Below, one piece after another: positions 1 to 64,000 of a stretch of 64,000 bases of DNA. Position numbers and translations under genes: made by a program. The notes beneath the pieces are model-generated. The model was not told where the DNA came from. It worked only from the letters and a program-made list of their open reading frames with translations, and made no database searches. Location: NCBI GenBank assembly GCA_046346665.1, contig JAXMHQ010000030.1:747-64746 (forward strand). Reading direction: 5' to 3'. Within the stretch, counting starts at the first letter, position 1. The number at the start of each line of letters is the position of its first letter. This DNA is from Verrucomicrobiota bacterium. Its GTDB lineage: Bacteria; Verrucomicrobiota; Verrucomicrobiia; Limisphaerales; JAXMHQ01.

Positions 1-2
1 AA

Positions 3-2501
3 TTGTGCTGGGCCGACGACGCCGTTGCGTCGTCCGGCGCGCCGGCGCCGCCCGGCTCGGCCGCGCTGCGGTTCGCCGCGTGCGCGAACGCCGAGGCCGA
101 GGCCGCGCTTGCCGCCGGGGAAATTCTCAGGTTCGCGCGGGCCGGCGGACGCTTCCGCGAGGCGAGCGTCATGGTCCGCAACCTCGAATCCTACCACCAC
201 GCCGTGCGCCGTGTGTTTGGCCGGTTTGGGATCCCGTTTTTCCTGGACCGCCGCGAAGCCGTGGCGCATCACCCGCTGGCCGAGCTGACGCGGAGCGCGC
301 TGCGCGTGGTGTCGGGCCGCTGGCAGCGCGAGGATTGGTTTGCCGCGTTGAAAACCGGCTTGGTCCCCGCGGACGAACGCGACATCGACCGCCTGGAAAA
401 TGAAGCGCTGGCGCGCGGCTGGAATGGCGACGCCTGGCAGGAACCGCTGCCGGAGCTGGACGATCCCGCGCTGCGCGACCGGCTGGAGCGCGTCCGGCTC
501 CAGGTGCTGCCGCCGTTCCAAGCGCTGGCCCTGCGCATCGCCGCCGCCAAGGACGCGCCGACGGGCCCCGAACTGGCCGCGGCGCTGCGGGAATTCTGGA
601 ACGAACTCGACATCGCCGCGCAGCTCGATCGCTGGTCGGAATCCGCCGCCACACCCGAGGACGCCGCGCCGGCGTCCGTTCACGCGACGGTGTGGGAGCA
701 AATGAACCGCTGGCTCGAGAACCTGGAGCTGGCGTTCCCGCGCGAGCGGCTGAAATTGCGCGACTGGCTGCCGGTGCTGGAATCCGGCCTTTCGCAACTC
801 ACGGTCGGATTGATCCCGCCCGCGCTGGACCAGGTTTTGGTGGGGGCGATCGACCGGTCGCGCAACCCGGACGTGCGGCTGGCGATCGTGCTCGGGTTGA
901 ACGAGGGGGTTTTTCCGGCGCAACCGCATGGGCTGGCGTTGTTGACCGAAAGCGACCAGTCGGAGCTCGAACAGCGCGGGCTGGCGCTCGGGCTCACGGC
1001 CCGGCGGCACCTCGGCCGGGAACGTTACCTCGCCTACATCGCCTGCACGCGCCCCCGCGAACGCCTCGTGCTGACCTGCTCGGAATCCGATCCCGACGAT
1101 CAGCCGCTCAACCCGTCGCCGTTCCTGTCCCGCGCGCGCCAGTTGTTTCCGTCGGTGCCGTTCGAAATCGTGCCGGCCGCGCCCGACTGGCGCGACAGCG
1201 AGCACGCGTCCGAGCTGCTGCCGCACTGGCTGACGCTGGTCGACGGGGGCGCGCTGCCGCCGGGCGCCGAGCGGCTGGCTGCGTTGCCGGGGTTATCGGA
1301 CGCGCTCGAGCGCGTCGGGGAACTGCGCGCCGGCGCGGGCGACGAACGTCTTTCGCCCGCCTGGGCCGAACGGCTGTACGGCCCCGTCCTGCGCACTTCG
1401 GTGAGCCGCCTCGAACAATTCGCGGCCTGCCCGTTCCGGTTTTTCGTGCATTCCGGTTTGCGCGCCGAGGAGCGGAAATTGTTTGAACTCGACGTCCGCG
1501 AACAGGGCAGTTTCCAGCACGACGTGTTGCGGCTGTACCACGAAAAATTGGTGTCGGAAGGACGCCGCTGGCGGGACCTGGAGCCGCCGGCCGCCCGGGA
1601 GCGCATCGGATCGATCGCGGCGGCGCTTGTGGCGAATTACCGGCAGGGCCTGCTGCAGGCGAGCGAGGAGGCGCGGTTCACCGCGCGCATGATGACGGAG
1701 TCGCTCCAGGATTTCATCGAGGTGCTGACGGGCTGGATGCGCAGTCAGTATCAGTTCGACCCGGTGGCCGTGGAACTGGTGTTTGGCGGCGATGGGGCGG
1801 GGGCGGGGGCGGGTCGATACGATTTGGGCGGCGGTCATTTGCTGCAGTTGTTCGGTCGCATCGACCGCGTGGATTTGTGCCGGCGCGAGGACGGTTCGGC
1901 GGACGTGGTGGTGCTGGATTACAAATCGAGCCGCAGGAAGCTGGATGCGGCGCTGATGGCGCACGGCATTCAATTGCAGCTACCGGTTTACCTCGAGATG
2001 TTACGGCGCTGGCCGGACCCGGAGCAGTCGTTCGGCGCGGCCAGGCTGGTGCCGTCGGGCATGTTCTTCGTGAAGTTGCGCGGCGATTACCCGGGCGGCA
2101 AGACGCGGCGCGAGGCGCTGGACAATCGCGACGAAGAGCGGCGCCTGGCTTACCGGCACCTGGGGCGGTTCGATTCCTGCGTGCTGCACAGCCTGGATTC
2201 GCGGGAAGGCGCCGCGAGCGGCGACCAGTTTGCCTACCGGCTCAACAAGAGCGGCAGCTTGCACAAGGGATCCAGGGACCCGATGGAACGCGCCGATTTT
2301 CTGGCGTTGCTCGACCGGGCGGCGGAGCGCGTCCGCGAGATCGGACAGGCGGTTTACGGGGGCGACGTGCGGCTCGATCCATACCGCCACGCCGGCGAAA
2401 CGGCGTGTGAAACTTGCGATTACGCGGCGATCTGCCGGGTGGACCGCTGGACGCAGGTGTTCCGGGTGCTCAAGGACACGGCGGCGGAGGTGGAGGAATG
2501 A
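3..2501 (+). CDS. addB: AddB-type helicase-nuclease subunit (5' end cut by window edge)
   Basis: ORF open to the window start. C-terminal PD-(D/E)XK region (VVVLDYKSS) is bracketed by Cys residues CPFRFF ... CETCDYAAIC, as in the AddB Fe-S nuclease domain. Its stop overlaps the next gene's start (ATGA at 2498-2501). Confidence 0.8.
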   Translation: MCWADDAVASSGAPAPPGSAALRFAACANAEAEAALAAGEILRFARAGGRFREASVMVRNLESYHHAVRRVFGRFGIPFFLDRREAVAHHPLAELTRSALRVVSGRWQREDWFAALKTGLVPADERDIDRLENEALARGWNGDAWQEPLPELDDPALRDRLERVRLQVLPPFQALALRIAAAKDAPTGPELAAALREFWNELDIAAQLDRWSESAATPEDAAPASVHATVWEQMNRWLENLELAFPRERLKLRDWLPVLESGLSQLTVGLIPPALDQVLVGAIDRSRNPDVRLAIVLGLNEGVFPAQPHGLALLTESDQSELEQRGLALGLTARRHLGRERYLAYIACTRPRERLVLTCSESDPDDQPLNPSPFLSRARQLFPSVPFEIVPAAPDWRDSEHASELLPHWLTLVDGGALPPGAERLAALPGLSDALERVGELRAGAGDERLSPAWAERLYGPVLRTSVSRLEQFAACPFRFFVHSGLRAEERKLFELDVREQGSFQHDVLRLYHEKLVSEGRRWRDLEPPAARERIGSIAAALVANYRQGLLQASEEARFTARMMTESLQDFIEVLTGWMRSQYQFDPVAVELVFGGDGAGAGAGRYDLGGGHLLQLFGRIDRVDLCRREDGSADVVVLDYKSSRRKLDAALMAHGIQLQLPVYLEMLRRWPDPEQSFGAARLVPSGMFFVKLRGDYPGGKTRREALDNRDEERRLAYRHLGRFDSCVLHSLDSREGAASGDQFAYRLNKSGSLHKGSRDPMERADFLALLDRAAERVREIGQAVYGGDVRLDPYRHAGETACETCDYAAICRVDRWTQVFRVLKDTAAEVEE

Positions 2502-5248
2502 AATTCACGGAGGCGCAACAGCGGGCGATCCGGGCGCGCGGCAATGTGCTCGTGGCGGCCGGCGCCGGCACCGGCAAGACGCGCACCCTCGTCGAACGCT
2601 GCCTCGACTGTTTGCTGCGCGAAAAACCCGAGGTGTCGCTCGATGAAATGCTGATGGTGACGTTCACCGAGGCGGCCGCGGCGGAAATCCGGCAGCGCAT
2701 TCGGGCGCGGTTGGAACAGGAGCGCGACGCGAGTCCGGCCGGGCTGCGATGGCACGAACAACTGGCGCTGCTCGACACGGCGCCGATCGGGACGCTGCAC
2801 GGGTTCTGCCTGCAACTGGTGCGGCAACATTTCTATGAGCTGGGATTGGATCCGCAACTCGCCGTGCTGCCGGGCGAGGAGGCGCGGTTGCTGGAGACGG
2901 AGACGCTGGACTCGGTTTTGCGCGGGGCTTACGCGGGCACGGACGAGGATTCGGCCGCGATCCGGGAACTGATCCGCGTCCAGGGCCGCGGCTGGGACCG
3001 GTCCATCCGCGAGTGGGTTCATAAGATTCACGATTACTCCCAGACCTTGCCGGATCCGCAGGGCTGGATCGCGCGGCAACAGGCGATGTTCGACGAGGCC
3101 GAACCCCGCGTTTGGGCCGGTTGGCTCGATGAATTTCTGCCGGGCTGGATCGAGCGCGCGCGCAACGCCGCGGGAGCGATCGCGGCGAACAACGAGTTCG
3201 CCCGCGACTGGGCCGGACGTCTGGGGGCCGCGACGGCGGGCGATCGCGCGGGGTGGAACGATCTGTTGTCCGGCCTGCTGGACGCGTGCGGGGGTCGCCG
3301 CAAGGCGTTGACCGAGCCGCTGAAAAAATGGATCGAGCAGGCGGACTTCCTGCACAGCCTCGCTCCCGGCGGCGGGACCGGGGCGCTGGCCCAGGACTGG
3401 GACTGGGCGCGGCTGCCGATGCGCGCGCTGCTGCGGCTCACGGTGAAATTTCAGGAAACGTTCCAGGAATCGAAGCGCGAACTCGGCGTGCTGGATTTTC
3501 ACGATTTGGAGCAGTATGCGCTCAGGTTGTTGTGGGACTCGCGCGGACCGACCGAGATTGCGCGGCAATGGCGGCGACGGTTGCGGTTTATTTTTGTCGA
3601 TGAATACCAGGACATCAATCTTGCACAGGACACGCTGCTCAAGGCGCTGAGCCGCGACGGCGCGGAGGCGAACCGGTTCCTGGTCGGCGACGTCAAGCAG
3701 AGCATCTACCGGTTCCGGCTGGCGCGACCGGAAATTTTCCAGGGCTATTCGCGTCAATGGCGCGGGGCGGGCGGGATCACCGTGCCGTTGACCGAAAATT
3801 TCCGCGGACGCGAACCGCTGCTGGAATTTGCGAATTCGCTGTTCGCGATGGTCATGCAGGATCCACTGGCGCCGTGCGGCTACGACGAGGAAGCGCGGCT
3901 GCGGTTCGGGGCGGCGGCGGACCGCGCGCCGCTGCGAGGCAAGGCGGGCGAGGCACTCGTGGAAATTCATATCCGGCTCAAACAGGCCGCTGGCGCGGAG
4001 CCCGCAGCCGGCGAGGATGCGGCCGGCGAATTGGACGATGCGGGCAAGGAAGCCCGGCTGGTCGCGTGCCGGTTGCGGGAATTGCACCGGGCCGGGCACC
4101 CGGTCTGGGACGACAACCTGCGCGCGTTTCGCAAAGTGGAGTGGAAAGACATGGCGGTGCTCTTGCGGTCGCCCGCCGGGAAGGCCGAGGCGTTCGCGCG
4201 GGAGTTCTCAAAGTGCGGCATCCCGTTGAGCGTCGCCCGCCGCGGATTTTACGACAGCCTGGAAATTTCGGATCTGGTCAGCCTGCTGCAATTGCTCGAC
4301 AACCCGCTGCAGGACCTGCCACTGCTGGCGGTGCTCCGCTCGCCGCTGGCGGGCGCGTCGCCGGATCAACTGGCCGAGATCCGGCTGGCGTCGCACCGAA
4401 CCCATTTCTGGACCGCGCTGCAGCGCTGGCGTGCCGGGCTGGCATCGGCCGAGGCCGGCGGGCGCATTGCGAAATTCCTCGATCGCTTCGCGCGCTGGCG
4501 CCGATTGTCGCGACAATGGTCGCTGTCGCGCTGCCTGGACGCGGTGCTGGCGGAGACGGATTACGAGGCGTGGCTGCTGACCCAGCCGCGCGGGGCGCAG
4601 CGCCGGGCGAACGTGCTGCGATTGCTCGAACTGGCCCGGCAGTTCGACCGTTTCCAGCGCCAGGGCCTGTTCCGGTTCCTCGAGTTCGTCGACGCCCAAC
4701 GCGCGGCGGAGACGGAGCCCGAATCCGCCGGGGCGGTCACGGACGATTCCGTCCAGCTTCTGAGCATTCATCAAAGCAAAGGGCTCGAGTTTCCCGTGGT
4801 GGCGCTGGCCGATCTCGGCAAGAAATTCAATGAAACCGATCTGCGCGCGGATGTTTTGCTGGATGAGGAATTCGGCCTGTGCCCGCAGATTCATCCGCCG
4901 GGCGGGGGCGGCCGGTATCCGAGCCTGCCCGCGTGGCTGGCGGCGCAGCGGCAGCGGCGCGAATTGCTCGCCGAGGAACTGAGGCTGCTCTACGTCGCCG
5001 TCACACGGCCGCGGGACGCCCTGCTGCTGTTCGGCAGCATTTCTGAGAAGCAATTCCAATCGCGCTGGACCGGTCCCGATGAGTTCATGCCTGACAAATT
5101 ACTGGACGTCCGCAGCTATGCCGATTGGATTGCCCCGTGGTTTGCGCGGCACGCCGCGCCGGGTGCGGAAGGCCGGCTCTCCGGGCAAAATGACCTGGTG
5201 CGCTGGGTGATTCATGAACAGGCGCCGGCGTTGCCGCAGGGGAAATAG
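2498..5248 (+). CDS. addA: AddA / UvrD-family ATP-dependent helicase, helicase portion ending at an in-frame TAG
   Basis: Starts MKFTEAQQRAI..AGAGTGKT (Walker A), with FVDEYQDIN and VGDVKQSIYRFR helicase motifs. ATG at 2498 chosen over the track start at 2414 because of the ATGA overlap with addB. Confidence 0.8.
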   Translation: MKFTEAQQRAIRARGNVLVAAGAGTGKTRTLVERCLDCLLREKPEVSLDEMLMVTFTEAAAAEIRQRIRARLEQERDASPAGLRWHEQLALLDTAPIGTLHGFCLQLVRQHFYELGLDPQLAVLPGEEARLLETETLDSVLRGAYAGTDEDSAAIRELIRVQGRGWDRSIREWVHKIHDYSQTLPDPQGWIARQQAMFDEAEPRVWAGWLDEFLPGWIERARNAAGAIAANNEFARDWAGRLGAATAGDRAGWNDLLSGLLDACGGRRKALTEPLKKWIEQADFLHSLAPGGGTGALAQDWDWARLPMRALLRLTVKFQETFQESKRELGVLDFHDLEQYALRLLWDSRGPTEIARQWRRRLRFIFVDEYQDINLAQDTLLKALSRDGAEANRFLVGDVKQSIYRFRLARPEIFQGYSRQWRGAGGITVPLTENFRGREPLLEFANSLFAMVMQDPLAPCGYDEEARLRFGAAADRAPLRGKAGEALVEIHIRLKQAAGAEPAAGEDAAGELDDAGKEARLVACRLRELHRAGHPVWDDNLRAFRKVEWKDMAVLLRSPAGKAEAFAREFSKCGIPLSVARRGFYDSLEISDLVSLLQLLDNPLQDLPLLAVLRSPLAGASPDQLAEIRLASHRTHFWTALQRWRAGLASAEAGGRIAKFLDRFARWRRLSRQWSLSRCLDAVLAETDYEAWLLTQPRGAQRRANVLRLLELARQFDRFQRQGLFRFLEFVDAQRAAETEPESAGAVTDDSVQLLSIHQSKGLEFPVVALADLGKKFNETDLRADVLLDEEFGLCPQIHPPGGGGRYPSLPAWLAAQRQRRELLAEELRLLYVAVTRPRDALLLFGSISEKQFQSRWTGPDEFMPDKLLDVRSYADWIAPWFARHAAPGAEGRLSGQNDLVRWVIHEQAPALPQGK

Positions 5249-5307
5249 GGACGCCGGGGACGGCGTCCCTCCCGAGGACGGGGGAGGACGCCGTCCCCGG
5301 CGTCCCC
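5248..5307. repeat. Family-A palindromic repeat inserted in the addA linker
   Basis: GGGACGCCGGGGACGGCGTCCCTCCC, then gaggac, then a near-perfect reverse complement. The same 26-mer recurs at 51219 and 53690, and related arms occur at 17081/17162 and 29431/29512. Confidence 0.85.
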
Positions 5308-5326
5308 ATCCGATCCCTGGGATGTT

Positions 5327-6031
5327 TTGTTCGAGAGGCTCTCCTGGCAATACGCCTTTCCCGCCGCGGCGCGCCAGCCGGCGAAGGTTTCCGTGTCGAC
5401 CCTGCGCCGCCAGGCGGAGGAGGCGCTGCAGGACGACGAGGCGCAAGCCTGGACCAAGCCCAGTATCATCAAGCGCGAACCGGCAGCGGGCAGGGCGTCC
5501 GCCGTCGAAATCGGCCTGGCGCATCACCGGTTCCTGCAGCACGTGCGATTGGACCGCGTGTCGTCCGTGGCGGAGTTGCGGCGCGAAGCCGGGCGGCTCC
5601 AGGCGGAGAACATTCTCAGTCCGGCCGAGTGCGCCGGATTGGATTTTGACGCGATGGCGGCGTTTTGGAATTCCGAGCCGGGCCGGGGATTTGCCGAACG
5701 CCGGGGCGAGGTGCGCCGCGAACTGGCGTTCACGGCCCGGTTCAGCGCGGCGGAACTCGCGGCCTGCACCGGGCGCCAGCCGGCCGCCGATCTTGCCGGG
5801 GAAAGTATCCTGGTGCAGGGGGTGGTGGATCTCGCGTGCATTTTGCCGGACGAAATCCGGGTATTGGATTTCAAGACCGATCGGGTCCAGGAAGCGGAAC
5901 TCGAATCCAGGACCGCGCATTATCGTCCGCAGCTTGAGCTTTACGCCCGCGCGCTGGAGCGGATTTACGGCCGGCCGGTGCGGCAAAGGAGTTTGTACTT
6001 CCTGGCGGTGCGCAGAGCGGTGGCGTTGTGA
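5327..6031 (+). CDS. AddA C-terminal RecB-type PD-(D/E)XK nuclease domain, separate ORF in the same frame as 2498..5248
   Basis: Motifs KVSVSTLRR, GVVDL...VLDFKTD and QLELYARAL. Same reading frame as the helicase ORF, with only TAG 5246-5248 and 26 sense codons between them. The only start available is TTG. Confidence 0.65.
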   Translation: MFERLSWQYAFPAAARQPAKVSVSTLRRQAEEALQDDEAQAWTKPSIIKREPAAGRASAVEIGLAHHRFLQHVRLDRVSSVAELRREAGRLQAENILSPAECAGLDFDAMAAFWNSEPGRGFAERRGEVRRELAFTARFSAAELAACTGRQPAADLAGESILVQGVVDLACILPDEIRVLDFKTDRVQEAELESRTAHYRPQLELYARALERIYGRPVRQRSLYFLAVRRAVAL

Positions 6032-6122
6032 GGGAGGGACGAGCTACTGCGAGTCCCAGACCATTGACCATTGAATATTGAACGCCGATTTTAATGGGGA
6101 CTCGCGGTAGCTCGTCCCTCCC
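6032..6122. repeat. 26-bp inverted repeat pair (Family-A variant) between convergent genes
   Basis: GGGAGGGACGAGCTACTGCGAGTCCC (6032-6057) pairs with GGGACTCGCGGTAGCTCGTCCCTCCC (about 6097-6122), one mismatch, around an AT-richer loop of about 40 nt. Confidence 0.8.
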
Positions 6123-6131
6123 GGGGGAGGC

Positions 6132-6932
6132 CTAATTTCCGTTGGGGAGTTCTTCGGATCCGTTTTTCAATCGGACCAGGGCGGGGCGGAGCATGCGGCC
6201 CTGGTAGGTGAATCCGGCGGCGATGGTTTCATGAACGGCGGCGTCGCCGGCGGGCTGGCCGTTGCCTTCAAAAACCTGGTGGCGCTGCTGATCGAATCGC
6301 TCGGCGGGCGCGGGCACGAACGGGGCCAGGCCGATGCGGCGGACGGCGTCGTGGCAGACGGATTGGAATTGGCCGATTTGTTCGACCAGTTTGGGCTGGC
6401 CGGAGCGGAGGGCGGCCTGGTTGAGCGCGAACACGTGGTCGAGCATCCGGATCAGGACCTGGAGCCATTCGCCTTCCGCGCGGCGGAGTTTGTCCACCTC
6501 GAGCCGGAGCGAATTTTTTTCGCCGTCGTTGGCGCGCTGCAGAAATTCGCTGAAATTTTTCACCTCCACCGCCATGCCCTGGGCAATGTCGCGGGCGCTG
6601 CGGGCGGTTTTGTCGGCCGACTCCCGCACGAGGTGCCACTGGCTGGTGGCGTAGCCGATCTGGGCGGCGAGTTGTTCGAGGTGGTCGAGGCGTTCGACGG
6701 CGTCGGCGAGGCGGTCGGCCTGGGCTTGGAGGGTGCGGGCGCGGTAATCGAGAATGAACGGAATGACGACCAGGGCGGCGGCGCCGAGCGCGGAGGCGGT
6801 GCTGCCGGCCAGGACGGCCGACTCGGAGGCGCCGGGATGGATCCAGCCGAGGGCGAAGGCGAGCCCGGCCAGCGCGGCGGCGGCGGTGAAAAACGGCCAG
6901 CGCGGCGCGGCGGTTGTCGTGGGATCCTGCAT
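6132..6932 (-). CDS. Membrane-anchored protein with GrpE-like C-terminal domain
   Basis: Two N-terminal hydrophobic helices (FFTAAAALAGLAFALGW; AALVVIPFILDY), a coiled-coil segment, then GrpE-like LIRMLDHVFAL ... RRIGLAPF...ERFDQQRHQV ... GFTYQGRMLRPALVRL. An alternative start exists at 7001. Confidence 0.55.
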   Translation of the reverse strand: MQDPTTTAAPRWPFFTAAAALAGLAFALGWIHPGASESAVLAGSTASALGAAALVVIPFILDYRARTLQAQADRLADAVERLDHLEQLAAQIGYATSQWHLVRESADKTARSARDIAQGMAVEVKNFSEFLQRANDGEKNSLRLEVDKLRRAEGEWLQVLIRMLDHVFALNQAALRSGQPKLVEQIGQFQSVCHDAVRRIGLAPFVPAPAERFDQQRHQVFEGNGQPAGDAAVHETIAAGFTYQGRMLRPALVRLKNGSEELPNGN

Positions 6933-7020
6933 CGGCCCGCTGGTATACAGGAGCGCCACCGGAAATTCAATCCCAACCACCCGTGAAAATGGGGGTGGCA
7001 CACGGGAGAAATATTAACCA

Positions 7021-7292
7021 CGGATGGACACGGATGAACACGGATCGGAAATTTGAACAGGAGGTAGCAGAGGCAGCAGAGGAAGGCGGGATGGACAGGA
7101 GGAAATGAAAGGAACGAAGGAAGGCTCTTAACCGCGAATGGACGGGAATGCGGTGGGGGAATGGGAAAGGCAGGGAAGAGGTTTTAACCACGGATGGACA
7201 CGGATGAACACGGATAAGGGAGGGAACAGGAGGTAGCAGAGGCAGCAGAGGACTGAATTTCTTTTCTCTGTTATCTCTGCTGCCTCCTGTTC
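7021..7292. repeat. Composite repeat region: two direct copies of Family-B + Family-K modules plus one inverted K
   Basis: AACCACGGATGGACACGGATGAACACGGAT at 7026 and 7186. GAACAGGAGGTAGCAGAGGCAGCAGAGGA at 7065 and 7224. Reverse complement TCTCTGCTGCCTCCTGTTC at 7274. Confidence 0.85.
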
Positions 7293-7411
7293 AAAAAGTA
7301 TTCTGCTTTCTCTGTGGGTCTCGTGTTTGAAAGCCGGTTTTTCTTTTGTTCAGAGCGGGTTTGGCGTTTTTGAAGGTGGCCGGGAAAAGTGGGTTTTGGT
7401 AATCGTAGCTC

Positions 7412-7723
7412 ATGTCATCGACCCGACATTGCTGGAAATGCGGCGCAGAGTATGTGTTGTCCGGTTCGCCCGGACGATTGGAGACGTGCGACCGGTGTGG
7501 ATCGGACTGGAAGGTGTGTTTGAATTGCAGCAGTTACGATCCGCGGGTGGCGCACCAGTGCCGGGATCGCCGGGCGGAACCGGTCGCGGACAAGCACCTG
7601 GCGAATTATTGCGAATGGTTCGAGTTCGCCCGGCGCGAATTCGTGCCGCCAAAGACGGACGCGTTCGATGCCTCGCGCGAAGCGAAGGCGCGGGATGCGC
7701 TCAAGAAACTGCTGGGAGATTGA
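7412..7723 (+). CDS. Small Cys-rich zinc-ribbon protein (hypothetical)
   Basis: 103 aa with CWKC...CDRC...CLNC...C...C spacing. Normal amino-acid composition, unlike the overlapping shadow ORFs. Confidence 0.55.
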   Translation: MSSTRHCWKCGAEYVLSGSPGRLETCDRCGSDWKVCLNCSSYDPRVAHQCRDRRAEPVADKHLANYCEWFEFARREFVPPKTDAFDASREAKARDALKKLLGD

Positions 7724-7728
7724 CCGCT

Positions 7729-7800
7729 GGATTGGGGGGATCAATGGATTGTTGGATTAATGGATTTGCGCGAATCCAGTAATCCATGAATCCAACAATC
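7729..7800. repeat. Family-G (TGGATT/AATCCA-rich) hairpin between convergent genes
   Basis: GGATTGGGGGGATCAATGGATTGTTGGATTAATGGATT, then tgcgcg, then AATCCAGTAATCCATGAATCCAACAATC. The arms are complementary. Confidence 0.75.
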
Positions 7801-7803
7801 TAT

Positions 7804-9165
7804 TTATCCCACCCTCTTGAGGCGGGCGACGTAGGCGCCGTCGACATGGTCGGCGGCGGGGTGGAGGTCGCGCTGGGATTCGAGGGTGAAGCCTGGGGTT
7901 TGATTCAGGAACGACTGGACGACGTCCTGGTTTTCGCCGGGCTCGATGCTGCAGGTGCTGTAGACGAGGAATCCGCCGGGTTTGAGCAAAGGCGCGGCGC
8001 GGTGGAGGAGTTGGAGCTGATCGTTTTTGAGCCGGTCGATTTCGGAAGGTTGGAGGCGCCAGCGGAGGTCGACGCGGCGGCGGAGGACGCCGGTGTTGGA
8101 GCAGGGGGCGTCGACGAGCGCGCGGTCGAATTGGCCGGGCCGGAACGCGGCATCGGCGGGGGAGGTTTCGACGCAGCGGACGCGGAGGCGGTCGCAGTTT
8201 TCGCGGACGCGATTCAGCCGGTCCGGGCTGGCGTCGGTGGCGACGATGCGGCCGGAGTTTTCCATGCGTTGGGCGAGGAAGGTGGTTTTGCCGCCGGGCG
8301 CGGCGCAGAGATCGAGCACGTCGAGGCCGGGTGCGGGGCGCAATTCATGGATGGCGAGGAGGGTGCTGGGATCCTGGATGTAGAAGGCGCCCTGCTCGAA
8401 CGAGGCGAGCCGGGCGAGGGGCGGGTGCGATTTCAGTTCGAACACGAGGTTTTCCTCGAACCAATCCCGGCGGAAGAAATCGTAGTCGACCTTTTCGTCG
8501 CGCCAGCGGGCGAGGACGTCGCCGGCGTTGCGCAATGGAAAATCGGCGAAGGGCCGGGGTGCGACGGAGCCCGGGGCGGCGGAAGCGGAATCGGGTTGGA
8601 ACGCGAGCGAATTGATGCGGGCGAAGGTTTTGGGGGGCGAATTGTTCCACTCGAGGAGCGCGGCGGTTTTGTCGGCGCCCCAGCGGCGGGTCCAGCGGTC
8701 GACGAGCCATTCCGGGTGCGAGAAGCCGAGGGCGGGCCGGGATTTTTTGAGATCGGCGAGCTGGGCGCGGGTTGCGTCGGCTTCGCGGAGGTAGCCGCGG
8801 AGGAGGGCGTTGACGAATCCGGCCTGGGGACCGAATCCGGAATGTTTGGCGAGTTCGACGGTTTCATGGACGGCGGCGTGGCCGGGGATGCGGTCGAGCC
8901 AGAAGATTTGGTAGAGGCCCAGGGCGAGGATGTCGAGCAGGGCGGGTTTCTGGGTGCGCCCGGGGGTTTTCTGTTCGACGAGCCAGGCGAGGGTGTCGCG
9001 CCAGCGGACGGCGCCGTAGGCGAGTTCGAGGCAGAGGTTGCGGTCGGGGCCGGAGAGGCCGGCTTCGGCGAGGGTTCGGTCGGCGATAGTCTCGATGAAG
9101 TCGCCGCCGCCGCGGTGTTGGCGCAGGATGCGGGCAGCAATTTGTCTTGGTTTTTGGCCGGTCAC
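7804..9165 (-). CDS. rsmB: 16S rRNA (cytosine-C5)-methyltransferase RsmB/Sun
   Basis: N-terminal NusB-like region, SAM motif DLCAAPGGKT, catalytic FLVYSTCS. Confidence 0.85.
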   Translation of the reverse strand: MTGQKPRQIAARILRQHRGGGDFIETIADRTLAEAGLSGPDRNLCLELAYGAVRWRDTLAWLVEQKTPGRTQKPALLDILALGLYQIFWLDRIPGHAAVHETVELAKHSGFGPQAGFVNALLRGYLREADATRAQLADLKKSRPALGFSHPEWLVDRWTRRWGADKTAALLEWNNSPPKTFARINSLAFQPDSASAAPGSVAPRPFADFPLRNAGDVLARWRDEKVDYDFFRRDWFEENLVFELKSHPPLARLASFEQGAFYIQDPSTLLAIHELRPAPGLDVLDLCAAPGGKTTFLAQRMENSGRIVATDASPDRLNRVRENCDRLRVRCVETSPADAAFRPGQFDRALVDAPCSNTGVLRRRVDLRWRLQPSEIDRLKNDQLQLLHRAAPLLKPGGFLVYSTCSIEPGENQDVVQSFLNQTPGFTLESQRDLHPAADHVDGAYVARLKRVG

Positions 9166-9216
9166 GGCATTTAATATCGTCAGGTCCGTTGGGGGACGCG
9201 AGCGTTAAGGTAAACT

Positions 9217-11030
9217 ATGCGTGAGGAATTTGAAAAATTGGCGGCAGCCGGAAAGATTGAGGGCCGGCACTTGGAACCGCTGGTGGTATTGACGACCAGC
9301 GGATTCTGCATGCACCGCAGCTGGGGGTTTGGACGCATTAAGACGGTGGACACGGTTTTTGCGCGGTTCACGATCGATTTTCAGAACAAGCCGGGTCACA
9401 CGATGGATTTGTCGTTTGCGGCGGAGTCGCTGAAGCCCATTCCCAAGGAACACATCCTGGCGCGGAAAGCCTCGGACTTGGAAGGGTTGCGTCAATTGGC
9501 GGCGACGAATCACCTGGAGCTGGTGAAGGTGGTGTTGAACAGCTACGGCGGGCACGCGACGATCGACCAGATCCAGCAGGTGCTGGTGCCGGAGGTGATC
9601 CGGGACGATTGGAAGAAGTGGTGGGAGGCGGCGAAGCGGGAGTTGAAGAAGGACGGTCATTTCCAGGTGCCGTTGAAGAAGACGGACCCGATTTTATTCC
9701 AGTCGCAGGAAGTGTCGTTGCAGGACCGGTTGATGGGGGATTTCCGGGCGGCGAAGGGGTTGAAGGCGCGCATCGGGGTGACGGCAGAGATTTTGAAGTG
9801 CGCGGCGGATTTGTCGGACAAGGCGGCCGTGGCCACCGAGGTCCTGGCCGCGCTGAACGGGGAGATTTCCAGTTACCAACGCACGCAACCCGCGGTCGCG
9901 CTGGAGGCGGTTTTCATGCGCGACGACATCCGGTCGATGGGTGGATTGCCGCCCGCGGAGGGCGAGGTGACGTCGCTGTCGATCTGGACGCAGGACGTGA
10001 AGCTGGGGCCGCTGATCGAGCTGCTGCCGGCCGCGAAGCATCGCCGGGCGCTGGAATCGTTCCGGGACGCGTTTCCGGATCGCTGGGCGGAGTCCGTGCG
10101 GCTGACGATGAACACGGTGAGTTCGAAGTCGTGCCGTGAATTTGCGGGGTTGCTGATCCAGGAAGGGAAGATTGCGGAGCTGAAGGAATCGCTGGCGCGT
10201 TTGATCAGCCAGCACACGGCGAGCAGCGAATTGTTGCTGTGGCTGGCGCGGGAGCGGACGGATGCGTTCGCGGACATTTTGGGGCCGGAGGTTTTCCGGG
10301 CGATGCTGACCGCGATGGAGCGGGATCAATTCAACGAGAAGCGCTCGAACCGGCTGCGGGAATATTTGCTGGACGACCAGGAACTGCTGCCGGAGCTGAC
10401 GGCTTCGGCGGAGCTGGAAGTGATCAAGGATTTGACGCGGGCGCTGCAGTTGTCGCCGGTGTTCGACGACATGGACAAGCGTTCGCTGCTGGCGCGGATT
10501 GTGAAGAGTCACCCGGCGGTGCAATCGCTGATCAGCGGCGACCAGACGAAGCAGGATTCGACGTTGATTGTTTCGTGGGAAAGCCTCGAGCGCCGGAAGA
10601 ACGAATACACCGAGCTGGTGCACAAGAAGATTCCGGCGAACTCGAAGGAAATCGCCGTGGCGCGGAGCTACGGGGATCTCCGGGAGAACCACGAATACAA
10701 GGCGGCGAAGGAAATGCAGAAGGTGTTGATGCGGCGCAAGGACGAGTTGGAAGGCCAGCTTGTGCGGGCGCGCGGCACGGATTTTACGAACGCGCGGACC
10801 GACGTGGTGAGCGTGGGCACGGTGGTGCAGGCGACGAGGACCTGGAAACCGGCCAGCGCGAGGGCTACACGATCCTGGGCGCCTGGGATTCCGATCCCGA
10901 CAAGGGCGTCGTGAGTTGTTGTCGCCGGTGGCGCAGTCGTTGTTGAATCGCAAGATCGGCGACGAAGTGGGAATTTGAACTTCACGGCGCGCGGCACCGG
11001 CATCGGATCGAGAGCATCGAAGCCTGGAAA
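9217..11030 (+). pseudogene. GreA/GreB-C-domain protein with long N-terminal extension; C-terminal domain split over three frames
   Basis: Frame 1 gives ...YGDLRENHEYKAAKE...VSVGTVVQA. Frame 0 continues DLETGQREGYTILGAWDSDPDKGVVS. Frame 2 gives LSPVAQSLLNRKIGDEV. Frame 0 gives EFELHGARHRHRIESIEAW. Together these rebuild a canonical GreA C-terminal domain. Confidence 0.65.
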
Positions 11031-11080
11031 ACCGGAAGCGGCTGCGCCCGCCCAAGCTCCCCGCGGAACCGCCGCAGGCC

Positions 11081-11196
11081 GTTTGAGAGTTTAAGAGTTT
11101 GGGGGTCTAGGAGTTTAAGAGTGGGAAGTCCGCGATCTGACGATCGCGGCTACGCGCAACAACTCCCAAACTCCTAAACTCCTAAACTCTTAAACT
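11081..11196. repeat. Nested palindrome: (GAGTTTA/TAAACTC)-type arms around a Family-F core
   Basis: Left arm GTTTGAGAGTTTAAGAGTTTGGGGGTCTAGGAGTTTAAGAGTGGG. Core TCCGCGATCTGACGATCGCGGCTACG. Right arm CAACTCCCAAACTCCTAAACTCCTAAACTCTTAAAC. Confidence 0.8.
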
Positions 11197-11200
11197 GTCT

Positions 11201-11677
11201 TCAGGGCTTTCCGCCGAAGCTCACGTAATCGTCCAGGTCCAGGAGATCGAACCACGTCGCGATGTCTTCGCGTTTCGGGCCGGATTTGGCGTGGATGTCG
11301 TTGAAATAGGCGCGCGATTCAGGATCAGTGGGGACGCGGAGTTCGGCCAGGGCGGTCCAGGAGGCGATTTCGGAATCGGTCCGTTTGAACCGCGCGTTGG
11401 ATTCGATCCAGGCGAGAATCTCCCCGTCGCTTTTTCCGGCGGCGAGTTCTTTCTTCATCGCTTCGGGGTCGATGCCGGTGAACTCGAGGAGGCGCTGGTC
11501 CATCGGGCAGGCGTAATGGTATTCGCCGTTTTTGCCGGCGATTGTGGCGCGGCCTTTGTCGAGCATGCGCGGCAGGGTGGCGTAGCCGCCAAGGCGGACG
11601 CGCGGGCTGCGAGGCGGATGCTGGGTGAGATCGGGATGGTGGAGAGTCATAATTGGATTGTGTTCAGATGGGTTCAT
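11201..11677 (-). CDS. DUF5069-like protein
   Basis: PRSPRVRLGGYATLPRMLDKGRA... signature and normal composition. An alternative start exists at 11650. Confidence 0.6.
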   Translation of the reverse strand: MNPSEHNPIMTLHHPDLTQHPPRSPRVRLGGYATLPRMLDKGRATIAGKNGEYHYACPMDQRLLEFTGIDPEAMKKELAAGKSDGEILAWIESNARFKRTDSEIASWTALAELRVPTDPESRAYFNDIHAKSGPKREDIATWFDLLDLDDYVSFGGKP

Positions 11678-11767
11678 TCCCGGCGCCAGTTCTCTTCGCG
11701 CCGGCAGTTCGTCAGCTCACAGTGCAGCAGGAATTGCCGAGGAAATGCAAATCCCGCAGTTGAGAGC

Positions 11768-11897
11768 GGATTGATGGATTTTTGGATTTATGGATAAATG
11801 GGGGGACAGACGCGCGCAGTCGCAGCAATCCATAATCCATTGAGCATCAATAATCCCGCACTTTCTGTCGGGGCTCACGACGGAGTCTCGCCCCACC
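11768..11897. repeat. Family-G hairpin followed by a Family-C half-module
   Basis: GATTGATGGATTTTTGGATTTATGGATAAATGGGGGG...AATCCATAATCCATTG, then GGGGCTCACGACGGAGTCTCGCCCCACC. Confidence 0.75.
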
Positions 11898-11930
11898 TTT
11901 AGGCTGGGGTTGTGACGCGGTGATGTTCAG

Positions 11931-13298
11931 GTGGTTTGGGTGGCGATGGCGGTGTTGGGTGCCGGCCTGGTTTCGGGCCGGGGCGGGGTGGAAATCTGGA
12001 TCACTCCGGCGGGGAACGGCGGCGGGAGCGGGACATGCGCGGATCCATTCAGTGCGCCGGACGCGGACGGTTTCTTCAATCTGATTCACGATCAGCGGGT
12101 GGTGAACGGGACGAATTACGTCATTCCGCCCGCATCCGGTTCTGCATTTGATGCCGGGTAAATTCACGGTCGGGACGGGGAAAGGTGCGCGGGCATCAGC
12201 GGTATTGTTTGACGCTGAAGAACAATTGGAAAGTGCGCGGGGCGGGGATGGATGTGACGGTGCTGCGGTTGCAGGATCATGTGGCGGGGCCGGCCCGGGG
12301 CAGCGCGGCGGCTGGAGATGATTCGTGGCGGCGGCAGCTCGCCGGGGGACGCGGCGGACTGGCCGGTGGACGGCGCGGAGATTTCGGACCTGACGGTCGA
12401 CTGCAATTTGCAGAACCAGTCGAATCTGTGTGTGGACGGCGTGACGCCGGCGGGCTCGCGGAACCGGGTGAGCCGGGTTCGGGCGATCAACTGGGGGACG
12501 ACGAGTACGGATGAATGTTTCGTGTTCAGCGTGGGATCGCACTGGCGGGTGCGGCCGGAGGGATATCACGAGGGCGTGATCGAGGATTGCGTGGCCGACA
12601 AGCCGGCGCCGATCGTGCACAAGGACGGGACCAGCGCGTTCATGCTGTCGGGGAACGGTCCGTGGGAGGGCGGCAAGGTGGGGACGGCGGACCGGGATGC
12701 GGGCGGCTGGGTGTTGCGGAACTGTTCGGTGCGCGATGTGACGACGGGGCGCGGGCCGGGCCAGCCGCATGGCTTCCATGCGTTCGGCGCCGTGGGCCGC
12801 GGGTGCGACATCGTCGGGAATTTTGCATTGAACGTCACCGGCAAAACCGGCGGTGAAGCGTCCGCGATCTATTGCGATTCCTTCGACGACCAGGACATCA
12901 CGATCCGGGACAACACGCTGATGAACGTGAATTTCGGGATTTCCTACAATTACTCCGCGAACAACCTCACGAACCTGGTGATCCGGGACAATCTGATCAC
13001 GGTCTCGAACGGCGGCGTGGGCATCTATCTTTACAACGTGGATGACCCGACGCTGAGCCATGTGATGCGCGGGGTGTTGATTTCCGGCAACCGGGTGTAT
13101 CCGCATCACACGGGCGCATCCTGTGAGGCGTTGATCATGCGCGGGGCGATCGAGGCGGTGGTGCAGGATAATTTGCTGGACGGCGGGGCGCCGCCGAAAG
13201 GGCGGGCGGCGGTGATCCCGGAGGTTTACCGGCCGAAGCTGCAGGTGTTTTCGTTCCAGAACAACCGGAACCTGGCGGGGCAATTGATTCAGCCTTAA
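11931..13298 (+). pseudogene. Secreted right-handed beta-helix (pectate-lyase-fold) protein, N-terminal part frameshifted
   Basis: Signal-like MVWVAMAVLGAGLVSG in frame 0. Plausible continuation VLHLMPGKFTVGTGKG in frame 1. LTLKNNWKVRGAGMDVTVLRLQD in frame 2. Then a long frame-0 ORF (12279..13298) with repeated IRDN/ISGN beta-helix rungs. Confidence 0.6.
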
Positions 13299-13391
13299 CC
13301 ACGGATGTAAACGGATAAACACGGATTGAACCCCTGCCAGCCCTCGATTCTGCCTATTTCCATCCGTGTTGATCCGTGTCTATCCGTGGTT
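13297..13391. repeat. Family-B inverted pair (hairpin) at a gene 3' end
   Basis: AACCACGGATGTAAACGGATAAACACGGATT ... CATCCGTGTTGATCCGTGTCTATCCGTGGTT. The stop codon TAA at 13296-13298 lies in the left arm. Confidence 0.85.
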
Positions 13392-13427
13392 GAAAGGAAT
13401 GGTTCCGGCCCGAGGTTAAAATGAGGC

Positions 13428-13455
13428 TTGTCTTGCGCCGGGCACATGCTAAGTT
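13428..13455 (+). promoter_or_regulatory. Candidate sigma70-type promoter of rpmE
   Basis: TTGTCT, 16-nt spacer, TAAGTT, ending 13 nt before the rpmE ATG. Confidence 0.35.
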
Positions 13456-13467
13456 TTCCGGCCTTTT

Positions 13468-13710
13468 ATGAAAGAGAATGTGCATCCGAAGTATGTGGAC
13501 GCTGAGATCCGTTGCGCTTGCGGCAACGTGATCAAGACCCGTTCCACCAAGCCGACCGTCATCGTCGGCATCTGCAATGTCTGTCATCCGTTTTACACCG
13601 GGCAGCAGAAGTTCGTGGACACGGCGGGCCGCGTGGACAAGTTCCAGCAGCGCCTGGCGAAGACGCAGGCCGCCCAGGCTGCGCAGGCCGCGAAGAAGAA
13701 GAAGAAATAG
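13468..13710 (+). CDS. rpmE: 50S ribosomal protein L31
   Basis: MKENVHPKY...[21 protein letters not shown], a canonical L31 sequence. Confidence 0.9.
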
Positions 13711-13724
13711 CTTTTCCGCATTAT

Positions 13725-13771
13725 CCGCCCGCCCGCCCGCATCATCGCAGGCAGGCGGGCGGTCTTGTTTT
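13725..13771 (+). terminator. Possible intrinsic terminator after rpmE
   Basis: CCGCCCGCC ... GGCGGGCGG stem followed by TCTTGTTTT. Confidence 0.4.
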
Positions 13772-13785
13772 GCGGGTGCCGTCGC

Positions 13786-14865
13786 ATGGACCTGACCCCC
13801 CATATCGAGCGATTCTGCCGCCGTTTCGCGGAAATCGAGGCCGCTTTGAGCGATCCCAAGGCCTTCGACAACCCGGCCCGCGCGCAGGAGTTGTCGCGCG
13901 AATATTCCCGTTCGAAGGAACTGGTCGGGCACGGCGAGGCTTACCGGAAAGTGGTGGCAGACCTGGCGGAAAACCGCCGGATGCTCGAGTCGGAGCCGGC
14001 CGGATCCGAACTGGCCCAGATGGCCGCCGAGGAAGTGGCGCGGCTTGAATCGGAGGAACGCCGCCTCGCCCTGGAAATCCAGCGCGGCATTCTCCCGGCC
14101 GACCCGGCGGATTCGCGGAACACGATCGTGGAAATCCGCGCGGGGGCGGGCGGGCAGGAGTCGGCGTTGTTTTCGGCGGATCTTTTCCGGATGTACACGC
14201 ATTACGCCGAGTCGCGCGGCTGGAAATTCGAGAGCCTGGATTCCAGCGCCTCCGACCTGGGCGGCTACAAGGAAATCATTTTCCAGATCAACGGGACCGA
14301 CGTTTACAAGCGATTGAAGTACGAGAGCGGGGTTCACCGGGTGCAGCGGGTGCCGGCGACGGAGTCGCAGGGGCGGATTCACACCAGCACCTGCACGGTG
14401 GCGGTGCTGCCCGAGGCGCAGGAGGTGGACATCGAGATCAAGCAGGAGGATTTGGAGATCAACGTCTGCCGGGCGTCCGGGCATGGCGGCCAGGGCGTGA
14501 ACACCACGGATTCCGCGGTGCGCATCGTTCACAAGCCGACCGGCATCGAGGTGCGCTGCCAGGACCAGCGTTCGCAGATCAAGAACAAGGCGCAGGCGAT
14601 GAAGGTGCTGAGGTCGCGGTTGCTCGAGCGGAAGGTGAGCGAGGAAAACGCCAAGTACGCCGCGCAACGCAAGGAACAGGTCGGCACCGGCGAACGCAAC
14701 GAACGCATTCGCACCTACAATTTCCCCCAGAACCGCGTGACCGATCACCGGATCGAACTCACACTCTACAACCTGCCGGTCGTGATGGAAGGCGAACTCG
14801 ATCCGATCATCGATCCGCTGATGAACCACGATCTCGAGGAGAAATTGAAGGCGCTCGAAGTATGA
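13786..14865 (+). CDS. prfA: Peptide chain release factor 1
   Basis: PAT tripeptide (VPATESQGRIHTS) and GGQ motif (SGHGGQGVNTTDSAVR). ATG at 13786 preferred over the track start at 13765. Confidence 0.9.
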   Translation: MDLTPHIERFCRRFAEIEAALSDPKAFDNPARAQELSREYSRSKELVGHGEAYRKVVADLAENRRMLESEPAGSELAQMAAEEVARLESEERRLALEIQRGILPADPADSRNTIVEIRAGAGGQESALFSADLFRMYTHYAESRGWKFESLDSSASDLGGYKEIIFQINGTDVYKRLKYESGVHRVQRVPATESQGRIHTSTCTVAVLPEAQEVDIEIKQEDLEINVCRASGHGGQGVNTTDSAVRIVHKPTGIEVRCQDQRSQIKNKAQAMKVLRSRLLERKVSEENAKYAAQRKEQVGTGERNERIRTYNFPQNRVTDHRIELTLYNLPVVMEGELDPIIDPLMNHDLEEKLKALEV

Positions 14866-14976
14866 GTTGCAGGTTGCAGGTTGCAGGTTGCAGGTTTGGC
14901 CAGGACCCGCGCTTCGACAAACCGCACCGCATTTCAAACTCGTCTGTTTTTTAACCCTGCAACCTGCAACCTGCAA
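14866..14976. repeat. (GTTGCAG)4 / (CTGCAAC)3 heptamer-array hairpin
   Basis: GTTGCAGGTTGCAGGTTGCAGGTTGCAGG at 14866-14894 is complementary to CCCTGCAACCTGCAACCTGCAA at 14955-14976. The loop is about 60 nt and contains a T6 run. Confidence 0.85.
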
Positions 14977-14992
14977 TTTGAGACCTGCGAGC

Positions 14993-15559
14993 ATGATTAA
15001 AGGCCTGATATTCGACTGCGACGGCACGCTGGCGGACACGATGCCGCTGCATTGGCGGGCGTGGCAGATGGTGACGGCGCGGCACGGATTGCATTTTCCC
15101 GAGGACCGGTTTTACGCGCTGGGCGGGGTGCCGTCGCGCGACATTCTCAAAATGCTCGCGACGGAGCAGGGGCGGTCGCTGGATCATATCGCCATCGCGC
15201 ACGAGAAGGAGGAGCTTTACCTGCCGCTGCTGTCGCAGGCGGAGCCGATCCATGCCGTGGTGGAGATCGCGCGATCCAATTACGGCAAGCTGCCGCTGGC
15301 GGTGGCGTCGGGCGGCACGCAGGCGATCATCTGCCAGGTGCTGGATCATTTGAAGATCCGGAATTTGTTCGACGCGGTGGTGACGAACGAGATGGTGAAG
15401 AACCAGAAGCCGGCCCCGGACATTTTCCTGGAGGCGGCGCGCCGGATCGGGGTGGAGCCGCGGTTTTGCCGGGCTTACGAGGATACCGAGCTGGGATTGC
15501 AGGCGATCCGGTCGGCGGGGATGGAGGCGGTGGATGTGAGGAACTTGGTTAAGATTTAA
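14993..15559 (+). CDS. HAD-superfamily hydrolase (beta-phosphoglucomutase-like)
   Basis: MIKGLIFDCDGTLADT (DxDGT motif), ...VASGG..., ...KPAPDIFL.... The stop codon TAA lies inside a Family-D heptamer array. Confidence 0.8.
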   Translation: MIKGLIFDCDGTLADTMPLHWRAWQMVTARHGLHFPEDRFYALGGVPSRDILKMLATEQGRSLDHIAIAHEKEELYLPLLSQAEPIHAVVEIARSNYGKLPLAVASGGTQAIICQVLDHLKIRNLFDAVVTNEMVKNQKPAPDIFLEAARRIGVEPRFCRAYEDTELGLQAIRSAGMEAVDVRNLVKI

Positions 15560-16031
15560 GATTTGAGATTTGAGATTTGAGATTCGAAGGCGGGCTGTCA
15601 TCCTTTTTAGCCTGCTCATATTTTCGCCTGGAGGCCGCTGTCAGGTGCCTCGGTCCGCAGATATTCGAGTTCTGCAACGAATCAGCCCAGGCGCGCAATT
15701 GGCGCGAGCAGCTTTCAGCGGAGGATTTCAAGTTTGAAATCTCGGATTTAAGATCGGCAGCCCACGGGCGCCGATGGAGTAAGCAGAGCATGGAACGCAC
15801 TTCACCAGCGGAACCGCGGGCGATATAGATGAATTGCAGCAGTTCTTTGGTGGTACCTCGCTCAAACCCCTCGGCAATATTGTTCGAGACGGAAAGGACG
15901 GCGCGCTCCAATTGGTCCCGAAACGAGGCGCGCAGGCGCGGAGGTGCCCGCTGCAGTAGTTCGTCGGTTTGTCCAAAAAGTGTTTCCGCCTTTTGCCATA
16001 CGGGCAAATCTTCGAATCGTTGATAGGTCAT
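15549..16031 (-). CDS. Four-helix-bundle protein (23S rRNA intervening-sequence / Avd-like family)
   Basis: MTYQRFEDLPVWQKA...SVSNNIAEGFERGT.KE..QFIYIARGSAGEVRS, the family signature. Contains an internal [10 protein letters not shown] and a C-terminal SNLKSQISNLKS, both encoded by heptamer arrays. Confidence 0.75.
   Translation of the reverse strand: MTYQRFEDLPVWQKAETLFGQTDELLQRAPPRLRASFRDQLERAVLSVSNNIAEGFERGTTKELLQFIYIARGSAGEVRSMLCLLHRRPWAADLKSEISNLKSSAESCSRQLRAWADSLQNSNICGPRHLTAASRRKYEQAKKDDSPPSNLKSQISNLKS
15551..15586. repeat. Family-D heptanucleotide array (GATTTGA orientation on + strand)
   Basis: AAGATTTAAGATTTGAGATTTGAGATTTGAGATTCG. Overlaps the ends of both convergent genes. Confidence 0.9.
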
Positions 16032-16112
16032 GCCGTTCCCTTTCTTCCCCATATCCCAGGCATATCACCCAAACCTGCCTGCTCTTGGAGTCGCACGAGT
16101 ATTCTCTGCCTC

Positions 16113-16146
16113 CAATCTCAAATCTCAAATCTGAAATCTCAAATCT
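16113..16146. repeat. Family-D heptanucleotide array (TCAAATC orientation on + strand)
   Basis: CAATCTCAAATCTCAAATCTGAAATCTCAAATCT, directly downstream of the proC stop. Confidence 0.9.
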
Positions 16147-16150
16147 TTCC

Positions 16151-16969
16151 CTACCCGGATTGCCCCAGTTTTCGGGATTTCTCCGCGGCAGCCCGCACGG
16201 CGCTCATGGCGGTGGCGCGCAGCTTCCCTTTTTCCAGCTCGTGCAGTCCTTCAATCGTGGTCCCGCCGGGGCTGGTGACCATGTCCTTCAGCGCGCCCGG
16301 GTGCAGCCCGGTGTCCAGCACCATCTTGGCGGCGCCTAACACTGTTTGGGCGGCCAGTCGCGTGGCGACGTCGCGGGGCAATCCGGCGGCGACACCGCCG
16401 TCGCTGAGGCCTTCGATGAAGAGATACACGTAGGCGGGGCCGCTGCCGCTGAGGCCGGTGACGGCGTCGAGGAGCGATTCCTTGACGGCGAAGGCGGTGC
16501 CGACGGAGGAGAACAGGGTTTGGGCGAGCTGTCCGTCGGCGGGGGTGGCGGACATGTTGAGCGCATAAGCGCTGGCCGAGGCGCCGACGAGCGCCGGGGT
16601 GTTGGGCATCACGCGGATCAGCCGGGTGCCGTCGCCCAGGACGGATTCCAGCCGGGCCAGCGTGACGCCGGCGGCGATGGAAATGACGAGGTGTTTCTCC
16701 GTGAGATGCGACCGGATTTCGGACAGGACGGCGGTGGTCTGGTCGGGTTTGACCGCCAGGAAGATCACCTGGGAACCTTGAATGACCTCGGGATTGTACG
16801 CGGTGGTTTTGGCGCCGACTTCCTTCGCGAACGATTCGCAGGCGGATTCGCTGACGTCGCCGGCGATGATTTGTTTGGGGGTGACAATGCCGGCCTTGAC
16901 GAAGCCGCGGGCGAGGGCGGTGGCCATTTTGCCGGCGCCAAGAAATCCGATGGTCAATTTGGAAGCCAT
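16151..16969 (-). CDS. proC: Pyrroline-5-carboxylate reductase
   Basis: MASKLTIGFLGAGKMATALARG Rossmann N-terminus and a C-terminal GGTTIEGLHELEKG motif. The track ORF extends upstream into repeat sequence, so ATG 16969 was chosen. Confidence 0.85.
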   Translation of the reverse strand: MASKLTIGFLGAGKMATALARGFVKAGIVTPKQIIAGDVSESACESFAKEVGAKTTAYNPEVIQGSQVIFLAVKPDQTTAVLSEIRSHLTEKHLVISIAAGVTLARLESVLGDGTRLIRVMPNTPALVGASASAYALNMSATPADGQLAQTLFSSVGTAFAVKESLLDAVTGLSGSGPAYVYLFIEGLSDGGVAAGLPRDVATRLAAQTVLGAAKMVLDTGLHPGALKDMVTSPGGTTIEGLHELEKGKLRATAMSAVRAAAEKSRKLGQSG

Positions 16970-17012
16970 GGACGCGGTTATAACAAGTCGAAGGAAACTG
17001 CAAAAGACTTTT

Positions 17013-17260
17013 AACCACGGATGGACACGGATGGACACGGATAGGGGACGAAGACCTGGACGCGAATTGACGCGAATACTGGGAGGGCCGGCGTCCTCGC
17101 CGGCCCAAACATCCGTTTGACATGGCAAATCCGTCGGAACCCCGAGCGGAACAACTCAGATGGGGACGGCGAGGACGCCGTCCCTCCCAGAGAATTAGCG
17201 GCAATTCGCGTTAATTCGCGTCAAAGTCTTATCCGTGTTCATCCGTGTCCATCCGTGGTT
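17013..17260. repeat. Nested palindrome B - L - A ... A' - L' - B'
   Basis: AACCACGGATGGACACGGATGGACACGGAT (17013) pairs with ATCCGTGTTCATCCGTGTCCATCCGTGGTT (17231). GACGCGAATTGACGCGAAT pairs with ATTCGCGTTAATTCGCGTC. GGGAGGGCCGGCGTCCTCGCCGGCCC (17081) pairs with GGGGACGGCGAGGACGCCGTCCCTCCC (17162). Confidence 0.9.
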
Positions 17261-17307
17261 AAATTTAAACAAAACGAAACGCGGCCAGCGTCCTCTAATT
17301 GACCGAG

Positions 17308-17874
17308 ATGCCGGACGAATCCGAACTGGAGCGGTTGTATGACGAACACGCGCAGGCGTTGTTCGGGTTCCTGCTGAATTTGACGAGGGACGAGGCGGAC
17401 GCGCGGGATGCGTTGCAGGAGGTGTTTGTGAAACTGGCTCGGCAACCGGGATTGCTGAAAGGAGTAAGGGAGCCGCGGGCGTTCCTGATCCGAATGGCGC
17501 ATGGCGCGGCGATCGACGCGATGCGCCGCCGCGGCGTGCGGGAGAAATACCACGAACAATTCAGAGCCGAACAGGCCGGCATGTTTGCGCCTGCTGAAGA
17601 CCCGGATGCCCAGGCGTTCCGGGATTCGGTCTCCGCCGCCATGGGCGAGCTGCCGCCGGAACAAAGGGCGGTTCTTCATCTGAAACTCTGGGAGCGGCTG
17701 ACGTTCGAACAGATCGCGGAGGTCCTGGAAATCTCCCCAAACACCGCGGCCAGCCGGTATCGGTACGGGCTAGACAAATTGCGGTCGCAGTTGCGTCCAC
17801 TTTATGACGAGATCACGGCCTTGAAATCTCAAATCTCAAATTTCAAATCTCAGATCAAAGGAAGCAAGGCATGA
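17308..17874 (+). CDS. ECF-type RNA polymerase sigma-70 family factor
   Basis: Region 2 DARDALQEVFVKL and region 4 LTFEQIAEVLEISPNTAASRYRYGLDKLR. The C-terminal tail ALKSQISNFKSQIKGSKA is encoded by a Family-D array. A TTG alternative start exists at 17299. Confidence 0.8.
   Translation: MPDESELERLYDEHAQALFGFLLNLTRDEADARDALQEVFVKLARQPGLLKGVREPRAFLIRMAHGAAIDAMRRRGVREKYHEQFRAEQAGMFAPAEDPDAQAFRDSVSAAMGELPPEQRAVLHLKLWERLTFEQIAEVLEISPNTAASRYRYGLDKLRSQLRPLYDEITALKSQISNFKSQIKGSKA
17821..17856. repeat. Family-D heptanucleotide array inside the sigma-factor 3' end
   Basis: TTGAAATCTCAAATCTCAAATTTCAAATCTCAGATC. Confidence 0.9.
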
Positions 17875-18326
17875 AACCGAATGAATTTGAGCGGGAGTTG
17901 GAGCGGCAGCCGATGCGGCGGGTGCCGGCGGGGTGGCGGCGCGAGATCCTTGCGAGTGCGCGGGCGGCCTCGCGGCCAGCCGCGGCGGCGGAGGCGGTGC
18001 CGGCGTGGCGCTTGTGGCTGGATCCGATTCCGCTCGCCTGGGCGTCGCTGGCGGCGGTTTGGGCGGTGTTGATCGGGTTGAACCTTTGGCTGACAGGCGG
18101 CGCCGGTGGACATGGGGTTTCCGCGGCGCCGCCCCTTCAGGCGCGGGGCCTGGAACCCCTGACCGCCTGGCATCTGCAAAAATCTGAACTGAGCCTTCTG
18201 GAAGATCGCGGTTCCACCGAAACAACACTTCCGCCCGCCCTCCCGCCGCGGCCGCGGAGCGACCTGCGCCGTGAAGGGCGATGGGCCGATGGCGACACGC
18301 GGACCAACCTCGGTTTCCTTTCCTGA
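17871..18326 (+). CDS. Putative anti-sigma factor (single-pass membrane protein)
   Basis: ATGA overlap with the sigma gene. One hydrophobic helix (LAWASLAAVWAVLIGLNLWL). Position immediately after the ECF sigma gene. Confidence 0.5.
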   Translation: MKPNEFERELERQPMRRVPAGWRREILASARAASRPAAAAEAVPAWRLWLDPIPLAWASLAAVWAVLIGLNLWLTGGAGGHGVSAAPPLQARGLEPLTAWHLQKSELSLLEDRGSTETTLPPALPPRPRSDLRREGRWADGDTRTNLGFLS

Positions 18327-18327
18327 T

Positions 18328-20181
18328 ATGACACTTTCTCAATACCTGCTCGCCTGGGTCGACGCCAGGGGGATCCTCAATCCGCTGCATCGCTTCCAGC
18401 CTGCCCCGAACGCCCGTTGGGGCCTCGTTCGCGTGGCGGTTTACGTCGCGGTTCAGACCTGCGTGGCGGCGATGGCGGGCCTGGTGATCTCGCTGTTGCT
18501 TTACCGCGGCCGGTTGCAGTGGTGGCCGATCTGGTGGCTGGGGCTGTTTGCGTTTTGCCAGGGGTGGGTGGTTTATGGACTGACCGCACTGTGCTGGAAC
18601 CAGCGGGCGGCGAAGCTGCGGGCCGATCCGCAATTGCGGACCGGTCTGCCCCCGTCGCGGTTCCGGCCGGCGCGCTGGGCGCTGTGGCTGGTATATTTCG
18701 CCTTGCTCAACCTGGTGACGCCCCTGGCGATGTGGATCACAATTGAGAATGTGCGCGGCGAATATATTTGGAGCCAATTCCGGCGTGAGTGGGAGGCGAA
18801 AGGCGAGAAGTTCCAGGTGGCCGATGTCGTTCCCGCGCCGGTCCCGGACGACCAGAATTTCGCACTGACCCCGTTGTTGCGGCCGATATTTGATTTCATT
18901 CAAACCACGAACGGCGCGGAATGGCGGGATACCAACGGCCTGGCGCGGCTGTCGGCGGTGCAGATCTCCAAGGGGCACGCGAGGGGGGAATCGACGCGCG
19001 CGTCGGGACTTGCGGGGCTCGATCAAACCAACCTGACCGACCTGGCTGGGGTTGCGGCGTTTTACCGCGGGAACACGAATTACCCGCAGCCCGCGGTGGA
19101 AGGGGCGCCGGCGGCCGATGTGCTGACGGCGTTGAGCGCCTTCGATTCGGAGTTGGCGGAATTGCGCGATGCGGCGGCGCGGCGCCCGTTGAGCCGGTTT
19201 CCGATCCACTACGACACCGAGCCGCCGTTTGAAACCCTGCTGCCGCACCTGAGCCACATCAAGTCGCTCACCCAGGTTTTTGCGCTCCGCGCCGTGGCGG
19301 AACTGGACCTGCATCGCCCCGACGAAGCGATGGCGGACTTACTCGTCGGATTCCGCTTGTCCGACTCCGTCCGCAACGAACCGTTCCTGATCGATTACCT
19401 GGTCCGCGTGGCGACGTTGAACATCGATCTCCAGGTGGTCCGGGAAGGCCTCGCGCGCCATGCCTGGACCACCGGGCAGTTGGCGCAATTGCAGTCCTTG
19501 CTGGGGTCGATGGATCTCCTCGCCGAATATGAGCAGTCGATGCGCGGCGAGCGATGCTGCAACATCGGCGGGCTGGATTACCTTGCGCGGCGGGGGTTTC
19601 GGGACTGGAGATACCTGACTGGCGACGATTTCGGGTCGGGCAGCGTGGGACCGGCTTTGAGCTGGACGACGCTTTATCACGGGTGGCTCCGCCAAAACCA
19701 GGCGCTGATCGGCCGGATGTATCAGGATTATTTGCTGAACTCAGTCGATCCCGTGCAGCACCGGGTTTACCCGGCCCGATCGGACCCTTTGGACGCCGGC
19801 TTGGAGCGCCTGGTGGCGACGCCGTACACAGTCCTTGTGCGAATGCTCATGCCTGCGTTCGGCAGCGCTTCCAGGAAAGCCGCCCGCGCCCAGACATTTG
19901 TGGATGCAACGCTGGTGGCCTGCGTCATCGAGCGATATCGACTCGTCCACAATCAATTGCCAGGGAATCTCCAGGCGCTGGTCCCGAAGTATCTGGACCG
20001 CGTTCCCTTGGACGTGTTGGATGGTCAGCCGTTGCGCTACCGGGAGACGGGGCAGGGTGGTTACCTGCTGTATTCGATCGGTTGGAACGGGGTCGACGAT
20101 GGCGGCACGGTGGCTTACAAAAAAGGTGCCGCGAAGACGCTGGACATCAGCCAGGGTGATTGGGTGTGGTGGGGGAAGTGA
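18328..20181 (+). CDS. Large multi-pass membrane protein, hypothetical; C-terminus resembles the pseudopilin GspG tail
   Basis: N-terminal hydrophobic helices. C-terminal DGQPLRYRETGQGGYLLYSIGWNGVDDGG resembles the type II secretion pseudopilin C-terminal motif. ATG lies 1 nt after the preceding stop. Confidence 0.5.
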   Translation: MTLSQYLLAWVDARGILNPLHRFQPAPNARWGLVRVAVYVAVQTCVAAMAGLVISLLLYRGRLQWWPIWWLGLFAFCQGWVVYGLTALCWNQRAAKLRADPQLRTGLPPSRFRPARWALWLVYFALLNLVTPLAMWITIENVRGEYIWSQFRREWEAKGEKFQVADVVPAPVPDDQNFALTPLLRPIFDFIQTTNGAEWRDTNGLARLSAVQISKGHARGESTRASGLAGLDQTNLTDLAGVAAFYRGNTNYPQPAVEGAPAADVLTALSAFDSELAELRDAAARRPLSRFPIHYDTEPPFETLLPHLSHIKSLTQVFALRAVAELDLHRPDEAMADLLVGFRLSDSVRNEPFLIDYLVRVATLNIDLQVVREGLARHAWTTGQLAQLQSLLGSMDLLAEYEQSMRGERCCNIGGLDYLARRGFRDWRYLTGDDFGSGSVGPALSWTTLYHGWLRQNQALIGRMYQDYLLNSVDPVQHRVYPARSDPLDAGLERLVATPYTVLVRMLMPAFGSASRKAARAQTFVDATLVACVIERYRLVHNQLPGNLQALVPKYLDRVPLDVLDGQPLRYRETGQGGYLLYSIGWNGVDDGGTVAYKKGAAKTLDISQGDWVWWGK

Positions 20182-20182
20182 G

Positions 20183-20547
20183 AAGGCAGAATGTAGAATG
20201 CAGAGAGTGGCCGCGCGCCTCTCTTGATAGGTATGGTGCGCTATCGGCGGTTGGGTGAAGGCAGGTGTCGCTCTTACGGGGCTGCAAACAGGCCGCTCCT
20301 ACGGAGTTCAGGATGATGCGGATGGGGATGCTACAAAAATGCCGCGCCTGCGGCGCTGGGCCTGGGCCCCGCGATCTCACGATCGCGGCTACGCCGATTG
20401 AGTAGGAGACGACGTAAGGAGTCTCTGACTGGAGTTCGGACGGGAATCGTGAGACTCGTTACCTCGTCTCCTACAGGAGGGGTCCGCGATCTGACGATCG
20501 CGGCTACGGCGCTTTCATTCCGCACTCCCCACTCCTCATTCCGCACT
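20183..20547. repeat. Repeat-dense intergenic region (modules E, F, an inverted pair, F, E-variant)
   Basis: AAGGCAGAATGTAGAATGCAGAG (20183). CCGCGATCTCACGATCGCGGCTACG (20368). GTAGGAGACGACGTAAGGAGTCTC pairs with GAGACTCGTTACCTCGTCTCCTAC (20402/20451). TCCGCGATCTGACGATCGCGGCTACG (20482). CATTCCGCACTCCCCACTCCTCATTCCGCACT (20516). Confidence 0.8.
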
Positions 20548-20550
20548 GGT

Positions 20551-21000
20551 CTAGTGCTTCGGCCGAAGCAAAATGGCCTTTTTCTCCGTGCCTTCGACTT
20601 CGACGCTGTGGGTTTCGACGCCGGGATCGTCGCGGAGGGCTTGGTGGATGATGCGGCGGTCGAAGGCGCTGAGGGGTTCGAGTTCGACGACGTCGCCCCA
20701 GCGGCGGACTTTTTCCGCGGCGTCCTTGGCTTTCTTGACCAGCGCTTCGCGGGCCTGGGCGCGGTAGCCACCGACATCCACCATGACCTTGGGCGCGGCA
20801 GGGTCCTGCTGGAACAGGAGACGGTTGGTGAGATACTGGAGATCCGAGAGCGTCTGGCCCTGGCGGCCGATCAGGCGGCCGGAATCGTCGGTTTTGACGT
20901 CGAGCAGGACGCCGTCTTCGAGTTTGTGTTCCTCGACGGTGCCGGGGAAACCGAGCAGTTCAAGGAGTTTTTCCAGGGTGGCTTTGGGTTCGGCGGCCAT
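20551..21000 (-). CDS. jag: Jag/KhpB RNA-binding protein (KH + R3H domains)
   Basis: RLIGRQGQTLSDLQYL (KH GxxG motif) and LEPLSAFDRRIIHQAL (R3H motif). Located downstream of yidC. Confidence 0.8.
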   Translation of the reverse strand: MAAEPKATLEKLLELLGFPGTVEEHKLEDGVLLDVKTDDSGRLIGRQGQTLSDLQYLTNRLLFQQDPAAPKVMVDVGGYRAQAREALVKKAKDAAEKVRRWGDVVELEPLSAFDRRIIHQALRDDPGVETHSVEVEGTEKKAILLRPKH

Positions 21001-21106
21001 ATATAAAAAAGTCGAGCGTCCAGAGTCGAGGGTCGAGAGCCTGCAACCGCGTCGTTCACGTGCGTCAGGCACTCGACGCTCGACGTTCGACTCTCGACCG
21101 TTTTGT

Positions 21107-22915
21107 CTATTTTTTCTTTTTCGGGGCCGGCGTCAAGGCTGGAGCGGGCGCGCCCGCGGCGGGGGCGGACGGCTTCGCGTTGATCAGTTTCGTCTGCAGG
21201 ATCGTCAGCAGGTTCTGAACGGTCATGTAAAGCGCCAGGCCGGACGAGAAATTGTAAAGGATCGCCAGGAACATGAGCGGCATCCAGCGCATCATTTTCT
21301 GCTGGGCGGGATCCATGCCGGGCGAGACCGGTGTGAGATGGCTTTGCCAGAGTGCGGAGGCGATGTAGATCAGCGGCAGCAAATTGAACGGAATGCCGGT
21401 GCCGGGAATGATGCCGAGCGTGTCGGGCTGGGAGAGGTCGGCGATCCAGAGGAATCCGGCGCCGCGAAGTTCGATGGCGGTGCGGATCATGCCGTAGAGG
21501 CCGAAGAAGACGGGGATCTGGACGAGCATGGGGAGGCAGCCGCCCATGGGGTTGACCTTGTTTTTCTTCCAGAATTCCCATTGTTTCTGGCTGAGTTTCT
21601 GGGGTTCGTCCTTGTATTTCTCCTGGAGCGCCTTCATCTGCGGCCCGAGCTCCTGCATGCGCTTCATGGATTTCGTGCTCGCCTGGGTGAGGGGCCAGAA
21701 GATGATTTTGATGAGGACGGTGATGGCGATGATGGCCCAGCCGTAGGAGAGATGGAGAACGGCGTGGAGCCAGTTCATGGCGAGCAGGAGCGCCTTGGAG
21801 AAAAACCCGAACCACCCGAAATTCATGATGGCTTCGAGGTTGTTGTTCAGGCGCGAGCCGATCTGCGCGAGCGTGCGGTATTCCTTGGGTCCAGCGTAGA
21901 TTTCGAATTGCCGTTCCAGCGAGGCGCCGGGGGCGAGGCTGAGCGCGGGATAGACGAGCGACGTGAGGTAGCCTTCGGGATTGCGGACGGCCTGGGGGTG
22001 CTTCAGCAATTCCTCGGCGTCCGGCGCGGGAAGTTTCACCGGGCGCATCACCACCTGGTCGGCAGGGGACTTTGGCATGGCGACCAGGGCGAAGAACTGG
22101 TTGTGCGCGGTGGCCCAGACGACATTCGTTGCGCCGGCGCGAAATTCCGCCGGGGGCACGCGCGGCGTGCACATGAACCCGCTGGGTGAAAAATAACTCC
22201 CACCCAGGGTATCCGCCGCCTTCTCCCCGTTGTACCACATCATGCCCAGCGTGTATTGGCCGCGGTCGGTGGAACTCATCGGGGCGGCGATGCCGACCAT
22301 CCATTCCTGCGCGGGCAGGGCGAGAGTGTTGGTGGAACGATTCTCCAGGCGCACCGTAGCGCTCACGAGGTAATTGCTTTCGATGACGAAATCCTTCGTC
22401 CAGGCGAGGCCGTTCGAGAGTGTTTTCTCCGCGCGCACACCGCCGGGGATGGGGGACAGCGTGAACCGGCCGTCGCCCTGGATTTCCGGTCCGCCCGAAA
22501 CGGCGAGCATGGGGGCGGGGGATTGGGAATTGAGCGTGGCGTAATTTTGCGTGCCTCCGGCGCGTTCCCGCCGCGTGGCGATCGTCTCGGGATATTGCGT
22601 CAGCTCGACCATTTGCAGTCCGCCGCCCGCCGTGGTGAACGTGTAGTGGGCCTGGAGGTTTGTGATTTCGAGAATCTGTTCGCTGCCGGGCGTGGCCGGT
22701 TGCCATGCGGGTGCGGTGGATGGGACGGATGGGGTGGACGCGACCGAGCCGGGCGTGTTGGATCCGGCGGGGCTGTTGCTGGCGGCGAGGGCCGGCGCGG
22801 CGTTGGTGGAGCCGGGCGGCACGGGCACCGGCGGGAACAATTTGTTCACCGCTACGTTGAATCCCAGCAACAACAGCAGGCAGATGCCAAATACGGTTAT
22901 GGTTTTTCGATCCAT
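21107..22915 (-). CDS. yidC: Membrane protein insertase YidC
   Basis: MDRKTITVFGICLLLLL N-terminal TM helix, a large periplasmic domain, and a conserved C-terminal core ...KVNPMGGCLPMLVQIPVFFGLY.... Confidence 0.9.
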   Translation of the reverse strand: MDRKTITVFGICLLLLLGFNVAVNKLFPPVPVPPGSTNAAPALAASNSPAGSNTPGSVASTPSVPSTAPAWQPATPGSEQILEITNLQAHYTFTTAGGGLQMVELTQYPETIATRRERAGGTQNYATLNSQSPAPMLAVSGGPEIQGDGRFTLSPIPGGVRAEKTLSNGLAWTKDFVIESNYLVSATVRLENRSTNTLALPAQEWMVGIAAPMSSTDRGQYTLGMMWYNGEKAADTLGGSYFSPSGFMCTPRVPPAEFRAGATNVVWATAHNQFFALVAMPKSPADQVVMRPVKLPAPDAEELLKHPQAVRNPEGYLTSLVYPALSLAPGASLERQFEIYAGPKEYRTLAQIGSRLNNNLEAIMNFGWFGFFSKALLLAMNWLHAVLHLSYGWAIIAITVLIKIIFWPLTQASTKSMKRMQELGPQMKALQEKYKDEPQKLSQKQWEFWKKNKVNPMGGCLPMLVQIPVFFGLYGMIRTAIELRGAGFLWIADLSQPDTLGIIPGTGIPFNLLPLIYIASALWQSHLTPVSPGMDPAQQKMMRWMPLMFLAILYNFSSGLALYMTVQNLLTILQTKLINAKPSAPAAGAPAPALTPAPKKKK

Positions 22916-22923
22916 GAATTTTT

Positions 22924-23262
22924 TTAGCTCCGATGTTCGCAAGCCGCTTCCCGGGAATTTGAAATTTCAAATTTCAAATTTGAAATTCCGCCTTCCGGCG
23001 GCACGGGATCATATCCGCAGCCGCCCCACGGATGGCATCGGCAGAGGCGGCGGGCGGCGAGGTCGGAGCCGTGCAGCGCGCCGTGGATGCGGATGGCCTG
23101 GGCGGCGTAATCGGAGCAGCTCGGGGTGAAGCGGCAGCGCGAATAGGGGCCGAAGAGCGTGGCGAGAGCGGGGGAAACGGTCCAGCGATAAATGCGGATC
23201 AAGAGCAGGAGCGCGCGGGAAGGCAGAAGGCAGAATGTGGAATGCAGAAAAACTCCGGTCAT
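22924..23262 (-). CDS. yidD: Membrane protein insertion efficiency factor YidD (C-terminus extended through a repeat)
   Basis: [16 protein letters not shown]...[18 protein letters not shown]......[17 protein letters not shown]. The tail [12 protein letters not shown] is encoded by a Family-D array. Confidence 0.8.
22954..22988. repeat. Family-D variant array (GAAATTT/CAAATTT)
   Basis: GAATTTGAAATTTCAAATTTCAAATTTGAAATTCC. Confidence 0.85.
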
Positions 23263-23303
23263 GCGGAGCGGCGTTTTCTGCATTCTGCATTCTGCATTCT
23301 TCA
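23222..23303. repeat. Family-E (GCAGAAT)n / (ATTCTGC)n hairpin enclosing the yidD start codon
   Basis: GGCAGAAGGCAGAATGTGGAATGCAGAAAA pairs with TTTTCTGCATTCTGCATTCTGCATTCTTC. The yidD ATG (complement of 23260-23262) sits in the loop. Confidence 0.85.
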
Positions 23304-23672
23304 TTTCTTCAAAAGTCCTGTTCGTCCGAAGATGCCGAGGAAATCCGATTCCACATCGGCGAATTGTTTTCCGGCGATTGAGTTTCGGGCGACCAGGACG
23401 AGGTCGAGGGGCTGGCTGATCTCGTATTGGTGGCGGCGGAACACTTCGCGCATGAGCCGTCGGGCGCGGTTGCGGACGACGGCATTTCCGATTTTGCCGG
23501 AGGTGACCACGCCGAGTCGCGAGCCGGAGCCTGGGGGCAGGGCGAGCCAGTTGGCGATCAGGCAGCCCTGGACGCGCCGTTCGCCGAGCTTCCGGATCCG
23601 GGAAAAATCCCGGCCCAGTTTCAGGCGCATTCCGCGGGGGAAGCGCAGGGGCCCGGGCGCGGTGGCGGCCAT
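23301..23672 (-). CDS. rnpA: Ribonuclease P protein component
   Basis: [26 protein letters not shown] motif. Located between rpmH and yidD. Confidence 0.85.
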
Positions 23673-23685
23673 GGCGCGGGCGGGA

Positions 23686-23823
23686 TCAGACCGGGGTCAG
23701 GCGTTTGCGGCCGACGCGGCGGCGGTTGCGCAGGATGCCCTTGCCGCTTTTGCTGCTGTTCCGGGCGAGGAACCCGTGCTGCCGCTTGCGCCGAATTTTC
23801 GACGGTTGGTATTGTCGCTTCAT
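23686..23823 (-). CDS. rpmH: 50S ribosomal protein L34 (below the ORF-track size cutoff)
   Basis: Manual translation of the reverse strand gives [45 protein letters not shown] followed by a stop. Confidence 0.9.
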
Positions 23824-23982
23824 AATCTAAAAGTCATGCCCGCGCAGGGGGGTGTTTCACGCCCGCGCCTGTCCTGGGCGGGTTCCCTTGAGCTGGAACG
23901 CGGGAGCATACCAGCGACGTCCGGGGTGTCAAGCGGCTCGGTGACGCGGCAAGGACACGAATTGGAAGCCAAACCCGGGACA

Positions 23983-24056
23983 GCCACAGAGGCACAGAGA
24001 CACAGAGCTCCCGAGCGGTGGTTCCCCGTTCTCCGAGGGCTCTGTGCCTCTGTGGC
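23983..24056. repeat. Family-K (CACAGAG-type) hairpin
   Basis: GCCACAGAGGCACAGAGACACAGAGC ... GCTCTGTGCCTCTGTGGC. A related copy lies at 51731. Confidence 0.8.
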
Positions 24057-24095
24057 CATATTACCCCGGTCCCGTGAAATCGGTTGAAATAAATG

Positions 24096-24123
24096 TTGCA
24101 TGGATTTCCATGCTTGTTATATT
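24096..24123 (+). promoter_or_regulatory. Candidate promoter of the rpsL-rpsG-fusA operon
   Basis: TTGCAT, 16-nt spacer, TATATT. About 26 of 34 nt match the candidate rpsJ promoter at 29652. Confidence 0.55.
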
Positions 24124-24183
24124 CCGCGCTCCGTTTGTCCGACCGCGGGCAGGCGAGCCAGAAAATCGAGATTTTAAAGTCAA

Positions 24184-24591
24184 ATGCCGACCATCAATCA
24201 ATTGGTTCGAAAAGGCCGCAGCAAGCTGAAGTACAAGTCCAAAGCCCCGGCGCTGGAACGTTCTCCGTTCCGCCGCGGCGTGTGCATCCAGGTGATGACC
24301 CGCACGCCGAAGAAGCCGAATTCGGCCATGCGCAAGGTGGCGAAGGTGCGGTTGACGAACGGCTTTGAAGTGATCGCCTACATTCCCGACGAAGGCCACA
24401 ACCTGCAGGAACACTCGATCGTGCTGGTGCGGGGCGGCCGCGTGAAGGATCTGCCGGGTGTGCGTTATCACATCGTGCGCGGCACGCTGGACGCGGCGGG
24501 CGTGGAGAAGCGGCGCGTGAGCCGGTCGAAGTATGGCGTGAAGAAGCCGAAGGCGGGTGCGAAGCCGGCGGCGGCGGCCCCGGCGGCTTGA
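24184..24591 (+). CDS. rpsL: 30S ribosomal protein S12
   Basis: [12 protein letters not shown]...[17 protein letters not shown]...[17 protein letters not shown]. Confidence 0.95.
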
Positions 24592-24638
24592 GCCTGATTT
24601 GATTTTAGCAATTAACGATTTAACCTGAGAGCGAACAC

Positions 24639-25112
24639 ATGTCCCGACGACGTCAAGCAACCCACCGGCCGGTGCCGAAGGATGGGAAATTCAACAGCCA
24701 GCTGGTTTCCCGGCTGGTGAACACGGTGATGATTTGCGGCAAGAAGAGCACCGCGCAGCGCATTGTTTACGGTGCGTTCGACCGGATTTCCGAGAAGAAT
24801 CCGGCGTCGAACCCGCTGGACATTTTGCAGCGGGCGGTGGACAACGCCAAGCCGCGCCTGGAAGTGAAGGCGCGCCGCGTGGGTGGGGCGACCTACCAGG
24901 TGCCGCTGGAAGTGCCCTCGGAACGGCAGTTCGCGCTGGCGCTGCGGTGGCTGGTGGATTTTGCGGATGCCCGGAAGGGGATCCCGATGAAGGAAGCGCT
25001 CGCGGCGGAAATCCTGGAAGCGTACCAGGGCCAGGGCAACGCCATTCGCAAACGCGACGAAGTGCACAAGATGGCCCAGGCCAACAAGGCCTTCGCGCAC
25101 TTCCGCTGGTAG
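24639..25112 (+). CDS. rpsG: 30S ribosomal protein S7
   Basis: MSRRRQA...KFNSQLVSRLVN..M..GKKSTAQRIVY...VKARRVGGATYQVP. Confidence 0.95.
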   Translation: MSRRRQATHRPVPKDGKFNSQLVSRLVNTVMICGKKSTAQRIVYGAFDRISEKNPASNPLDILQRAVDNAKPRLEVKARRVGGATYQVPLEVPSERQFALALRWLVDFADARKGIPMKEALAAEILEAYQGQGNAIRKRDEVHKMAQANKAFAHFRW

Positions 25113-25127
25113 GATCCGATCGATTTT

Positions 25128-25165
25128 GACGCCCCGCGGTATTTTGAACTTCGGGGCGTTTTTAT
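25128..25165 (+). terminator. Hairpin + T-run between rpsG and fusA (attenuator or partial terminator)
   Basis: ACGCCCCG, 15-nt loop, CGGGGCGT, then TTTTTATT. Confidence 0.45.
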
Positions 25166-25187
25166 TCCCGTCAACCCAGATTTAGGC

Positions 25188-27368
25188 ATGCAAGCAGCAG
25201 CGGACAAACCCAAGTCGGTCAATTCTCCGAACCGCCCCTACGCAATGGAGCGGACGCGGAACATTGGCATCGCGGCGCACATCGACGCCGGCAAAACCAC
25301 CACCACCGAACGCATCCTGTTTTACACGGGGCTCATTCACAAGATGGGCGACGTGGACGACGGCAACACGGTGACGGACTGGATGGAGCAGGAGCGCGAG
25401 CGCGGCATCACCATCACGTCCGCCGCCACCACGTGTTACTGGACGCAGAAGGAGGACGGCACCTACAAGTCGTTCCTGAGCGTGCCCCACCGCGTCAACA
25501 TCATCGACACTCCCGGCCACGTGGATTTCACGGCGGAAGTCGAGCGTTCGATGCGCGTGCTGGACGGCGCTGTCGCCGTGTTCTGCGGCGTCGCCGGCGT
25601 GCAGCCGCAATCCGAAACGGTCTGGCGCCAGGCCACCAAGTACCGCGTCCCCCGCATCGCGTTCGTCAACAAGATGGACCGCACGGGCGCGAATTTTGAA
25701 AATGCGCTGAACGACATGCGCAAGAAACTGGGCGCCTACGCCTACCCGGTTTACCTGCCGATCGGCAAGGAAGACTATCTCACGGGCGTCATCGACGTCG
25801 TGAACCAGAAGGCGATCGTTTACGATCCGAATGACGAGTCGGGAATCAAGTACCAGGTCACCGAAATCCCGGCCGAGCTGAAGGAATCCGCCGCCGCCGC
25901 CCTGGCGGAGCTGATCGATGCGGTCTCCAACAAGGACGACACCATCGCCGAGCTGGTGATCGACAACAAGCCGGTTTCCCCGCAGGTCCTCAAGGCCGCC
26001 ATCCGCCGGCTCACCATCAAGATCGAATTCATCCCCGTCCTGTGCGGATCGGCGTTCAAGAAAAAAGGCGTCCAGCCGCTGGTGGACGCGGTCATCGATT
26101 ATTTGCCGTCGCCCCTCGACGTTCCCCCGGCGACCGGCGAAGACCCGCACAATCCCGAGACCAAGATCGAGGCGCTCTCGGACGACAACGGCAAGTTCTG
26201 CTCGCTGGCGTTCAAGCTGTGGACCGATCCCTACGTCGGCAAGCTCGTCTTCTTCCGCACTTACAGCGGCCAGTTGAAGAAGGGCGACACCATTTACAAT
26301 CCGCGCACCCGCAAGCGCGAGCGCGTCAGCCGCGTCATGATGATCCAGGCCGACAAGCGCATCGACGTGGACACGGTGTATGCGGGCGACATCGCGGCGC
26401 TGGTGGGGTTGAGAAACATCACCACGGGCGACACGCTGTGCGACGAGGAATTTGAAATCACGCTGGAACCGCCGACGTTCCCCGAGCCGGTCATCTCGAT
26501 GGCCGTGGAGCCGAAGACCAAGGCGGACCGCGAAAAGATGAGCGAAGGCCTGCAGCGCCTCGCCGAGGAAGACCCGACCTTCCGGTGCTTCACGAACGAG
26601 GAAACCGGACAGTTGATCATCGCGGGCATGGGCGAACTGCACCTGGAAATCATCCGGGACCGGCTGTTCCGCGAATTCAAGGTGGAAGCCAACGCCGGCG
26701 CGCCCCAGATTGCCTATCGTGAAACGATCACCAAAGGCGCGGAAGGCGAAGGCAAATTCATCCGCCAATCGGGTGGCCGCGGCCAATACGGCCACGCCTG
26801 CATCCGGATCATGCCCAACGAAAAGGGCAAGGGCGTGGAGGTCGAGAACAAGATCGTCGGCGGCGCCATTCCCAAGGAATACATCCCGGCCGTCATCGAC
26901 GGTGTCGAGGAAGCCATCAAGGGCGGCGTGCTCGCCGGCTACCAGATGATCGACGTGAAAGTCGAGGTCACGGACGGCACGTTCCATGAAGTCGATTCGA
27001 ACGAACTGGCGTTCAAGATGGCCGGCATTTTCGCGTTCAAGGACGCGGCCAAGAAGGCCGGCATGATCCTGCTCGAACCGATCATGAAGGTGGAAGTGAC
27101 GACGCCGGACGAATACCAGGGCGACCTGCTCGGCGACATCAACCGCCGCCGCGGCACGATCGTGGGCATCGAGGCCAAGTCCGGCCAGACGATCCTGAAC
27201 TCTCACGTGCCGCTCTCCGAAATGTTCGGTTACGCCACCGCGATCCGGTCACTGTCGAAGGGCCGTGCGTCGTATTCGATGGAGCCGTTCAGTTTCGAAC
27301 AGGTGCCGAGGAGCATCCTCGACACGATCCTGGACCAGGCGGCGAAGAAACCCGCCGCCCGGAGCTGA
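25188..27368 (+). CDS. fusA: Translation elongation factor G
   Basis: AHIDAGKTTTTERIL (G1), DTPGHVDF (G3), NKMDR (G4). Full length. The start could instead be the ATG at 25245. Confidence 0.95.
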   Translation: MQAAADKPKSVNSPNRPYAMERTRNIGIAAHIDAGKTTTTERILFYTGLIHKMGDVDDGNTVTDWMEQERERGITITSAATTCYWTQKEDGTYKSFLSVPHRVNIIDTPGHVDFTAEVERSMRVLDGAVAVFCGVAGVQPQSETVWRQATKYRVPRIAFVNKMDRTGANFENALNDMRKKLGAYAYPVYLPIGKEDYLTGVIDVVNQKAIVYDPNDESGIKYQVTEIPAELKESAAAALAELIDAVSNKDDTIAELVIDNKPVSPQVLKAAIRRLTIKIEFIPVLCGSAFKKKGVQPLVDAVIDYLPSPLDVPPATGEDPHNPETKIEALSDDNGKFCSLAFKLWTDPYVGKLVFFRTYSGQLKKGDTIYNPRTRKRERVSRVMMIQADKRIDVDTVYAGDIAALVGLRNITTGDTLCDEEFEITLEPPTFPEPVISMAVEPKTKADREKMSEGLQRLAEEDPTFRCFTNEETGQLIIAGMGELHLEIIRDRLFREFKVEANAGAPQIAYRETITKGAEGEGKFIRQSGGRGQYGHACIRIMPNEKGKGVEVENKIVGGAIPKEYIPAVIDGVEEAIKGGVLAGYQMIDVKVEVTDGTFHEVDSNELAFKMAGIFAFKDAAKKAGMILLEPIMKVEVTTPDEYQGDLLGDINRRRGTIVGIEAKSGQTILNSHVPLSEMFGYATAIRSLSKGRASYSMEPFSFEQVPRSILDTILDQAAKKPAARS

Positions 27369-27391
27369 GATCGCAGTTTTATTTCGTGTGC

Positions 27392-27426
27392 AAAATCCGC
27401 CGGTTCACGCCGGCGGATTTTTTTCT
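27392..27426 (+). terminator. Rho-independent terminator after fusA
   Basis: ATCCGCCGG, loop ttcacg, CCGGCGGAT, then a T8 run. Confidence 0.8.
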
Positions 27427-27433
27427 TCTGAAT

Positions 27434-27587
27434 GGAGTGGTGGAGTGGTGGAGTGGTGGAGTGATCGGCAGCGTCGTAATCGACCTCGAGATCAAAGGGA
27501 CCAGCGACCAAAAGGACATAAGTGACTCAAGGGACCAAAGGGACCGGTCCCATTCAATACTCCGGAACTCCTGCACTCCAATACTCC
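27434..27587. repeat. Octamer-array imperfect hairpin (GGAGTGGT)n ... (ACTCC-rich)
   Basis: GGAGTGGTGGAGTGGTGGAGTGGTGGAGTG on the left; CATTCAATACTCCGGAACTCCTGCACTCCAATACTCC on the right. The centre carries GGGACC repeats and GGGACCGGTCCC. Confidence 0.65.
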
Positions 27588-27597
27588 GTTTCGGGCA

Positions 27598-28816
27598 CAG
27601 GGCTCACGCATTAAAAGATTTTTGAAGGAGGGACGATTTTTGTCTGTACTTTGTAAATACAATGCGTACATGAGGCGGGATGCAAAAGCATCCAAAGTTG
27701 AGTTTGATCACGATTCTGAAAGAAGTGCCGGACCCGCGAATGGATCGGCGCAAACTGCACGCGTTACCTGACGTGCTGAGTATTGCCATCTGCGCGCTGC
27801 TGTGTGGGGCCGATAGTTTTGAGGACATGGAGGTTTTTGGGGAAGCAAAGTCGGAGTGGTTCGAGAGCTTTCTGGAGCTGCGCCACGGCATTCCCAGTCA
27901 CGATACGTTCAACCGGGTGTTTGCGGCGATGGATCCGGAGAAGTTTCTGGAGTGCTTCATGCGCTGGACGCAGAGTCTGCGAGCGGCCGTGGCGCAGGAG
28001 ATCGTAGCGCTGGATGGCAAAGCACTGAGGCGGGCGATCAACAAGGGGGATTGCCCCAAAGTGGTGATCAGTGCTTGGGCGGCAGACAACGGTCTGGCGT
28101 TGGGTCAACTCAAGGTCGATGACAAGAGCAACGAGATTCGGGCGGTGCCCAAGCTGTTGCGAGCCTTGGAACTGAGCGGATGCATTGTGACGCTGGATGC
28201 GATGGGCTGCCAAAAAGAGATAGCCAAGGAAATCAAAGAAGCCGATGCCGATTACGTTTTGGCGCTCAAAGGCAACCAGGGGCAGACGCACCAAGAGGTC
28301 AAAAGCTATTTGGATGACGCTATCAGCCGCCAGGCCAAGGAACTGGCTTACGCGGAAGTCGTGGACAAAGGGCACGGGCGCCTGGAGGTGCGGCGTTATT
28401 GGCAAAGCGGCCGGCTTGATTGGTTTGAGGATCGAGAGGCTTGGGAGGGTTTACAGAGCGTGGGTGTGGTCGAAGCAGTGCGCGAGATTGGGGGGCAGCG
28501 TACGGTGGAGCGGCGCTATTATCTGAGCAGCTTGAGTCTGGACGTGAATCGGTTCGCCCGTGCCATCCGCAGCCATTGGAGCATCGAGAACCAGTTGCAC
28601 TGGGTTTTGGACGTCAATTTTAACGAAGACCAAAGCCGGGCGCGCAGCGGCTACGCGTCCGAGAACCTAGCGACATTGCGCCGTTGGGCGCTGAATCTCA
28701 TCAAAACCGATACGCAGAAGAAAAAGCGCAGTTTGAAGGGCCGAATGAAGGCCGCTGGCTGGGACAACCGATATTTGCTCCATCTCCTGGGCTTAGATTT
28801 TAATGCGTGAGCCCTG
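27598..28816 (+). mobile_element. ISAs1-family insertion sequence, apparently intact
   Basis: 19-bp perfect terminal inverted repeats CAGGGCTCACGCATTAAAA (27598-27616 and the complement of 28798-28816). Flanked by a direct repeat GTTTCGGGCA (27588-27597 and 28817-28826). Visibly lower G+C than the flanks. One transposase ORF. Confidence 0.85.
27680..28810 (+). CDS. ISAs1-family transposase (H-repeat-associated, DDE)
   Basis: N-terminal L..V.DPR...RKLHALPDVLSIAICALLCGADSFEDME.FG and ...VALDGKALR..., ...TLDAMGCQKEIA..I....ADYVLALKGNQ.... The stop lies inside the right inverted repeat. Confidence 0.85.
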   Translation: MQKHPKLSLITILKEVPDPRMDRRKLHALPDVLSIAICALLCGADSFEDMEVFGEAKSEWFESFLELRHGIPSHDTFNRVFAAMDPEKFLECFMRWTQSLRAAVAQEIVALDGKALRRAINKGDCPKVVISAWAADNGLALGQLKVDDKSNEIRAVPKLLRALELSGCIVTLDAMGCQKEIAKEIKEADADYVLALKGNQGQTHQEVKSYLDDAISRQAKELAYAEVVDKGHGRLEVRRYWQSGRLDWFEDREAWEGLQSVGVVEAVREIGGQRTVERRYYLSSLSLDVNRFARAIRSHWSIENQLHWVLDVNFNEDQSRARSGYASENLATLRRWALNLIKTDTQKKKRSLKGRMKAAGWDNRYLLHLLGLDFNA

Positions 28817-28870
28817 GTTTCGGGCACGAGCCCTATTGACACGCCACGCCCCCCGGCGCATCTTCTGCGC

Positions 28871-29425
28871 ATGAACACCCTGTTGATTTTCGCGGCGATG
28901 CTTTGCCTTCCGATGGCGGCGCTCCAGGCGGCCGAGTCCACCAATTCCATTTACAACATTCCCCTGAAGGACATTGACGGGAAGGACACGACGCTGGCGC
29001 CCTACCGGGGCAAGGTGTTGCTGCTCGTGAACGTGGCTTCCAAGTGCGGTTACACGCCGCAGTACGCGGGGCTGGAGAAACTTTACAAGCAATACGCGGC
29101 GGAGGGATTCGTCGTGCTCGGTTTTCCGTGCAACCAGTTTGGCGGGCAGGAACCGGGATCGGCCGCGGACATCAAGCAGTTTTGCACGAGCAAATACGAC
29201 GTGACGTTCCCGATGTTCGACAAGATTGAGGTGAACGGGGCGGGGCAAAGCCCGTTATACGCCCTGCTCACCGGCAAAAGTTCGCCTGCACCGGGATCGA
29301 TCGGCTGGAATTTCACCAAGTTTCTGATCAGCAAGGACGGGAAGATCGTGAAGCGGTTTGAGTCCAAAGTGACTCCGGAATCGCCGGAGTTGACCGCGGC
29401 GATCCAGGCGGAGTTGAAGAAGTAA
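28871..29425 (+). CDS. gpx: Glutathione peroxidase (Cys-type), with signal peptide
   Basis: LLLVNVASKCGYTPQY, FPCNQFGGQEPG, WNFTKFLI. The active-site codon is TGC (Cys), not TGA. Confidence 0.85.
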   Translation: MNTLLIFAAMLCLPMAALQAAESTNSIYNIPLKDIDGKDTTLAPYRGKVLLLVNVASKCGYTPQYAGLEKLYKQYAAEGFVVLGFPCNQFGGQEPGSAADIKQFCTSKYDVTFPMFDKIEVNGAGQSPLYALLTGKSSPAPGSIGWNFTKFLISKDGKIVKRFESKVTPESPELTAAIQAELKK

Positions 29426-29430
29426 TCCTT

Positions 29431-29610
29431 GGGAGGGCCGGCGTCCTCGCCGGCCCCAATATCCGTTTGATGCGATATGCCGACGCAAGCGGTGCGCGAA
29501 GCGGATCAGATGGGGACGGCGGGGACGCCGTCCCTCCCGGTCTCTGGCGAGGGCTCGACGGAGTCTCGCCCCACCTTTGTCCCTTGATGATCCGTGTCAT
29601 CCGCGGTTAA
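29431..29610. repeat. Family-A 108-bp element followed by C' and B' half-modules
   Basis: GGGAGGGCCGGCGTCCTCGCCGGCCC...GGGGACGGCGGGGACGCCGTCCCTCCC (29431-29538; same termini as 17081-17188, different core). Then GAGGGCTCGACGGAGTCTCGCCCCACC and GATCCGTGTCATCCGCGGTTAA. Confidence 0.85.
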
Positions 29611-29651
29611 ACCGGGCTTCTTCGCGGTTCCAATTTGGTGAAAAAATCTTG

Positions 29652-29679
29652 TTGCGCGGATTTCTGCGGTTGCTATATT
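29652..29679 (+). promoter_or_regulatory. Candidate promoter of the S10 (rpsJ) operon
   Basis: TTGCGC, 16-nt spacer, TATATT. It shares GGATTTC...TTG.TATATT.CGCG with the rpsL candidate promoter. Confidence 0.55.
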
Positions 29680-29747
29680 TCGCGTCCGCTTTTCGGGTAA
29701 GAACTGCGGGACGTTAGCTAGACCATTAACAGACAATTGTTCTTTCT

Positions 29748-30056
29748 ATGGCAGGACAACGAATTCGTATTCGACTGAAGGCCTTTGACCACCGGGTCAT
29801 TGACCAATCCGCCCGCGATATTGCGGACACGGTGAAACGGACCGGGGCGCGTGTGGCGGGTCCGATTCCGCTTCCCACCCGAGTGGAACGCTTCACGGTT
29901 CAACGCTCTCCCCACTCCGACAAGAAGTCGCAGGAGACATTCGAGCAGCGCACGCACAAGCGGCTGATCGACATCATCGAACCCACCGCCAAGACCGTGG
30001 ATGAGCTGAAGAAGCTCAACCTGCCGGCGGGCGTCGACATCACCATCAAGATTTAG
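29748..30056 (+). CDS. rpsJ: 30S ribosomal protein S10
   Basis: [23 protein letters not shown]......GA.V.GPIPLPT. Confidence 0.95.
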
Positions 30057-30061
30057 CGCTT

Positions 30062-30787
30062 ATGCCACTTGGACTTTTAGGAAAGAAACTGGGCCATTCG
30101 CGCGTTTACGATGCGAACGGCATCATGACCCCGGTGACGATCGTCCTGGCCGGGCCCAATCGCGTGTTGCAGGTCAAGACGCAGGCGGGCAAGGACGGCT
30201 ACAATGCCGTTCAACTCGGCTTCGACGATCAGAAGGAACAGCGGCTGACCAAGCCGTTGCTGGGCCACATCAAGAAGCACAGCGGCGTCGCGGTGAAGCG
30301 GATCCAGGAGTTCCGGAATTTTTCGAAGGAAGTGAAGCCGGGCGACGTGGTGGGTCCGACGTTGTTTGAGGTCGGTGATTTTGTGGATGCGATCGGCGTG
30401 ACGAAGGGCCGCGGGTTTGAGGGCGTGGTGGGCCGGCACTCGTTTGCGGGCGGCGACTCCACGCACGGCGCGAAGGGCTGGCATCGCCGGTCCGGCGCCA
30501 TCGGCCAGCGCCTGTTCCCCGGCACCGTCATGCGCGGCATGCGCATGCCCGGTCACATGGGCCAGGTGCGCCGCACCACCCAGAATCTCCAGGTCATCCA
30601 GGTTCGCGAGGCTGAAAACCTGCTGCTGATCAAGGGCTCCATTCCCGGCGCCGAAGGCGATTACGTCGTGATCCGCGAATCCAAGAAACGTCCGAAGGGC
30701 TGGAAGCCGCCGACGTCGAATGCGGGCAAGAAGCTGAAGGGCGGGGATGCGAAGCCCGCTGCGAAACCCGCGGAGGCAAAGAAATAA
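30062..30787 (+). CDS. rplC: 50S ribosomal protein L3
   Basis: MPLGLLGKKLGHSRVYD...GVTKGRGFEGVVGRH.F.GG..THG, with a Lys/Ala-rich tail. Confidence 0.95.
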   Translation: MPLGLLGKKLGHSRVYDANGIMTPVTIVLAGPNRVLQVKTQAGKDGYNAVQLGFDDQKEQRLTKPLLGHIKKHSGVAVKRIQEFRNFSKEVKPGDVVGPTLFEVGDFVDAIGVTKGRGFEGVVGRHSFAGGDSTHGAKGWHRRSGAIGQRLFPGTVMRGMRMPGHMGQVRRTTQNLQVIQVREAENLLLIKGSIPGAEGDYVVIRESKKRPKGWKPPTSNAGKKLKGGDAKPAAKPAEAKK

Positions 30788-30852
30788 CGAGGTGACGGCG
30801 CCGCATTTGGCGCCGTGCCGGGACGGCGAAGCCGTTTCACCAGGTAACTGCC

Positions 30853-31485
30853 ATGAAGATTGCGATTAAAGACATTAAAGGAAACAGCCAGGGCGAGCTG
30901 GACGTGAAGTTCCCGGTCATTGAGGACGGGAAGGGCACGCAGGCCGTTCATGACGCGGTGGTGGCCTACCAGGCCGCGCAGCGGATGGGCACGGCTTGCA
31001 CCAAGACGATGGGCGAAGTGGCCGGCAGCGGCAAGAAGCCGTGGCGCCAGAAGGGCACCGGCCGCGCGCGCGCCGGTTCGTTCGCCTCGCCCCTGTGGCG
31101 CGGCGGCGGCGTGACGTTCGGTCCGAAACCCCGCGATTTCACAAAGAAGATCAACATCCGCACCCGCGAACTCGCGCTGCGCAAAGCGCTCAGCGAGCGT
31201 TTGAAGGCGGGCGACGTTTTGGTGGTGGACGATTTCAAGCTGGGCTCGCCCAAGACGCGCGAGTTCGCCGGCGTTCTCGCCGCGCTCCAGCTCACCGGCA
31301 CCGCGCTGATCGTGGCGCACGAAGCCAACAAGAATCTCACCCTCGCCTCCCGCAATCTTCCGAACGTGTTCCTCGCGACGAGCGAGACGCTGAACACCTA
31401 CGACGTGTTGCGGCCGGACAAGGTCGTGTTCACCCGCAGCGCCTTCGAGAAAGTCGAGTCGCGCCTGGCCAAGCCGCAGAAGTAA
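30853..31485 (+). CDS. rplD: 50S ribosomal protein L4
   Basis: ...SGKKPWRQKGTGRARAGS..SPLWRGGGVTFGPKPRDF.... Confidence 0.95.
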   Translation: MKIAIKDIKGNSQGELDVKFPVIEDGKGTQAVHDAVVAYQAAQRMGTACTKTMGEVAGSGKKPWRQKGTGRARAGSFASPLWRGGGVTFGPKPRDFTKKINIRTRELALRKALSERLKAGDVLVVDDFKLGSPKTREFAGVLAALQLTGTALIVAHEANKNLTLASRNLPNVFLATSETLNTYDVLRPDKVVFTRSAFEKVESRLAKPQK

Positions 31486-31512
31486 ACGGCCCCGCAACCA
31501 TCGAAGAATTCC

Positions 31513-31794
31513 ATGAATAGCTTTGAAATCATCAAGACCGTGCGCCTGACGGAAAAAGGCACGCGCCAGGCCGAGAACTTCAACCAGTACACCGTGGTGG
31601 CCGATCCGCGCGCGAACAAGACCCAGATCCGCCAGGCGGTCCAGGAACTGTTCAAGGTCAAGGTCGTCAAGGTCAATACCCTGAACGTTTCCGGCAAAGA
31701 CCGCCGCCGCCGCACCCCGCAGGCCGGCCAGACGAACGATTGGAAGAAAGCCATCGTGACGCTCAAGGAAGGCGACAAGATCACGCTCGCGTAA
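31513..31794 (+). CDS. rplW: 50S ribosomal protein L23
   Basis: IIKTVRLTEKGT......YTVVADPRANKTQIRQAVQELFKVKV..VNT. Confidence 0.95.
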   Translation: MNSFEIIKTVRLTEKGTRQAENFNQYTVVADPRANKTQIRQAVQELFKVKVVKVNTLNVSGKDRRRRTPQAGQTNDWKKAIVTLKEGDKITLA

Positions 31795-31815
31795 TCGCGT
31801 CTCCAGAAAGAATTC

Positions 31816-31842
31816 AAAGGCCGGCTCCGCCGGCCTTTTTTG
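31816..31842 (+). terminator. Rho-independent terminator directly after rplW
   Basis: GGCCGGC, loop tcc, GCCGGCC, then a T6 run. rplB does not follow. Confidence 0.8.
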
Positions 31843-31849
31843 TTTGTAA

Positions 31850-31950
31850 CGCAGGCCGCCTGGCCTGCCGTATCGCCGACCGCCGGTCGGCGCTGCCGCG
31901 CAACGACGCGGGCTGGGCAGCCTGCGACACGGCGGGCCAGGCGGCCTGCG
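31850..31950. repeat. 16-bp perfect inverted repeat pair with an internal palindrome
   Basis: CGCAGGCCGCCTGGCC (31850-31865) pairs with GGCCAGGCGGCCTGCG (31935-31950). The inner palindrome is CGCCGACCGCCGGTCGGCG. Confidence 0.75.
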
Positions 31951-32007
31951 CTACAGGGCGCGCGCGACTCTTGCCATCTCCGGCGCCGGGTTCTGGTGGC
32001 TCCGCGC

Positions 32008-32349
32008 ATGCACGAGCTTTCGATCATGGAAGGCGCCCTCAGCCTGGCGATGGAACAGGCCCGCGCCGCGGGCGCCGGAAAGATCCTGTCGCTCCGGCTC
32101 CGGGTCGGCGCGCTAAGCGGCGTGGTCCCGGACGCCCTCACCTTCGCCTTCGAAGCCTTGTCCGCCGGCACACCCGCGGAAGGCGGACAACTCATCATCG
32201 AAGCTGTCCCCGCCCAGTTCTGGTGCGAGAGCTGTGGCCGTGCCTTCGAGGCGGACGCCCTCAACGCCATTTGCCCCGCCTGCGGCAAGCACAGCAGCGA
32301 CCTGCGCAGCGGCCAGGAGTTGCAGGTCGTGTCCATGGAAGTGGAATAA
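32008..32349 (+). CDS. hypA: Hydrogenase nickel-insertion protein HypA
   Basis: MHELSIMEGAL... N-terminus and a C-terminal zinc site CESCG...CPACG. The track start at 31840 was rejected because it runs through repeat sequence. Confidence 0.85.
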   Translation: MHELSIMEGALSLAMEQARAAGAGKILSLRLRVGALSGVVPDALTFAFEALSAGTPAEGGQLIIEAVPAQFWCESCGRAFEADALNAICPACGKHSSDLRSGQELQVVSMEVE

Positions 32350-32608
32350 CCGGTTCCACGGCTGCAGTTCGCAAGAGGAGTTCAATCAAGAAATCTTATT
32401 CTATTCCGCAAAAAACGGTCAGTTTTTGACAAGTCACGTGATGCCGGAGGGAGGGACAACTGAGACGTTGAACTTACCTTGAGCCGGATCCGGCTCTGGT
32501 GCTTTTGGACCGGTCAATTCATACGCATAGGCATATCATGGACCTTGAAAATGAAGCGGTTACGCTGAGAAGCGGTCGGTGCTGCGGCTGTTTTGGAGGT
32601 GACCGGTC

Positions 32609-34498
32609 ATGAATCTCCTGCTTGCCCTCATCCTGCTCCCGTTTCTCGCCGGTGCCGTTCTGTTTTTTGTCCGATCCGACCTGCTCCGGCGCGTCCTGGT
32701 CGGCGGGGTGGTTGCGGCGGTCTGCTTCCTCTCCATCGTGCTGGCCATGCAGCCGGTTCCGATGAACCTGTCGGAAATTCCCGTCAGCCGTCACGCATTG
32801 AACCTGGGAATGCTCGGGGTGGAACTCGCGATGGCGCTTTACGTGGTATTGGTCGGGCTCCGATGGAAGCGTCCGTTGATCGTGCTGCTGATGGTGCTGC
32901 AGGCGGGGGTGATGACGTGGTTCGAATGGACGCAAGGCGGCAAACTGGAGGCGGGGAACGATCTTTTTGTCGACAAGTTTTCGGTGATCATGGCGTTGAT
33001 CAACGGGATTGTGGGTGGCGGTATTTGCCTGTATGCGCTGGGTTACATGCGGGAATACCACGAGTCGGCCCACTCGGACGTGCCGGACCGGCGCCCGCTG
33101 TTCTTTGCGCTGCTGTTTGTGTTCATGGGCGCGATGTTCGGCCTGGTGTTTGCCAATAATCTTACGTGGCTCTTTTTGTTCTGGGAGATGACCACGCTGT
33201 GTTCGTTCCTGCTGATTGGTTACACGAAGACAAAGGAAGCCCGGCGCAACGCGCAGCGCGCGCTTGTGATGAACCTGGCGGGCGGACTCGCCTTTGCCCT
33301 GGCGATCGTCTGGCTGCAACGCCAGGCGGGAACCATCGAATTGCAGGCGCTGATCGGATCCGAAAAATCCCTCGTGCTGCTGCCCGCCGTGTTGCTCTGC
33401 TTCGCGGGAATTACAAAATCCGCCCAACTGCCGTTCTCGAGCTGGCTGCTGGGCGCGATGGTGGCCCCGACGCCGGTGTCGGCGCTGCTGCATTCGAGCA
33501 CAATGGTGAAGGCGGGTGTTTACCTCGTCCTGCGCATGGCCCCGGTGGTCACCGGCACGCGCGCGGGCATGATGGTCGCCCTGGTCGGCGCCGTGACCTT
33601 CGTGGTGGGATCGCTGGCCGCCATCACCGCGAGCGACGCCAAGCGCGTCCTGGCCTGGTCCACCGTGGCGAATCTCGGCCTGATCGTCCTGTGCGGCGGG
33701 ATCGGCACTGCGGAAGCCGTCTGGGCGGGCGTGCTGATGATCATTTTTCACGCCCTGGCGAAGTGCCTCCTGTTTCTCTGTGTCGGGGTGGTGGAACACA
33801 AGATTCACAGCCGCGACATCGAATCGATGTGCGGCCTGGTGGCGCGCATGCCGCGGGTGGCGGTGATGATGTTGATCGGGATGGCGGGCATGTTCCTCGC
33901 GCCGTTTGGCATGTTGATCAGCAAATGGGCGGTGTTGAAGGCCGTGGTGGACGCCAGCCCGATGATGTCGGTGTTCATCGTCTTCGGCAGTTCGGCCACG
34001 TTGTTTTTCTGGGTGAAATGGATGGGCAAACTCCTGGAAGCCGGCGACTCGCCCGAGCGGATCCGCCATGAACTCGTCCTCGGCGAATCCATCGCGCTCT
34101 ACGGCCTGGCGGCGGCGACGTTCCTGGCGTGCCTGTTGTTCCCGCTGATCTCGGCCCGGCTGATCGTGCCCTACGTCGACGCCGTCTACGGCCAGTCCGC
34201 CACGCTGGCGCAGGGGAACGTTTACATCATGACCGCCATGATGGTGCTGGTGATGCTGTTCCCTGTCACCCTGCTGCGCATGGGCAGGGGCGTGCGGGTC
34301 ACCGATGCGTATCTCGGCGGCGCGAACGTCAGGGGTAACACCGGATTCCTCGGCTCCGCCAACCAGGTCCAGGCCGTGTCCATCGGCAATTATTATCTCG
34401 GCTCGCTGCTCAGTGAATCCTGGCTGTCGCGCTGGGGCGTGATCGGCTGCGCCGCGCTGCTGGCCGTGATGCTGGCGATGGCGATGAAACTTTTATGA
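32609..34498 (+). CDS. echA: Ech-type hydrogenase membrane subunit A (NuoL/HyfB-like antiporter subunit)
   Basis: 629 aa, polytopic. NLTWLFLFWEMTTLCSFLLIGY and ...SALLHSSTMVKAGVYL... motifs of the NuoL/Mrp family. First gene of a six-gene set with Ech subunit sizes. Confidence 0.8.
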   Translation: MNLLLALILLPFLAGAVLFFVRSDLLRRVLVGGVVAAVCFLSIVLAMQPVPMNLSEIPVSRHALNLGMLGVELAMALYVVLVGLRWKRPLIVLLMVLQAGVMTWFEWTQGGKLEAGNDLFVDKFSVIMALINGIVGGGICLYALGYMREYHESAHSDVPDRRPLFFALLFVFMGAMFGLVFANNLTWLFLFWEMTTLCSFLLIGYTKTKEARRNAQRALVMNLAGGLAFALAIVWLQRQAGTIELQALIGSEKSLVLLPAVLLCFAGITKSAQLPFSSWLLGAMVAPTPVSALLHSSTMVKAGVYLVLRMAPVVTGTRAGMMVALVGAVTFVVGSLAAITASDAKRVLAWSTVANLGLIVLCGGIGTAEAVWAGVLMIIFHALAKCLLFLCVGVVEHKIHSRDIESMCGLVARMPRVAVMMLIGMAGMFLAPFGMLISKWAVLKAVVDASPMMSVFIVFGSSATLFFWVKWMGKLLEAGDSPERIRHELVLGESIALYGLAAATFLACLLFPLISARLIVPYVDAVYGQSATLAQGNVYIMTAMMVLVMLFPVTLLRMGRGVRVTDAYLGGANVRGNTGFLGSANQVQAVSIGNYYLGSLLSESWLSRWGVIGCAALLAVMLAMAMKLL

Positions 34499-35352
34499 GC
34501 CCCTGGATGCGATTGCTGCTGTATCTCGTGGCCGCCCCCGTGGTGGGCGGCGTGCTGGCGGGCTGGGACCGGCGCATCACCGCGCGGATGCAATCGCGCC
34601 AGGGTCCGCCCATCCTGCAGCCGTTCTACGATGTCTGGAAACTCTGGCACAAGGAAACCCTGGTCGTCCGGCGCTCGCAGAATTTTTACATCGGCTTCTT
34701 CCTGCTCCTCGTGATCTTCACCGGCGCGCTTTTCTTCGCCGGGTCCGACCTGCTCCTGGTGATTTTCGCGCTGACGCTGGCGGCGATCTTCTTCGTCCTG
34801 GGCGCCTACACGGCCAGTTCGCCGTACAGTTTCATCGGGGCGGAACGCGAATTGATCCAGATGATGGCCTACGAACCGATGGTGCTGCTGACGGCGATCG
34901 GGATGTACATGGTGACGAAAAGTTTCGCGGTGGACGACATCGCGAGCCACCCGGGTTTGCTAGTGCTGGCGTTGCCGGGAATCTTCCTGGGTTTTCTCTA
35001 CACGCTGGAGATCAAGTTCCGCAAATCGCCGTTCGACCTCTCGTCGTCGCACCACGCGCACCAGGAGTTGGTGAAGGGGATCACGACCGAGTTTTCCGGG
35101 CGCGCGCTGGCGATGATCGAGGTGGCGCACTGGTATGAGAACGTGTTTTTGCTGGGCTGGATTTACCTGTTCTTCGCGTCGGTGCCGGCGCTGGGCGTGG
35201 CGGTGTCGCTCGCGGTGTTCGGGTTTGTGATCCTGGTGGACAACGTGTTTGCGCGGCTCAAGTGGCAGACGGCGCTGAAGAGCGCGTGGCTGGTGGCGGC
35301 CGTGCTTGGTTTTGGAAACATCCTGGTTCTTTCACTGCTGCATCCCCGCTGA
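34495..35352 (+). CDS. echB: Ech hydrogenase membrane subunit B (NuoH/HycD-like)
   Basis: GWDRRITARMQSRQGPPILQPFYDVWKL motif. ATGA overlap with echA. Confidence 0.8.
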   Translation: MSPWMRLLLYLVAAPVVGGVLAGWDRRITARMQSRQGPPILQPFYDVWKLWHKETLVVRRSQNFYIGFFLLLVIFTGALFFAGSDLLLVIFALTLAAIFFVLGAYTASSPYSFIGAERELIQMMAYEPMVLLTAIGMYMVTKSFAVDDIASHPGLLVLALPGIFLGFLYTLEIKFRKSPFDLSSSHHAHQELVKGITTEFSGRALAMIEVAHWYENVFLLGWIYLFFASVPALGVAVSLAVFGFVILVDNVFARLKWQTALKSAWLVAAVLGFGNILVLSLLHPR

Positions 35353-35355
35353 CCT

Positions 35356-36330
35356 ATGTCCGGATTCTCCAAATCACCCTGGATCATTCACTACGACGCT
35401 TCGAGCTGCAACGGGTGCGACATCGAGACGCTGGCGTGCCTGACGCCGATGTTCGACGTGGAACGGCTGGGCGTGGTGAACACGGGCAACCCGAAGCACG
35501 CCGATATTTTCCTCGTCACCGGCGCGGTGAACGAACAGAGCCGCGATGTGATCCGGAATATTTACCACCAGCTTCCCGAGCCCAAGGTGGTGATCGCGGT
35601 CGGGATCTGCGCCGCCACGGGCGGCATCTTCGCCGAGTGCTACAACATCTCCGGCGGCGTGGACAGCGTGATCCCGGTGGATGTCTACGTGCCGGGCTGC
35701 GCTGCGCGGCCGGAGGCGATCATCGACGGGGTGGTGCAGGGCCTCGGCGTGCTGGAACGCAAGCAGAAGGAGATGGAGGCGATCAAGAACTCGCTCGACA
35801 AGGTGCAATACCAGCGCGCGTCGAAGTCGGATGCGCCTGAGATCCTCGCGTTGCAGAAGATCGCCTACCGCACCGAGGAGGAAATTTACGGGCCGGACAG
35901 CCTGCCGGCGATGGTGCAGACGCTGGAGGATCTGGAAAATGAATTCGATCGCCGTCCCGACCGCGAGGCGCACGTGCTCGGCGCGCGCGGCAGCCAGGGC
36001 GACGTGGCGGGCGACCCGGATCATTTCGTGTTTTTGAAAGCCGTGGTGAACGGAAAGATCATCGGGGCCGTGCGCGGTTTCGTGGTGGAAGACACCGCCT
36101 ACCTGAGCCGCGTGATTGTGCATCCGTATTTCCGGAACCGCGGGATCGGGCGGCGGCTGACGGAGGAGATCGAGAAGGCGTTTGCGAAGACGGCGCGGTT
36201 CGAGATCTTCACGGGGCACCGGAGCGAATCGAATTTGCGCCAGTTCAAGAAGCTCGGCTATTCCGAATTCAAGACGGAACCTTTCACGCCCGCGATCACG
36301 TGGGTTTACCTGGAGAAACGACGGTCATGA
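35356..36330 (+). CDS. echC: Ech hydrogenase small subunit (NuoB-like) fused to a C-terminal GNAT N-acetyltransferase domain
   Basis: The first ~135 aa carry SCNGCDIE...GICAATGG...VPGCAARPE (NuoB/EchC 4Fe-4S ligands). The last ~170 aa carry GNAT features, including motif A HPYFRNRGIGRRL. Single uninterrupted frame. ATGA overlap with echD. Confidence 0.75.
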   Translation: MSGFSKSPWIIHYDASSCNGCDIETLACLTPMFDVERLGVVNTGNPKHADIFLVTGAVNEQSRDVIRNIYHQLPEPKVVIAVGICAATGGIFAECYNISGGVDSVIPVDVYVPGCAARPEAIIDGVVQGLGVLERKQKEMEAIKNSLDKVQYQRASKSDAPEILALQKIAYRTEEEIYGPDSLPAMVQTLEDLENEFDRRPDREAHVLGARGSQGDVAGDPDHFVFLKAVVNGKIIGAVRGFVVEDTAYLSRVIVHPYFRNRGIGRRLTEEIEKAFAKTARFEIFTGHRSESNLRQFKKLGYSEFKTEPFTPAITWVYLEKRRS

Positions 36331-36707
36331 GCGAATCCATCGAAATCATCCCCATGGAATCCCTGCGGGAGCGCGCCCGTGGTTTCCGCGAGCAGGGCTG
36401 GCGGCTGGTGCAGATCAGCGCGACGCGGCTGCCGGACCAGGTGGAGCTGACTTACAGTTTCGACCGCGGGGGCGAGATGAAGAACCTGCGGTTTTCCGCG
36501 GCGCCGGTGGAGACGCGGGTGCCGAGCATCAGCCCGGTTTACGGCTGTGCGATTCTTTACGAGAATGAAATCCACGATTTGTTCAACGTGCAGGTGGAGG
36601 GGTTGACGGTGGATTTCAAAGGCAACCTTTACAAGACCGCGATCAAGTTTCCGTTCGGCTCCACGAAGGCGCCCTGCGCGAAACCGGCCGGCACGGCGGC
36701 TTCCTGA
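36327..36707 (+). CDS. echD: Ech hydrogenase subunit D (short NuoC-like)
   Basis: About 126 aa. ...ELTYSF......LRFS........PSISPVY..A...ENEIHDLF.V resembles the 30-kDa/NuoC core. Confidence 0.7.
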   Translation: MSESIEIIPMESLRERARGFREQGWRLVQISATRLPDQVELTYSFDRGGEMKNLRFSAAPVETRVPSISPVYGCAILYENEIHDLFNVQVEGLTVDFKGNLYKTAIKFPFGSTKAPCAKPAGTAAS

Positions 36708-36712
36708 TTTTT

Positions 36713-37789
36713 ATGGCACGCACCGTCATTCCCTTCGGCCCCCAGCACCCGGTCCTGCCGGAACCCATCCACCTCGACCTCGTCGTCGAGGACGAAAAGG
36801 TCGTCGAGGCGCGGCCGTCGATCGGGTTCATCCACCGCGGCCTCGAGCAGCTTGCGGAGAAAAAGGATTACGTGGAGTTCGTGTATGTCGCCGAGCGCAT
36901 CTGCGGCATCTGCAGTTTCATTCACGGGCAGACCTATTGCCAGGGGGTGGAGACGCTGATGAACATCGCGGTGCCGCCCCGCGCGCTTTACCTGCGCACG
37001 ATCTGGGGCGAACTGTCGCGGCTGCACAGCCACCTGCTCTGGCTCGGGCTGATGGCAGACGGCATGGGGTTCGAAAGCCTGTTCATGCACTCGTGGCGCG
37101 TCCGCGAGCGCATCCTCAACATCATCGAAGCCACCACCGGCGGCCGCGTCATCTTCGGCTCCTGCAAAGTCGGCGGCGTGCGGCGCGACCTCGATGCCGA
37201 CATGCTCAAGGCGCTGCCCGCCGAACTGGATGGAATCGAGAAGGACATGCGCGAGATCGTGAAGGTGTTCCTCGACGACAATTCCGTGAAAGCCCGCCTG
37301 TGCGGCGTCGGGGTGCTGACAAAGGACGAAGCCTACGACCTCGGTTGCGTGGGGCCGATGCTCCGGGCCAGCGGCGTGTCGCAGGACATGCGCAGCCTGG
37401 GCTACGCGGCGTTCAAGGACATCCCCGTCGAGCCGGTGGTGCGCACGGAAGGTGATTCCTATGCGCGGTGCGCAGTGCGTTGCGAGGAGTTGTTCCAGTC
37501 GGTCGCCATCATCCGCAAAGCGCTGGCCGCGCTGCCCGCCGGCGAGATCGCCGTCAAGGTCGCCGGCAATCCCACCGGCGAAACCATCACGCGCACCGAA
37601 CAGCCCCGCGGCGAAGTGGTGTATCACCTGAAAGCCAACGGATCGAAAAACCTCCAGCGTTTCCGCGTCCGCACCCCGACGTTCGCCAATCTGCCGGCAA
37701 TGCTGAAGGTGCTGCCGGGCTGCGAACTGGCCGATGTCCCGATGATCGTTCTCACCATCGACCCCTGCATCAGTTGCACGGAAAGGTAA
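36713..37789 (+). CDS. echE: [NiFe]-hydrogenase large subunit, group 4 (EchE/NuoD-like)
   Basis: N-terminal metal-site motif RICGICS and C-terminal DPCISCTER. 358 aa, the same size as EchE. Confidence 0.9.
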   Translation: MARTVIPFGPQHPVLPEPIHLDLVVEDEKVVEARPSIGFIHRGLEQLAEKKDYVEFVYVAERICGICSFIHGQTYCQGVETLMNIAVPPRALYLRTIWGELSRLHSHLLWLGLMADGMGFESLFMHSWRVRERILNIIEATTGGRVIFGSCKVGGVRRDLDADMLKALPAELDGIEKDMREIVKVFLDDNSVKARLCGVGVLTKDEAYDLGCVGPMLRASGVSQDMRSLGYAAFKDIPVEPVVRTEGDSYARCAVRCEELFQSVAIIRKALAALPAGEIAVKVAGNPTGETITRTEQPRGEVVYHLKANGSKNLQRFRVRTPTFANLPAMLKVLPGCELADVPMIVLTIDPCISCTER

Positions 37790-37790
37790 T

Positions 37791-38120
37791 ATGGGCTATT
37801 TCGAAATGTCCCGGCTGGCATTGAAGTGGGCGCTCACAAAGCCCCCGACGAGCCGCTATCCCTTTGAACCGCGCAAAGCGATCACCGGATCGCGCGGCCA
37901 GCTTATCTTCACCAAGGACGGCTGCGTCTACTGCAACGTCTGCGCGAAAAAATGCCCCACCGGCGCCCTGACCATCAATCGCGCCCAGAAAAAGTGGATG
38001 ATCGACCGCCTTCGCTGCATCACCTGCGGCTATTGCGTCGAAGCCTGCCCGAAAAAATGCCTCGAACTCGGCACCGGCCATGGAAATCCGGCCGTGACAA
38101 AGGACCGGGAAATCCACTGA
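37791..38120 (+). CDS. echF: Ech hydrogenase 2x[4Fe-4S] ferredoxin subunit (NuoI-like)
   Basis: CVYCNVCAKKCP and CITCGYCVEACP. Confidence 0.85.
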   Translation: MGYFEMSRLALKWALTKPPTSRYPFEPRKAITGSRGQLIFTKDGCVYCNVCAKKCPTGALTINRAQKKWMIDRLRCITCGYCVEACPKKCLELGTGHGNPAVTKDREIH

Positions 38121-38121
38121 G

Positions 38122-38259
38122 CGCGGAATGCGCCATTCCGCACTCCGCATTCCGCACTTGAAGGTGGGGCGAGACTCCGTCGAGCCCTCTCTGAGATTTC
38201 AAATTTGAAATTTGAGATTTCACATCTAAAGTCAGGGCTCGACGGAGTCTCGCCCCACC
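38122..38259. repeat. Module string E - C - D - C'
   Basis: GCGGAATGCGCCATTCCGCACTCCGCATTCCGCACT. Then AAGGTGGGGCGAGACTCCGTCGAGCCC. Then TGAGATTTCAAATTTGAAATTTGAGATTTCAC. Then AGGGCTCGACGGAGTCTCGCCCCACC. Confidence 0.9.
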
Positions 38260-38350
38260 GCCTGCAAAAGCCTTCTTGATCTTCCACGATCTCAACGTTA
38301 GAATCGCTTCTCAACAACGCCCGGCGCATTGCCGGGTTCACTGACGTGTT

Positions 38351-39772
38351 ATGAGCGAAACACCGGTCGCCAGATCCACCAAGTACGCCTGGAGCGATGT
38401 TCCGCGAGTCGAACCCCCCAAGCGTCCGGCCTCGAATCGTGTCGCGGATTTTCACCGGGTTGAGATTCCCTACGATGAAGAGACGGCGAGCGTGCAGGCG
38501 AGCCGGTGCATTTTGTGTCCGACGCCGGTGTGCGTGGCGTGTTGTCCGCTGGAAGCGCCGTTGGTGGAACTGCTGCGGCTGACGGCGGACCGCCAGTTCA
38601 CCGAGGCGGCCGAGTTGTTTTTCGCGAGTCACAACATTCCCGAGATTGCCTCGCACACGTGCCTGGGTGGACGCCAGTGCGAGCGGGTTTGCGTGCTGGG
38701 CGACAAGACGGATCCCGTCCCGGTGCGGGCGATCACGCGGTTCCTGCTCGATTACGGATGGAAACACGGGCTGGCCGAACCGGCGGTGGCTCCGTCGAAG
38801 GAACAATCCGTCGCGGTGCTGGGTTCCGGCATCGGCGGCCTGGTGGCGGCCGATGAATTATCGCGTCGGGGCTACGAGGTGACGGTGTTTGATTCGAGGC
38901 GCAACCCGGGCGGGCGGATGATGAACGGGCTGCCGGGATTCCGGATGGACACGGAGTTGGTGAAGCGCCGGATTGAACTGTTGAAGCAGCGGGGCATCCG
39001 GTTTCGGATGGGTGTGAATTTCGGGCAGGAAGTGAAGCTGTCGGATTTGCGCGGTCAATTCGACGCGGTGTTCCTGGGATTCGGGCGGGCGGAACCGGTG
39101 CCGCTGGACATTCCGGGCGGGCAATTGAAAGGGGTTCACGACGCGTATGCGTTCATGGCGGGGGACGCGTGCATCGATGAACCGGCCGTGGGCGTCGAGG
39201 TGCGCGGCAAACGCGTGGTGGTGCTCGGCGCGGGAGACACGGCGATGGATGCCTTGCGCATGGCGATCCGTTACGGCGCGGCAGAGGCGGTGTGTGTGTA
39301 TCGACGCGACAGCGCCAACCTGCCGGCCGATGCCGAGGAATACGCCAATGCGGTCGAGGAAGGCGCGCGCTTTCTTTTCCTGAGCCAGCCGGTGGCCCTG
39401 CTGGGCAGCCCATCCGGCCGGGTCAACGCCATCCGCTGCCGCCGCGTGGAACTTGTGACCGACCCGGGAGCGCTCCGGCCCGAGGCGCGGTCGCTGCCGG
39501 ACGCCGATTTTGAAATTCCGGCCGACGTCGTGCTGGTGGCCTACGGCTTCACCGCGCCGCGGCTCCCGGCGTTCGACGATTTTCAACGCGTCACCGCCGA
39601 CGCCCAGGGGCGCGTCGAGGTGGACGAGAATCGCATGACCAGTTTGCCGGGTGTGTTCGCGGGCGGATCACTCGTGCGCGGCCCCGTGCCGCTGGTGGAA
39701 GTGGTCCGGGACGCGCGCAATGCAGTCGCGTCCATGGATCGCTACCTGAAAACCCGCCGGGCGGCCCCGTGA
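38351..39772 (+). CDS. GltD/NfnB/SudA-like NAD(P)H-dependent FAD oxidoreductase with N-terminal Fe-S clusters
   Basis: CILCPTPVCVACCP and CLGGRQCERVC Cys clusters. Dinucleotide folds VAVLGSGIGGLVAA and VVVLGAGDTAMDA. Length and order as in the glutamate synthase small chain. Confidence 0.8.
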   Translation: MSETPVARSTKYAWSDVPRVEPPKRPASNRVADFHRVEIPYDEETASVQASRCILCPTPVCVACCPLEAPLVELLRLTADRQFTEAAELFFASHNIPEIASHTCLGGRQCERVCVLGDKTDPVPVRAITRFLLDYGWKHGLAEPAVAPSKEQSVAVLGSGIGGLVAADELSRRGYEVTVFDSRRNPGGRMMNGLPGFRMDTELVKRRIELLKQRGIRFRMGVNFGQEVKLSDLRGQFDAVFLGFGRAEPVPLDIPGGQLKGVHDAYAFMAGDACIDEPAVGVEVRGKRVVVLGAGDTAMDALRMAIRYGAAEAVCVYRRDSANLPADAEEYANAVEEGARFLFLSQPVALLGSPSGRVNAIRCRRVELVTDPGALRPEARSLPDADFEIPADVVLVAYGFTAPRLPAFDDFQRVTADAQGRVEVDENRMTSLPGVFAGGSLVRGPVPLVEVVRDARNAVASMDRYLKTRRAAP

Positions 39773-39832
39773 GCCGCCTCCGCGGCGTCATGCTGTCCTC
39801 TTGAACCCGTCCGCCTTTGTCTGCATGGCTAA

Positions 39833-39998
39833 GGATGAATGGATTCCTGGATCAATGGATAAATGGGGGGACTGACGCGCGGAATCATCCATCAATCCAT
39901 CAATCCATTGATCCAACAATCCTCACGGCTCCGGTCAGGGCTCGACGGAGTCTCGCCCCACCTTGAATCCGTGTCCATCCGTGTCCATCCGTGGTTAA
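39833..39998. repeat. Family-G hairpin + C' + B' half-modules
   Basis: GATGAATGGATTCCTGGATCAATGGATAAATGGGGGG...ATCCATCAATCCATCAATCCATTGATCCAACAATCC. Then CAGGGCTCGACGGAGTCTCGCCCCACC. Then AATCCGTGTCCATCCGTGTCCATCCGTGGTTAA. Confidence 0.85.
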
Positions 39999-40082
39999 GC
40001 CTTTTTGCGTCGAGTCGGGGTGGCGGCTGAGAATCGTCTTGATCGGGAGGGGAATTTCGCGGATCTTCTTCGGCCTCCGGGG

Positions 40083-40157
40083 GCGCGCTTAGCTCAGCGG
40101 TAGAGCACTTCCTTCACACGGAAGGGGTCGCAGGTTCAAACCCTGCAGCGCGCACCA
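40083..40157 (+). tRNA. tRNA-Val (anticodon CAC), CCA encoded
   Basis: Manual cloverleaf. Acceptor GCGCGCT/AGCGCGC. D-arm GCTC-AGCGGTA-GAGC. Anticodon stem CTTCC/GGAAG with loop TTCACAC. T-arm GCAGG-TTCAAAC-CCTGC. Discriminator A, then CCA. Confidence 0.9.
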
Positions 40158-40180
40158 TTTTTCAGTTTTTTTCGCATCCC

Positions 40181-40220
40181 AAAAACAAAGCGGCTCCAGG
40201 CCGTTGTCAGCCTGGAGCCG
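40181..40220 (-). terminator. Rho-independent terminator for the minus-strand HhH gene
   Basis: On the minus strand: CGGCTCCAGGC, loop, GCCTGGAGCCG, then CTTTGTTTTT. Confidence 0.7.
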
Positions 40221-40239
40221 AGCAAGCAGGATCCGCAAA

Positions 40240-41421
40240 TCAGAGTTTCAACCGGCTCCGAATTTTCGCCAGCAGCCGGGGGCCGATGCCTTTGACTTTG
40301 GCCAGCTCATCCAGGGAACGGAACGGGCGCCTGGCGGCGATTTCCGCCGCGGCTTTCTTCGGCAATCCCTTGACGGCCGCGAGTTCCTCCGGTGTCGCGC
40401 TGTTAACAGAAACCGCCTTCGAATCGATCGATGCTGTAGTCTTCGCAATCGCCGGGGCCGGGCTCGGCGCAGCTGCAGGCGTGGGCGCGGGTGCAGGCAC
40501 TGCCGCTCGGACGGGTGCAGGCGCCGGTGTGCGCACGGGTGCGGGCGCGGCAGGCGCTGCCGCGGCGGGTGCGGCGGGTGCGGCGGCGCGCAGCGGCGCG
40601 TCCATCGTCAGCGGTGCGCTGAAATTTGCAAAATCACGCGTCACAAATCCGAGCGGCGTCCACTCGCGCAGCATCAGCACCATGTTCCAGGTGCCCGCCG
40701 GCGGCGCGGAGAACGGCAGGTCATGCGATTGCCCGCCGATTCCTGTCTGTCCGGCGATTGATCCCAGTTGAATTCCGGCCACGGGGACGCCGCCGAAACG
40801 GCCCCCGCGATAAATCTCCGGCAAGGCCCAAAGTTCCAGGGACAACGTCCCGCTCAGGTTGGCGAGGTCGCGCGGATTCTCGATCCGTTCCACGTCAATC
40901 GTCACGCGGCCGCCGTGGATGCGGTATCCGACGTTGCCGGCGAAGCGGGGCAGGCAGAATTGTTCGCGGTGCGGGTAGACGCCGAGATCGTGGACTTCGT
41001 CGGGTTGTCCGGACGATTTGCTGACGAGGGCGAGCGACAGGAGATGGTCGCCGGTCCCGGCGGGGAGCATCGCCCAGCCGGCCGTTTCGAAGCTTTCCAC
41101 TTCGTCCGCGATCTCGCCCATCGGCGGCAGGAGAAATTCCGCCACAAAAATTCCGGAGACCGGCTCCGGCCACTTCGGCGCCGTTTTGTGAGCCCACAGT
41201 TGCAGGGCCCAGGAACGCTGATGCGCCGCGGGATCCAGGACGGTGAAGAGCGCGTTCACCTGCACGCGGTCGCCGTCGAAGCGGTAGCCGTGCGCGCCGC
41301 CGAATTTCGCCAGCGGTTTTGAGGACGTTTTTAAAATCAATTGAGCCGGTTCGGATAAATTCATCGACCCAAAAAACCGCAAGGCTTCCCGGGGGTCAAT
41401 TCGGAACCCGGCCGGAACCAT
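40240..41421 (-). CDS. Hypothetical protein: duplicated N-terminal domain + Pro/Ala linker + ComEA-like helix-hairpin-helix tail
   Basis: Internal duplication (GYRFDGDRVQVNA...WALQLWA and GYRIHGGRVTIDV...LSLELWAL). A PAAPA-rich linker. C-terminal VNSATPEELAAVKGLPKKAAAEIAARRPFRSLDELAKVKGIGPRLLAKI. An alternative start exists at 41364. Confidence 0.6.
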   Translation of the reverse strand: MVPAGFRIDPREALRFFGSMNLSEPAQLILKTSSKPLAKFGGAHGYRFDGDRVQVNALFTVLDPAAHQRSWALQLWAHKTAPKWPEPVSGIFVAEFLLPPMGEIADEVESFETAGWAMLPAGTGDHLLSLALVSKSSGQPDEVHDLGVYPHREQFCLPRFAGNVGYRIHGGRVTIDVERIENPRDLANLSGTLSLELWALPEIYRGGRFGGVPVAGIQLGSIAGQTGIGGQSHDLPFSAPPAGTWNMVLMLREWTPLGFVTRDFANFSAPLTMDAPLRAAAPAAPAAAAPAAPAPVRTPAPAPVRAAVPAPAPTPAAAPSPAPAIAKTTASIDSKAVSVNSATPEELAAVKGLPKKAAAEIAARRPFRSLDELAKVKGIGPRLLAKIRSRLKL

Positions 41422-41535
41422 GAATTGTTTTCATGCTAATCCACAACTCTGAGAAACGATCAGGATTCATTCGGGGTGGGGATGGCTTTCATTAAAGCTT
41501 TGACCAAATCGCATGCAATTGCTAAAGAAGGGCTC

Positions 41536-44500
41536 ATGCATCCGTGGAGGCGAGATTCTTCTTATTCGCGCTGGCTGTATCTCCTTTTGTTCTGCTTTGG
41601 GCTCGGACGACCGGGGTCGGCGGAAATTCTGCCGGGCGCGGTGCATGGCTGGGGACAATACGTTACGAACGGCAGGCCTGTGGGGCTTGGGGACGTGATT
41701 GATGTCAAGGCGGCTTACCGTTATTCCGCCGCGTTAAGGGCAAACGGCACGGTGGCCATATGGGGTGACGACAGTTCCGGCCGGCCCGTCGCGCCTGCGA
41801 ACGCGACGAACGTGACCGCGATCTCGGCGGGTTCTTCAATGGTCATGGCTCTGATGTCGGACGGCCGCGTCCAGGTCTGGGGAAATCCCAATTACGTGGA
41901 TGCCGGAACTCTGACCAATGTTCCGGCCGGTGCGACCAATGTGATCGCCGTCGCGGCCGGGACGGATCATTGCCTGGCGTTGAGAGGGGACGGAACTTTG
42001 GTGGCTTGGGGGAGCAATTTCTGGAGTAACTGGGGACAGACGGACGTGCCGGCGGCGGCCACCAACGTCTCCCTGATAGCGGCGGGGGAATCCTATAACC
42101 TGGTCCGCAGGTTGGACGGTTATCTCATGGCTTGGGGCGACACGAATCACTATGGACCAATTCCGGCGAATGCGACCAACCTGACGGCCCTGGCACTGGG
42201 TCCGTATGGAAACGTGCTGGCCTTGAAACCGGACGGCACGGTGCTCGCCTGGGGCAACAGCCCCTCAGGACAGACCAATCTTCCCGCTGGCTTGACGAAC
42301 GTGGTTTCGATCGCTTGCGGCGATTCGCATTGCGCAGCCTTGCGCGCGGATGGAACCCTGGTGCTCTGGGGAGGGAACAGTTACGGCCAGACGACAATTC
42401 CGACCAACCTCTTCCGGTTCCGGGCCGTTGCGTGCGGGGCCAAACACACCGTGGCCATGAGCGGCGCGCCGCTCGTGGACGGCATCGCTCCCGAGGAACA
42501 GGGCGTGCTGGCCGGCGATCCGGCGATGTTCCAGGCCTCTGTCGCGTCAACCGATCCCTGGGCCGGTCAATGGTTCAAGGACGGCGTGCCCATCGCCGCC
42601 ACCAACGCGCTGCTCACGTTGTCCGACCCGCAGTCGGCCGATTCCGGCGAGTATACGTTCACCGCCACCAACCAGTTTGGATTCACCGTGAGCGACTTTG
42701 CGTACTTGGGCGTCAACGGATCGGCCGTGCGATGGGTGGCCCAGCCATCCAACCAGGCAGCTTTGCCGGGACAACCCGCCTCCTTTACCGCGACGGTGGC
42801 CGGGTCCGAGCCGATGCGATACCAGTGGCTGCACAACGGTGCTCCCATCCCGGGCGCCACGAATGGTACCCTGTTGATTCCGTCCGTGGCGCCTGCGGAT
42901 GAAGGGACCTATACGGTGACGGTCACGAATGTTCTTGGCGGAGTCGTCAGCGCCCCGCGTTATCTCGCGGTCACCCTTCCATTTTTCCTGACAGCGCCTT
43001 CGGACATTCGCGCGCGGACAAACTGGGATGTCTCGATCACGACCGGCGTGCTGAGCCCGACGCCGGTGAGTTACGCCTGGTACAAGGACGGGGTGCAGCT
43101 CACGAATGAAACCGGTCCCAGCCTGCGCTTTGCATCCTTGCAGGAAAGCGACGCCGCGGATTATGTCCTGGTGGCTGCCAACGACGCAGGGTCGGTCACT
43201 AATCCTCCGGTGCATGTCACGGTGCTTCCGAGTTACATTGTCCCCGCCGAACCCGGCGTGGTGGTGAACTGGGGAAATATCACGCCTTACGCAAATTACA
43301 CAGCTCTTAAGAATGCCACGAATGCCGTTTCCATCGGAACCGGCTTATGGCATCTGCTGGCCTCGTGGCCGGACGGCACGGTCAGCATTTGGGGCGACCC
43401 GTCTGACTTGACGCTCATGAGCATACCGCCGGAGACGACCAACGTGGTCAGTGTCATTGGCGGTCAGCATTACAGCCTGGCGATTCGCCGGGATGGCACG
43501 ACCGTGGTCTGGGGCGTGCCGCCGTTCAGCGCAGGTGCGCCGGTGCCGACCACGACGAATGTGATGTCGGCCGCCCTCGGGCCGAATCATATCATGTACC
43601 TGCGGCGGGACGGCTCGGTCATGAGTTTTCCGTATGTCACGCCGCCCAATGTGACAAACATCGTGGCGGTGGGCGCGACCGATTTCTACTCGTTTGCGCT
43701 GCGGGCGGACGGCCGGATTTTGATCTGGCTGGCCTATCAGAATGTGAATACCAACGGGCCTCCGGCGGCGGAGCTGCCGGGCGTGACGAATGCCGTGAGC
43801 GTAACGGGGGGGGAGAACTACAGGGTGGCCGCTCTCCTGAAGGACGGCGGCGCCATTACGATTGCCGTTGCCACGGGCTCCCAGTCCTGGACCCCGATGG
43901 CGGGCATCAGCAACGCAGTGCAAGTCGCTGCCGGCCGCGGTTATGCCGCGCTGCTGGCCACGGGAGAAGTGTCGGCGGGGGGCGATTCGAGCATTCTCCC
44001 GGTGCCGAACGGGTTGCGGGCGCACCAGATTTCCGGTGGTCTGCTGCAGGTCGCGGCGCTGACGGTCGCGCCGTTTTTTGACGTGCAGCCCCAGTCTCAA
44101 ACGCTCTCCGCCGGGAGTGCCATGACGTTGTCCCCGATCGTCCGCAGTGCGTCAGCCTGCTCGTTTCAATGGTATTACCAGGGCAATCCGGTTCCGAACG
44201 CCACCAACAGTCTCTTCAGCCTGGCGCAAGTCCGCCCGAGCCAGGGAGGCACCTACCAGCTTCTCGCCACCAACCCGCGCGCCCAGACCTGGAGCGTGCC
44301 GGCAACGATTACTGTTCAGGGACTGGCGGAGATCCTGACACTGTCCAGCAACCAGTTCCTGCTGGCCGGCGACACGCTGAACCTGGGAGCAACTTATGTG
44401 GCGAATCCAAGTGCCAGCCTGCAATGGAAGTTCAACAATTTTTCAATCCTGGGGGCTACCAATGCCACCCTCACGCTCACCGGCATGACCGAGGCCATGA

Positions 44501-46617
44501 GCGGGAACTTCACCCTGTGCCTTTCCAACAGCTTCGGCATCGTGACCAGCCCTATCATCCAGGTAACCGTGTCTCCATCCGGTCCGCGGATCGTGACGCA
44601 GCCCTCCCCGCCTCCCCCCTTGCCGGACGGTTCTTCGCTGCAATTACAGGTGCAGGCCGTCGGTTCCCAGCCGCTGGCTTATCAATGGTATTGGAACAAC
44701 ACCCTGATTCCCGGCCAGACCCAGGCCGTGCTCCAAATCCCATCAGTGTCCGCCGCCAGCGACGGCACCTACAAAGTGCAGGTTTCCAACAGCGTCGCCG
44801 CTGCCGTTTTCAGCGATCCAGTCCTGGTCACCACGCTGCGCACGGGGCCGTCGCCGGTCATCGCGACAGGGAATCTGCTGGCGCGGTTGGGCCGGCCGCT
44901 CCGGCTGGAAGCGAAGGTCGGCGGAACGGCGGGCTCCGTGATTCAGTGGCGGTTTAAAGGTGCCGATGTGCCCGGAGAAACCAATCCAGTCCTGTCCATC
45001 GCCGCGGCCGGGTTCACCAATGCCGGTGTTTACACCGTTCACGCGGTGAATGGATATGGATCCGCGGATTCGGACGCCGTCCAGGTCCGCGTGCTGCCGA
45101 ATCCGGGTCCGGGCCTGGTGAAGAGCTGGGGATCTGTCACGGGCACTCCGACGAACCTGCTGGCGGACATGGTGGTGAACGGGTATTCGCACGGGCTCGC
45201 ACTGCTGCCTGAGGGGACGGTGCAGGCCTGGGGCAACAATACTTACCGCCAGGCCACCGTTCCGGCAGGACTCTCGAACGTGGTCGCGATCGCCGCGGGC
45301 GATTATTTCAGTCTTGCGCTGAAATCCGACGGCACGGTGACCGGCTGGGGACAGAACAGTTCCGGCCAGGCCACGCCGCCTCCGGGCCTGAGCAATGTTG
45401 TAGCCATCTCGGGCGGCACCTATCACGCGCTGGCGTTGAAGGCGGATGGTTCCGTGGTGGCCTGGGGAAATTCCGGTTACACCCAGGTGCCCGCAGGACT
45501 GCCGCCGGCGAGCGCAATCCAGGCCGGGATCAGTTACAGCCTGGCGCTCATGACCAACGGCCAGATCGCAGCCTGGGGCATTTCGGGCAGCCAGACCAAT
45601 GTCCCCGCTTCGGCGACCAACATCGTGGCAATCGCTGTCGCTTACGGCGGCGGATGCGGACTGAACAGCAGCGGCCTGACGGTGCCCTGGGCGTCGTTCC
45701 CCACGCCTTCCGCGAGCGCGACGAATCTCACCTCGATCGCTGCGGGTTACTCCCATGCGTTGGGGCTGACGGCCGACAGGCACATCGTCGCGTGGGGATC
45801 GGACACGTATGCCCAGACGCGTGGCGCGAATGGAGCCTCCAACATTCTGGCCATTTCCGCATGGGAATACACAACGGTGGCGTTGTCCGGCCAACCCGTC
45901 ATCCTGGCTTCGCCGACCAACCAGTCCGTGGGCCAGGATTGGCCGCTGACACTTCAGGTTGCAGGGCGCGGAACGCCGCCGTTGTTCTACCAGTGGTATT
46001 TCAACAGCCAGCCGCTGGCGGGCGCGACCAACGCCACGTTCACCCTGCCCGCATTCCAGTCCGCCAATGCCGGCGCCTACACGGTGGAAGTGAGCAATCC
46101 GTATGCTTCCGCCCGGACCAACTTCACGCTGACGCTGGGATCGGCGCCGGCGATTACGACCCAACCGGCGGACCAGGTGGTCACGTTGACCTCCAACGCG
46201 TCGTTCAGTGTGACGGCATCGGGCACGGCACCGATGACTTACCAGTGGTTGTTGAACGGAAACCGGCTCCTGGGCGCGACGGCTTCCTCCCTGACCCTGC
46301 CTTACGTGCTGTTCGAGGACAACGGCCACGTGTCCGTGCTGGTCTCCAATGCCTTCGGATTTGTTTACAGCCGGGATGCCGCCCTTCAAGCCCTCGCTCC
46401 TCCATCCAGGATGCAAATGTCCTCGGATGGAACGAACCTGTATCTCCACCTGGCCGTGCTCCAGCCCGGAGGTTCCTATTGGCTGGCGTCCTCGACGAAC
46501 TTGGTGGACTGGGTGCCGGTCCAGGACTTCACCAGTCCCGGCACCAACCTGGATCTGACCTGGCCCATGACAAATCCGCCGCCGTGCTTCTACCGGCTGC
46601 TGTTCCTGAATCCTTGA
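41536..46617 (+). CDS. Giant secreted protein with RCC1-type beta-propeller repeats and Ig-like domains
   Basis: Signal-like WLYLLLFCFGLGRPGSA. Many AAG..H.LAL..DGTV.AWG repeats in three blocks. Interspersed Ig-like units (YQW..NG..IPGAT...L.I......D.G.Y.V.V.N). Earlier alternative starts at 41476/41482. Confidence 0.75.
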   Translation: MHPWRRDSSYSRWLYLLLFCFGLGRPGSAEILPGAVHGWGQYVTNGRPVGLGDVIDVKAAYRYSAALRANGTVAIWGDDSSGRPVAPANATNVTAISAGSSMVMALMSDGRVQVWGNPNYVDAGTLTNVPAGATNVIAVAAGTDHCLALRGDGTLVAWGSNFWSNWGQTDVPAAATNVSLIAAGESYNLVRRLDGYLMAWGDTNHYGPIPANATNLTALALGPYGNVLALKPDGTVLAWGNSPSGQTNLPAGLTNVVSIACGDSHCAALRADGTLVLWGGNSYGQTTIPTNLFRFRAVACGAKHTVAMSGAPLVDGIAPEEQGVLAGDPAMFQASVASTDPWAGQWFKDGVPIAATNALLTLSDPQSADSGEYTFTATNQFGFTVSDFAYLGVNGSAVRWVAQPSNQAALPGQPASFTATVAGSEPMRYQWLHNGAPIPGATNGTLLIPSVAPADEGTYTVTVTNVLGGVVSAPRYLAVTLPFFLTAPSDIRARTNWDVSITTGVLSPTPVSYAWYKDGVQLTNETGPSLRFASLQESDAADYVLVAANDAGSVTNPPVHVTVLPSYIVPAEPGVVVNWGNITPYANYTALKNATNAVSIGTGLWHLLASWPDGTVSIWGDPSDLTLMSIPPETTNVVSVIGGQHYSLAIRRDGTTVVWGVPPFSAGAPVPTTTNVMSAALGPNHIMYLRRDGSVMSFPYVTPPNVTNIVAVGATDFYSFALRADGRILIWLAYQNVNTNGPPAAELPGVTNAVSVTGGENYRVAALLKDGGAITIAVATGSQSWTPMAGISNAVQVAAGRGYAALLATGEVSAGGDSSILPVPNGLRAHQISGGLLQVAALTVAPFFDVQPQSQTLSAGSAMTLSPIVRSASACSFQWYYQGNPVPNATNSLFSLAQVRPSQGGTYQLLATNPRAQTWSVPATITVQGLAEILTLSSNQFLLAGDTLNLGATYVANPSASLQWKFNNFSILGATNATLTLTGMTEAMSGNFTLCLSNSFGIVTSPIIQVTVSPSGPRIVTQPSPPPPLPDGSSLQLQVQAVGSQPLAYQWYWNNTLIPGQTQAVLQIPSVSAASDGTYKVQVSNSVAAAVFSDPVLVTTLRTGPSPVIATGNLLARLGRPLRLEAKVGGTAGSVIQWRFKGADVPGETNPVLSIAAAGFTNAGVYTVHAVNGYGSADSDAVQVRVLPNPGPGLVKSWGSVTGTPTNLLADMVVNGYSHGLALLPEGTVQAWGNNTYRQATVPAGLSNVVAIAAGDYFSLALKSDGTVTGWGQNSSGQATPPPGLSNVVAISGGTYHALALKADGSVVAWGNSGYTQVPAGLPPASAIQAGISYSLALMTNGQIAAWGISGSQTNVPASATNIVAIAVAYGGGCGLNSSGLTVPWASFPTPSASATNLTSIAAGYSHALGLTADRHIVAWGSDTYAQTRGANGASNILAISAWEYTTVALSGQPVILASPTNQSVGQDWPLTLQVAGRGTPPLFYQWYFNSQPLAGATNATFTLPAFQSANAGAYTVEVSNPYASARTNFTLTLGSAPAITTQPADQVVTLTSNASFSVTASGTAPMTYQWLLNGNRLLGATASSLTLPYVLFEDNGHVSVLVSNAFGFVYSRDAALQALAPPSRMQMSSDGTNLYLHLAVLQPGGSYWLASSTNLVDWVPVQDFTSPGTNLDLTWPMTNPPPCFYRLLFLNP

Positions 46618-46627
46618 ATCGACTCTT

Positions 46628-49573
46628 ATGCGCTTCACATTGCGTGCCGTTTCGATGCTGACGGGAGGTTTCCTGGTTGCAGCCGCGGCGCCGCGCGCCG
46701 GCGCGGCGGAGATTGCCGCCCAATGGATTCTCCCGGCCAATACCACCTGGTTCAACGGTTCCTGGTATGATGCGACCAATTGGCTGAACGGGATTGTGCC
46801 CGTCACCAATTCTGGAAACTCCTACGCGGTCACCATCAACACCCAGCCGCCGCCAAACAGTTACGTGCAATGTTCGCTGGACGGCGACATGACGGTGAGC
46901 CGCCTGACGCTGGGGGATGTTCTATATACCTACAACAGCACCAACAGCGTGGTCAGTTACTCTCGCAGGCAATTCCGGATTCAGAATGAATTTCACTGGG
47001 TGGGTGGATCCTTGGACGGTTTTGTTACCGATTACCATCTGTACGGTCCGGCCTATTTTGAAGGCAACACTCAGAAGTCGCTCGATGGGGAATGCAATCT
47101 TCACATTCATGATCACGCCACGTGGCTTGATGGCACCCTCGCCTGGAAGCAATACGGCAGCGTGATCATCTATGCCGGCGCCGTGTTGGATATGAATGTG
47201 GGCGGGGTCGTCGGGACCTCGGCCAGCACGGATTCGGCGAGCATCACCAACCTGGGAACGATGCGCATGAATGCCGCGGGCCAGACCGCCACGTTTTACG
47301 GTCAGACGCTCAACACAGGGTTGCTGGACATCCAGGCGGGTGATGTTCAGTTTCAGTATGGTTTTCAGTCAGGTGGCAACATTCACATAGCGGGCGGATC
47401 CAAATTGCTGGTGAGCCGGAACGGTTCATGGAAGCCGTTCACCTTCACGGGGGACGGGGAAATCGACATGGTGGATGGCCAGAACATCGTCCAGGATATC
47501 ACCGTTCCGTGCTTTCTTCGGATCGCGGGAGATGTTGTAGGCGCTGGGCTGACGGTTCGCAACGGGCTTTGGGGAGGCGGCCAGCTCAGCGGGCCCGGTC
47601 TGCTCACCATCCAATCCGGCGGATTGTTCGTCATTTCGAACACCACCCCGTTTCTCAATCGGAATATCAACAACCTCGGCACTCTCCGGCTCCTGCCGGG
47701 CAGCAGTCTGTCGGGGTATTCGTCTGCCGCCCTCACCAATGCCGCCTCCGGCACGATGCAATTGAGCGGCGGCTCGGCCCAGTATTCCGTCCAGTTGATC
47801 AATGCAGGGCAGATTCTCAAGAACGACGGGAGCGCCGGGTCTTTTTCATTCAACAACTGGGTTCAAAACGACGGCTCCGCCCTGTGCACGGCCGGGGCAT
47901 TGAATTTTGCCGGGGGCGGCACCAATACCGGCGTCATGACCGCGCAAAGCGCCGGGTCCATCGTGGCGCAGGGGATTGATTTCGGGGATTCGTCTCAATT
48001 GGCGGGAGATGGCTCCATGACCCTTGCCGGCTGCACCCTGCGCGGTTCCGTGAGCCCGGACCTCGCCATGACCCTCAATTCCGTGCGCGTCTACAGCAAC
48101 CAAACCTATTCGTTCAAGTCCCTTCAGGTGGGATCGTGGATCACTTTCCCCACCAACTGGGGAGCGGACGTGATTTCGGGCCTGAAATTGAACGGCAGCC
48201 TCTGGGTCGGAAATCTGCGGAGCCTGTCGACAGCCGAACTATCCTTCGCAAATTCGTCTTTGCTGCCACCGGCGACGCTGGACCTGGCGGGCCAGTCGGC
48301 CTGGATCGCCGGGGCGTTAACAGTTCAATCCTCCAACTCGGTGTTCATCAACCGCGGCAATCTTCGCGTCGAAAGCGCCGGTGGCTTAGCGGCTCCTGCA
48401 GGCGGCCTCTTCGTCAACCAGGGAACGTGCGTGTTTAGCCGGCAAATCGAAAACGTCACGGCCGCATTGGACAAGCTGTCCTTTCAATGGAACATCACGA
48501 ATATTTCCGGCAATCCTACCCTGGACAACGGACCGTGCCAGATTTCCGGCCCCGTCACCGCCGCAGCCCAGTATCTCACCGCCGGCCCGGGCGCGAACAT
48601 CGTTTTCAATTACTTCGGAGCCACTAACGCAACAGTGAGCCTGACACAGAGTTCCCTCCAGGCAATCACCTCACTGGCCTGCTCCAATGTGACCCTCGTC
48701 CTCGATCGTTCCACCGTCATCAGCCCGCCGCAGCCGTGGGTGGGCTCCGCGACCCTCTCCGGCAACGGCAGTCTTGACGGTCTGTTGTCCGTCCAGACTC
48801 TTCAATTGTCCGCCGTCGCCGGCTCGAACGGCCTGGCGCTCAACGGAGCCCTGGGCTTCACCGGCGCAAATCCCGTGCTCCGGGTCACGGCGCTTTCATC
48901 CAATAATGCTTCCATCTTCCCCCGGCTCGCCGTTCACGGACCCGTCCTGCTCGCCGGAAAGCTCGACCTCGCGATCCCATTTCTCCCGAGCGGATCCAAT
49001 TTCATCGCGGGACCTCTGACGTTGCTCGAATCCGATCAACCCCTGGCCGGCGGCTTCACCAACCTGGCCAGCGGAGCCACCGTGAATCTCACCAACGGCT
49101 GGCGCTGCCAGGTCTACTTCGGGCCGGACAGCCCCTATGGATCCTCCAACGTCGTCCTGTGCTCGCTCGGCTCCGCCTTCGATCAATGGCGCATGCAGAA
49201 GTTCACTGCCGAGGAATTGGCAAACCCGCAGGTCTCAAGCCCCGCGGCCGACCCGGACGGGAACGGATACAGCAATATCGCCGAATACGTGCTGGCCATC
49301 GATTCCACCGGCGCGGTCCCCACCTTGGCTCCGGGCATCGACGGCTACACCCGCATTTACCTGGAACGGCGAAAAGATATCGGCAACCTGCAGCCCTACC
49401 TCGCCGTTTCGACCGATCTGCGCGCGTGGGCTTCTGTCCTGCTGGGATCCACCAGCTCGTCCCTGAACCTTCACCGGGCTTACGACTTCGGCGACCACTA
49501 CCAATACGAGTACCTCTATTTTGGAACCCCCCCACAGCTCTTTCTGAAAGTCAGCGTTTCCGGACAACCTTAA
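46628..49573 (+). CDS. Large secreted protein, PATR-like (autotransporter-associated beta-strand repeat style)
   Basis: Signal peptide. N-terminal W.....W....NW..G.VP opening typical of PATR proteins. Gly/Ser/Asn-rich beta-strand repeats. C-terminal DPDGNGYSNIAEY motif. Starts 10 nt after the preceding gene. Confidence 0.6.
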   Translation: MRFTLRAVSMLTGGFLVAAAAPRAGAAEIAAQWILPANTTWFNGSWYDATNWLNGIVPVTNSGNSYAVTINTQPPPNSYVQCSLDGDMTVSRLTLGDVLYTYNSTNSVVSYSRRQFRIQNEFHWVGGSLDGFVTDYHLYGPAYFEGNTQKSLDGECNLHIHDHATWLDGTLAWKQYGSVIIYAGAVLDMNVGGVVGTSASTDSASITNLGTMRMNAAGQTATFYGQTLNTGLLDIQAGDVQFQYGFQSGGNIHIAGGSKLLVSRNGSWKPFTFTGDGEIDMVDGQNIVQDITVPCFLRIAGDVVGAGLTVRNGLWGGGQLSGPGLLTIQSGGLFVISNTTPFLNRNINNLGTLRLLPGSSLSGYSSAALTNAASGTMQLSGGSAQYSVQLINAGQILKNDGSAGSFSFNNWVQNDGSALCTAGALNFAGGGTNTGVMTAQSAGSIVAQGIDFGDSSQLAGDGSMTLAGCTLRGSVSPDLAMTLNSVRVYSNQTYSFKSLQVGSWITFPTNWGADVISGLKLNGSLWVGNLRSLSTAELSFANSSLLPPATLDLAGQSAWIAGALTVQSSNSVFINRGNLRVESAGGLAAPAGGLFVNQGTCVFSRQIENVTAALDKLSFQWNITNISGNPTLDNGPCQISGPVTAAAQYLTAGPGANIVFNYFGATNATVSLTQSSLQAITSLACSNVTLVLDRSTVISPPQPWVGSATLSGNGSLDGLLSVQTLQLSAVAGSNGLALNGALGFTGANPVLRVTALSSNNASIFPRLAVHGPVLLAGKLDLAIPFLPSGSNFIAGPLTLLESDQPLAGGFTNLASGATVNLTNGWRCQVYFGPDSPYGSSNVVLCSLGSAFDQWRMQKFTAEELANPQVSSPAADPDGNGYSNIAEYVLAIDSTGAVPTLAPGIDGYTRIYLERRKDIGNLQPYLAVSTDLRAWASVLLGSTSSSLNLHRAYDFGDHYQYEYLYFGTPPQLFLKVSVSGQP

Positions 49574-49588
49574 GCGGCCCTGAACTCG

Positions 49589-50119
49589 CTAGAATTGATC
49601 TTCCTTTTCCCGGAACAGCACGTTGAACGTGGTCAGGGAACCGTAGCAGCGCGTGATGTATTGCTGCATCTCCACCTTGTCGCCGTCGCTCAGCCCCTCG
49701 TGCGCGTTCACTTTCTGTTCCAGGACCCGGAGCTGGTTTCGCACCATGACGATCTTGTGGAAGAAAACTTCCATGGGGATTTCCTTGGTTTGCAGCGCGG
49801 GATCGGACGGATGCAGCACCGCCCGGCCTTTCAGCCAGCGCGATCCGAGCTGCGACACCACCGCGTCCGGCTGCTGGATTCCGAGCCGGTCGAGTGTCCG
49901 GGCGACGGATTCCTCGATGAGCTGTTTGAGCGGCATGTTTAATCCGGCCAACTGCGCCCGTGCCTCCGCCGGCTCCAGACCGGCCGCCTCCGGCGCCACC
50001 GCCCGCCGGCCCTCCGCAAATTGAATCTCCGCGGTCGTTTCCCCGATCGATTTGACCGTCCCGTTGCCATACTGCGGGTGTCGCACTTCCATGCCGATAT
50101 GCAGCGCCTCGATTTTCAT
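49589..50119 (-). CDS. Conserved hypothetical protein
   Basis: Normal composition. N-terminal HPQYGNGTV Tudor-like motif. C-terminal [18 protein letters not shown]...[11 protein letters not shown]. An alternative start exists at 50158. Confidence 0.5.
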
Positions 50120-50172
50120 GAATACAATATCCGACGAAAACCGGGGATCGAAAATCAAATTCCTTGAGTTTT

Positions 50173-50498
50173 AACCACGGATAGACACGGATGAACACGG
50201 ACCAGGAAAGGCAGGGCTTTGACGCGAATTAGCGCGAATTGGGACGAATTTCAGGTGGGGCGAGACTCCGTCGAGCTCCTGACGGTGTAGGAGGATTGTT
50301 GGATGAATGGATTTATGGATTATTGGATGGCTTCCGCGCGAGGGTCTTCCGATTTATCCAGGAATTCAATGATCCAATAATCCATATTTTTGAGGGGCTC
50401 GACGGAGTCTCGCCCCACCTTGAAACGGAACCATTAGCGTCAAATCGCGTCAAAGCTACTCTCCTCCAATCCGTGTCCATCCGTGTCCATCCGTGGTT
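50173..50498. repeat. 326-bp nested palindrome B - L - C - G/G' - C' - L' - B'
   Basis: AACCACGGATAGACACGGATGAACACGG (50173) pairs with AATCCGTGTCCATCCGTGTCCATCCGTGGTT (50468). GACGCGAATTAGCGCGAATT pairs with GCGTCAAATCGCGTC. AGGTGGGGCGAGACTCCGTCGAGC (50253) pairs with GGGGCTCGACGGAGTCTCGCCCCACCT (50394). The central TGGATT/AATCCA hairpin spans 50290-50385. Confidence 0.9.
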
Positions 50499-50562
50499 CA
50501 AAATCCGCCGTCCTTTTTGATTGCCCAGCGGACGGGCGCGGGACCATAGTGCGATAGATTCG

Positions 50563-51216
50563 ATGGGCGCGAAAAAACTGGATCGCTTCGAGCATGAAAC
50601 CCGGCTGTGGCAGGCCGGGACGGGAGTGCTTGCGGGCGTCGATGAAGCGGGGCGCGGCCCGCTGGCCGGCCCGGTGGTCGCGGCCGCCGTTGTGCTGCCG
50701 CGAACCTGGATGGAATCCGGGATCGATCCCCGGCTCGGGGAGTTGAACGATTCCAAGCAGCTCACGGAACTTCAACGCGAGGAAATTTTCGCCATCCTGG
50801 TGAGCCACCCGGAGATCCGGTTCGCCGTGGCCGCGGTGGATGTGGACGAGATTGATCGCATCAACATTCTCCAGGCCACGCACCGGGCGATGAACCTGGC
50901 ACTGTCGCAACTGTCGCCCGCGCCGGAGCACGTTCTGGTGGACGGATTGCCGGTGCGCTCCTTGCAGTTTCCGCAGACCGCGCTGGTACAGGGCGACGCG
51001 CGGAGTTATTCGATCGCCGCTGCCAGCGTGGTTGCAAAAGTCACGCGGGACCGGCGCATGATGGAATACCACGCCGAATTTCCGGGATACGGATTCGATT
51101 CGCACAAGGGTTACGGCACTCCGCAACACCTGGAAAGCATCCGGAAACTGGGGCCGTGCCGGATTCACCGTCGCAGCTTCGCGCCGTTGCGGCCCGTCGA
51201 GCGGGAGTTGTTTTAG
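50563..51216 (+). CDS. rnhB: Ribonuclease HII
   Basis: GVDEAGRGPLAGPVVAAAVVL active-site motif and ...DSKQL....R.... Confidence 0.9.
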   Translation: MGAKKLDRFEHETRLWQAGTGVLAGVDEAGRGPLAGPVVAAAVVLPRTWMESGIDPRLGELNDSKQLTELQREEIFAILVSHPEIRFAVAAVDVDEIDRINILQATHRAMNLALSQLSPAPEHVLVDGLPVRSLQFPQTALVQGDARSYSIAAASVVAKVTRDRRMMEYHAEFPGYGFDSHKGYGTPQHLESIRKLGPCRIHRRSFAPLRPVERELF

Positions 51217-51218
51217 TT

Positions 51219-51279
51219 GGGGACGCCGGGGACGGCGTCCCTCCCGTCGGATGGGGAGGGCCGGCGTCCCCGCCGGCCC
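51219..51279. repeat. Family-A double module
   Basis: GGGGACGCCGGGGACGGCGTCCCTCCC then GGGGAGGGCCGGCGTCCCCGCCGGCCC. Confidence 0.85.
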
Positions 51280-51286
51280 AAACATC

Positions 51287-51715
51287 ATGGGATTGAGGGA
51301 TATCATCAGGTCATTCTGGATCCGTCCGGAAAAGCCGGAGCACCTCCGCCGCGGTGAGCTCGGCGAACGGGCCGCCCGGCGGCACCTGCGCCGGGCCGGA
51401 CTCAAATTTCTCGCCGCGAACTTCCGGTCCAGCCGCGGGGAAATCGACCTCGTCTTCCGCGACGCCGATTGCCTGGTGTTCGTCGAAGTGAAAACGCGTT
51501 CTTCCGAAACCTGGATCCGCCCCGCCGCCGCCGTGAACCGTCGAAAACGCCGCCTGCTCACCCAGGCCGCGCTGGATTATCTCCGCGAAATCAAAAATCC
51601 GCCTGTGAAAATCCGTTTCGACATCGTGGAGGTCCTGTTGGAAGACGGCCGCGTCCATGCGATGCGGCATCTGCCCAATTCGTTTCCCATGGAACGGCCG
51701 TGGCGCTATGGGTAA
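51287..51715 (+). CDS. yraN: YraN-family (UPF0102) endonuclease
   Basis: GELGERAARRHLRRAGLKFLAANFRSSRGEIDLVFRD...LVFVEVKTRS. Confidence 0.8.
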   Translation: MGLRDIIRSFWIRPEKPEHLRRGELGERAARRHLRRAGLKFLAANFRSSRGEIDLVFRDADCLVFVEVKTRSSETWIRPAAAVNRRKRRLLTQAALDYLREIKNPPVKIRFDIVEVLLEDGRVHAMRHLPNSFPMERPWRYG

Positions 51716-51730
51716 CGAATTCCTTCGGTA

Positions 51731-51793
51731 GCCACAGAGGCACAGAGTGCACAGAGATTGGTCTTGCTCGGAGTGCTCGGTGACTCTGTGGCA
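51731..51793. repeat. Family-K hairpin between convergent genes
   Basis: GCCACAGAGGCACAGAGTGCACAGAG ... CTCTGTGGC followed by ACTTTTCT. Confidence 0.7.
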
Positions 51794-51799
51794 CTTTTC

Positions 51800-52786
51800 T
51801 CAGAAATTTAGAAACTCCTCGCAACAGGCGAAGAATTCCTTGCGTGTGGCGACGCGGCGGATGCGGTGGAGGAATTGGTTTTCCGGATCCACACCGATGC
51901 CGACGTAATTCATGAATTTCTTCATGCGCTGGATCTGTGAGAATTCCGGGATGCCGGGATCGCACATCGTTTCGTAAAGCGCGAGGATATAATCCTGCAG
52001 ATCGCGGCCGCGCGGCTTGAAAGCCTCCTCGCCGCGCAAACGCTTCCGGATCTGGTCGAACAGCCACGGATTCCGGATGGCGCCGCGGCCGATCATGAGT
52101 CCGCGCGCGCCGGTGGATTTCAGAATGGCGGCGGCGTCTTCGGCGGAAAACACGTTCCCATTGGCCAGGACGGGGCAGGGCATGGCTTGCACGGCTCGGG
52201 CGATGTCGTCGTAATGCACCACGTCCTGGTACATCTCCTTGACGGTGCGGCCATGAACCGTGAGAAGGTCGAGCGAATGGCGCGCAAAGATCGGGAGCAA
52301 TTCGTCGAAGACGGCCCGTGAGTCGAAGCCGACGCGGGTTTTGACCGTGAACGGAATTTGAATTGCGTCGCGCAGGGCGCCGAGAATGGCGTCGACCCGC
52401 GCGGGTTCGCGGAGGAGACCGCCGCCGGCGCATTTGCGGTAGACGACGGGCGCCGGGCATCCGAGGTTCAGGTCGATGGCGGCGACCGGGTAGTGTTGAA
52501 GTTCACGCGCGCTGCGGACGAGGTTCGGGATGTCGTTGCCGATGAGCTGCGCCACGACCGGCCGGCCCGTGGGATTTTCCGTCACGGATTTTAGAATGTG
52601 CCGGTTCAGCAACGAACCCGGGTAGACGCGGAAATATTCCGTGAAATAAACATCCGCCCCGCCGTAACGCGCCATGAGTCCCCAGAAATCGCGATCCGTC
52701 ACGTCTTGCATGGGCGCGAGGGCGAGCATCGGCTCAGGCCGTTGCAGCAGGGCGCGGAATGTTTCTATTGGATTCACTTCCTCCAA
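51800..52786 (-). CDS. tRNA-dihydrouridine synthase
   Basis: LAPMQDVTD, IDLNLGCPAP (catalytic Cys), VHGRT.... Confidence 0.85.
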   Translation of the reverse strand: MEEVNPIETFRALLQRPEPMLALAPMQDVTDRDFWGLMARYGGADVYFTEYFRVYPGSLLNRHILKSVTENPTGRPVVAQLIGNDIPNLVRSARELQHYPVAAIDLNLGCPAPVVYRKCAGGGLLREPARVDAILGALRDAIQIPFTVKTRVGFDSRAVFDELLPIFARHSLDLLTVHGRTVKEMYQDVVHYDDIARAVQAMPCPVLANGNVFSAEDAAAILKSTGARGLMIGRGAIRNPWLFDQIRKRLRGEEAFKPRGRDLQDYILALYETMCDPGIPEFSQIQRMKKFMNYVGIGVDPENQFLHRIRRVATRKEFFACCEEFLNF

Positions 52787-52823
52787 TCTGAGATTTCAAA
52801 TCTCAAATCTCAAATCTCAAATC
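52784..52823. repeat. Family-D heptanucleotide array
   Basis: CAATCTGAGATTTCAAATCTCAAATCTCAAATCTCAAATC. On the minus strand it supplies ...DLRFEI plus the stop codon of the upstream gene. Confidence 0.9.
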
Positions 52824-53684
52824 GGGCGCAAACTGCCGATGAGACTTCAACTGCGCCGCCGTCTCGGCAGTGAGCGGCGATTGTCGGTAGACCGGGGTCC
52901 GCATCGGTTCGGCGCTGCCCGACCGGAGCGCGCGCTCGAGCCAGCGCGCGTTCAGCGGTTCCTCCAGCAGGTCCAGCCGGTTCGCCGCCACCGTGGTTTC
53001 CTCCTTCAACCCCGAAGGATGACCCGCACCGACGAAGAATCCGCCCAGCAACATCGCCACGCGCGCCAGGGTGCTGCGCGTGAACGTGGCCAGCGCGCAG
53101 GGCCGGGCCGGGTCCAGGCAGCGATGCAAATTCTCGAACAAGCCGGCGGTCCACATCGCCGGGTTTTTCGCCGGGGAATGCGGGTCGAACAGGATCGCGT
53201 GCGGCGGCGGCAGCCGGGAGGGCGCGCTTTGGATCAACTCGGGGAAATCGCCGGGCTTGAACGTCCAGGCCACTTCCACTGAGCCGGTTTGCCAATGCGC
53301 CGTTCCGGTTCGAACCAGTTCACCGACCGCCGCTTCGTATCCGGCCAGGTAAGGAAGCCGGCCGGCGTGGGCGAGAGCAAATTCGGCGGCGGCGGTGGTG
53401 TGATCGAAGCTGACCACGCGCAGCGTTCGGTTTGAAGGGATTTCGCGGCTGAGAATCCGGAGCGCGGTGACGGCGTTTGCTGCGGCGCCAAGGCCCACAT
53501 CCCAGATCACGAAGTCGCCGGTCGCCGCGGCGACACGGTCCACGAGCCGGAGCTGCCGGACGTAAAGCTCCTCGGCTTCGGCGGCCGGGCCGATGGCGGG
53601 ATGAAAAGCCTCGGCATCGGCCAGGGAATAGACCGCGTGAACGCCGCCCTTGAGCGAAACCAGTTTGTAGGCGGGATCCGGCAT
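52803..53684 (-). CDS. MnmC-like SAM-dependent methyltransferase domain protein (DUF752-type)
   Basis: VIWDVGLGAAANA and AILFDPHSPAKNPAMWT resemble the MnmC C-terminal methyltransferase domain. ATG 53684 chosen because the sequence upstream is a Family-A repeat. Confidence 0.65.
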   Translation of the reverse strand: MPDPAYKLVSLKGGVHAVYSLADAEAFHPAIGPAAEAEELYVRQLRLVDRVAAATGDFVIWDVGLGAAANAVTALRILSREIPSNRTLRVVSFDHTTAAAEFALAHAGRLPYLAGYEAAVGELVRTGTAHWQTGSVEVAWTFKPGDFPELIQSAPSRLPPPHAILFDPHSPAKNPAMWTAGLFENLHRCLDPARPCALATFTRSTLARVAMLLGGFFVGAGHPSGLKEETTVAANRLDLLEEPLNARWLERALRSGSAEPMRTPVYRQSPLTAETAAQLKSHRQFAPDLRFEI

Positions 53685-53689
53685 GTTGT

Positions 53690-53747
53690 GGGACGCCGGG
53701 GACGGCGTCCCTCCCGGGAAGAGGGAGGGCCGGCGTCTCGCCGGCCC
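53690..53747. repeat. Family-A double module
   Basis: GGGACGCCGGGGACGGCGTCCCTCCC then GGGAGGGCCGGCGTCTCGCCGGCCC. Confidence 0.85.
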
Positions 53748-53757
53748 AGACATTTCC

Positions 53758-54846
53758 TTACAGCTTCTTTAACGCATCATCCAGCGCCGCGTAGAGCTGC
53801 TTCATCGTGGCCTCGGTTTCGTCGCCCATGTTGGACAGCCGGAACGTTGTGCCCTTGATTTTGCCGTAGCCGCCGTCAATGAGAAATCCGGCGTCCTTGA
53901 CCAGTTTCTGGAGTTTCGGAACGTCCACGACGCGGCCGCCGGGCCGGGCGCCGTTGCTGACGCAGGTCAGCGTGGCGGATTCGAATCCTTTTTCCGGAAA
54001 CAGGTTGAACCCGTTGCCCGCCGCCCAGTCGCGCGTCATCTGTGAAAGCTTCGCATGCCGCGCGAACCGCGCATCGAGTCCTTCAGCGAAGATGTCCTCC
54101 AGCTTCGACGCGAGCGCGTTCACGTGACCGATGCTCGGGGTGCTCGGCGTCATGCTTTGCTCGGCGTTCTTCTGGAATTCGACGAAGTCAAAATAATAGC
54201 CGCGGTCCTTGGCCTGGGCCGCCTTGGCCAGCGCGGCGGGCGAGCAGACGAACACCGCGGTCCCCGGCGGCAGCGCGAACGCCTTCTGCGTCCCCGCCAG
54301 CAGCACGTCCAGCCCCAGCGCGTCGAACTCGATCTTCACCGCCGACATCGAGCTCACCGCGTCCACGATGAACATCACGTCCGGGTATTTCTTCTTGAGC
54401 GCCGCAATCTCGGCCAGCGGGCTCATGACACCGGTGGACGTCTCGTTGTGGATCAGCGTGACCGCGTCGAACTGGCCGGTGGCGAGTTTCTTGTCGACGT
54501 CCGCCGCGCGGATGGGGGATCCCCAGGGCACCTGCAGCGCCTCGGCCTCCTTGCCGCAGCGCTTCGAGACGTCGAACCACTTGTCGGAAAAAGCGCCACA
54601 CATGCAATTGAGCACCTTTTTGTCGACCAGGTTGCGCACGGCGCCTTCCATGACGCCCCAGGCGGACGAGGTGGAGATGTAGACGAGCTGTTTCGTGTAA
54701 AGCAGTTGCTGCAATTGCGGCTGGATCTGGGCGTAGAGGTCCTTGAACCCCTGCCCGCGATGGCCGATCATCGGCTTGCAGAACGCGCGAAACGTTTTCT
54801 CGCTCACTTCAACCGGTCCCGGGATGTGCAATTTTACATGTGCCAT
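53758..54846 (-). CDS. Class-V PLP-dependent aminotransferase (serine-pyruvate / alanine-glyoxylate type)
   Basis: MAHVKLHIPGPVEVS..., ...LIHNETSTGV..., ...VDAVSS..., and a PLP-lysine context GTQKAFALPPG. Confidence 0.8.
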   Translation of the reverse strand: MAHVKLHIPGPVEVSEKTFRAFCKPMIGHRGQGFKDLYAQIQPQLQQLLYTKQLVYISTSSAWGVMEGAVRNLVDKKVLNCMCGAFSDKWFDVSKRCGKEAEALQVPWGSPIRAADVDKKLATGQFDAVTLIHNETSTGVMSPLAEIAALKKKYPDVMFIVDAVSSMSAVKIEFDALGLDVLLAGTQKAFALPPGTAVFVCSPAALAKAAQAKDRGYYFDFVEFQKNAEQSMTPSTPSIGHVNALASKLEDIFAEGLDARFARHAKLSQMTRDWAAGNGFNLFPEKGFESATLTCVSNGARPGGRVVDVPKLQKLVKDAGFLIDGGYGKIKGTTFRLSNMGDETEATMKQLYAALDDALKKL

Positions 54847-54853
54847 AAAAGCT

Positions 54854-54869
54854 TGTGAAATTTTTCACG
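54854..54869. promoter_or_regulatory. CRP/FNR-family-like palindromic site 1
   Basis: TGTGA-AATTTT-TCACG. The 14-nt core GTGAAATTTTTCAC is identical to the core at 55176. Confidence 0.4.
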
Positions 54870-54908
54870 AGGCAGGGAACAAACGCAAGCCGTAAAGCCT
54901 CTTGTTTT

Positions 54909-55051
54909 AACCACGGATGGACACGGATGGGAGAAAGCTTTGACCGGTCGTCGCCGAAGATGGGCCCGGCAGGCGCGAACTGGCGCGAAATCCACTGCGC
55001 AAGGCGGGGAGGTCGCTGCATTTATCCAATGATCCAGTAATCCATCCGTCC
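54909..55051. repeat. B module, L-like module, G fragment
   Basis: AACCACGGATGGACACGGATGG, then GCGCGAACTGGCGCGAAATC, then TTTATCCAATGATCCAGTAATCCATCC. Confidence 0.7.
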
Positions 55052-55174
55052 TCTGATCCTCAGCCCGGCTAATTCCGGGCCAGCGCAGCTAGTAGACATT
55101 AGAATCCATGCGCAACACTTCCCGGAAGGATGGGCGTGAATGAACCTAATGAGCAGTATTAATCTGTCCGAAAT

Positions 55175-55190
55175 CGTGAAATTTTTCACA
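55175..55190. promoter_or_regulatory. CRP/FNR-family-like palindromic site 2, upstream of actA
   Basis: CGTGA-AATTTT-TCACA, about 280 nt upstream of the actA ATG. Confidence 0.4.
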
Positions 55191-55339
55191 AACCGGGCTT
55201 GCGACGACGGGGGGCTGCCGTGTAAATCTGCGGCCTCAATCTGCGATTCGACCTGCGTTGTGCGCATAGTCGCGGGGTTGGGACGACCGTATTTTGCTGT
55301 TGAAATGGCAACAGAAGCTTGGATTTTGGCGGTCGGACT

Positions 55340-55407
55340 GTAGCCGCGATTGTCAAATCGCGGAGGGTTGAACTGAAAAGGGACCGCGATCTCACGATCG
55401 CGGCTAC
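55340..55407. repeat. Family-F pair in inverted orientation
   Basis: GTAGCCGCGATTGTCAAATCGCGG ... CCGCGATCTCACGATCGCGGCTAC. Confidence 0.8.
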
Positions 55408-55471
55408 GGGCGGCGGGCCGGTTGTGGTTTTGCGGAAACGGTGCAGCGCGACTGAATAACCTAATACTGAA

Positions 55472-56125
55472 ATGTCAGCGGTATTTCCAAAGTGGACCAA
55501 TCGGTTGCCGGGAATGATCCTCGCCGGCGTATTGCTGGTGGGCACCGCTGTCACCGCCGGGGTCTGGTATTACTGCACGCCGAAATACACGCGCGTCGGA
55601 TATCAGCCGATCCAGCCCGTGGCCTTCTCGCACGCCACCCACGCCGGTCAGCTCGGCATGGACTGCCGCTATTGCCATACCGGCGTCGAGAAATCCTGGT
55701 TCTCCAACATCCCGGCCAGTTCCACCTGCATGAACTGCCACAACCAGGTGCTCAAGGATGATCCCCGCCTGGCCCTCGTCCGCGACAGCGCCCAAAGCGG
55801 CCGCCCCATTCCCTGGATCCAGATCCACAAGCTCCCCGACTTCGTCTATTTCAACCACTCCGTCCACGTCAACCGCGGTATCAGTTGCGTCGAATGCCAC
55901 GGCCGCGTCGACCAGATGGACGAGGTCTACCACGCCAAGCCGTTCGGCATGGCTTTCTGCCTCGAGTGCCATCGCAACCCGGAACTCAAGCTCCGCCCGG
56001 CGGACAAGATCACCGACCTGGCCTGGCAGCCGGCGTCGCCGCAAAAACAGGAGGAATTCGGCCAGCGCGCCCTCCGCGACTGGCACGTCGAATCGCTCCA
56101 AACCTGCTCCGCGTGCCATCGCTGA
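55472..56125 (+). CDS. actA: Alternative Complex III subunit A (pentaheme cytochrome c)
   Basis: N-terminal TM helix plus five CXXCH motifs (CRYCH, CMNCH, CVECH, CLECH, CSACH). Confidence 0.85.
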   Translation: MSAVFPKWTNRLPGMILAGVLLVGTAVTAGVWYYCTPKYTRVGYQPIQPVAFSHATHAGQLGMDCRYCHTGVEKSWFSNIPASSTCMNCHNQVLKDDPRLALVRDSAQSGRPIPWIQIHKLPDFVYFNHSVHVNRGISCVECHGRVDQMDEVYHAKPFGMAFCLECHRNPELKLRPADKITDLAWQPASPQKQEEFGQRALRDWHVESLQTCSACHR

Positions 56126-59100
56126 TGAATTTGAAATCTGAAATCTCAAATTTGAAATCCGACAGCGGCCGCCGTTACTGGCGCAGCCTGGACGAGGTGT
56201 CGGAGTCGCCCGAATTCCGCCAGTGGCTCGAGCGCGAATTTCCCGAAGGCGCCAGCGAATGGACCGACCCGGTTTCCCGCCGTCATTTCGTCAAGATCAT
56301 GTCCGCCTCGTTCCTGCTGGCCGGCCTCGGCCTGGCGGGAAGCGGCTGCCGCCGCCCGGTGGAAAAACTCGAACCATTCGCAAAGCAGCCGGAGGATTAC
56401 GTCTACGGCACCTCGCAGTATTACGCGACCGCGATGCCGACCCGCACCGGCGCGGTGCCGGTCCTGGCCAAGTCCTACGAAGGCCGCCCCGTCAAGCTGG
56501 AGGGCAACCCGCTCTTCCCCGGCTCCAACGGCGGCAGCGATCGCTGGGTCCAGGCGTCGATCCTGAATCTCTACGATCCGGACCGTTCGCGGCGGTTCGT
56601 GAAGGGCGGCACAAACGCGACGCTCGAAGCCGCGCTGGATTTTCTGTCGGAACTGTCCCGCCAGGCGCAGGCGTCGGGCGGGCAGGGGCTGGCGATCCTG
56701 CTCGAGCGCAGCTCGTCGCCCTCCCGCGCCCGGCTCCAGAAACAACTGCGCGCCCGGCTGCCGAAGGCGAAATGGTATTTGTTCGAGCCCGTCGATTTCG
56801 ACGTCTCCCGCCGCGCCGCGTCGCAGGCCTTCGGCGCCTCCGTCCGGCCCGTGTTCAAATACGACGCCGCGAAGGTGATCGTGTCGCTCGACTGCGATTT
56901 CCTGGGTTCCGAGGAGGACCTGCACAATTCCATCCGGCAATTTGCGAAGGGCCGGAAGATTGAGAAGCCGACGGACTCGATGAACCGGCTGTATGTGGCC
57001 GAGAGTCTCTACACGCTGACGGGCGTGAACGCGGATCACCGGCTGCGGCTCCCGGCGGGCGCCGTCGGCCAGCTCGCGGGCGCTTTGGCAGCCGCGGTGA
57101 AGGGCGACAGCTTCACGCCTCCGGCGGGCGTGGAGGCGAAGTGGATTTCCGAGTGCGCGAAGGATCTTGCGTCGAACGCCGGCAAATCGCTGGTGGTGGC
57201 GGGATACCGCCAGCCGCTCGAAGTGCACGTGCTGGCGATGCAACTCAACGCCGCGCTGGGCAACGCGGGCGCGACGATCGATTTCCTGCCCGAACCCGAG
57301 CCCGCGGAATCCTCCATCGCCGACCTGGCCCAATCGCTGAACGCGGGCGAGGTGGACACGCTCGTGATGCTGGGTGGCAACCCGGCTTACACCGCGCCGG
57401 CCCCGCTCGAATGGGCCAAGGCGCAGGCCAAGGCCAAAAGCGTCGTCCGGCTGGCCTATTACGAGGACGAAACGTTCGAAGCCACAAAACGCGCCGGCGA
57501 CTGGCACCTGCCCGCGGCGCATTACCTGGAATCCTGGGGCGACGCCCGCACCTCGGACGGCACGCTGGTGCCGATCCAGCCGCTGATCGCGCCGCTGTTC
57601 AATGGCCTGACAGAAATTGAGCTGCTCGCGCGGCTCGCGGGCGAGAGCGTGACGAGCCCCTACGAAATCGTGCGCGCCGGATTTTTCGAAGCCGCCGCCG
57701 GCCGTTCCGGGTCGCCCGAGGTCCTGTGGTCGAAGTTCCTGCACGACGGGTTCCTCGGGGATTCCGCCGCGCGTCCCGTGGAAGTGCGCGCGGCCGGCGC
57801 GCTGAACGCCGCCGCTGTCTCCGCGGCGCCCGCCGTGTCGGTCGATGCGCTCGAAGTGGTGTTTTACCGGGATCCGAAGCTGGACGACGGGCGTTACGCG
57901 AACAACGGCTGGCTGCAGGAACTGCCGGAGCCGGTCAACAAACTGACCTGGGACAACGCGGTGGTGATGAGCCGCAAGACGGCGCACGACTTGCGCGTGA
58001 AGAATTTCGACGTGGTGGAAATCCAGCTCGGCGGCCGGACGGTGAACGGCCCGGTGTGGATCCAGCCCGGCATGGCCGATTACAGCCTGGCCCTCGCGCT
58101 CGGTTACGGCCGCGACAAGGCGGGCCGCGTCGGGTCCGGCGTCGGGTTCAACGTCTACCCGCTGCGTTCGGGATCGGAATTCATTGCCGCCGGCGCCAAG
58201 GCGCGCCCGCTGGGCCGCACGTTCGAGCTGGCGACGACGCAGCATCACTGGTCGATGGAAGGCCGCGGCGTGGTGCGCGAGGCGACGATGGAGCTTTACC
58301 GCGAGCACCCGGATTTCGCCCAGAGGGAAAAGCTCGAGGAGCCGCCGATCGTCACGTCGCTGTATCCGAATCCGCTCAAGAAAGCGGAGGCGGCGGGGTT
58401 GCACCAGTGGGGGATGGCGATTGATTTGAATTTGTGCGTGGGCTGCAACTCCTGCGTGCTGGCCTGCCAGAGCGAGAACAACATCCCGATCGTCGGCAAA
58501 GACCAGGTGCGGCGCGGCCGCGAGATGGCCTGGATGCGCATCGACCGTTATTTCGCGGCGGACCCGGCGAAGGCCCGGCTGCCGGACATGCTGAAGACCG
58601 ACCAGGAACAGCAGTTCGAGGAATGGATTGACGATCCGCAGGCGGTGGTGCAGCCGATGCTCTGCCAGCATTGCGAGGCGGCCCCGTGTGAAAACGTCTG
58701 CCCGGTCAACGCGACCGCGCACGACAACGAGGGCTTGAACGTGATGGTTTACAACCGGTGCGTCGGCACGCGGTATTGTTCCAACAACTGTCCGTACAAG
58801 GTCCGCCGGTTCAATTACCTCGATTTCAACAAGCGCCCGTTGAAGGACCTGAACGGCCCGTTCTACACGACGCCGCTGTTGCACAGCACGGAAGGCCACT
58901 GGGACCTGCTCACGTGGTGGAAGGATCCCACCAGCCCGACCGCGGGCATGCGGCCGTCGGACGAATGGGACCTGATCAAGATGTCGAAAAACCCGGACGT
59001 CTCGGTGCGCATGCGCGGCGTCATGGAGAAATGCACGTTCTGCGTGCAGCGCATCGAGCAGGCCAAGATCGCGCAGAAAGTCAAAGCCGGAGAGTCGGGC

Positions 59101-59433
59101 GACGTGGTGCTGAAGGAATCCGACGGCAACCTGCCGAAGACCGCGTGCCAGCAGGCGTGCCCGGCCGGCGCGATCGTGTTCGGCGACATTCGCGACGAGG
59201 ACAGCACCGTGTCGAAGCTGAAGGCGCAGGACCGGAATTACTCGGTTCTCGACCACCTGTTCACCCGGCCGCGGACGACCTACCTGGCCCGCGTGCGCAA
59301 TCCGAATCCGGCGATGCCCGATTACAAGAAATTCCCGGCGAGCTTCGAGGAATTCAATCACAAGATGGGTGATCCCTTTGATGAACCCGCTGAATCCCCC
59401 GCTGCAACGGGAAAGGAGCCGACCCATGGCTGA
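56125..59433 (+). CDS. actB: Alternative Complex III subunit B (molybdopterin-like + Fe-S domains, Tat signal)
   Basis: [10 protein letters not shown]..., Tat motif [17 protein letters not shown], and Fe-S clusters [43 protein letters not shown]. The start ATG overlaps the actA TGA. The first 13 codons lie in a Family-D array. Confidence 0.85.
56128..56160. repeat. Family-D heptanucleotide array at the actB 5' end
   Basis: AATTTGAAATCTGAAATCTCAAATTTGAAATCC encodes [11 protein letters not shown]. Confidence 0.9.
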
Positions 59434-60868
59434 GTCGATGACGGTGAAAATTCCGCCGGTTCCGAAGGAACTCGAGCGCGTCCCGCTGGTGGAGAACCAG
59501 CACGGGTTCGCGTGGATCTCGGACAAGGTGGCGGGCGTCGCGGAGGGGCGGGCGCCGTTCTGGTGGTGGATGGCGTTCCTGCCGAGCCTCGCCCTCGCGT
59601 CGATGCTGGGCTGCATGCTGATTTACCAGATCTCCACCGGCGTCGGCGTCTGGGGCAACATGCGCCCGGTCATGTGGGGCTGGGACATCATCAACTTCGT
59701 CTGGTGGATCGGCATCGGCCACGCCGGGACGCTGATCTCGGCCATTCTGTTCCTGCTGCGCCAGCGCTGGCGCACGGGCGTGAACCGCGCCGCGGAAGCC
59801 ATGACCATTTTCGCCGTCATGTGCGCCGGCATTTTCCCCGCCATGCACGTCGGCCGCGTCTGGTTCGACTGGTGGCTGTTCCCGCTCCCGAATTCCCAGG
59901 GCCCGATCTGGCCGCAGTTCCGGTCGCCCCTGATGTGGGACGTGTTCGCCGTCTCGACCTATTTCACCGTGTCGCTCCTGTTCTGGTACATGGGCCTGAT
60001 CCCCGACCTGGCGATCATGCGCGACCGCGCGAAGACGAAGATCAAGCAGTTCCTTTACGGGCTGTTCGCGCTGGGCTGGACGGGATCGAACCGGCACTGG
60101 AGCAACTACGAAAAAGCCTACCTGCTGCTGGCCGGCCTTTCGACGCCGCTGGTGCTCTCCGTGCACTCGATCGTGTCTCTCGACTTCTCCGTGTCGCAGC
60201 TCCCGGGCTGGCACACGACGATCTTCCCGCCGTATTTCGTTGCCGGCGCGGTTTACTCCGGGTTCGGCATGGTGCTGACGCTGCTGGTGCCGCTGCGGAA
60301 GATTTGCAAGCTCGAGGAAGTGATCACGATGCGGCACGTCGACGTGATGTGCAAAGTGACTTTGGCGACGGGATCGATTGTCGGGTTCGCCTACCTGATG
60401 GAATATTTCGTGGCATGGTACAGCGGGAATCCCTATGAGCGCTGGACGTTCTGGCACCGGATCTTCGGGACCTACTGGTACGGCGGCGCGGCGATGCTGG
60501 GATTCAACGCGCTGGTGCCGCAGTTGTTCTGGTTCAAGTGGGCGCGGACGAACCTGTTCGCCGTGTTCGTGATCTCGATCCTGGTGAACATCGGCATGTG
60601 GTTCGAGCGTTTCGTCATCGTGGTGGGATCGCTCTACCAGGATTTCCTGCCGTCGAGCTGGGGATATTACAAGCCGACGTGGGTGGACATCTGCACGTTC
60701 CTCGGCACTTTCGGCCTGTTCTTCACGTTGTTCCTGCTGTTCATCCGGTTCCTGCCGTTGATCGCAATTTCGGAAGTGAAAGGCGTGACGCCGCAGGCCG
60801 ATCCGCACCACCCGCTGGGCGGCGCGAAGCATGAGGAAGCGGTTCCCGACGAGGAGGCGGCTGTATGA
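59426..60868 (+). CDS. actC: Alternative Complex III subunit C (NrfD/PsrC-like quinol-interacting membrane subunit)
   Basis: Polytopic. PFWWWMAF..., [27 protein letters not shown], NrfD-family style. Overlaps the actB stop. Confidence 0.85.
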
Positions 60869-61392
60869 AACCTTACGGAGTGATTGCCGAATTCACGACG
60901 CCGGCGGCGGTGATGCACGCGGCGGAGCGGGTGCGCGACGCGGGTTACACGCGCTGGGATGTGTTCACCCCGTTCCCCGTGCACGGCATGGACCGCGCCA
61001 TGGGCATGAAGAATTCCAAGGTCGGCTGGTTCGCCTTCATCGGCGGCGTCACCGGCTACACCTGCGGCATGCTGATGATCTGGTGGATGAACGCCGTGGA
61101 TTACCCGATCGTCATCGGCGGCAAACCCATGTTCAGCCCGTTCGCCGCGTTCCCGCCGTCCTACGAACTCACCATCCTGCTCGGCGCCTTCGGATCGCTT
61201 GGCGGCATGCTGTTCCTGAACCGGCTCCCGCGGCTGCACCATCCGCTGCTCAAACACCGCAAGTTCGCCGCGGTCACCCATGACCGGTTCTTCGTCGTCA
61301 TCGAATGCCAGGACCCGAAATACTCGGAATCGGCCACGATGAAACTGCTGAAGGAAGCCGGAAGCCAATCGATCGAGGTGGTGGAGGAATAA
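60865..61392 (+). CDS. actD: Alternative Complex III subunit D (DUF3341)
   Basis: [41 protein letters not shown] overlap with actC. Confidence 0.8.
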
Positions 61393-62039
61393 TGCGCTAT
61401 TTCCTGCTCATATTTGTGGTCTGCGTCGCGGCCGTCGTCGGAATCGCCGGCAAACGCGGCCACCTGTCTCGCAAACCGCCGTTGTACGTGTTCCCGGACA
61501 TGCGCCGGCAGCTCAAGCTGCGGCCCCAGGAACCGAACGGCTTTTTCGCCAACGGCATCAGCTCCCAGCAGCCCGTCGCCGGAACGGTCGCGCAATCCAA
61601 ACCGCTCAACGTCGGCGGACGCGAGGTGTTTTCCTTTGAGGACGATCCCGTGTTCACCGGGCGCGAGGTCGGCACGACCAATTTCGTCGAGAACAATCCC
61701 TATCCCGTCAACGCCCAGCTCCTGCAGCGCGGCCAGCAGCGGTTCACGATCTACTGCTCGCCCTGCCACGGACAACAGGCCGACGGCAACGGGATCACCA
61801 AGAAAGTCGGCGCCATGGCCGTCATCGCCAACCTGCATGACAAGCGCATCGTGGAAATGCGCGACGGCGAATTGTTTTACGTGATCACCCACGGCCGGAA
61901 CCTGATGGGCGCCTACGGCCCGAACGTTCCCGTCGCGGATCGCTGGGCCATCATCGCCTACCTGCGGGCCGTCCAGATGAGCCGGCTCGGATCGATCGAC
62001 GACGTGCCGGCGGAACTGCGACCGGCCCTGACCAAGTGA
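61392..62039 (+). CDS. actE: Alternative Complex III subunit E (monoheme cytochrome c)
   Basis: N-terminal TM helix, a single CSPCHG heme site, and ...GRNLMGAYG....RWAIIAYLRALQ. Confidence 0.8.
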   Translation: MRYFLLIFVVCVAAVVGIAGKRGHLSRKPPLYVFPDMRRQLKLRPQEPNGFFANGISSQQPVAGTVAQSKPLNVGGREVFSFEDDPVFTGREVGTTNFVENNPYPVNAQLLQRGQQRFTIYCSPCHGQQADGNGITKKVGAMAVIANLHDKRIVEMRDGELFYVITHGRNLMGAYGPNVPVADRWAIIAYLRAVQMSRLGSIDDVPAELRPALTK

Positions 62040-62041
62040 CT

Positions 62042-63334
62042 ATGAGCTCCCACAAACATGCCGACGCGGCCCCGCTGGATCTTTCGAAATGGCGGAGCCT
62101 GCCCGCCCGCCTGATCGGCGCCGGCCTCGTGGTCGCGGCCGCGGGCGCGGTGCTCAGCTTCAAGCACGACGGCGGACGGCACTTCGCGTTTTCGTGGCTG
62201 GTGGCGTTCATGTTCTGCCTCAGCCTGTGCCTGGGTTCACTTTTCCTGGTGCTCGTTCATCACCTGTTCGACGCCGGATGGTCGGTGCCGATCCGCCGGT
62301 TCAACGAACACATCGCCAGCCTGCTGTTCCCGTGGATGGCCATCCTGTTCATTCCCATCGCCATCATGGCGCCGAAGCTCTACCACTGGATGAGCCCCGC
62401 CGAACAGGCGCATCCGGACCACGCGCTCACCTCGAAATGGCCGCTGCTCACGATCCCGGTTTTCTACGGAGTGTCCGCCGCGGTGTTCGTGATCTGGTGG
62501 ATTCTCTCACACGGCCTTCGCAAATGGTCGCTGAAACAGGATGAAGTCGGCGGCGCGGAACCCACGTTCAAAATGCGCGGCTACGCCTACTGGGGCATTG
62601 TCGCGTTCGCGGTCACGCTCACCCTGGCCGTGGTCATGTGGATGCAGGCGCAGACGCACGAATGGTTTTCGACGATGTACCCGGTCATCTATTTCGCCGG
62701 CAGCGCGTGGCTGGCGCTGGCGACGACGTATGTGATCACCATGATCCTCCACCGGCAGAACGTGCTGACCGAGGTGCTGCATGAGCACCAGTATTATTTC
62801 ATCGGATCGCTCATGTTCGCGTTCACGGTGTTCTACGCCTACGTCCATTTCGCCCAGTATTTCATCATCTGGAACGCCAACATGCCGGAAGAAACTTTCT
62901 GGTACGTCATCCGCGAAAAGGGCACTTGGTTCTACGTGGCGATGGTCATCATCTTCGGCCATTTCTTCGTGCCGTTCCTCGGGCTGCTGCGCATCGACGT
63001 GAAGAGCTTCTTCCCCTACATGACCGCGATCTGCGCCTGGGCGTGGCTGATGCACTTCGTCGATCTGTCGTTCAACATCCTGCCGGTCGAAAGCCCGACC
63101 GGGTATCCGTTCAAGTGGGCCTGGCTGGATCTCGGCTGCCTGGCGCTGATGCTCGGGGTTTTGTCGAAAGTTTTCCTGGCGAAATTCGCCGCGTCCGCGC
63201 CGTTCCCGATCAAGGACCCGCGGTTGATCGAGGCGATGGGTCATTTCCACCCGGTGCCGACGCAGATTTCCGGCGGTGAGCTGGATGAAACGGACGATCT
63301 GCGGGATGCGCCGCATGCCGGTCCGGCCAGGTAA
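62042..63334 (+). CDS. actF: Alternative Complex III subunit F (membrane subunit)
   Basis: Polytopic, about 430 aa. Sits directly after actE, as in canonical actABCDEF operons. Confidence 0.75.
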   Translation: MSSHKHADAAPLDLSKWRSLPARLIGAGLVVAAAGAVLSFKHDGGRHFAFSWLVAFMFCLSLCLGSLFLVLVHHLFDAGWSVPIRRFNEHIASLLFPWMAILFIPIAIMAPKLYHWMSPAEQAHPDHALTSKWPLLTIPVFYGVSAAVFVIWWILSHGLRKWSLKQDEVGGAEPTFKMRGYAYWGIVAFAVTLTLAVVMWMQAQTHEWFSTMYPVIYFAGSAWLALATTYVITMILHRQNVLTEVLHEHQYYFIGSLMFAFTVFYAYVHFAQYFIIWNANMPEETFWYVIREKGTWFYVAMVIIFGHFFVPFLGLLRIDVKSFFPYMTAICAWAWLMHFVDLSFNILPVESPTGYPFKWAWLDLGCLALMLGVLSKVFLAKFAASAPFPIKDPRLIEAMGHFHPVPTQISGGELDETDDLRDAPHAGPAR

Positions 63335-63341
63335 ATTGTTC

Positions 63342-63721
63342 ATGAACAGCGAATCCAAATTCTGCAATTGCGCCTCGCGGTTGGCGACGGCGGCCGCCGT
63401 TCTGGGCGCGTTTCTCATCGTGTTCGTGCTGGTGTGGGCGATGCGGCATTACACGCAGCCGGCGCCGCTGAACGCGAACCGGGCCGCGGAACGGGCGAAG
63501 GCCCTCGCCGAATTGCGCGCCGCCGAGGCCGAAGCGCCGCACACCACCGCCTGGCTCGACCAGGGCAAGGGCATTGTCCGGCTCCGGATCGAGGATGCGA
63601 TGGCGCTGTCGAGCGCGAATGGCGGAAACCCGCTGCCGGCCGTTCGAACCTGGTGGCGCGCGTGGAGAAGGCGACCTTCGTGCCGCCGCCGCCGCCCCCG
63701 AAGCCCAGCGCATTCGAGTGA
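63342..63721 (+). pseudogene. Small single-pass membrane protein of the ACIII/oxidase cluster, apparent 1-nt frameshift
   Basis: Frame 0 gives MNSESKFC...AAAVLGAFLIVFVLVWAM...GKGIVRLRIEDAMAL and then degenerates into Arg-rich sequence. Frame 2 continues with the plausible EREWRKPAAGRSNLVARVEKATFVPPPPPPKPSAFE and a stop. Confidence 0.45.
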
Positions 63722-63729
63722 GCGTTGCC

Positions 63730-64000
63730 ATGGCCGTCAACTCCCCAGGCGATCAACAGTCGTCCATCGACGCCTCCTGCCGATGGCCGTTGGCCGCGCT
63801 GTTTCTCGGCGCCGCCGCCTGGCTCGTGCTCGGATCCCTGCTGGCCCTCGTCGCGTCGCTCCACTTCCATTCCCCCCAACTGCTCGCCGGCCATGCGTGG
63901 CTGACCTACGGACGCCTCCACGCCGCTGCCGTCGACGCCCAATGGTACGGCTTCGCCATCCCGGCCGCGCTCGGCGCCGCCCTCTGGATCGTCGCCCGCC
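63730..64000 (+). CDS. cbb3-type cytochrome c oxidase subunit I (CcoN)-like, 3' end cut by window edge
   Basis: Manual translation gives MAVNSPGDQQSSIDASCRWPLAALFLGAAAWLVLGSLLALVASLHFHSPQLLAGHAWLTYGRLHAAAVDAQWYGFAIPA..., which resembles the CcoN N-terminus (LTYGRLRP.H.NA). Not in the ORF track because it runs off the window. Confidence 0.5.
   Translation, partial: MAVNSPGDQQSSIDASCRWPLAALFLGAAAWLVLGSLLALVASLHFHSPQLLAGHAWLTYGRLHAAAVDAQWYGFAIPAALGAALWIVAR

What the first reader, a model, noticed from the sequence alone, without database searches (positions are those of the whole stretch)
35356..36330. Hydrogenase small subunit EchC fused in-frame to a GNAT acetyltransferase domain
The N-terminal ~135 residues are a complete NuoB/EchC-type [4Fe-4S] subunit (CNGC, GICAATGG, VPGCAARPE). 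The ORF then continues without a stop through a linker (LERKQKEMEAIKNSLDK). It runs into a ~170-aa domain with GNAT features, including acetyl-CoA motif A (RNRGIGRRL). It ends in an ATGA overlap with echD, so the fusion is integrated into the operon's translational coupling. I know of no described Ech/Hyc/complex-I-type module carrying an acyltransferase on the electron-transfer subunit. The domain could link hydrogenase activity to acetyl-CoA status or acetylate a partner subunit.
Basis: partly seen in the sequence, partly recalled or inferred. Interest (0 to 1): 0.66.

Follow-up and report, generated by a model that had tools for sequence, protein, structure and literature searches.

The report
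Ech hydrogenase subunit carrying a GNAT domain
The iron-sulfur subunit of an energy-converting hydrogenase really is fused to an acetyl-CoA-binding acetyltransferase-type domain, and the fusion is conserved across several bacterial phyla, yet I found no paper describing it, so it may link hydrogen production to acetyl-CoA metabolism.

Summary
ORF 35356-36330 (324 aa) is one uninterrupted gene encoding a NuoB/EchC [4Fe-4S] domain (aa 1-132), a helical linker and a GNAT domain (aa ~151-324). It sits inside a canonical hypA-echABCDEF operon and overlaps echD by ATGA.

It is not an artefact. Contigs from four runs cross the junction unchanged. All 120 best database homologues carry both domains. 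33 species-level genomes carry the fusion, 32 as complete ORFs; by record title they span Verrucomicrobiota, Kiritimatiellia, Lentisphaerae, Planctomycetota, Omnitrophota, Spirochaetota and Fibrobacterota.

Ech phylogeny suggests a single origin, with one clean secondary deletion in a Lacunisphaera (L034). The GNAT half is under purifying selection and keeps the acetyl-CoA P-loop. In the window's clade, however, the motif-B Tyr (the usual general acid) is replaced by F/L/M/V.

The closest relatives of the GNAT half are uncharacterised small YpeA/RimI-like GNATs, and the substrate is unknown. I read it as a dispensable, cytoplasm-facing, acyl-CoA-binding accessory module of Ech; a regulatory link to acetyl-CoA is inferred, not shown.

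I found no description in the searchable literature. Automatic annotations either ignore the domain or, in some NCBI records, annotate only the GNAT half. Verdict: new variant of a known kind.

The parts
31816..31838 (+). Terminator-like hairpin after rplW (L23). It separates the ribosomal genes from the hypA-ech unit.
   Evidence: 10-bp stem with 7 GC pairs, followed by a T-run
32008..32349 (+). hypA, the nickel metallochaperone for [NiFe] maturation
   Evidence: TIGR00100 hypA 98.9 bits against a cut-off of 88.1; Pfam HypA
32609..34498 (+). echA, NuoL/Mrp-antiporter-like membrane subunit
   Evidence: Proton_antipo_M, E 4.6e-56
34495..35352 (+). echB, NuoH-like membrane subunit
   Evidence: NADHdh, E 3.6e-42
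35356..36330 (+). echC-GNAT fusion gene, 324 aa plus stop
   Evidence: Single ORF; both Pfam domains above cut-off
35356..35751 (+). EchC/NuoB [4Fe-4S] domain, aa 1-132, with Cys ligands C18, C21, C85 and C115
   Evidence: PF01058 at aa 18-127. The four Cys are invariant in 33 fused sequences (the window plus 32 complete loci) and across the alignment of the window with 120 homologues. The closest solved homologues are MbhJ 6cfw_J (E 4e-44) and HycG 7z0s_G.
35752..35805 (+). Linker, aa 133-150, the C-terminal part of a long predicted helix (aa 119-144)
   Evidence: AF2 secondary structure H119-144, pLDDT about 55-78. dN/dS here is higher than in either domain. In L034 the GNAT deletion begins exactly here.
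35806..36327 (+). GNAT domain, aa 151-324
   Evidence: Pfam Acetyltransf_1, _7 and _10. AF2 pLDDT 80-93. Foldseek probability 1.0 to many small GNATs, target-normalised TM 0.63-0.79.
35950..36030 (+). Variable, predicted-disordered insertion in the alpha2-beta2 loop, aa 199-225
   Evidence: Absent from the 299-303 aa orthologues. pLDDT below 50 for aa 203-221.
36133..36159 (+). Acetyl-CoA pyrophosphate-binding P-loop (motif A), R260-N-R-G-I-G-R-R-L268
   Evidence: Fits Q/R-x-x-G-x-G/A (consensus from PMC4964394). The pattern is kept in all 17 representative fused sequences printed, which cover every clade.
36244..36246 (+). F297, at the motif-B position that is Tyr (general acid) in most relatives
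   Evidence: Aligned to the Tyr of YpeA 'MYERLGY'. Tyr in 139 of 148 standalone representatives. F/L/M/V in 119 of 120 close homologues.
36327..36707 (+). echD, small NuoC-like subunit; its start overlaps the echC-GNAT stop (ATGA)
   Evidence: Complex1_30kDa, E 8.9e-07; sequence read directly
36713..37789 (+). echE, [NiFe] large subunit (NuoD-like)
   Evidence: Complex1_49kDa and NiFeSe_Hases. RICGICSFIH and DPCISCTER motifs are in the translation.
37791..38120 (+). echF, 2x[4Fe-4S] NuoI-like subunit
   Evidence: Fer4 family hits; TIGR01971 NuoI-like
38351..39772 (+). gltD/NfnB-like NAD(P)H oxidoreductase that often follows echF in Verrucomicrobiota; possibly functionally associated
   Evidence: Fer4_20 and Pyr_redox_2. 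TIGR01318 scores 332 bits, below its cut-off of 483. Found in the same position in L005, L010, L011, L032 and L034. Promoter-like sites lie upstream at 38205-38304.

Best explanation
This is a genuine, anciently fixed domain fusion that defines a subclade of Ech-type (group 4e-like) energy-converting [NiFe] hydrogenases. The [4Fe-4S] subunit EchC continues through a roughly 25-residue helix into a small YpeA/RimI-like GNAT domain.

Shown: one ORF; conservation across several phyla; purifying selection on the GNAT half; an intact acyl-CoA P-loop; a confident GNAT fold; a clean loss in one lineage; and no GNAT at all in the sister Ech operons.

Inferred: the GNAT is a cytoplasm-facing, acyl-CoA-binding accessory module that acts on or through the Ech complex and is not part of the core catalytic machinery. 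The most likely mechanism couples Ech activity (reduced ferredoxin to H2) to the acetyl-CoA/CoA pool. That pool is produced together with reduced ferredoxin by pyruvate:ferredoxin oxidoreductase in fermenters of this kind.

In lineages that keep the motif-B Tyr, the coupling would work by acetylating a nearby protein amine, either on the peripheral arm or on the ferredoxin donor. In the window's lineage the Tyr is F/L/M/V while the rest of the domain stays constrained. There it would act more probably as a slow enzyme or a ligand sensor.

My confidence that the fusion is real and is a conserved acyl-CoA-binding accessory domain is about 0.95. The confidence given below is for the Ech-directed, acetyl-CoA-linked function.
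For: - Single ORF with both domains above curated cut-offs.
- No indel and no stop in four independent assemblies.
- All 120 best homologues (68-82% identity, full coverage) have PF01058 and PF00583.
- 33 GTDB species representatives carry the fusion inside echAB-C/GNAT-DEF; 32 are complete uninterrupted ORFs of 299-334 aa and one is cut by a contig end.
- In a concatenated EchB+C+E tree the fused operons plus L034 form one clade (bootstrap 65/100). L034 is sister to the other Lacunisphaera locus, so its lack of GNAT is a secondary, domain-precise deletion.
- GNAT dN/dS is 0.06-0.23 where dS is below 1, against 0.04-0.19 for EchC.
- The P-loop Q/R-x-x-G-x-G/A is kept in every clade examined (consensus from PMC4964394).
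- The GNAT fold is confident and matches solved GNATs.
- The Tyr is replaced without any relaxation of selection in the window clade. This favours selection for binding or structure over high turnover.
- No clearly free-standing member falls inside the fused GNAT clade. The apparent ones are fragments or calls that start in the linker.
- Unfused EchC orthologues have C-terminal tails of very variable length (144-289 aa), and E. coli HycG extends about 90 aa beyond the same point. The attachment site therefore tolerates appendages.
Against: - No experiment or direct computation shows acetyl-CoA binding, catalysis or contact with other Ech subunits.
- AlphaFold modelled the EchC half poorly, so the relative orientation of the domains is unknown.
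- No residue, and in particular no lysine, in EchC, D, E or F is specifically conserved in GNAT-carrying operons.
- The N-termini of the subunits do not differ in a telling way between fused and unfused operons.
- The alpha1-alpha2 'acceptor-face' motif (AYxSEAxxYxDxxxPxLxQT) is shared with standalone relatives from unrelated bacteria. This argues for a general acceptor and not an Ech-specific one.
- L034 lost the domain with no other visible change, so the role is dispensable.
- The loss of Tyr does not prove inactivity. Only about 62% of characterised GNATs use such a Tyr (PMC4964394), and the conserved S290 could substitute.
Confidence: 0.4

Rival explanations
1. The GNAT is an ordinary small-molecule or general protein acetyltransferase with no action on Ech. 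The fusion only secures co-expression or membrane-proximal localisation.
For: The closest relatives are hundreds of standalone GNATs of about 155 aa in many phyla: 737 representatives at E<=1e-10, and only 4 of the best 150 carry Oxidored_q6. They share the alpha1-alpha2 motif. There are no co-evolving residues in the Ech subunits. The domain is dispensable in L034.
Against: The fusion has been kept at the same junction, in the middle of a translationally coupled operon, across several phyla, and no clearly free copy is seen in the fused clade. The usual general-acid Tyr is lost in the window clade while purifying selection continues. That is odd for an enzyme selected for turnover. Genomic contexts of standalone relatives give no hint of a pathway.
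Confidence: 0.25
2. The GNAT is a purely structural or assembly 'pseudoenzyme' domain. It would stabilise the peripheral arm, much as enzyme-fold accessory subunits do in mitochondrial complex I, and ligand binding would play no regulatory part.
For: The Tyr is replaced by variable hydrophobic residues (F/L/M/V/C) in the window clade and some others. The domain hangs on a helix at the point where other group-4 small subunits carry non-enzymatic extensions.
Against: The P-loop and most subfamily-conserved residues (G263, G265, E273, S290, G301, Y302) stay conserved. The Tyr is retained in 14 of 33 fused sequences (window plus loci), among them Kiritimatiellia, Lentisphaerae, Planctomycetota and Omnitrophota. 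A clean deletion is tolerated in L034, and all sister Ech complexes lack the domain, so it is not needed for assembly.
Confidence: 0.2
3. The two halves are made as separate proteins. Either a stop codon was lost through a sequencing or assembly error, or translation restarts at the conserved linker Met (M140) to release a free GNAT.
For: NCBI annotates some orthologues as GNAT-only proteins of 194-195 aa starting at this Met. M140 is at least 90% conserved among close homologues. An AAGGAG sequence lies directly before that ATG.
Against: The error version is excluded by four independent assemblies and more than 150 intact orthologous ORFs. In L081 the 'GNAT-only' call sits inside an intact 333-aa ORF whose EchC half is simply left unannotated. 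The AAGGAG abuts the ATG with zero spacing, which is unfavourable for initiation. The Met position is not conserved in distant fused clades. Internal initiation in addition to the fusion product cannot be excluded.
Confidence: 0.05

Closest known systems
Ech hydrogenase (EchABCDEF), group 4e energy-converting [NiFe] hydrogenase of Methanosarcina and Thermoanaerobacter type
   Same: Same six-gene order and the same subunit families. EchC has four Cys for one [4Fe-4S] cluster, the large subunit has both Ni-Fe Cys motifs, and hypA is adjacent. Unfused EchC from Firmicutes and Methanomicrobiales is 72-78% identical to the window's EchC half.
   Different: Those EchC proteins end about 10-70 residues after the NuoB fold and have no GNAT, and no GNAT gene lies in those operons. 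Here a 175-aa GNAT is appended.
HycG of E. coli formate hydrogenlyase (PDB 7z0s_G) and MbhJ of Pyrococcus Mbh (6cfw_J)
   Same: These are the closest solved homologues of the EchC half (E 3.5e-36 and 4e-44). HycG also extends about 90 residues beyond the same C-terminal point.
   Different: I know of no acetyltransferase fold in the HycG extension; this rests on my own knowledge and I did not scan it. These complexes belong to other group-4 subtypes.
YpeA / RimI-like small GNATs (PDB 2pdo, 4qus, 4jwp, 5isv; also 2atr and RibT 5xxr)
   Same: These are the best sequence and fold matches to the GNAT half. They share the P-loop, and relatives share the Y-x-x-x-G-F/Y motif B.
   Different: Scores are far below the equivalog cut-offs: rimI 26.6 against 86.4, and YpeA NF002959 22.5 against 124. 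The window has Phe at the Tyr position. YpeA itself has no established substrate (my own knowledge).
Regulatory GNAT fusions such as Pat/YfiQ and the cAMP-dependent mycobacterial Pat (recalled from knowledge, not tested here)
   Same: A GNAT joined to another domain so that acetylation is tied to a metabolic signal or target.
   Different: In those proteins a sensor domain regulates the GNAT, and the targets are acyl-CoA synthetases. Here the GNAT is welded to a subunit of a respiratory-type complex. No homology beyond the GNAT fold was shown.
Enzyme-fold accessory subunits of complex I, for example NDUFA9 (SDR), the acyl-carrier protein and gamma-carbonic anhydrases (recalled from knowledge)
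   Same: The concept is the same: a domain with an enzyme fold recruited as an add-on to the conserved NuoB/D/I module.
   Different: Those are separate polypeptides in mitochondrial complex I. None is a GNAT and none is fused to the NuoB homologue.

Membership tests
NuoB/EchC small subunit (Pfam PF01058 Oxidored_q6; NCBIfam NF005012) | Profile match above the curated cut-off | tested here: met
   PF01058 scores 102.9 bits against 27. NF005012 scores 130.4 against 116.
NuoB/EchC small subunit | Four Cys ligands of the single [4Fe-4S] cluster | tested here: met
   C18, C21, C85 and C115 are invariant in 33 fused sequences (window plus 32 loci) and across the alignment of the window with 120 homologues.
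Ech-type (group 4e) energy-converting [NiFe] hydrogenase | Six-gene module in the order NuoL-like, NuoH-like, NuoB-like, NuoC-like, NuoD-like, NuoI-like | tested here: met
   The same order is seen in the related loci that are complete across the operon.
Ech-type (group 4e) energy-converting [NiFe] hydrogenase | Large subunit retains both Ni-Fe-binding Cys pairs (RxCGxCxxxH and DPCxxCxxR) | tested here: met
   ERICGICSFIHG and DPCISCTER are in the EchE translation. hypA is adjacent.
Ech-type (group 4e) energy-converting [NiFe] hydrogenase | Formal subgroup assignment (HydDB-type classifier or phylogeny with reference sequences) | not tested
   No classifier was available. The assignment rests on gene order, on JGI/KEGG-derived names ('ech hydrogenase subunit C') and on 72-78% identity to unfused six-gene Ech-type operons of Methanomicrobiales and Firmicutes.
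Ech-type (group 4e) energy-converting [NiFe] hydrogenase | Ferredoxin-dependent H2 evolution coupled to ion translocation | not testable with these tools
   Requires biochemistry.
GNAT superfamily | Profile match above the curated cut-off | tested here: met
   Acetyltransf_1 scores 44.4 against 20.7, Acetyltransf_7 scores 41.1 against 27, and Acetyltransf_10 scores 37 against 23.6. Distant fused orthologues also pass.
GNAT superfamily | GNAT alpha/beta fold | tested here: met
   AF2 pLDDT 80-93 for aa 151-324, apart from the insert. Foldseek probability 1.0 and target-normalised TM 0.63-0.79 to many solved GNATs.
GNAT superfamily | P-loop Q/R-x-x-G-x-G/A for the CoA pyrophosphate | tested here: met
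   R260-N-R-G263-I-G265. The pattern is kept in all 17 representative fused sequences printed, covering every clade. Consensus per PMC4964394.
GNAT superfamily (catalytic competence by the common mechanism) | Motif-B Tyr acting as general acid (StRimI Y115, PA4794 Y128) | tested here: not met
   The window has F297. Close homologues have F/L/M/V in 119 of 120 cases. Tyr is kept in 14 of 33 fused sequences and in 139 of 148 standalone representatives. This is not a superfamily-defining feature, since only about 62% of characterised GNATs use it.
GNAT superfamily | Acyl-CoA binding and acyl transfer | not testable with these tools
   Requires binding and activity assays.
RimI (TIGR01575 equivalog) | Score above the equivalog cut-off | tested here: not met
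   26.6 bits against a cut-off of 86.4.
YpeA-type GNAT (NF002959 equivalog) | Score above the equivalog cut-off | tested here: not met
   22.5 bits against a cut-off of 124. PDB YpeA matches at E 1.5e-5 over 82 residues only.

The most novel reading that the evidence does not exclude
A previously unrecognised class of 'acetyl-CoA-gated' energy-converting hydrogenases. In this reading the GNAT welded to EchC reads the acetyl-CoA/CoA ratio, or acetylates the ferredoxin donor or a peripheral-arm subunit. It thereby tunes electron flow from ferredoxin to protons. That would give PVC, Spirochaete and Fibrobacterota fermenters a direct feedback between pyruvate oxidation and H2 release. It would also be the first metabolite-sensing or modifying domain found built into the conserved NuoB module of the complex-I superfamily.
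Probability: 0.25. Interest if true: 0.8.

Novelty: new variant of a known kind. Interest (0 to 1): 0.58.

Why it matters
Ech-type hydrogenases are minimal relatives of respiratory complex I. They set the H2 and ferredoxin balance in anaerobic fermenters, syntrophs and methanogens, yet very little is known about how they are regulated after translation.

A GNAT domain that has stayed attached to the electron-transfer subunit across several phyla is a concrete, testable handle on such regulation. It points to acetyl-CoA, which is produced together with reduced ferredoxin by pyruvate oxidation.

The finding also has a practical side. Automatic annotation either hides the domain under 'ech hydrogenase subunit C' or 'NADH ubiquinone oxidoreductase 20 kDa subunit', or, in some NCBI MAG records, calls only the GNAT half and leaves EchC unannotated. 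The latter would make the operon look as if it lacked its small subunit.

Tried and rejected
1. Lost stop codon or misassembly: rejected.
2. Split genes in relatives: NCBI's 194-195 aa 'GNAT' proteins proved to be calls from an internal Met inside intact fusion ORFs. No locus has a separate GNAT gene.
3. Tethered N-terminal acetyltransferase: I compared the second residues of EchA-F between fused and unfused operons. There are only small, phylogeny-confounded shifts, for example EchE Met-Ala against Met-Gly. Inconclusive.
4. Dedicated acceptor lysine: no Lys or other residue in EchC, D, E or F is specific to GNAT-carrying operons, apart from two EchE positions (T74 and M114) that L034 also keeps. 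No signal.
5. Named family for the GNAT: NCBIfam gives only sub-threshold RimI, YpeA, PanM and ArsN2-like hits. PDB sequence and fold matches are generic.
6. Genomic context of the closest standalone relatives (P0129, P0138): uninformative.
7. GNAT-domain tree: all fused GNATs fall in one clade, but with only 10/100 bootstrap support on 149 columns. This is consistent with one origin but does not prove it.
8. Two AlphaFold runs (22 and 121 sequences): the GNAT half is confident and the EchC half poor (pLDDT 31-63), so nothing can be said about docking.
9. Metatranscriptome support: no RNA run was listed.
10. L036 has a 289-aa EchC with a different C-terminal extension that has no Pfam match, so it is not a diverged GNAT.
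11. PFOR or another ferredoxin-reducing enzyme close to the operon: none found among the window ORFs scanned.
Full report
**1. Observation.**
The window holds a single ORF at 35356-36330 (+ strand, 324 aa) with no internal stop. Pfam finds Oxidored_q6 (NuoB family) at aa 18-127 (102.9 bits, cut-off 27). It also finds Acetyltransf_1 at aa 211-302 (44.4 bits, cut-off 20.7), with Acetyltransf_7 and _10 above their cut-offs too. NCBIfam's NuoB subfamily model NF005012 is passed at 130.4 bits against 116.

These are CNGC, GICAATGG, VPGCAARPE, the linker LERKQKEMEAIKNSLDK, and RNRGIGRRL at nt 36133-36159. The TGA stop overlaps the ATG of the next gene (ATGA, 36327-36330).

The gene sits in a compact operon. 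The order is hypA (32008-32349), echA (NuoL-like), echB (NuoH-like), echC-GNAT, echD (NuoC-like), echE and echF (2x[4Fe-4S]). EchE is NuoD-like and carries the RICGICSFIH and DPCISCTER Ni-Fe ligand motifs. A strong terminator-like hairpin at 31816-31838 separates the operon from the ribosomal genes upstream.

**2. Not an artefact.**
The sequence occurs in activated-sludge and wastewater metagenomes. Contigs from four runs in three studies cross the domain junction (35740-35830) without indels or substitutions.

All 120 best hits in a database of 5.8 billion protein clusters are full-length (301-342 aa), 68-82% identical, and carry both Pfam domains.

In one-genome-per-species GTDB contigs, 33 loci (L001-L033) carry EchC followed in frame by GNAT inside echAB-C/GNAT-DEF. 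32 are complete uninterrupted ORFs of 299-334 aa, tightly packed against or overlapping echD. One (L031) is cut by a contig end.

By record title they come from:
- Verrucomicrobiota, including Limisphaerales and Lacunisphaera;
- Kiritimatiellia/Pontiellaceae;
- Lentisphaerae;
- Planctomycetota (Tepidisphaeraceae, Pirellulales, Planctomycetales);
- Omnitrophota;
- Spirochaetaceae;
- Fibrobacter and Chitinispirillaceae.

These are MAG labels, so individual assignments may be wrong. The distant members still pass both Pfam models.

**3. Evolution.**
Equally close EchC halves (72-78% identity) occur unfused in Firmicutes, Methanomicrobiales and others (L035-L080). Those proteins are 144-205 aa long (289 aa in L036, with a non-GNAT tail). 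None of these operons has a separate GNAT gene.

I built a neighbour-joining tree of concatenated EchB+EchC+EchE (763 columns). It places all fused operons plus L034 in one clade (bootstrap 65/100). L034 is sister to L010, and both are labelled Lacunisphaera.

L034 has no GNAT. Its EchC ends '...LEKKQKERAWVRN*' exactly where L010 continues '...LEKKQKEMAALASNLD...', and echD starts at once. The simplest history is therefore one fusion event, spread by descent and probably by operon transfer, and one domain-precise secondary deletion.

The GNAT-only tree agrees. All fused GNATs fall in one clade whose only other members are fused representatives, fragments or linker-start calls. It is poorly supported, though (10/100).

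**4. Selection and conserved chemistry.**
For pairs with unsaturated dS, GNAT dN/dS is 0.06-0.23 and EchC dN/dS is 0.04-0.19. The short linker evolves faster than either domain.

Across the 33 aligned fused sequences (the window plus the 32 complete loci), the invariant GNAT residues are A155, D159, Y178, K228 and G301. Many more are at least 90% conserved, including E174, Q167, R240, P257, G263, E273, S290, Y302 and K321.

The P-loop fits the GNAT consensus Q/R-x-x-G-x-G/A in every clade examined (consensus from PMC4964394). An insertion of about 25 residues (aa 199-225) is variable, absent from many orthologues and predicted to be disordered.

One feature departs from the norm. The motif-B Tyr (Y-x-x-x-G-F/Y) aligns with the Tyr of YpeA and of 2atr. 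It corresponds to the general acid described for StRimI Y115 and PA4794 Y128, whose Y128F variant is inactive (PMC4964394). The counts at this position are:
- Tyr in 139 of 148 standalone representatives;
- Phe in the window (F297);
- F/L/M/V in 119 of the 120 close homologues;
- Tyr in 14 of the 33 fused sequences with a residue there (window plus loci), among them loci labelled Kiritimatiellia, Lentisphaerae, Planctomycetota and Omnitrophota.

The rest of the domain is no less constrained in the Tyr-less clade. So selection there seems to act on binding or structure, or on a variant mechanism; the conserved S290 is a candidate. About 38% of characterised GNATs do not use such a Tyr, so inactivity is not proven.

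**5. What kind of GNAT is it?**
I searched the GNAT half alone against 1.84 billion representatives. It has 737 relatives at E<=1e-10. These are mostly standalone proteins of about 155 aa, or other fusions (double GNATs, methyltransferases, PRAI). Only 4 of the best 150 carry Oxidored_q6.

NCBIfam gives only sub-threshold RimI and YpeA-type hits. The PDB sequence and fold matches are generic small GNATs: YpeA, 2atr, RibT, RimI, PaiA, PA4794 and HP0935. The contexts of two standalone relatives are uninformative. The substrate therefore cannot be named.

**6. Structure.**
Two AlphaFold runs give a confident GNAT fold (pLDDT 80-93) joined to EchC by a long helix (aa 119-144). The EchC half is poorly modelled, which is expected without its cluster and partner subunits. 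The geometry between the domains stays open.

The closest solved homologues of the EchC half are MbhJ (6cfw_J) and HycG (7z0s_G). HycG itself extends about 90 residues beyond the same C-terminal point. Together with the variable tails of unfused EchC proteins, this shows that the attachment site tolerates appendages.

That the GNAT faces the cytoplasm is inferred, not shown. EchC belongs to the peripheral arm, and acyl-CoA is cytoplasmic.

**7. Mechanism.**
I commit to the following reading. The GNAT is a dispensable, acyl-CoA-binding accessory module that acts on or through Ech. It most likely couples ferredoxin-driven H2 evolution to the acetyl-CoA/CoA pool. In Tyr-bearing lineages it would do this by acetylating a nearby protein amine. 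In the window's lineage it more probably acts as a slow enzyme or sensor.

Confidence in this function is 0.4. Confidence that the fusion itself is real and is a conserved acyl-CoA-binding accessory domain is about 0.95.

The evidence against an Ech-specific target is real. No partner residues co-evolve, there is no N-terminal signature, and the acceptor-face motif is shared with standalone relatives.

The rivals are:
- an unrelated acetyltransferase that is merely co-expressed (0.25);
- a purely structural pseudoenzyme (0.2);
- separate products through an artefact or internal initiation (0.05; the artefact version is excluded).

**8. Novelty.**
Five full-text searches returned no paper describing a GNAT on EchC, NuoB or a hydrogenase small subunit. 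The search terms combined Ech hydrogenase, acetyltransferase and Verrucomicrobia; EchC and GNAT; hydrogenase small subunit and acetyltransferase domain; energy-converting hydrogenase and GNAT; and NuoB, N-acetyltransferase, fusion and hydrogenase. A sixth search (Ech hydrogenase with Kiritimatiell-) led to one paper that mentions Ech and an acetyltransferase only in unrelated passages.

The proteins are in public databases under automatic names. In some NCBI MAG records only the GNAT half is annotated, from an internal Met, and the EchC half of an intact ORF is left uncalled.

This is a new variant of a known system, not a new kind of system. It is moderately interesting in its own right. It would be considerably more so if a regulatory link between acetyl-CoA and an energy-converting hydrogenase were demonstrated.

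Noticed in passing
window 24184-32349: The ribosomal str/S10 gene region is broken up. S12-S7-EF-G (24184-27368) is followed by an IS-type DDE transposase (27680-28810) and a glutathione peroxidase (28871-29425). Then come S10-L3-L4-L23 (29748-31794), ending at a strong terminator-like hairpin (31816-31838). The next genes are hypA and ech, not L2-S19-L22 and the rest. None of the 80 related Ech loci has ribosomal genes within 8 kb, so the adjacency seems specific to this genome.
   Followed up: partly
window 38351-39772; L005, L010, L011, L032, L034: A gltD/NfnB-like NAD(P)H oxidoreductase (Fer4_20 and Pyr_redox_2; TIGR01318 at 332 bits, below its cut-off) directly follows echF in the window and in five loci of the Verrucomicrobiota-labelled group (52-64% identity). 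Promoter-like sites of its own lie at 38205-38304. It might connect Ech to NAD(P)H.
   Followed up: partly
L081 3584-4585 (GCA_035389725.1); proteins P0121, P0278: NCBI annotation of some MAGs calls only a 194-195 aa 'GNAT family N-acetyltransferase' from the linker Met. It leaves the EchC half of an intact 333-aa ORF unannotated, so the operon appears to lack its small subunit.
   Followed up: yes
L034 8001-8438: A Lacunisphaera MAG has a closely related Ech operon (EchC half 88% identical) from which exactly the GNAT module has been deleted. It is a natural 'delta-GNAT' control.
   Followed up: yes
L036 8001-8870; also L051, L052, L055, L062: Some unfused EchC proteins of Firmicutes and other lineages carry other C-terminal extensions with no Pfam domain (up to 289 aa in total; one has a weak coiled-coil hit). 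The EchC C-terminus seems to be a hot spot for appendages.
   Followed up: partly
window 55885-59433 and 61305-63334: A 1182-aa protein combines QrcB-like (molybdopterin-like, TAT-variant signal) and QrcC/DsrO-like Fe-S parts, which resembles ActB of alternative complex III. It is followed by a cytochrome-c-containing protein. This suggests the organism also respires, besides having a fermentative-type Ech.
   Followed up: partly
window 41476-46617 and 46628-49573: Two very large ORFs (1713 and 981 aa) have no NCBIfam hit. The 981-aa one has no Pfam hit either. By eye, the 1713-aa protein shows repeated RCC1-like 'WG.N..GQ' units and Ig-like repeats.
   Followed up: no
window 35950-36030 (aa 199-225): A low-complexity, predicted-disordered insertion in the GNAT alpha2-beta2 loop is present in the window and in many relatives of its clade. 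It is absent from the 299-303 aa forms, which include the window's nearest loci L001, L004 and L005.
   Followed up: partly
L032 1-2174: This Limisphaerales locus carries parts of a second, more distant group-4-like cluster just upstream of its fused Ech operon. The hits are EchE-, EchB-, EchF- and EchC-like at 31-44% identity.
   Followed up: no
window 9217-10914: A 565-aa protein has a GreA/GreB N-terminal domain only at its C-terminal end (aa 452-519). This is an unusual architecture.
   Followed up: no

Follow-up and report, generated by a model that had tools for sequence, protein, structure and literature searches.

An intergenic palindrome at positions 50169-50502 of the window (the whole 64-kb stretch of DNA analysed here) is made up of four inverted-repeat layers, nested in the order B > L > C > G from the outside in, and we consider it probably a mosaic of non-coding, selfish intergenic repeats that arose through successive insertions into loops and spacers, rather than one purpose-built structure. 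Mosaics of selfish repeats are a known kind of element; the nesting is what is unusual. The modules fall into two classes: C and A are REPs, and B, L and G (together with E, H and T) are arms of three to four tandem units of 7-10 nt. Module C is linked to a RAYT gene, B-type arrays are physically associated with GxxExxY genes and E arrays with four-helix-bundle (4HB) genes; the tandem-repeat class and its GxxExxY link appear to be undescribed. The palindrome would provide a natural example of hairpins from separate families entering one another's loops, and the 26-nt residual spacer gives a measurable signature of filled and empty sites that bears on target choice by REPIN-type elements.

Anatomy of the palindrome and distribution of its modules

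The preliminary description of this DNA had claimed four nested inverted repeats in a 326-bp palindrome (50173-50498), and all four were found where it had placed them (Table 1). The in silico folding it had suggested yielded, for a 340-nt stretch, one long imperfect RNA hairpin of -198.3 kcal/mol, against -105 ± 5.4 for shuffled sequences (z = -17), and a DNA fold of -103.7 kcal/mol (z = -14.5). Complementarity of the arms gives no age gradient, running 82, 96, 83 and 89% from the inner to the outer layer, which is not monotonic. The flanking ATGs lie 49 nt and 60 nt away and the genes are divergent, so the palindrome occupies a divergent promoter region and not a gene 3' end, and it may affect both flanking promoters. 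It has been described as lying between two divergent housekeeping genes; the left one has no Pfam or NCBIfam match. A T-run precedes the palindrome and an A-run follows it. No promoter-like sites were found at the palindrome, Rfam covariance models gave no match to it even at E <= 1, and a tRNA is the sole Rfam match within the window. An intrinsic (rho-independent) terminator was rejected, since no terminator-like site overlaps the palindrome and it stands between two gene starts.

Table 1. Layers of the palindrome, related repeats and neighbouring genes in the 64-kb window
Feature	Position	Strand	Description
B arms	50166-50201 / 50470-50505		36 nt, 89% complementary; trimmed 50169-50201 / 50470-50502, 33 nt, 91%
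L arms	50216-50239 / 50433-50456		24 nt, 83% complementary
C arms	50253-50280 / 50393-50420		28 nt, 96% complementary
G arms	50307-50328 / 50364-50385		22 nt, 82% complementary; perfect core 15 nt
Module B left arm, outermost layer	50169-50201	+	head TTTTAACC and three 10-nt units (CACGGATAGA CACGGATGAA CACGGA)
Module B' right arm	50470-50502	+	TCCGTGTCCATCCGTGTCCATCCGTGGTTCAAA; pairing partner of 50169-50201
Module L left arm, second layer	50216-50250	+	GCTTTGACGCGAATTAGCGCGAATTGGGACGAATT; 10-11-nt units, core CGCGAAT
Module L' right arm	50422-50456	+	GAAACGGAACCATTAGCGTCAAATCGCGTCAAAGC; degenerate innermost unit; 83% complementary
Module C left arm, third layer	50253-50280	+	REP monomer AGGTGGGGCGAGACTCCGTCGAGCTCCT, GTGG head
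Module C', REPIN right arm	50393-50420	+	28 nt, 96% complementary
REPIN spacer, left remainder	50281-50292	+	
Module G element, innermost hairpin	50293-50386	+	arms of four ~8-nt units, core TGGAT; loop 50329-50355
Multi-layer composite 2	17010-17263	+	B [ L [ A-type REP dimer 17079-17190 ] L' ] B'; interior fold z = -8.3
Two-layer case	38163-38259	+	C REPIN with empty E-type 7-mer hairpin in its spacer
Lone B hairpin	13297-13391		
Stand-alone G hairpins	7737-7810, 11767-11840, 39833-39922		loop sequence common to two
GTAG-headed dimers	20402, 31845, 55340		
One-armed series	39832-39993		G G' C' B'
One-armed series	29513-29610		A C' B'
L-then-B tandem	7129-7215		
4HB (23S-rRNA-IVS-type) cassette	15547-16150	-	gene 15549-16052(-); PF05635 4e-23, TIGR02436 2e-21
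Module E arms	15547-15590 and 16110-16150		(AGATTTG)x5 and (CAAATCT)x5; inverted 7-mer tandems bracketing the 4HB gene
Left flanking gene	49589-50119	-	probable ATG at 50119, 49 nt from B arm
Right flanking gene, RNase HII (rnhB)	50563-51216	+	PF01351, 1.8e-43; ATG 60 nt from B' arm

The module positions listed in the preliminary description were correct, and the over-representation it had asserted is borne out by the window counts (matches found and expected by chance: 19 and 0.00 for B, 7 and 0.01 for C, 17 and 0.00 for G, 4 and 0.06 for L), with L being rare, confined to two loci and one L-like arm at 7129. Its further claim of a consistent nesting order holds for both multi-layer composites and for the two-layer case; these are few, and there are exceptions, with B enclosed by another inverted repeat (L026/L101, L056) and L preceding B at 7129-7215. 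Of the B and C arms in the fetched loci, roughly half stand alone. All five solo B arms of the window aim at a downstream gene start, a pattern that does not extend to 77 solo arms of other genomes; these split 18 to 15 at gene starts and 29 to 18 at gene ends, which is no clear bias, and an orientation rule was rejected.

REP layers, empty sites and a proposed order of insertion

The preliminary description knew of no described family, which is wrong for C and A, both of REP/REPIN type. A single C arm folds on itself (a stem of 5+3 bp interrupted by a GA/GA internal loop; -11.4 to -11.7 kcal/mol), as does an A arm (10-bp stem, -21.7 kcal/mol), and both fit the 5-13 bp stem expected of a REP monomer; the arms of B, G and L form no such fold by themselves, a B arm reaching -1.0 kcal/mol. 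Metagenomes hold at least 120 stretches of C, and among 165 copies the head is GTGG in 85, GTAG in 58 and GGAG in 15; C copies in the window carry GTGG, and A heads read ATAG or GTTG. All 7 C arms of the window (0.01 expected in 64 kb) are intergenic, and they include inverted doublets, namely the REPINs at 38163-38259 and 50253-50420, the latter a head-to-head dimer of the two C arms of the palindrome. The search for RAYT-type transposases that had been proposed earlier paid off outside the window, in the metagenome contig L177, where an ORF between C arms (319-852, minus strand) matches NF047646, REP-associated tyrosine transposase (E = 4.3e-17), at 62 bits, below the 80-bit equivalog cut-off, and carries the HLH motif.

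These properties agree with published REP/REPIN-RAYT systems (Nunvar 2010, PMC2817692; Bertels & Rainey 2011, PMC3116915; Di Nocera 2013, PMC3733652), in which GC-rich, GTAG-tagged stem-loop monomers are extragenic and over-represented, occur as short-spacer head-to-head dimers and as solo arms, and, as in L177, flank a RAYT-like gene; the GTAG tag itself is seen in part of the C copies. REP dimers fold into long hairpins, of which singlets are remnants (PMC3116915), the PVC superphylum is rich in GTAG REPs (PMC3733652), and both mosaic intergenic regions and REP dimers inside longer palindromes have been described (PMC3733652, PMC3116915, PMC2817692). The palindrome departs from such systems in that its head is GTGG and not GTAG, the REPIN spacer holds the hairpin of another family, the REPIN is enclosed by two non-REP layers and the window contains no RAYT gene.

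That the modules are independent units, occurring alone and in other combinations, had also been proposed, and every layer is indeed found empty somewhere. Other genomes contain at least about 70 B hairpins besides the lone one in the window, L hairpins stand alone with ~30-nt loops in one MAG locus (L122), and the fetched loci hold 51 C...C' hairpins with spacers mostly of 26-32 nt (modal). In the palindrome the C spacer is 120 nt; subtraction of the 94-nt G element leaves 26 nt, a modal value for C dimers, composed of 50281-50292, 50387-50392 and, where the C pattern stops short of the ends of the arms, a further 4+4 nt. The interiors of B...B' pairs are strongly structured in 10 of 43 cases, and the flanks pair in 2 of 43.

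On this evidence, the order of events that we infer would run as follows. A REPIN of two inverted C copies, mobilised by a RAYT (HUH/Y1) acting on single-stranded hairpins, would have come to occupy the loop of an L hairpin, itself placed between B arms, and the G hairpin, with arms of 8-nt tandem units, would have inserted into the 26-nt REPIN spacer; L and B are members of the second class, each arm consisting of an AACC-type head followed by three tandem ~10-nt units. Loops may be favoured because they become single-stranded upon hairpin extrusion and single-stranded DNA is the substrate of RAYT/IS200-type enzymes, and insertions there may survive because the outer stem is left intact and already non-functional DNA is undisturbed. 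No transposase of any type, RAYT, GxxExxY gene or integrase is encoded in the 64-kb window, so mobility in this genome is presumed by the scheme. Successive insertion into loops, as first suggested in the preliminary description, predicts the empty layers and the residual spacer. Pure loop insertion does not predict the one-armed series or the solo arms, which make up about half, and for these later half-loss or self-spreading arms would be needed. The sequence B then L, within 15-20 nt in both window composites, recurs twice in an unrelated MAG (L122), so B+L may be one compound element instead of two insertions.

The last observation also speaks for a different account, in which the whole palindrome would be one composite, MITE-like element in which long compound terminal inverted repeats (B+L+C) enclose a small core, the entire unit being copied by an unknown transposase. 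A MAG labelled Planctomycetaceae, a kind of label that is unreliable for MAGs, carries at three loci, at ~95% identity, a composite of outer inverted repeat, B, loop, B' and outer inverted repeat, and the one-armed series match the module order of the palindrome's right arm. No clear target-site duplication borders the three aligned copies of that composite or the window copies. We regard this account as unlikely: a search of the window and of 2.2 Mb of fetched loci turned up no other B-L-C-G combination, composite 2 has A in place of C and lacks G, every layer is found alone, C has a transposase type of its own and what remains of the C spacer matches the usual length exactly.

Retention of the repeats for their usefulness to the host seems just as improbable. 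The arms might then be, for instance, protein-binding arrays (10-bp periodic, on one helix face) serving as an insulator of supercoiling or transcription between the two divergent promoters, or an RNA that is stabilising or processed by RNase III. The position close to two divergent start codons would suit such a role, as would a B core kept across phyla behind variable linkers of 2-3 nt and a phage-like contig whose B arms all share one orientation and are mostly solo; B units at gene starts contain the SD and ATG, so that pairing with B' could gate translation, and there is precedent in BIMEs, which bind IHF and gyrase, and in IVS stems, which are RNase III sites (PMC2817692, PMC4990558). 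Against it, hairpins of these families occupy convergent, divergent and co-directional gaps, even within ribosomal-protein operons, solo arms follow no orientation rule relative to genes, module content varies between loci, and the palindrome shows no Rfam match, promoter-like site or terminator tail. The closest RNase HII relatives (68-74% identical) have non-syntenic upstream regions without such an element, some of them almost hairpin-free.

A chimeric fold-back join of repeat-rich reads, a concern in an uncultured, metagenome-assembled contig because repeats and palindromes are hard to assemble, is highly improbable, since an artefact would yield a perfect palindrome and every layer is imperfect (arms 82-96% complementary), the flanks are two different intact genes, similar composites were met with in independent assemblies and finished replicons of cultured strains contain tandem-repeat hairpins.

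Tandem-repeat arrays beside GxxExxY and 4HB genes

Module B is present in many phyla and in viral contigs. In five MAG loci (L025, L047, L124, L125, L127), B-type arrays flank genes of the GxxExxY (PD-(D/E)XK) type, and tandem ~10-mer arrays lie at the borders of GxxExxY genes in all eight finished replicons examined; a 24.8-kb replicon of B. finegoldii has 10 arrays against 0.4 expected, one pair of which hugs its GxxExxY gene. At the starts of such genes B units supply the SD/ribosome-binding site and the ATG, and 74 of 120 relatives, among the matches listed, have a B-encoded N-terminus. The sampled loci that were not selected for B contain no GxxExxY genes, so the association rests on gene-selected loci and protein termini; a phage genome collection gave no match to GxxExxY. 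The view that empty B hairpins are internal-deletion derivatives of a GxxExxY cassette was rejected: the arms align, and the homology of loop to gene is unconvincing.

Module E brackets a 4HB gene within the window and also ends or flanks the genes of relatives. The cassette occupies a conserved syntenic site in a relative and is thus stable and not recently mobile. It resembles the intervening sequences (IVS) of 23S rRNA, which consist of a stem and a 4HB ORF and replace hairpin tetraloops (PMC4990558). Like the Coxiella IVS, a selfish inverted-repeat stem that may enclose a small 4HB ORF and that inserts where a hairpin loop was (PMC4990558), it has an inverted-repeat stem around a 4HB (S23p) ORF, and its product belongs to the same protein family (PF05635; a relative of PDB 2GSC). 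It differs in being intergenic and in having 7-mer tandem arms, and the palindrome is a stem without an ORF. Neither element lies in a 23S rRNA helix; the window contains no rRNA, and both are located between protein genes.

Taken with the REP-RAYT precedent, these couplings lead us to propose, tentatively, that B, L, H and probably G might serve GxxExxY proteins as their partners in cis, in a counterpart of REPIN-RAYT that uses a small PD-(D/E)XK nuclease in place of the HUH transposase. Each GxxExxY lineage would read its own 7-mer core, repeated one helical turn apart, with the gene enclosed by its own repeats and orphan hairpins scattered in their hundreds through intergenic DNA, in at least seven phyla and some phages, and 4HB (IVS/Avd-like) proteins with 7-mer arms would form a second partner family. 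Arrays bracket the gene in other genomes; by analogy with REP-RAYT, the empty B and L copies of the palindrome could be non-autonomous relatives, moved by such an enzyme, and the window would also carry the 4HB version, as the 23S-IVS-type cassette. In the GxxExxY-partner reading, candidate 7-mer cores are CACGGAT, CACAGAG, CGCGGAT, CGCGAAG and ACAAATC. Reading the units of B and G as CsrA-type A(N)GGA motifs was also considered; L, E and H do not conform to it.

The couplings of ~10-nt tandem arrays to GxxExxY genes and of 7-mer arrays to 4HB genes recur in many phyla, with finished replicons of cultured strains among the cases, and no description of them was found in the searchable literature: queries by sequence or peptide returned unrelated primers only, and those on GxxExxY, TIGR04256 and PF05635 returned passing annotations only. 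A cognate DNA motif beside each gene makes the function of GxxExxY and 4HB proteins directly testable by binding or cleavage of defined oligonucleotides. Both families (GxxExxY and 4HB/IVS) are abundant, and the proposed partnership would, if true, give a first function to two very large 'hypothetical' families and account for how rRNA intervening sequences arose.

Comparison with other repeat systems

MITEs, like the modules, are short and non-coding, have terminal inverted repeats and many copies, and come in gene-bearing and empty versions whose arms are alike; transposable elements typically show nested insertion. The modules differ in that no clear target-site duplication or parent IS with a DDE transposase was identified and that their arms are internally tandem-repetitive. 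No DDE transposase, as expected of an autonomous IS sharing their ends, is present in the window, and gene-bearing versions carry GxxExxY or 4HB instead.

Neisseria and Rhizobium possess intergenic mosaic elements, known as NIME and RIME, respectively. These, and the BIMEs of E. coli, are likewise intergenic mosaics of several short repeat families in alternating orientation. BIMEs are linear REP alternations with conserved linker motifs, reiterated in tandem, and bind IHF, DNA gyrase or Pol I, whereas in the palindrome hairpins of several families are nested concentrically and the dimer is not repeated in tandem.

The heptamer repeats (STRR) of cyanobacteria (Mazel 1990; Elhai 2008; cited in PMC3116915) reportedly consist of tandem 7-nt intergenic units, often in complementary sets, and very small elements are said to be nested in other repeats there. 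They belong to another phylum and differ in sequence, and no description of a link between STRR and GxxExxY or 4HB genes was found.

Integron attC sites have boxes of the form R''-L''...L'-R' (RYYYAAC...GTTRRRY) with extrahelical bases, and accompany a promoterless cassette and IntI. This identity was rejected for the modules: by eye GTTRRRY fits some B' ends (17257, 29607 and 39993) and fails to fit others (13388, 50495), each arm is a near-perfect tandem repeat of 30 nt, the window has no integrase and the gene start lies inside B and not after the site. In PVC and Acidobacteria MAGs, the modules create many spurious ORFs (with peptides such as IRVHPWL and NHGWTRMNTD) and assembly breaks.

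Anatomy of the nested palindrome and its modules

The window segment 50166-50505 is made up of four concentric inverted repeats (B, L, C and G from the outside in; see table), as claimed in the preliminary description. In silico, this 340-nt stretch folds as a single hairpin, at -198 kcal/mol as RNA (-105 +/- 5 in shuffled sequences, z = -17) and at -104 kcal/mol as DNA (z = -14.5). The module positions previously listed elsewhere in the window proved correct, and all four modules are far beyond chance expectation within these 64 kb, with 19 occurrences of B (0.00 expected), 7 of C (0.01), 17 of G (0.00) and 4 of L (0.06).

Coordinates of the palindrome layers, neighboring genes and four-helix-bundle (4HB) gene in the window, and repeats bordering GxxExxY genes in finished replicons
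Feature	Left arm or position	Right arm	Strand	Length	Description
Layer B	50166-50201	50470-50505		36 nt	89% complementarity
Layer L	50216-50239	50433-50456		24 nt	83% complementarity
Layer C	50253-50280	50393-50420		28 nt	96% complementarity
Layer G	50307-50328	50364-50385		22 nt	82% complementarity
Left neighbor	49589-50119		(-)		ORF of unknown function
Right neighbor	50563-51216		(+)		RNase HII
4HB gene	15549-16052		(-)		4HB/23S-rRNA-IVS-type (Avd-like) protein; PF05635 at 4e-23; PDB 2GSC relative
Treponema saccharophilum					Inverted CACACGGAT / ATCCGTGT; sole two core copies within 1.5 kb
Fusobacteria ZRK30					Direct repeats with ATCCGTGT
Bacteroides finegoldii					CACAGAG arms, inverted
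Bernardetia					CACAGAG arms, inverted
Gemmatirosa					CGCGGAT x3, downstream
Prevotella					ACAAATC x3, both sides
Sphingomonas					CGCGAAG x3, extending into ATG
Persicobacter					Upstream array of TAAATCC type

Modules A and C are REPs. Their single arms self-fold (C, -11.7 kcal/mol; A, -21.7 kcal/mol) and bear GTAG-like heads (GTGG in 85 and GTAG in 58 of 165 C arms), and metagenome C copies are, among the matches listed, mostly head-to-head dimers with a 26-32 nt spacer. A search for REP-associated tyrosine transposases (RAYTs), proposed in the preliminary description, found no RAYT, transposase or integrase within the 64-kb window, but did locate a RAYT-like ORF between C arms in metagenome contig L177 (NF047646, E = 4.3e-17; HLH motif present). 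Arm folding, heads, dimers and this ORF identify C...C' as a REPIN as defined in PMC3116915. The PVC superphylum is known to harbor GTAG REPs, and insertion of REP dimers into long palindromic sequences has been reported (PMC3733652); the earlier assertion that no described family is involved therefore fails for layers C and A. Additional GTAG-headed inverted dimers at 20402-20474, 31845-31955 and 55340-55407, with GTAG or GTAA heads outermost, look like extra REPIN families.

The arms of B, L, G, E, H and T comprise instead 3-5 tandem units of 7-10 nt (e.g. CACGGATNNA, CGCGAATNNN, TGGATNNN, AGATTTG, CACAGAGN, TTGCAGG), frequently preceded by a TTAACC-type head, and do not self-fold. An L-like arm headed TTAACC lies at 7129. 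Soil metagenome contigs (L137 2349-2837, L169, L146 and others) carry an abundant ~50-nt module, GGTTCATGG...CCATGAACC, flanking C REPINs, as well as CCCTCTCCCC...GGGGAGAGGG hairpins; both are additional unclassified repeat families.

Layer independence and probable assembly of the stack

Every layer is also found empty, in line with the description of the modules as independent units: B at 13297-13391 and in ~70 further B...B' pairs elsewhere, L as stand-alone hairpins in the fetched locus L122, C as ordinary REPINs, and G at 7737, 11767 and 39833, with a common loop sequence at two of these sites. The C-to-C pattern distance in the palindrome is 120 nt; without the 94-nt G element it would be 26 nt, which is the modal spacer length of REPINs. 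An E hairpin lies in the spacer of the other C REPIN of the window (38163-38259), and another multi-layer composite, B[L[A-dimer]], occupies 17010-17263. Among 43 B...B' pairs with an interior of at least 50 nt, the interior is strongly structured in 10 and the outside flanks pair mutually in 2, while in L137 B arms enclose a C REPIN plus several hairpins side by side; together, these observations support loop insertion, with B tending outermost. The consistent nesting order previously proposed is overstated: multi-layer cases are very few, and B itself lies within another inverted repeat in the fetched loci L026/L101. Roughly half of all B and C arms in the fetched loci are solo; singlets are regarded as dimer remnants in the REPIN literature (PMC3116915), which may account for these and for one-armed series.

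In the most likely reading, the palindrome consists of selfish repeats stacked by putative transposition: a RAYT-type REPIN (C) would hold G in its spacer and itself lie inside an L hairpin, with L between B arms. Loops would be favored because they are single-stranded on extrusion and single-stranded DNA is the substrate of RAYT/IS200-type enzymes, and the outer stem would be spared when insertion hits the loop. A single compound MITE-like unit is less well supported. The whole L026/L101 composite recurs at ~95% identity, indicating that it was copied as a unit, and B followed by L reappears in an unrelated MAG, but the empty occurrences of each layer and the 26-nt residual spacer argue against it. 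Also less well supported is a host-selected insulator or RNA structure. The palindrome fills 326 of the ~440 bp separating two divergent genes and, given their divergent transcription, does not lie 3' of either; searches returned no overlapping promoter-like or terminator-like site and no Rfam family match, and the 44 inverted-repeat pairs of the window, nearly all intergenic, occupy convergent, divergent and co-directional gaps, ribosomal-protein operons included. A fold-back assembly artefact is disfavored by the imperfect arms of all four layers.

B arms and GxxExxY genes

Searching species-representative genomes for AACCACGGATNNACACGGAT returned at least 120 matches, with ~17 chance matches estimated over the whole collection. 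Nearly all those listed continue into a third unit, not demanded by the pattern, and they carry labels of many phyla (MAG labels being not fully reliable) and include one isolate, Asticcacaulis. Predicted viral contigs carry B as well, on 60 stretches. The phage-like contig L258 (IMGVR_UViG_3300031885_000054; 46% GC; DUF3486/Mu-gp27-like ORF, judged by eye) bears at least 14 B-type arms at 2134-8534, on one strand and mostly solo, including a tandem array of 47-nt period; one ORF begins with the module-encoded MNHGLTQINTD. All window B arms (e.g. 50176-50201) have 10-nt units reading ...GGATGA / GGATAG..., and start (ATG) and stop (TGA/TAG/TAA) codons fall in shifting frames within a three-unit arm; these starts and stops, plus read-through, explain recurrent spurious peptides such as NHGWTRMNTD and IRVHPWL in gene calls.

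In Luteolibacter (L025) and Pirellulaceae (L047), a GxxExxY gene of the small PD-(D/E)XK nuclease family (TIGR04256, 4e-36) lies between B and B', its ATG within B. The N-terminus is encoded by B in 74 of the best 120 homologues (MNTD, ...EEPRMNTD) and the C-terminus in 30 of them, and the DNA of loci L124, L125 and L127 reads B (SD + ATG), GxxExxY gene, and 1-4 tandem empty B...B' hairpins. Tandem ~10-nt arrays border the gene in all eight examined cases from finished replicons of cultured organisms (see table). The whole 24.8-kb B. finegoldii replicon contains 10 dispersed arrays versus 0.4 expected, with one pair located at distances of 9 and 27 nt to the gene; numerous orphan copies and one gene-flanking pair constitute the signature that tied REPs to RAYTs. 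Judging from loci selected by gene or by motif and from protein termini, GxxExxY is a candidate mover of B, L and G by association only. The B. finegoldii replicon (L337, 'plasmid 50', typed as plasmid) has only housekeeping-type genes (thrA, thrC, radA, metA, ribBA) and may be a chromosomal fragment; a B-type hairpin (CAGATTACACGGATTAACACAGATTA...) lies at 22235-22303.

The four-helix-bundle cassette and other window repeats

The segment 15547-16150 is an IVS-type cassette outside rRNA, in which inverted arms, (AGATTTG)x5 and (CAAATCT)x5, bracket the 4HB gene. It shares its architecture of stem arms and S23p-type ORF with rRNA intervening sequences, in which a selfish stem and S23p ORF replace a hairpin tetraloop and are excised by RNase III (PMC4990558). 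Among the matches listed, 35 of 120 relatives have a C-terminus of '...SEI*' or 'SQISNLKSQI' and 31 of 120 an internal 7-mer module, which in the DNA of two relatives lies upstream, inside and downstream of the gene. One relative (P0344 contig) has the cassette at the same syntenic site, proC-4HB-HAD-prfA. The intragenic palindromic module, translated as e.g. DFKSQISDLKS, takes up coding positions in two fetched loci (L250 1777-1808; L251 ~1778-1808) and in the window (~15725-15755), a repeat hairpin thus being conserved inside an ORF.

The window belongs to the core chromosome of an uncultured Verrucomicrobiota bacterium and encodes an AddAB-like nuclease/helicase, RsmB, RF-1, proC, YidC, rnpA, ribosomal proteins, EF-G/EF-Tu, nuo genes and one tRNA. 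Repeat hairpins fall within the str/S10 ribosomal-protein gene region at 27368-27680 and 29431-29610; the EF-G/EF-Tu gap contains GGAGTGGT-type arms and a terminator-like hairpin (~27390-27425), and upstream of rpsJ an A dimer precedes single C' and B' arms (29431-29610). At 7013-7300, two direct B copies, each followed by a GAACAGGAGGTAGCAGAGGCAGCAGAGG module, have one inverted partner in common (7263-7295), an arrangement that is tandem and not nested. Two very large adjoining ORFs span 41476-49573, the first (1713 aa) with RCC1 and immunoglobulin-like repeats and the second (981 aa) with no Pfam match.

Follow-up and report, generated by a model that had tools for sequence, protein, structure and literature searches.

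Units of 7 nt are in general excess among the repeats that lie between bacterial genes, and heptamers of the STRR and TAACTGA types have been known for decades; to our knowledge there is no agreement on the origin or the function of these intergenic tandem heptamers. The question is raised in a compact form by the 64-kb stretch of DNA analysed here (the window), where an array of heptamers at position 52784 spans the boundary between an mnmC-like gene and dus, and seven relatives of this array lie elsewhere. Are such arrays coding devices, regulatory sites or simple microsatellites, or do they belong to something larger? The answer that we favour, with a probability of about 0.7, is that the 52784 array and its seven relatives are copies of a repeat from which a small gene cassette builds its arms. 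The gene within it belongs to PF05635, the ‘four helix bundle’ genes, a group that ranks with the most common of the small bacterial genes still uncharacterised.

The heptamer arrays of the window

The sequences GATTTGA, TCAAATC and AAATTTS form a single heptamer family described by the degenerate, self-complementary unit ARATYTS. When the whole 64-kb window was scanned for arrays of at least three such units with at most two mismatches, exactly eight were found (Table 1) and none in shuffled sequences, and all eight positions given in the original prediction are thereby confirmed. Each array has a period of 7 and 4–6 copies; seven are at gene boundaries and the remaining one is inside the four-helix-bundle gene. 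The intergenic gaps of the window are more generally filled with short-period arrays of many unit types.

Table 1. ARATYTS arrays of the window and the genes that they touch
Feature	Position	Strand	Remarks
Downstream arm of cassette	15549–15589	-	TCAAATC units in gene sense; GATTTAA/GATTTGA on + strand
Four-helix-bundle gene (PF05635 23S_rRNA_IVP / TIGR02436)	15549–16031	-	160 aa from ATG 16031; tail reads through downstream arm
Internal array in four-helix-bundle gene	15723–15755	-	Encodes 11 residues, start of helix 4
Upstream arm of cassette	16109–16148	-	(GATTTGA)-type units in gene sense, ending GATTGGAGGC; begins 3 nt past proC stop (TAG)
ECF sigma factor gene	17299–17874		Tail ALKSQISNFKSQIKGSKA read from open-orientation array
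Solo array, open orientation	17818–17860	+	Read through as last 18 residues of ECF sigma factor; just upstream of anti-sigma ATG (17871)
Mixed-orientation, near-palindromic array, yidD/yidC junction	22952–22990	-	Translated as YidD tail
Mixed array	38188–38230	.	In loop of perfect 26-bp inverted repeat (38164–38189 / 38234–38259) of another repeat family
dus, dihydrouridine synthase (PF01207)	51800–52777	-	GTG start at 52777
Solo heptamer array	52780–52826	-	Between mnmC-like gene and dus; small predicted hairpin, RNA fold z -3.9
mnmC-like SAM methyltransferase gene (PF05430)	52803–53753	-	Last six codons (DLRFEI) and TGA inside array
Mixed array, actA/actB junction	56126–56164	+	Supplies actB start region (12 residues); actB ATG 56125 at array edge

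The frame arithmetic that first drew attention to these arrays is correct: on the GATTTGA strand a TGA is met in every frame within 7 codons, and the TCAAATC strand has no stop in any frame and encodes S-N-L-K-S-Q-I, with E arising from a variant unit that ends in G. Stop-orientation arrays do end the HAD hydrolase gene (TAA, 15557–15559) and the mnmC-like gene (...DLRFEI followed by TGA), both of which draw their stop codons from the repeat, and arrays in the open orientation are indeed translated, as tails of the sigma factor, YidD and the four-helix-bundle protein and as the head of ActB. The further proposal, that this orientation-dependent coding neutrality was selected, would make the arrays purpose-built translational insulators, with a heptamer chosen for stopping three frames on one strand and sparing coding sequence on the other. 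We consider this highly improbable. Orientation is mixed both beside 80 related cassettes (see below) and in the window, where co-directional junctions carry three stop-orientation arrays and three that are open or mixed. The two orientations of the unit differ at only three positions, and both occur together within the arrays at 22952, 38188 and 56126 and at the inner end of the 52784 array; since the unit is nearly self-complementary, a single array can combine both orientations and can fold back on itself. Other heptamer families of the window, GTTGCAG for example, contain no stop on either strand. Orthologous junctions are mostly bare, orthologs lacking arrays terminate normally, and proC has its own TAG 3 nt ahead of a stop-orientation array. 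There is also a precedent in the TAACTGA repeats, in which the same property was explained by where insertions are tolerated (MacGregor, 2015; PMC4679880).

The open strand had also been read as a coiled-coil heptad. The peptide has the appropriate I/L spacing and is helical within the predicted helix 4 of the four-helix-bundle protein, but the repeat-derived tails on other proteins, at 7–18 residues or 1–2.5 heptads, are too short to serve as an argument for coiled coils.

The array between the mnmC-like gene and dus

Tandem Repeats Finder places the 52784 array at 52781–52823 with period 7 and 6.1 copies, and four perfect TCAAATC units occupy 52796–52823 of the + strand. Read in the sense of the genes, the array consists of CCC, four GATTTGA units, one flipped unit (AAATCTC) and then GATTGGAGG. 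The mnmC-like protein ends ...APDLRFEI, with its TGA (52803–52805) three units into the array, whereas its orthologs end HPQF-x-stop. None of 31 orthologous mnmC-like/dus junctions carries an ARATYTS array; 15 have spacers of 12–15 nt, and three contain other repeat units. By this comparison the 52784 array is a lineage-specific insertion of ~45 nt, which overwrote the mnmC-like stop codon, supplied a new eight-residue tail (APDLRFEI) and a new TGA, and put GGAGG beside the start of dus. This GGAGG, from the array's inner edge, was considered as the dus Shine–Dalgarno sequence and set aside, as only 2 nt separate it from the GTG. A scan for promoters and terminators around 52784 found nothing, and we do not read the array as either. 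In four wastewater or activated-sludge runs the array region reaches 195–1880x depth, compared with 3–10x for its flanks, and has heterogeneous loose ends, which shows only that the repeat is present at many loci in many organisms of those communities.

The four-helix-bundle cassette and its relatives

Three of the eight arrays form a single cassette at 15549–16148, comprising an upstream arm, a PF05635 gene, an array internal to that gene and a downstream arm, with HAD, proC and prfA as neighbouring genes. The reading frame matches the profiles PF05635 (E-value 4e-23) and TIGR02436 (E-value 1.5e-21), and AlphaFold2 predicts a four-helix bundle (pLDDT 89), for which fold comparison ranks 2GSC, 2RLD and the Avd chains of the DGR complex 8UBE/8UB7 highest; in this model the 11-residue peptide encoded by the internal array forms the N-terminal half of helix 4 (pLDDT about 98). 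At the far end of the cassette the HAD gene ends ...NLVKI, and its TAA lies in the first variant unit of the downstream arm. The two arms are inverted, and in the predicted RNA they form a stem of ~45 bp, in the MFE fold as well as in the centroid (z -4.6). The cassette contains no gene for a recombinase or transposase and shows no evident target-site duplication. A tblastn search of the window found no second copy of the protein, and Pfam scans of small ORFs found no four-helix-bundle genes in its other repeat-rich gaps.

Relatives of the protein (59–81 % identical) were collected from 80 loci in distinct species, belonging to at least five phyla that include Verrucomicrobiota, Acidobacteriota, Nitrospirota and Thermodesulfobacteriota, and the genes adjoining the 80 cassettes are of 47–53 different kinds. 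ARATYTS arrays are present within -250 to +800 nt in 72 of these loci (upstream in 61, internal in 65 and downstream in 53), at a density of 2.5/kb near the gene as against 0.116/kb in far flanks that cover only ~2.5 kb around each cassette. Control loci of related organisms contain no arrays in 280 kb (Poisson P about 7e-15, a value that overstates independence because the 80 loci are akin). The median distance from the end of the upstream array to the start codon is 18 nt, and the downstream array starts, again by the median, 3 nt short of where the stop codon ends. In the commonest layout all three arrays are in the open orientation; direct R-R-R layouts prevail, and the inverted arms of the window cassette represent a minority arrangement; a simple model of hairpin arms therefore misfits some of the copies.

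A microsatellite origin, in which units expanded in place by strand slippage in AT-rich stop–start junctions, either neutrally or as phase-variable elements whose copy number may switch expression, is very hard to reconcile with these distributions, and we give it little credence. It would account for the crowding of the window's intergenic gaps with short-period arrays of so many unit types, for the AT-richness of ancestral junctions (such as GAAATCAAATAAATG between the sigma and anti-sigma genes) and for the drift in unit sequence among species at an orthologous locus where the arrays nevertheless remain tandem. It does not lead one to expect a single degenerate unit family in at least five phyla that is tied to one protein lineage and missing from the control loci. 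Moreover, 4–6 units are few for efficient slippage, the arrays do not differ in length among three assemblies of one species (loci L169, L170 and L171), and the same array length recurs at contig ends in four metagenome runs, in which the Logan contigs end inside the array.

Codon usage sets the internal array apart. Serine is encoded by TCT or TCA in 91 % of cases, compared with 17 % elsewhere, AAA accounts for 92 % against 53 % and AAT for 94 % against 33 %, and GC3 is 0.35 against 0.69. By these measures synonymous sites of the internal array are conserved across phyla, and we infer from this that what is maintained in the arrays is the nucleic-acid element itself. The internal array also accompanies the arms: it occurs in 61 of 68 loci that have flanking arrays of the same family and in 4 of 12 that do not (P 8e-5, again with independence overstated by the relatedness of the loci). 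Loci from Pyrinomonadaceae have arms of the GGAATYT type and lack an ARATYTS internal array, and at locus L077 the internal segment is shifted towards the unit of its own arms. Plasmids of Nostoc and Riemerella carry more distantly related four-helix-bundle genes, which are flanked by inverted arms of short period with unit types of their own; in the Nostoc example the arms are G/A-rich and C/T-rich. A stretch of 27 nt in the mixed array at 56126 agrees with the internal-array consensus of the four-helix-bundle genes. No relative of the protein was found in phage records, and those on plasmids are only distant (<40 % identity), so a vector for spread across phyla was not found.

The orthologous proC junctions provide a view of the cassette in several states. 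The full cassette is present in the window and in L170, and L169 and L171 have a clean deletion of 318 nt that extends from the upstream arm to the internal array, removing the 5′ two thirds of the four-helix-bundle gene and keeping the arrays. Loci L169, L170 and L171 are from one species (ProC is identical and the flanks are 99.1–99.5 % identical), and the deletion is found in most sampled contigs of that species. Recombination between arrays thus deletes parts of the cassette. L163/L164 and L167 have solo ARATYTS arrays at the junction, L161, L166, L168 and L172 have repeats of other families, and L165 has nothing inserted. A sigma factor ortholog that has no array similarly ends ...EEIK-TAA, with the anti-sigma ATG directly after it. 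By these comparisons the arrays are recent insertions at otherwise bare operon junctions.

We therefore favour cassette arms and their remnants as the source of the arrays. The proposed element consists of a heptamer array, ~18 nt, a PF05635 gene of ~165–180 aa in which a four-unit array encodes the beginning of helix 4, and a further array that overlaps the stop codon. Solo arrays such as that at 52784 would be left over, or seeded, as cassettes come and go, in the manner of solo LTRs or empty hairpins, and would probably survive only at harmless sites: a stop-orientation array would be tolerated only where a reading frame ends, and one in the open orientation could become part of the protein as a short tail or head. 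Survivorship of this kind would act as a filter and produce the pattern of stop and open arrays on which the original prediction was based, and the coding effects of the solo arrays are best read as incidental. Gene conversion among the arrays, as a form of concerted evolution, might maintain them, or else their recognition by the Avd-like protein. For the 52784 array, which has no gene remnant, we infer descent from a cassette from its family identity and from the proC example; cassettes may instead insert into pre-existing arrays.

The synonymous-site conservation of the internal array across phyla could also be understood if the arrays were cis sites on mRNA or DNA, putatively bound by the Avd-like protein, that tune the translation, processing or stability of downstream genes. 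The arms and the internal array would then provide autoregulation and solo arrays would mark other regulated junctions, a scheme compatible with a mobile origin. It gains from the position of arrays ~18 nt ahead of start codons, from a fold family of which Avd, the scaffold that contacts RNA in the DGR ribonucleoprotein, is a member, and from the joint change of repeat unit and protein lineage in the Pyrinomonadaceae loci and L077; translational regulation was also proposed for the TAACTGA repeats (MacGregor, 2015; PMC4679880). We nonetheless think it unlikely, as orthologous junctions work without arrays, one species has mostly lost the 5′ two thirds of the gene while retaining the arrays, and arrays occur in either orientation so that the RNA sequence presented differs.

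Cassette arms and remnants thus remain our preferred reading, and more tentatively they might be extended. It is possible, if somewhat doubtful, that the Avd-like four-helix-bundle lineage and its cognate arrays constitute a self-propagating cassette that spans phyla, whose protein would act on the arrays, as RNA or DNA, to maintain, move or regulate them; the long-unexplained excess of intergenic 7-nt tandem repeats (STRR, TAACTGA and others) would then be what many such protein–repeat pairs have left behind, and the ORF-bearing 23S rRNA intervening sequences a special case. In any event the locus joins two puzzles, in that one protein lineage and one repeat family travel together across phyla, tied further by a repeat copy within the gene that is conserved at synonymous sites and by a strain-level deletion between two arrays. 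Literature searches, made for the unit sequence and for a connection of PF05635, four-helix-bundle or intervening-sequence proteins with tandem repeats, found no description of this association, and the link between gene and array is apparently undescribed so far. It yields the concrete hypothesis that intergenic heptamer repeats are cassette arms and remnants, as well as a biochemical question, whether the Avd-like protein binds its own heptamer. It also carries a warning for annotation, since the tails and heads concerned (...DLRFEI, ...ALKSQISNFKSQIKGSKA and the 12-residue head of ActB) are repeat-derived and are not conserved features.

Relationship to known repeats and four-helix-bundle proteins

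The STRR of heterocystous cyanobacteria are intergenic tandem heptamers with several unit families per genome, and their function has been unexplained since the 1980s–90s. Their units are G/C-rich (e.g. CCCCAGT) and were defined in cyanobacteria, whereas the hosts of ARATYTS are Verrucomicrobiota-like organisms and members of other non-cyanobacterial phyla; a literature search did not find a published link of STRR to a specific gene. The ARATYTS unit corresponds neither to STRR1–3 nor to TAACTGA. The latter heptamer forms direct repeats in marine Beggiatoaceae, Cyanobacteria and some Bacteroidetes (MacGregor, 2015; PMC4679880), and there are several likenesses: the unit is 7 nt long, dispersed and mostly intergenic, with the TAACTGA repeats present in 2–6 tandem copies and often just upstream of start codons; the forward orientation stops all three frames, so that overlap with gene ends is at most 18 nt, and the reverse complement is translatable; and the patchy distribution across phyla suggests horizontal transfer. 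The stop/open property was interpreted in that study as a constraint on where repeats survive. The unit and the phyla are different, and a four-helix-bundle or intervening-sequence gene is never mentioned there (PMC4679880).

The cassette protein has the same fold as Avd, the DGR accessory protein (PDB 8UBE and 8UB7; TM-score normalised to target about 0.8), at an identity of only 13–14 %. Avd is a nucleic-acid-contacting scaffold, which makes binding of the arrays by the cassette protein plausible. Unlike Avd, the cassette gene has no adjacent reverse transcriptase or template/variable repeats, and no reverse transcriptase was found among the ORFs scanned nearby.

ORF-bearing intervening sequences occur in the 23S rRNA of Leptospira, Coxiella and others, where RNase III excises them from the transcript; a search for RNA runs containing the cassette or its organism found none. 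They encode the same PF05635 protein family (PDB 2GSC and 2RLD), and the window copy resembles them in having its gene in the loop of a long predicted stem (~45 bp) formed by inverted flanking repeats. The cassette differs in lying between proC and the HAD hydrolase gene, at a protein-coding operon junction and not in a 23S rRNA helix, in having arms that are tandem heptamer arrays, mostly direct and not inverted in related loci, and in encoding a protein with a C-terminal extension of ~50 aa and an internal array.

REP and REPIN sequences are short dispersed intergenic repeats, often hairpin-forming, that are tied to one gene family; REP units are imperfect palindromes, and the genes encode RAYT (HUH Y1) transposases. 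The ARATYTS repeats differ from the REP/REPIN–RAYT systems in being tandem arrays with no GTAG-type palindrome, and the associated gene is no known recombinase; no RAYT/HUH transposase was present among the window ORFs scanned. The analogy with these systems, and with solo LTRs, lies in the solo copies that arise when deletion between repeats removes the interior of an element, as is seen in L169 and L171 compared with L170.

A self-complementary heptamer family in the window

Tandem Repeats Finder places the predicted array between the mnmC-like gene and dus, with period 7 and 6.1 copies (see table). The consensus that best describes the unit family is ARATYTS, a pattern that after rotation equals its own reverse complement, so that the GATTTGA (stop) and TCAAATC (open) orientations differ at only three positions; intermediate units are common (AAATTTG and AAATCTG, for example). 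A scan of the window for at least three ARATYTS units, with up to two mismatches, yields exactly eight arrays, all at the positions originally listed, and the same scan of shuffled sequence yields none. Since the G+C content of the window is about 62 %, these arrays are sharp A+T-rich islands. Apart from the array before dus, they lie (genes assigned by GC3 and Pfam) at the HAD/convergent gene, proC/next gene, ECF sigma/anti-sigma, yidD/yidC and actA/actB boundaries, and one each in the loop of an unrelated 26-bp palindrome and within the cassette ORF (see table).

The original prediction described a unit with stops in all three frames on one strand and an open frame on the other, and this arithmetic is correct, as are the gene ends assigned to the arrays: the HAD and mnmC-like genes, which end ...VKI and ...APDLRFEI, respectively, have their stop codons (TAA and TGA) within arrays, the tails of the ECF sigma, YidD and four-helix-bundle proteins are read through arrays, and the actB ATG lies at an array edge. 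A sigma-factor ortholog ends ...LRPLYEEIK, followed by TAA and then the anti-sigma ATG; the window sigma factor has 18 extra array-derived residues.

Features of the window
Feature	Position	Strand	Description
Array before dus	52781-52823		On coding strand, between mnmC-like methyltransferase gene (PF05430) and dus (PF01207)
Perfect TCAAATC units	52796-52823		Four units
Segment of high contig depth	52776-52843		Runs X1-X4
Cassette	15549-16148	-	Three of the eight ARATYTS arrays
Upstream arm			Starts 3 nt past proC stop; GATTTGA orientation
Cassette ORF			About 80 nt beyond upstream array; PF05635 '23S rRNA-intervening sequence protein' (E 4e-23), TIGR02436 'four helix bundle protein'
Internal array			Within ORF; degenerate; encodes residues 93-103
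Downstream arm			TCAAATC orientation; ORF tail runs through; other strand gives HAD stop codon
Segment lacking AI-2E-family transporter gene	15560-16150		Cassette alone there
Palindrome with array in its loop	38164-38259		Perfect 26-bp inverted repeat (GGTGGGGCGAGACTCCGTCGAGCCCT / complement), unrelated to ARATYTS; array is the 44-nt loop
Gene-free inverted pair	13296-13393		Intergenic
Gene-free inverted pair	14866-14976		Intergenic
Gene-free inverted pair	17016-17257		Intergenic
Gene-free inverted pair	21010-21098		Intergenic
Gene-free inverted pair	23219-23305		Intergenic
TGGAGTGG 8-mer array	27433-27463		Adjoins transposase gene
DDE transposase gene	27680-28810		DDE_Tnp_1 and DDE_Tnp_1_assoc

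Dozens of further 7-10-nt arrays of unrelated unit types are present in the window, frequently as inverted pairs in intergenic gaps. The gene-free pairs, which include others besides those tabulated, have the units GTTGCAG/CCTGCAA, GAAGGCA/TTCTGCA, CACGGATGRA/ATCCGTGTYY and AGTCGAG/CTCGACG; the TTCTGCA/GCAGAAT family is found at the window rnpA/yidD junction and also at the proC junction of two relatives (L161 and L166). In the palindrome, the ARATYTS family is nested within another repeat family. In four wastewater or activated-sludge metagenome runs (X1-X4), represented by public contigs that break within the array, contig depth over the array before dus is 195-1880, against 3-10 in the flanks, and the loose ends are heterogeneous. 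This means that such metagenomes contain the heptamer family in great abundance, across loci or organisms.

The four-helix-bundle gene cassette and its relatives

The outer arrays of the cassette are predicted to pair over about 45 bp in both MFE and centroid RNA structures (z -4.6). Proteins of the family are about 165-180 aa long and share a conserved segment, ...ARGSAGEVRSML..., followed by D and 28 further residues. The AlphaFold2 model (71-sequence alignment) is a four-helix bundle with a mean pLDDT of 89, in which the array-encoded residues form the first half of helix 4 (pLDDT ~98), and the nearest structures are 2GSC, 2RLD and the Avd (accessory protein) chains of a diversity-generating retroelement (DGR) ribonucleoprotein. 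In a 73-homologue codon alignment, the ten array codons were almost exclusively the array's own A/T-ending codons, whereas the remainder of these genes shows high-GC usage: serine is TCT or TCA in 91 % of cases in the internal array and 17 % elsewhere in the gene (P 4e-61), with corresponding values of 92 and 53 % for lysine as AAA, 94 and 33 % for asparagine as AAT, 92 and 39 % for aspartate as GAT, and 0.35 and 0.69 for GC3. The DNA or RNA sequence of the internal array is thus maintained, besides the peptide, possibly through selection for a nucleic-acid function or through repeated gene conversion from neighbouring arrays.

Residues 1-91, which exclude the internal array, were the query in one scan of species-representative genomes, which found relatives (59-81 % identical) at 80 loci in Verrucomicrobiota, Acidobacteriota, Nitrospirota, Thermodesulfobacteriota, Methylomirabilota and other phyla. 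ARATYTS arrays occur between -250 and +800 nt at 72 of these loci (upstream in 61, at the internal position in 65 and downstream in 53), with a density of 2.5/kb near the gene as against 0.116/kb in the remaining flanks. No ARATYTS arrays were present in 280 kb of control sequence, consisting of 80 metagenome loci that had been retrieved from related organisms by means of Dus (Poisson P ~7e-15, shared ancestry being ignored here as in all statistics over the 80 loci). The median distance from the end of the upstream array to the start codon is 18 nt, and the downstream array starts a median of 3 nt before the stop codon ends, so that the gene is tightly bracketed. Array orientation varies, all three open relative to the gene being commonest and inverted arms, as in the window, a minority, and the neighbouring genes are of 47-53 different kinds among 74-77 loci. 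Of the 68 loci with flanking arrays of the same family, 61 also have the internal array, as against 4 of the 12 without (P 8e-5, inflated by locus relatedness); the few loci with other arm units (e.g. TGAACTC, ATAGCCA, GGAATYT) lack an internal ARATYTS array, and at one locus (L077) the internal segment has become more like the unit of its own arms. On annotated plasmids of Nostoc and Riemerella, distant four-helix-bundle genes are likewise flanked by inverted short-period arrays with their own unit types.

At one orthologous locus in Pyrinomonadaceae (L042, L053-L056 and L068, with the same neighbour genes) the arm unit drifts between species from TGAAATT to TGGAATT, CTGGAAT and GAAACTT while the arrays remain tandem, and L054 has both arm unit types within one array; the sequences suggest that units evolve in concert within an array. 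In 12 of the 80 loci (L006, L007, L009, L010, L014, L015, L017, L024, L029, L030, L036 and L074) the cassette lies in a CRISPR-Cas operon between cas4 and cas1 (Pfam Cas_Cas4 E 4e-20 and Cas_Cas1 E 2e-91 at L015), which fits the listing of '23S rRNA IVP' among CRISPR-associated domains in a large 2023 CRISPR survey (PMC10910872). The Cas4 and Cas1 proteins of L015 and L030 have in-frame array-encoded inserts, e.g. ...GASTSNLKSDISDLKSLRP... and ...GRESEISDFKSQIEE....

Orthologous junctions with and without arrays

The most informative junction is that 3' of proC, for which relatives with ProC 78-80 % identical to that of the window were compared. The full cassette is found in the window and L170, a cassette lacking 318 nt in L169 and L171, a solo ARATYTS array in L163, L164 and L167, a GCAGAAT/ATTCTGC hairpin pair in L161 and L166, a GAAGATG hairpin pair in L168, a GATGCGT array in L172 and nothing in L165. 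L169, L170 and L171 belong to one species, since their ProC proteins are identical and their flanks 99.1-99.5 % identical (L169 equals L171). Relative to L170, the other two have a clean 318-nt deletion with ends in the upstream arm and the internal array, which have 17 nt in common at the junction; the start codon and helices 1-3 are lost, and the hybrid array that results is followed by the gene's 3' third and the downstream arm. This deletion is direct evidence of recombination between arrays and of the decay of cassettes to array-only remnants. Decay may already be under way in L170, whose full copy (3382-3948 of that locus) lacks five helix 2 residues (ERAVL) present in the window protein and whose ORF continues across the downstream arm and into the beginning of the gene that follows. 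Between proC and the HAD gene, relatives L161-L171 carry a gene for a transporter of the AI-2E family (PF01594, ~410 aa); like the window, L172 lacks it, its array lying in a 47-nt spacer.

Among 31 distinct orthologous mnmC-like/dus junctions from metagenomes (Dus 65-76 % identical), none has an ARATYTS array; in 15 the spacer is 12-15 nt and the upstream protein ends HPQF-x-stop, and three have arrays of other units (GTCCAAA, GATGCTG and TCTTTGCA). The window protein ends ...HRQF-APDLRFEI-stop, with about 45 nt added over the ancestral stop codon. In the gene sense the array comprises four GATTTGA units, a flipped unit AAATCTC and then GATTGGAGG, with a small predicted hairpin (z -3.9) at the junction of the two orientations. 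Its inner edge (CCTCCAATCT, + strand) is identical to that of the cassette upstream arm at 16109, and the array resembles a cassette with its interior gone. No promoter-like or terminator-like site is present at this array, and GGAGG is not taken to act as the dus Shine-Dalgarno sequence, being only 2 nt from the GTG and with no Shine-Dalgarno there in the orthologs.

Origin of the arrays

The best-supported reading is that the arrays derive from a four-helix-bundle gene cassette that colonizes operon junctions, either as its arms or as solo or collapsed derivatives. We infer that the array before dus descends from a cassette rather than from independent seeding. Cassettes, which do not themselves encode a recombinase, would also be mobile, and the Avd-like protein may bind the arrays. 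A regulon, in which the four-helix-bundle protein would bind to arrays on mRNA, is a live alternative and is compatible with a mobile origin.

The original prediction held that the orientation-dependent coding neutrality looks selected. Selection for a three-frame stop is poorly supported, as are an origin as microsatellites in situ and a role in phase variation: the arrays occur in mixed orientations, orthologous sites lack them, ARATYTS units accompany a single gene lineage in different phyla, and array lengths do not differ among three assemblies of a single species. Under the cassette reading, a stop-orientation array would be tolerated as a reading-frame overlap of at most 18 nt and an open-orientation array would be absorbed as a short protein tail or head; the stop/open pattern probably arises because array insertions survive only in certain places. 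MacGregor reached the same conclusion on where insertions can survive for TAACTGA repeats (PMC4679880). Intergenic heptamer repeats with their stop/open property are already known, as are PF05635 ORFs in hairpin-flanked 23S rRNA intervening sequences; a literature search found no paper that connects tandem heptamer arrays with PF05635 genes.
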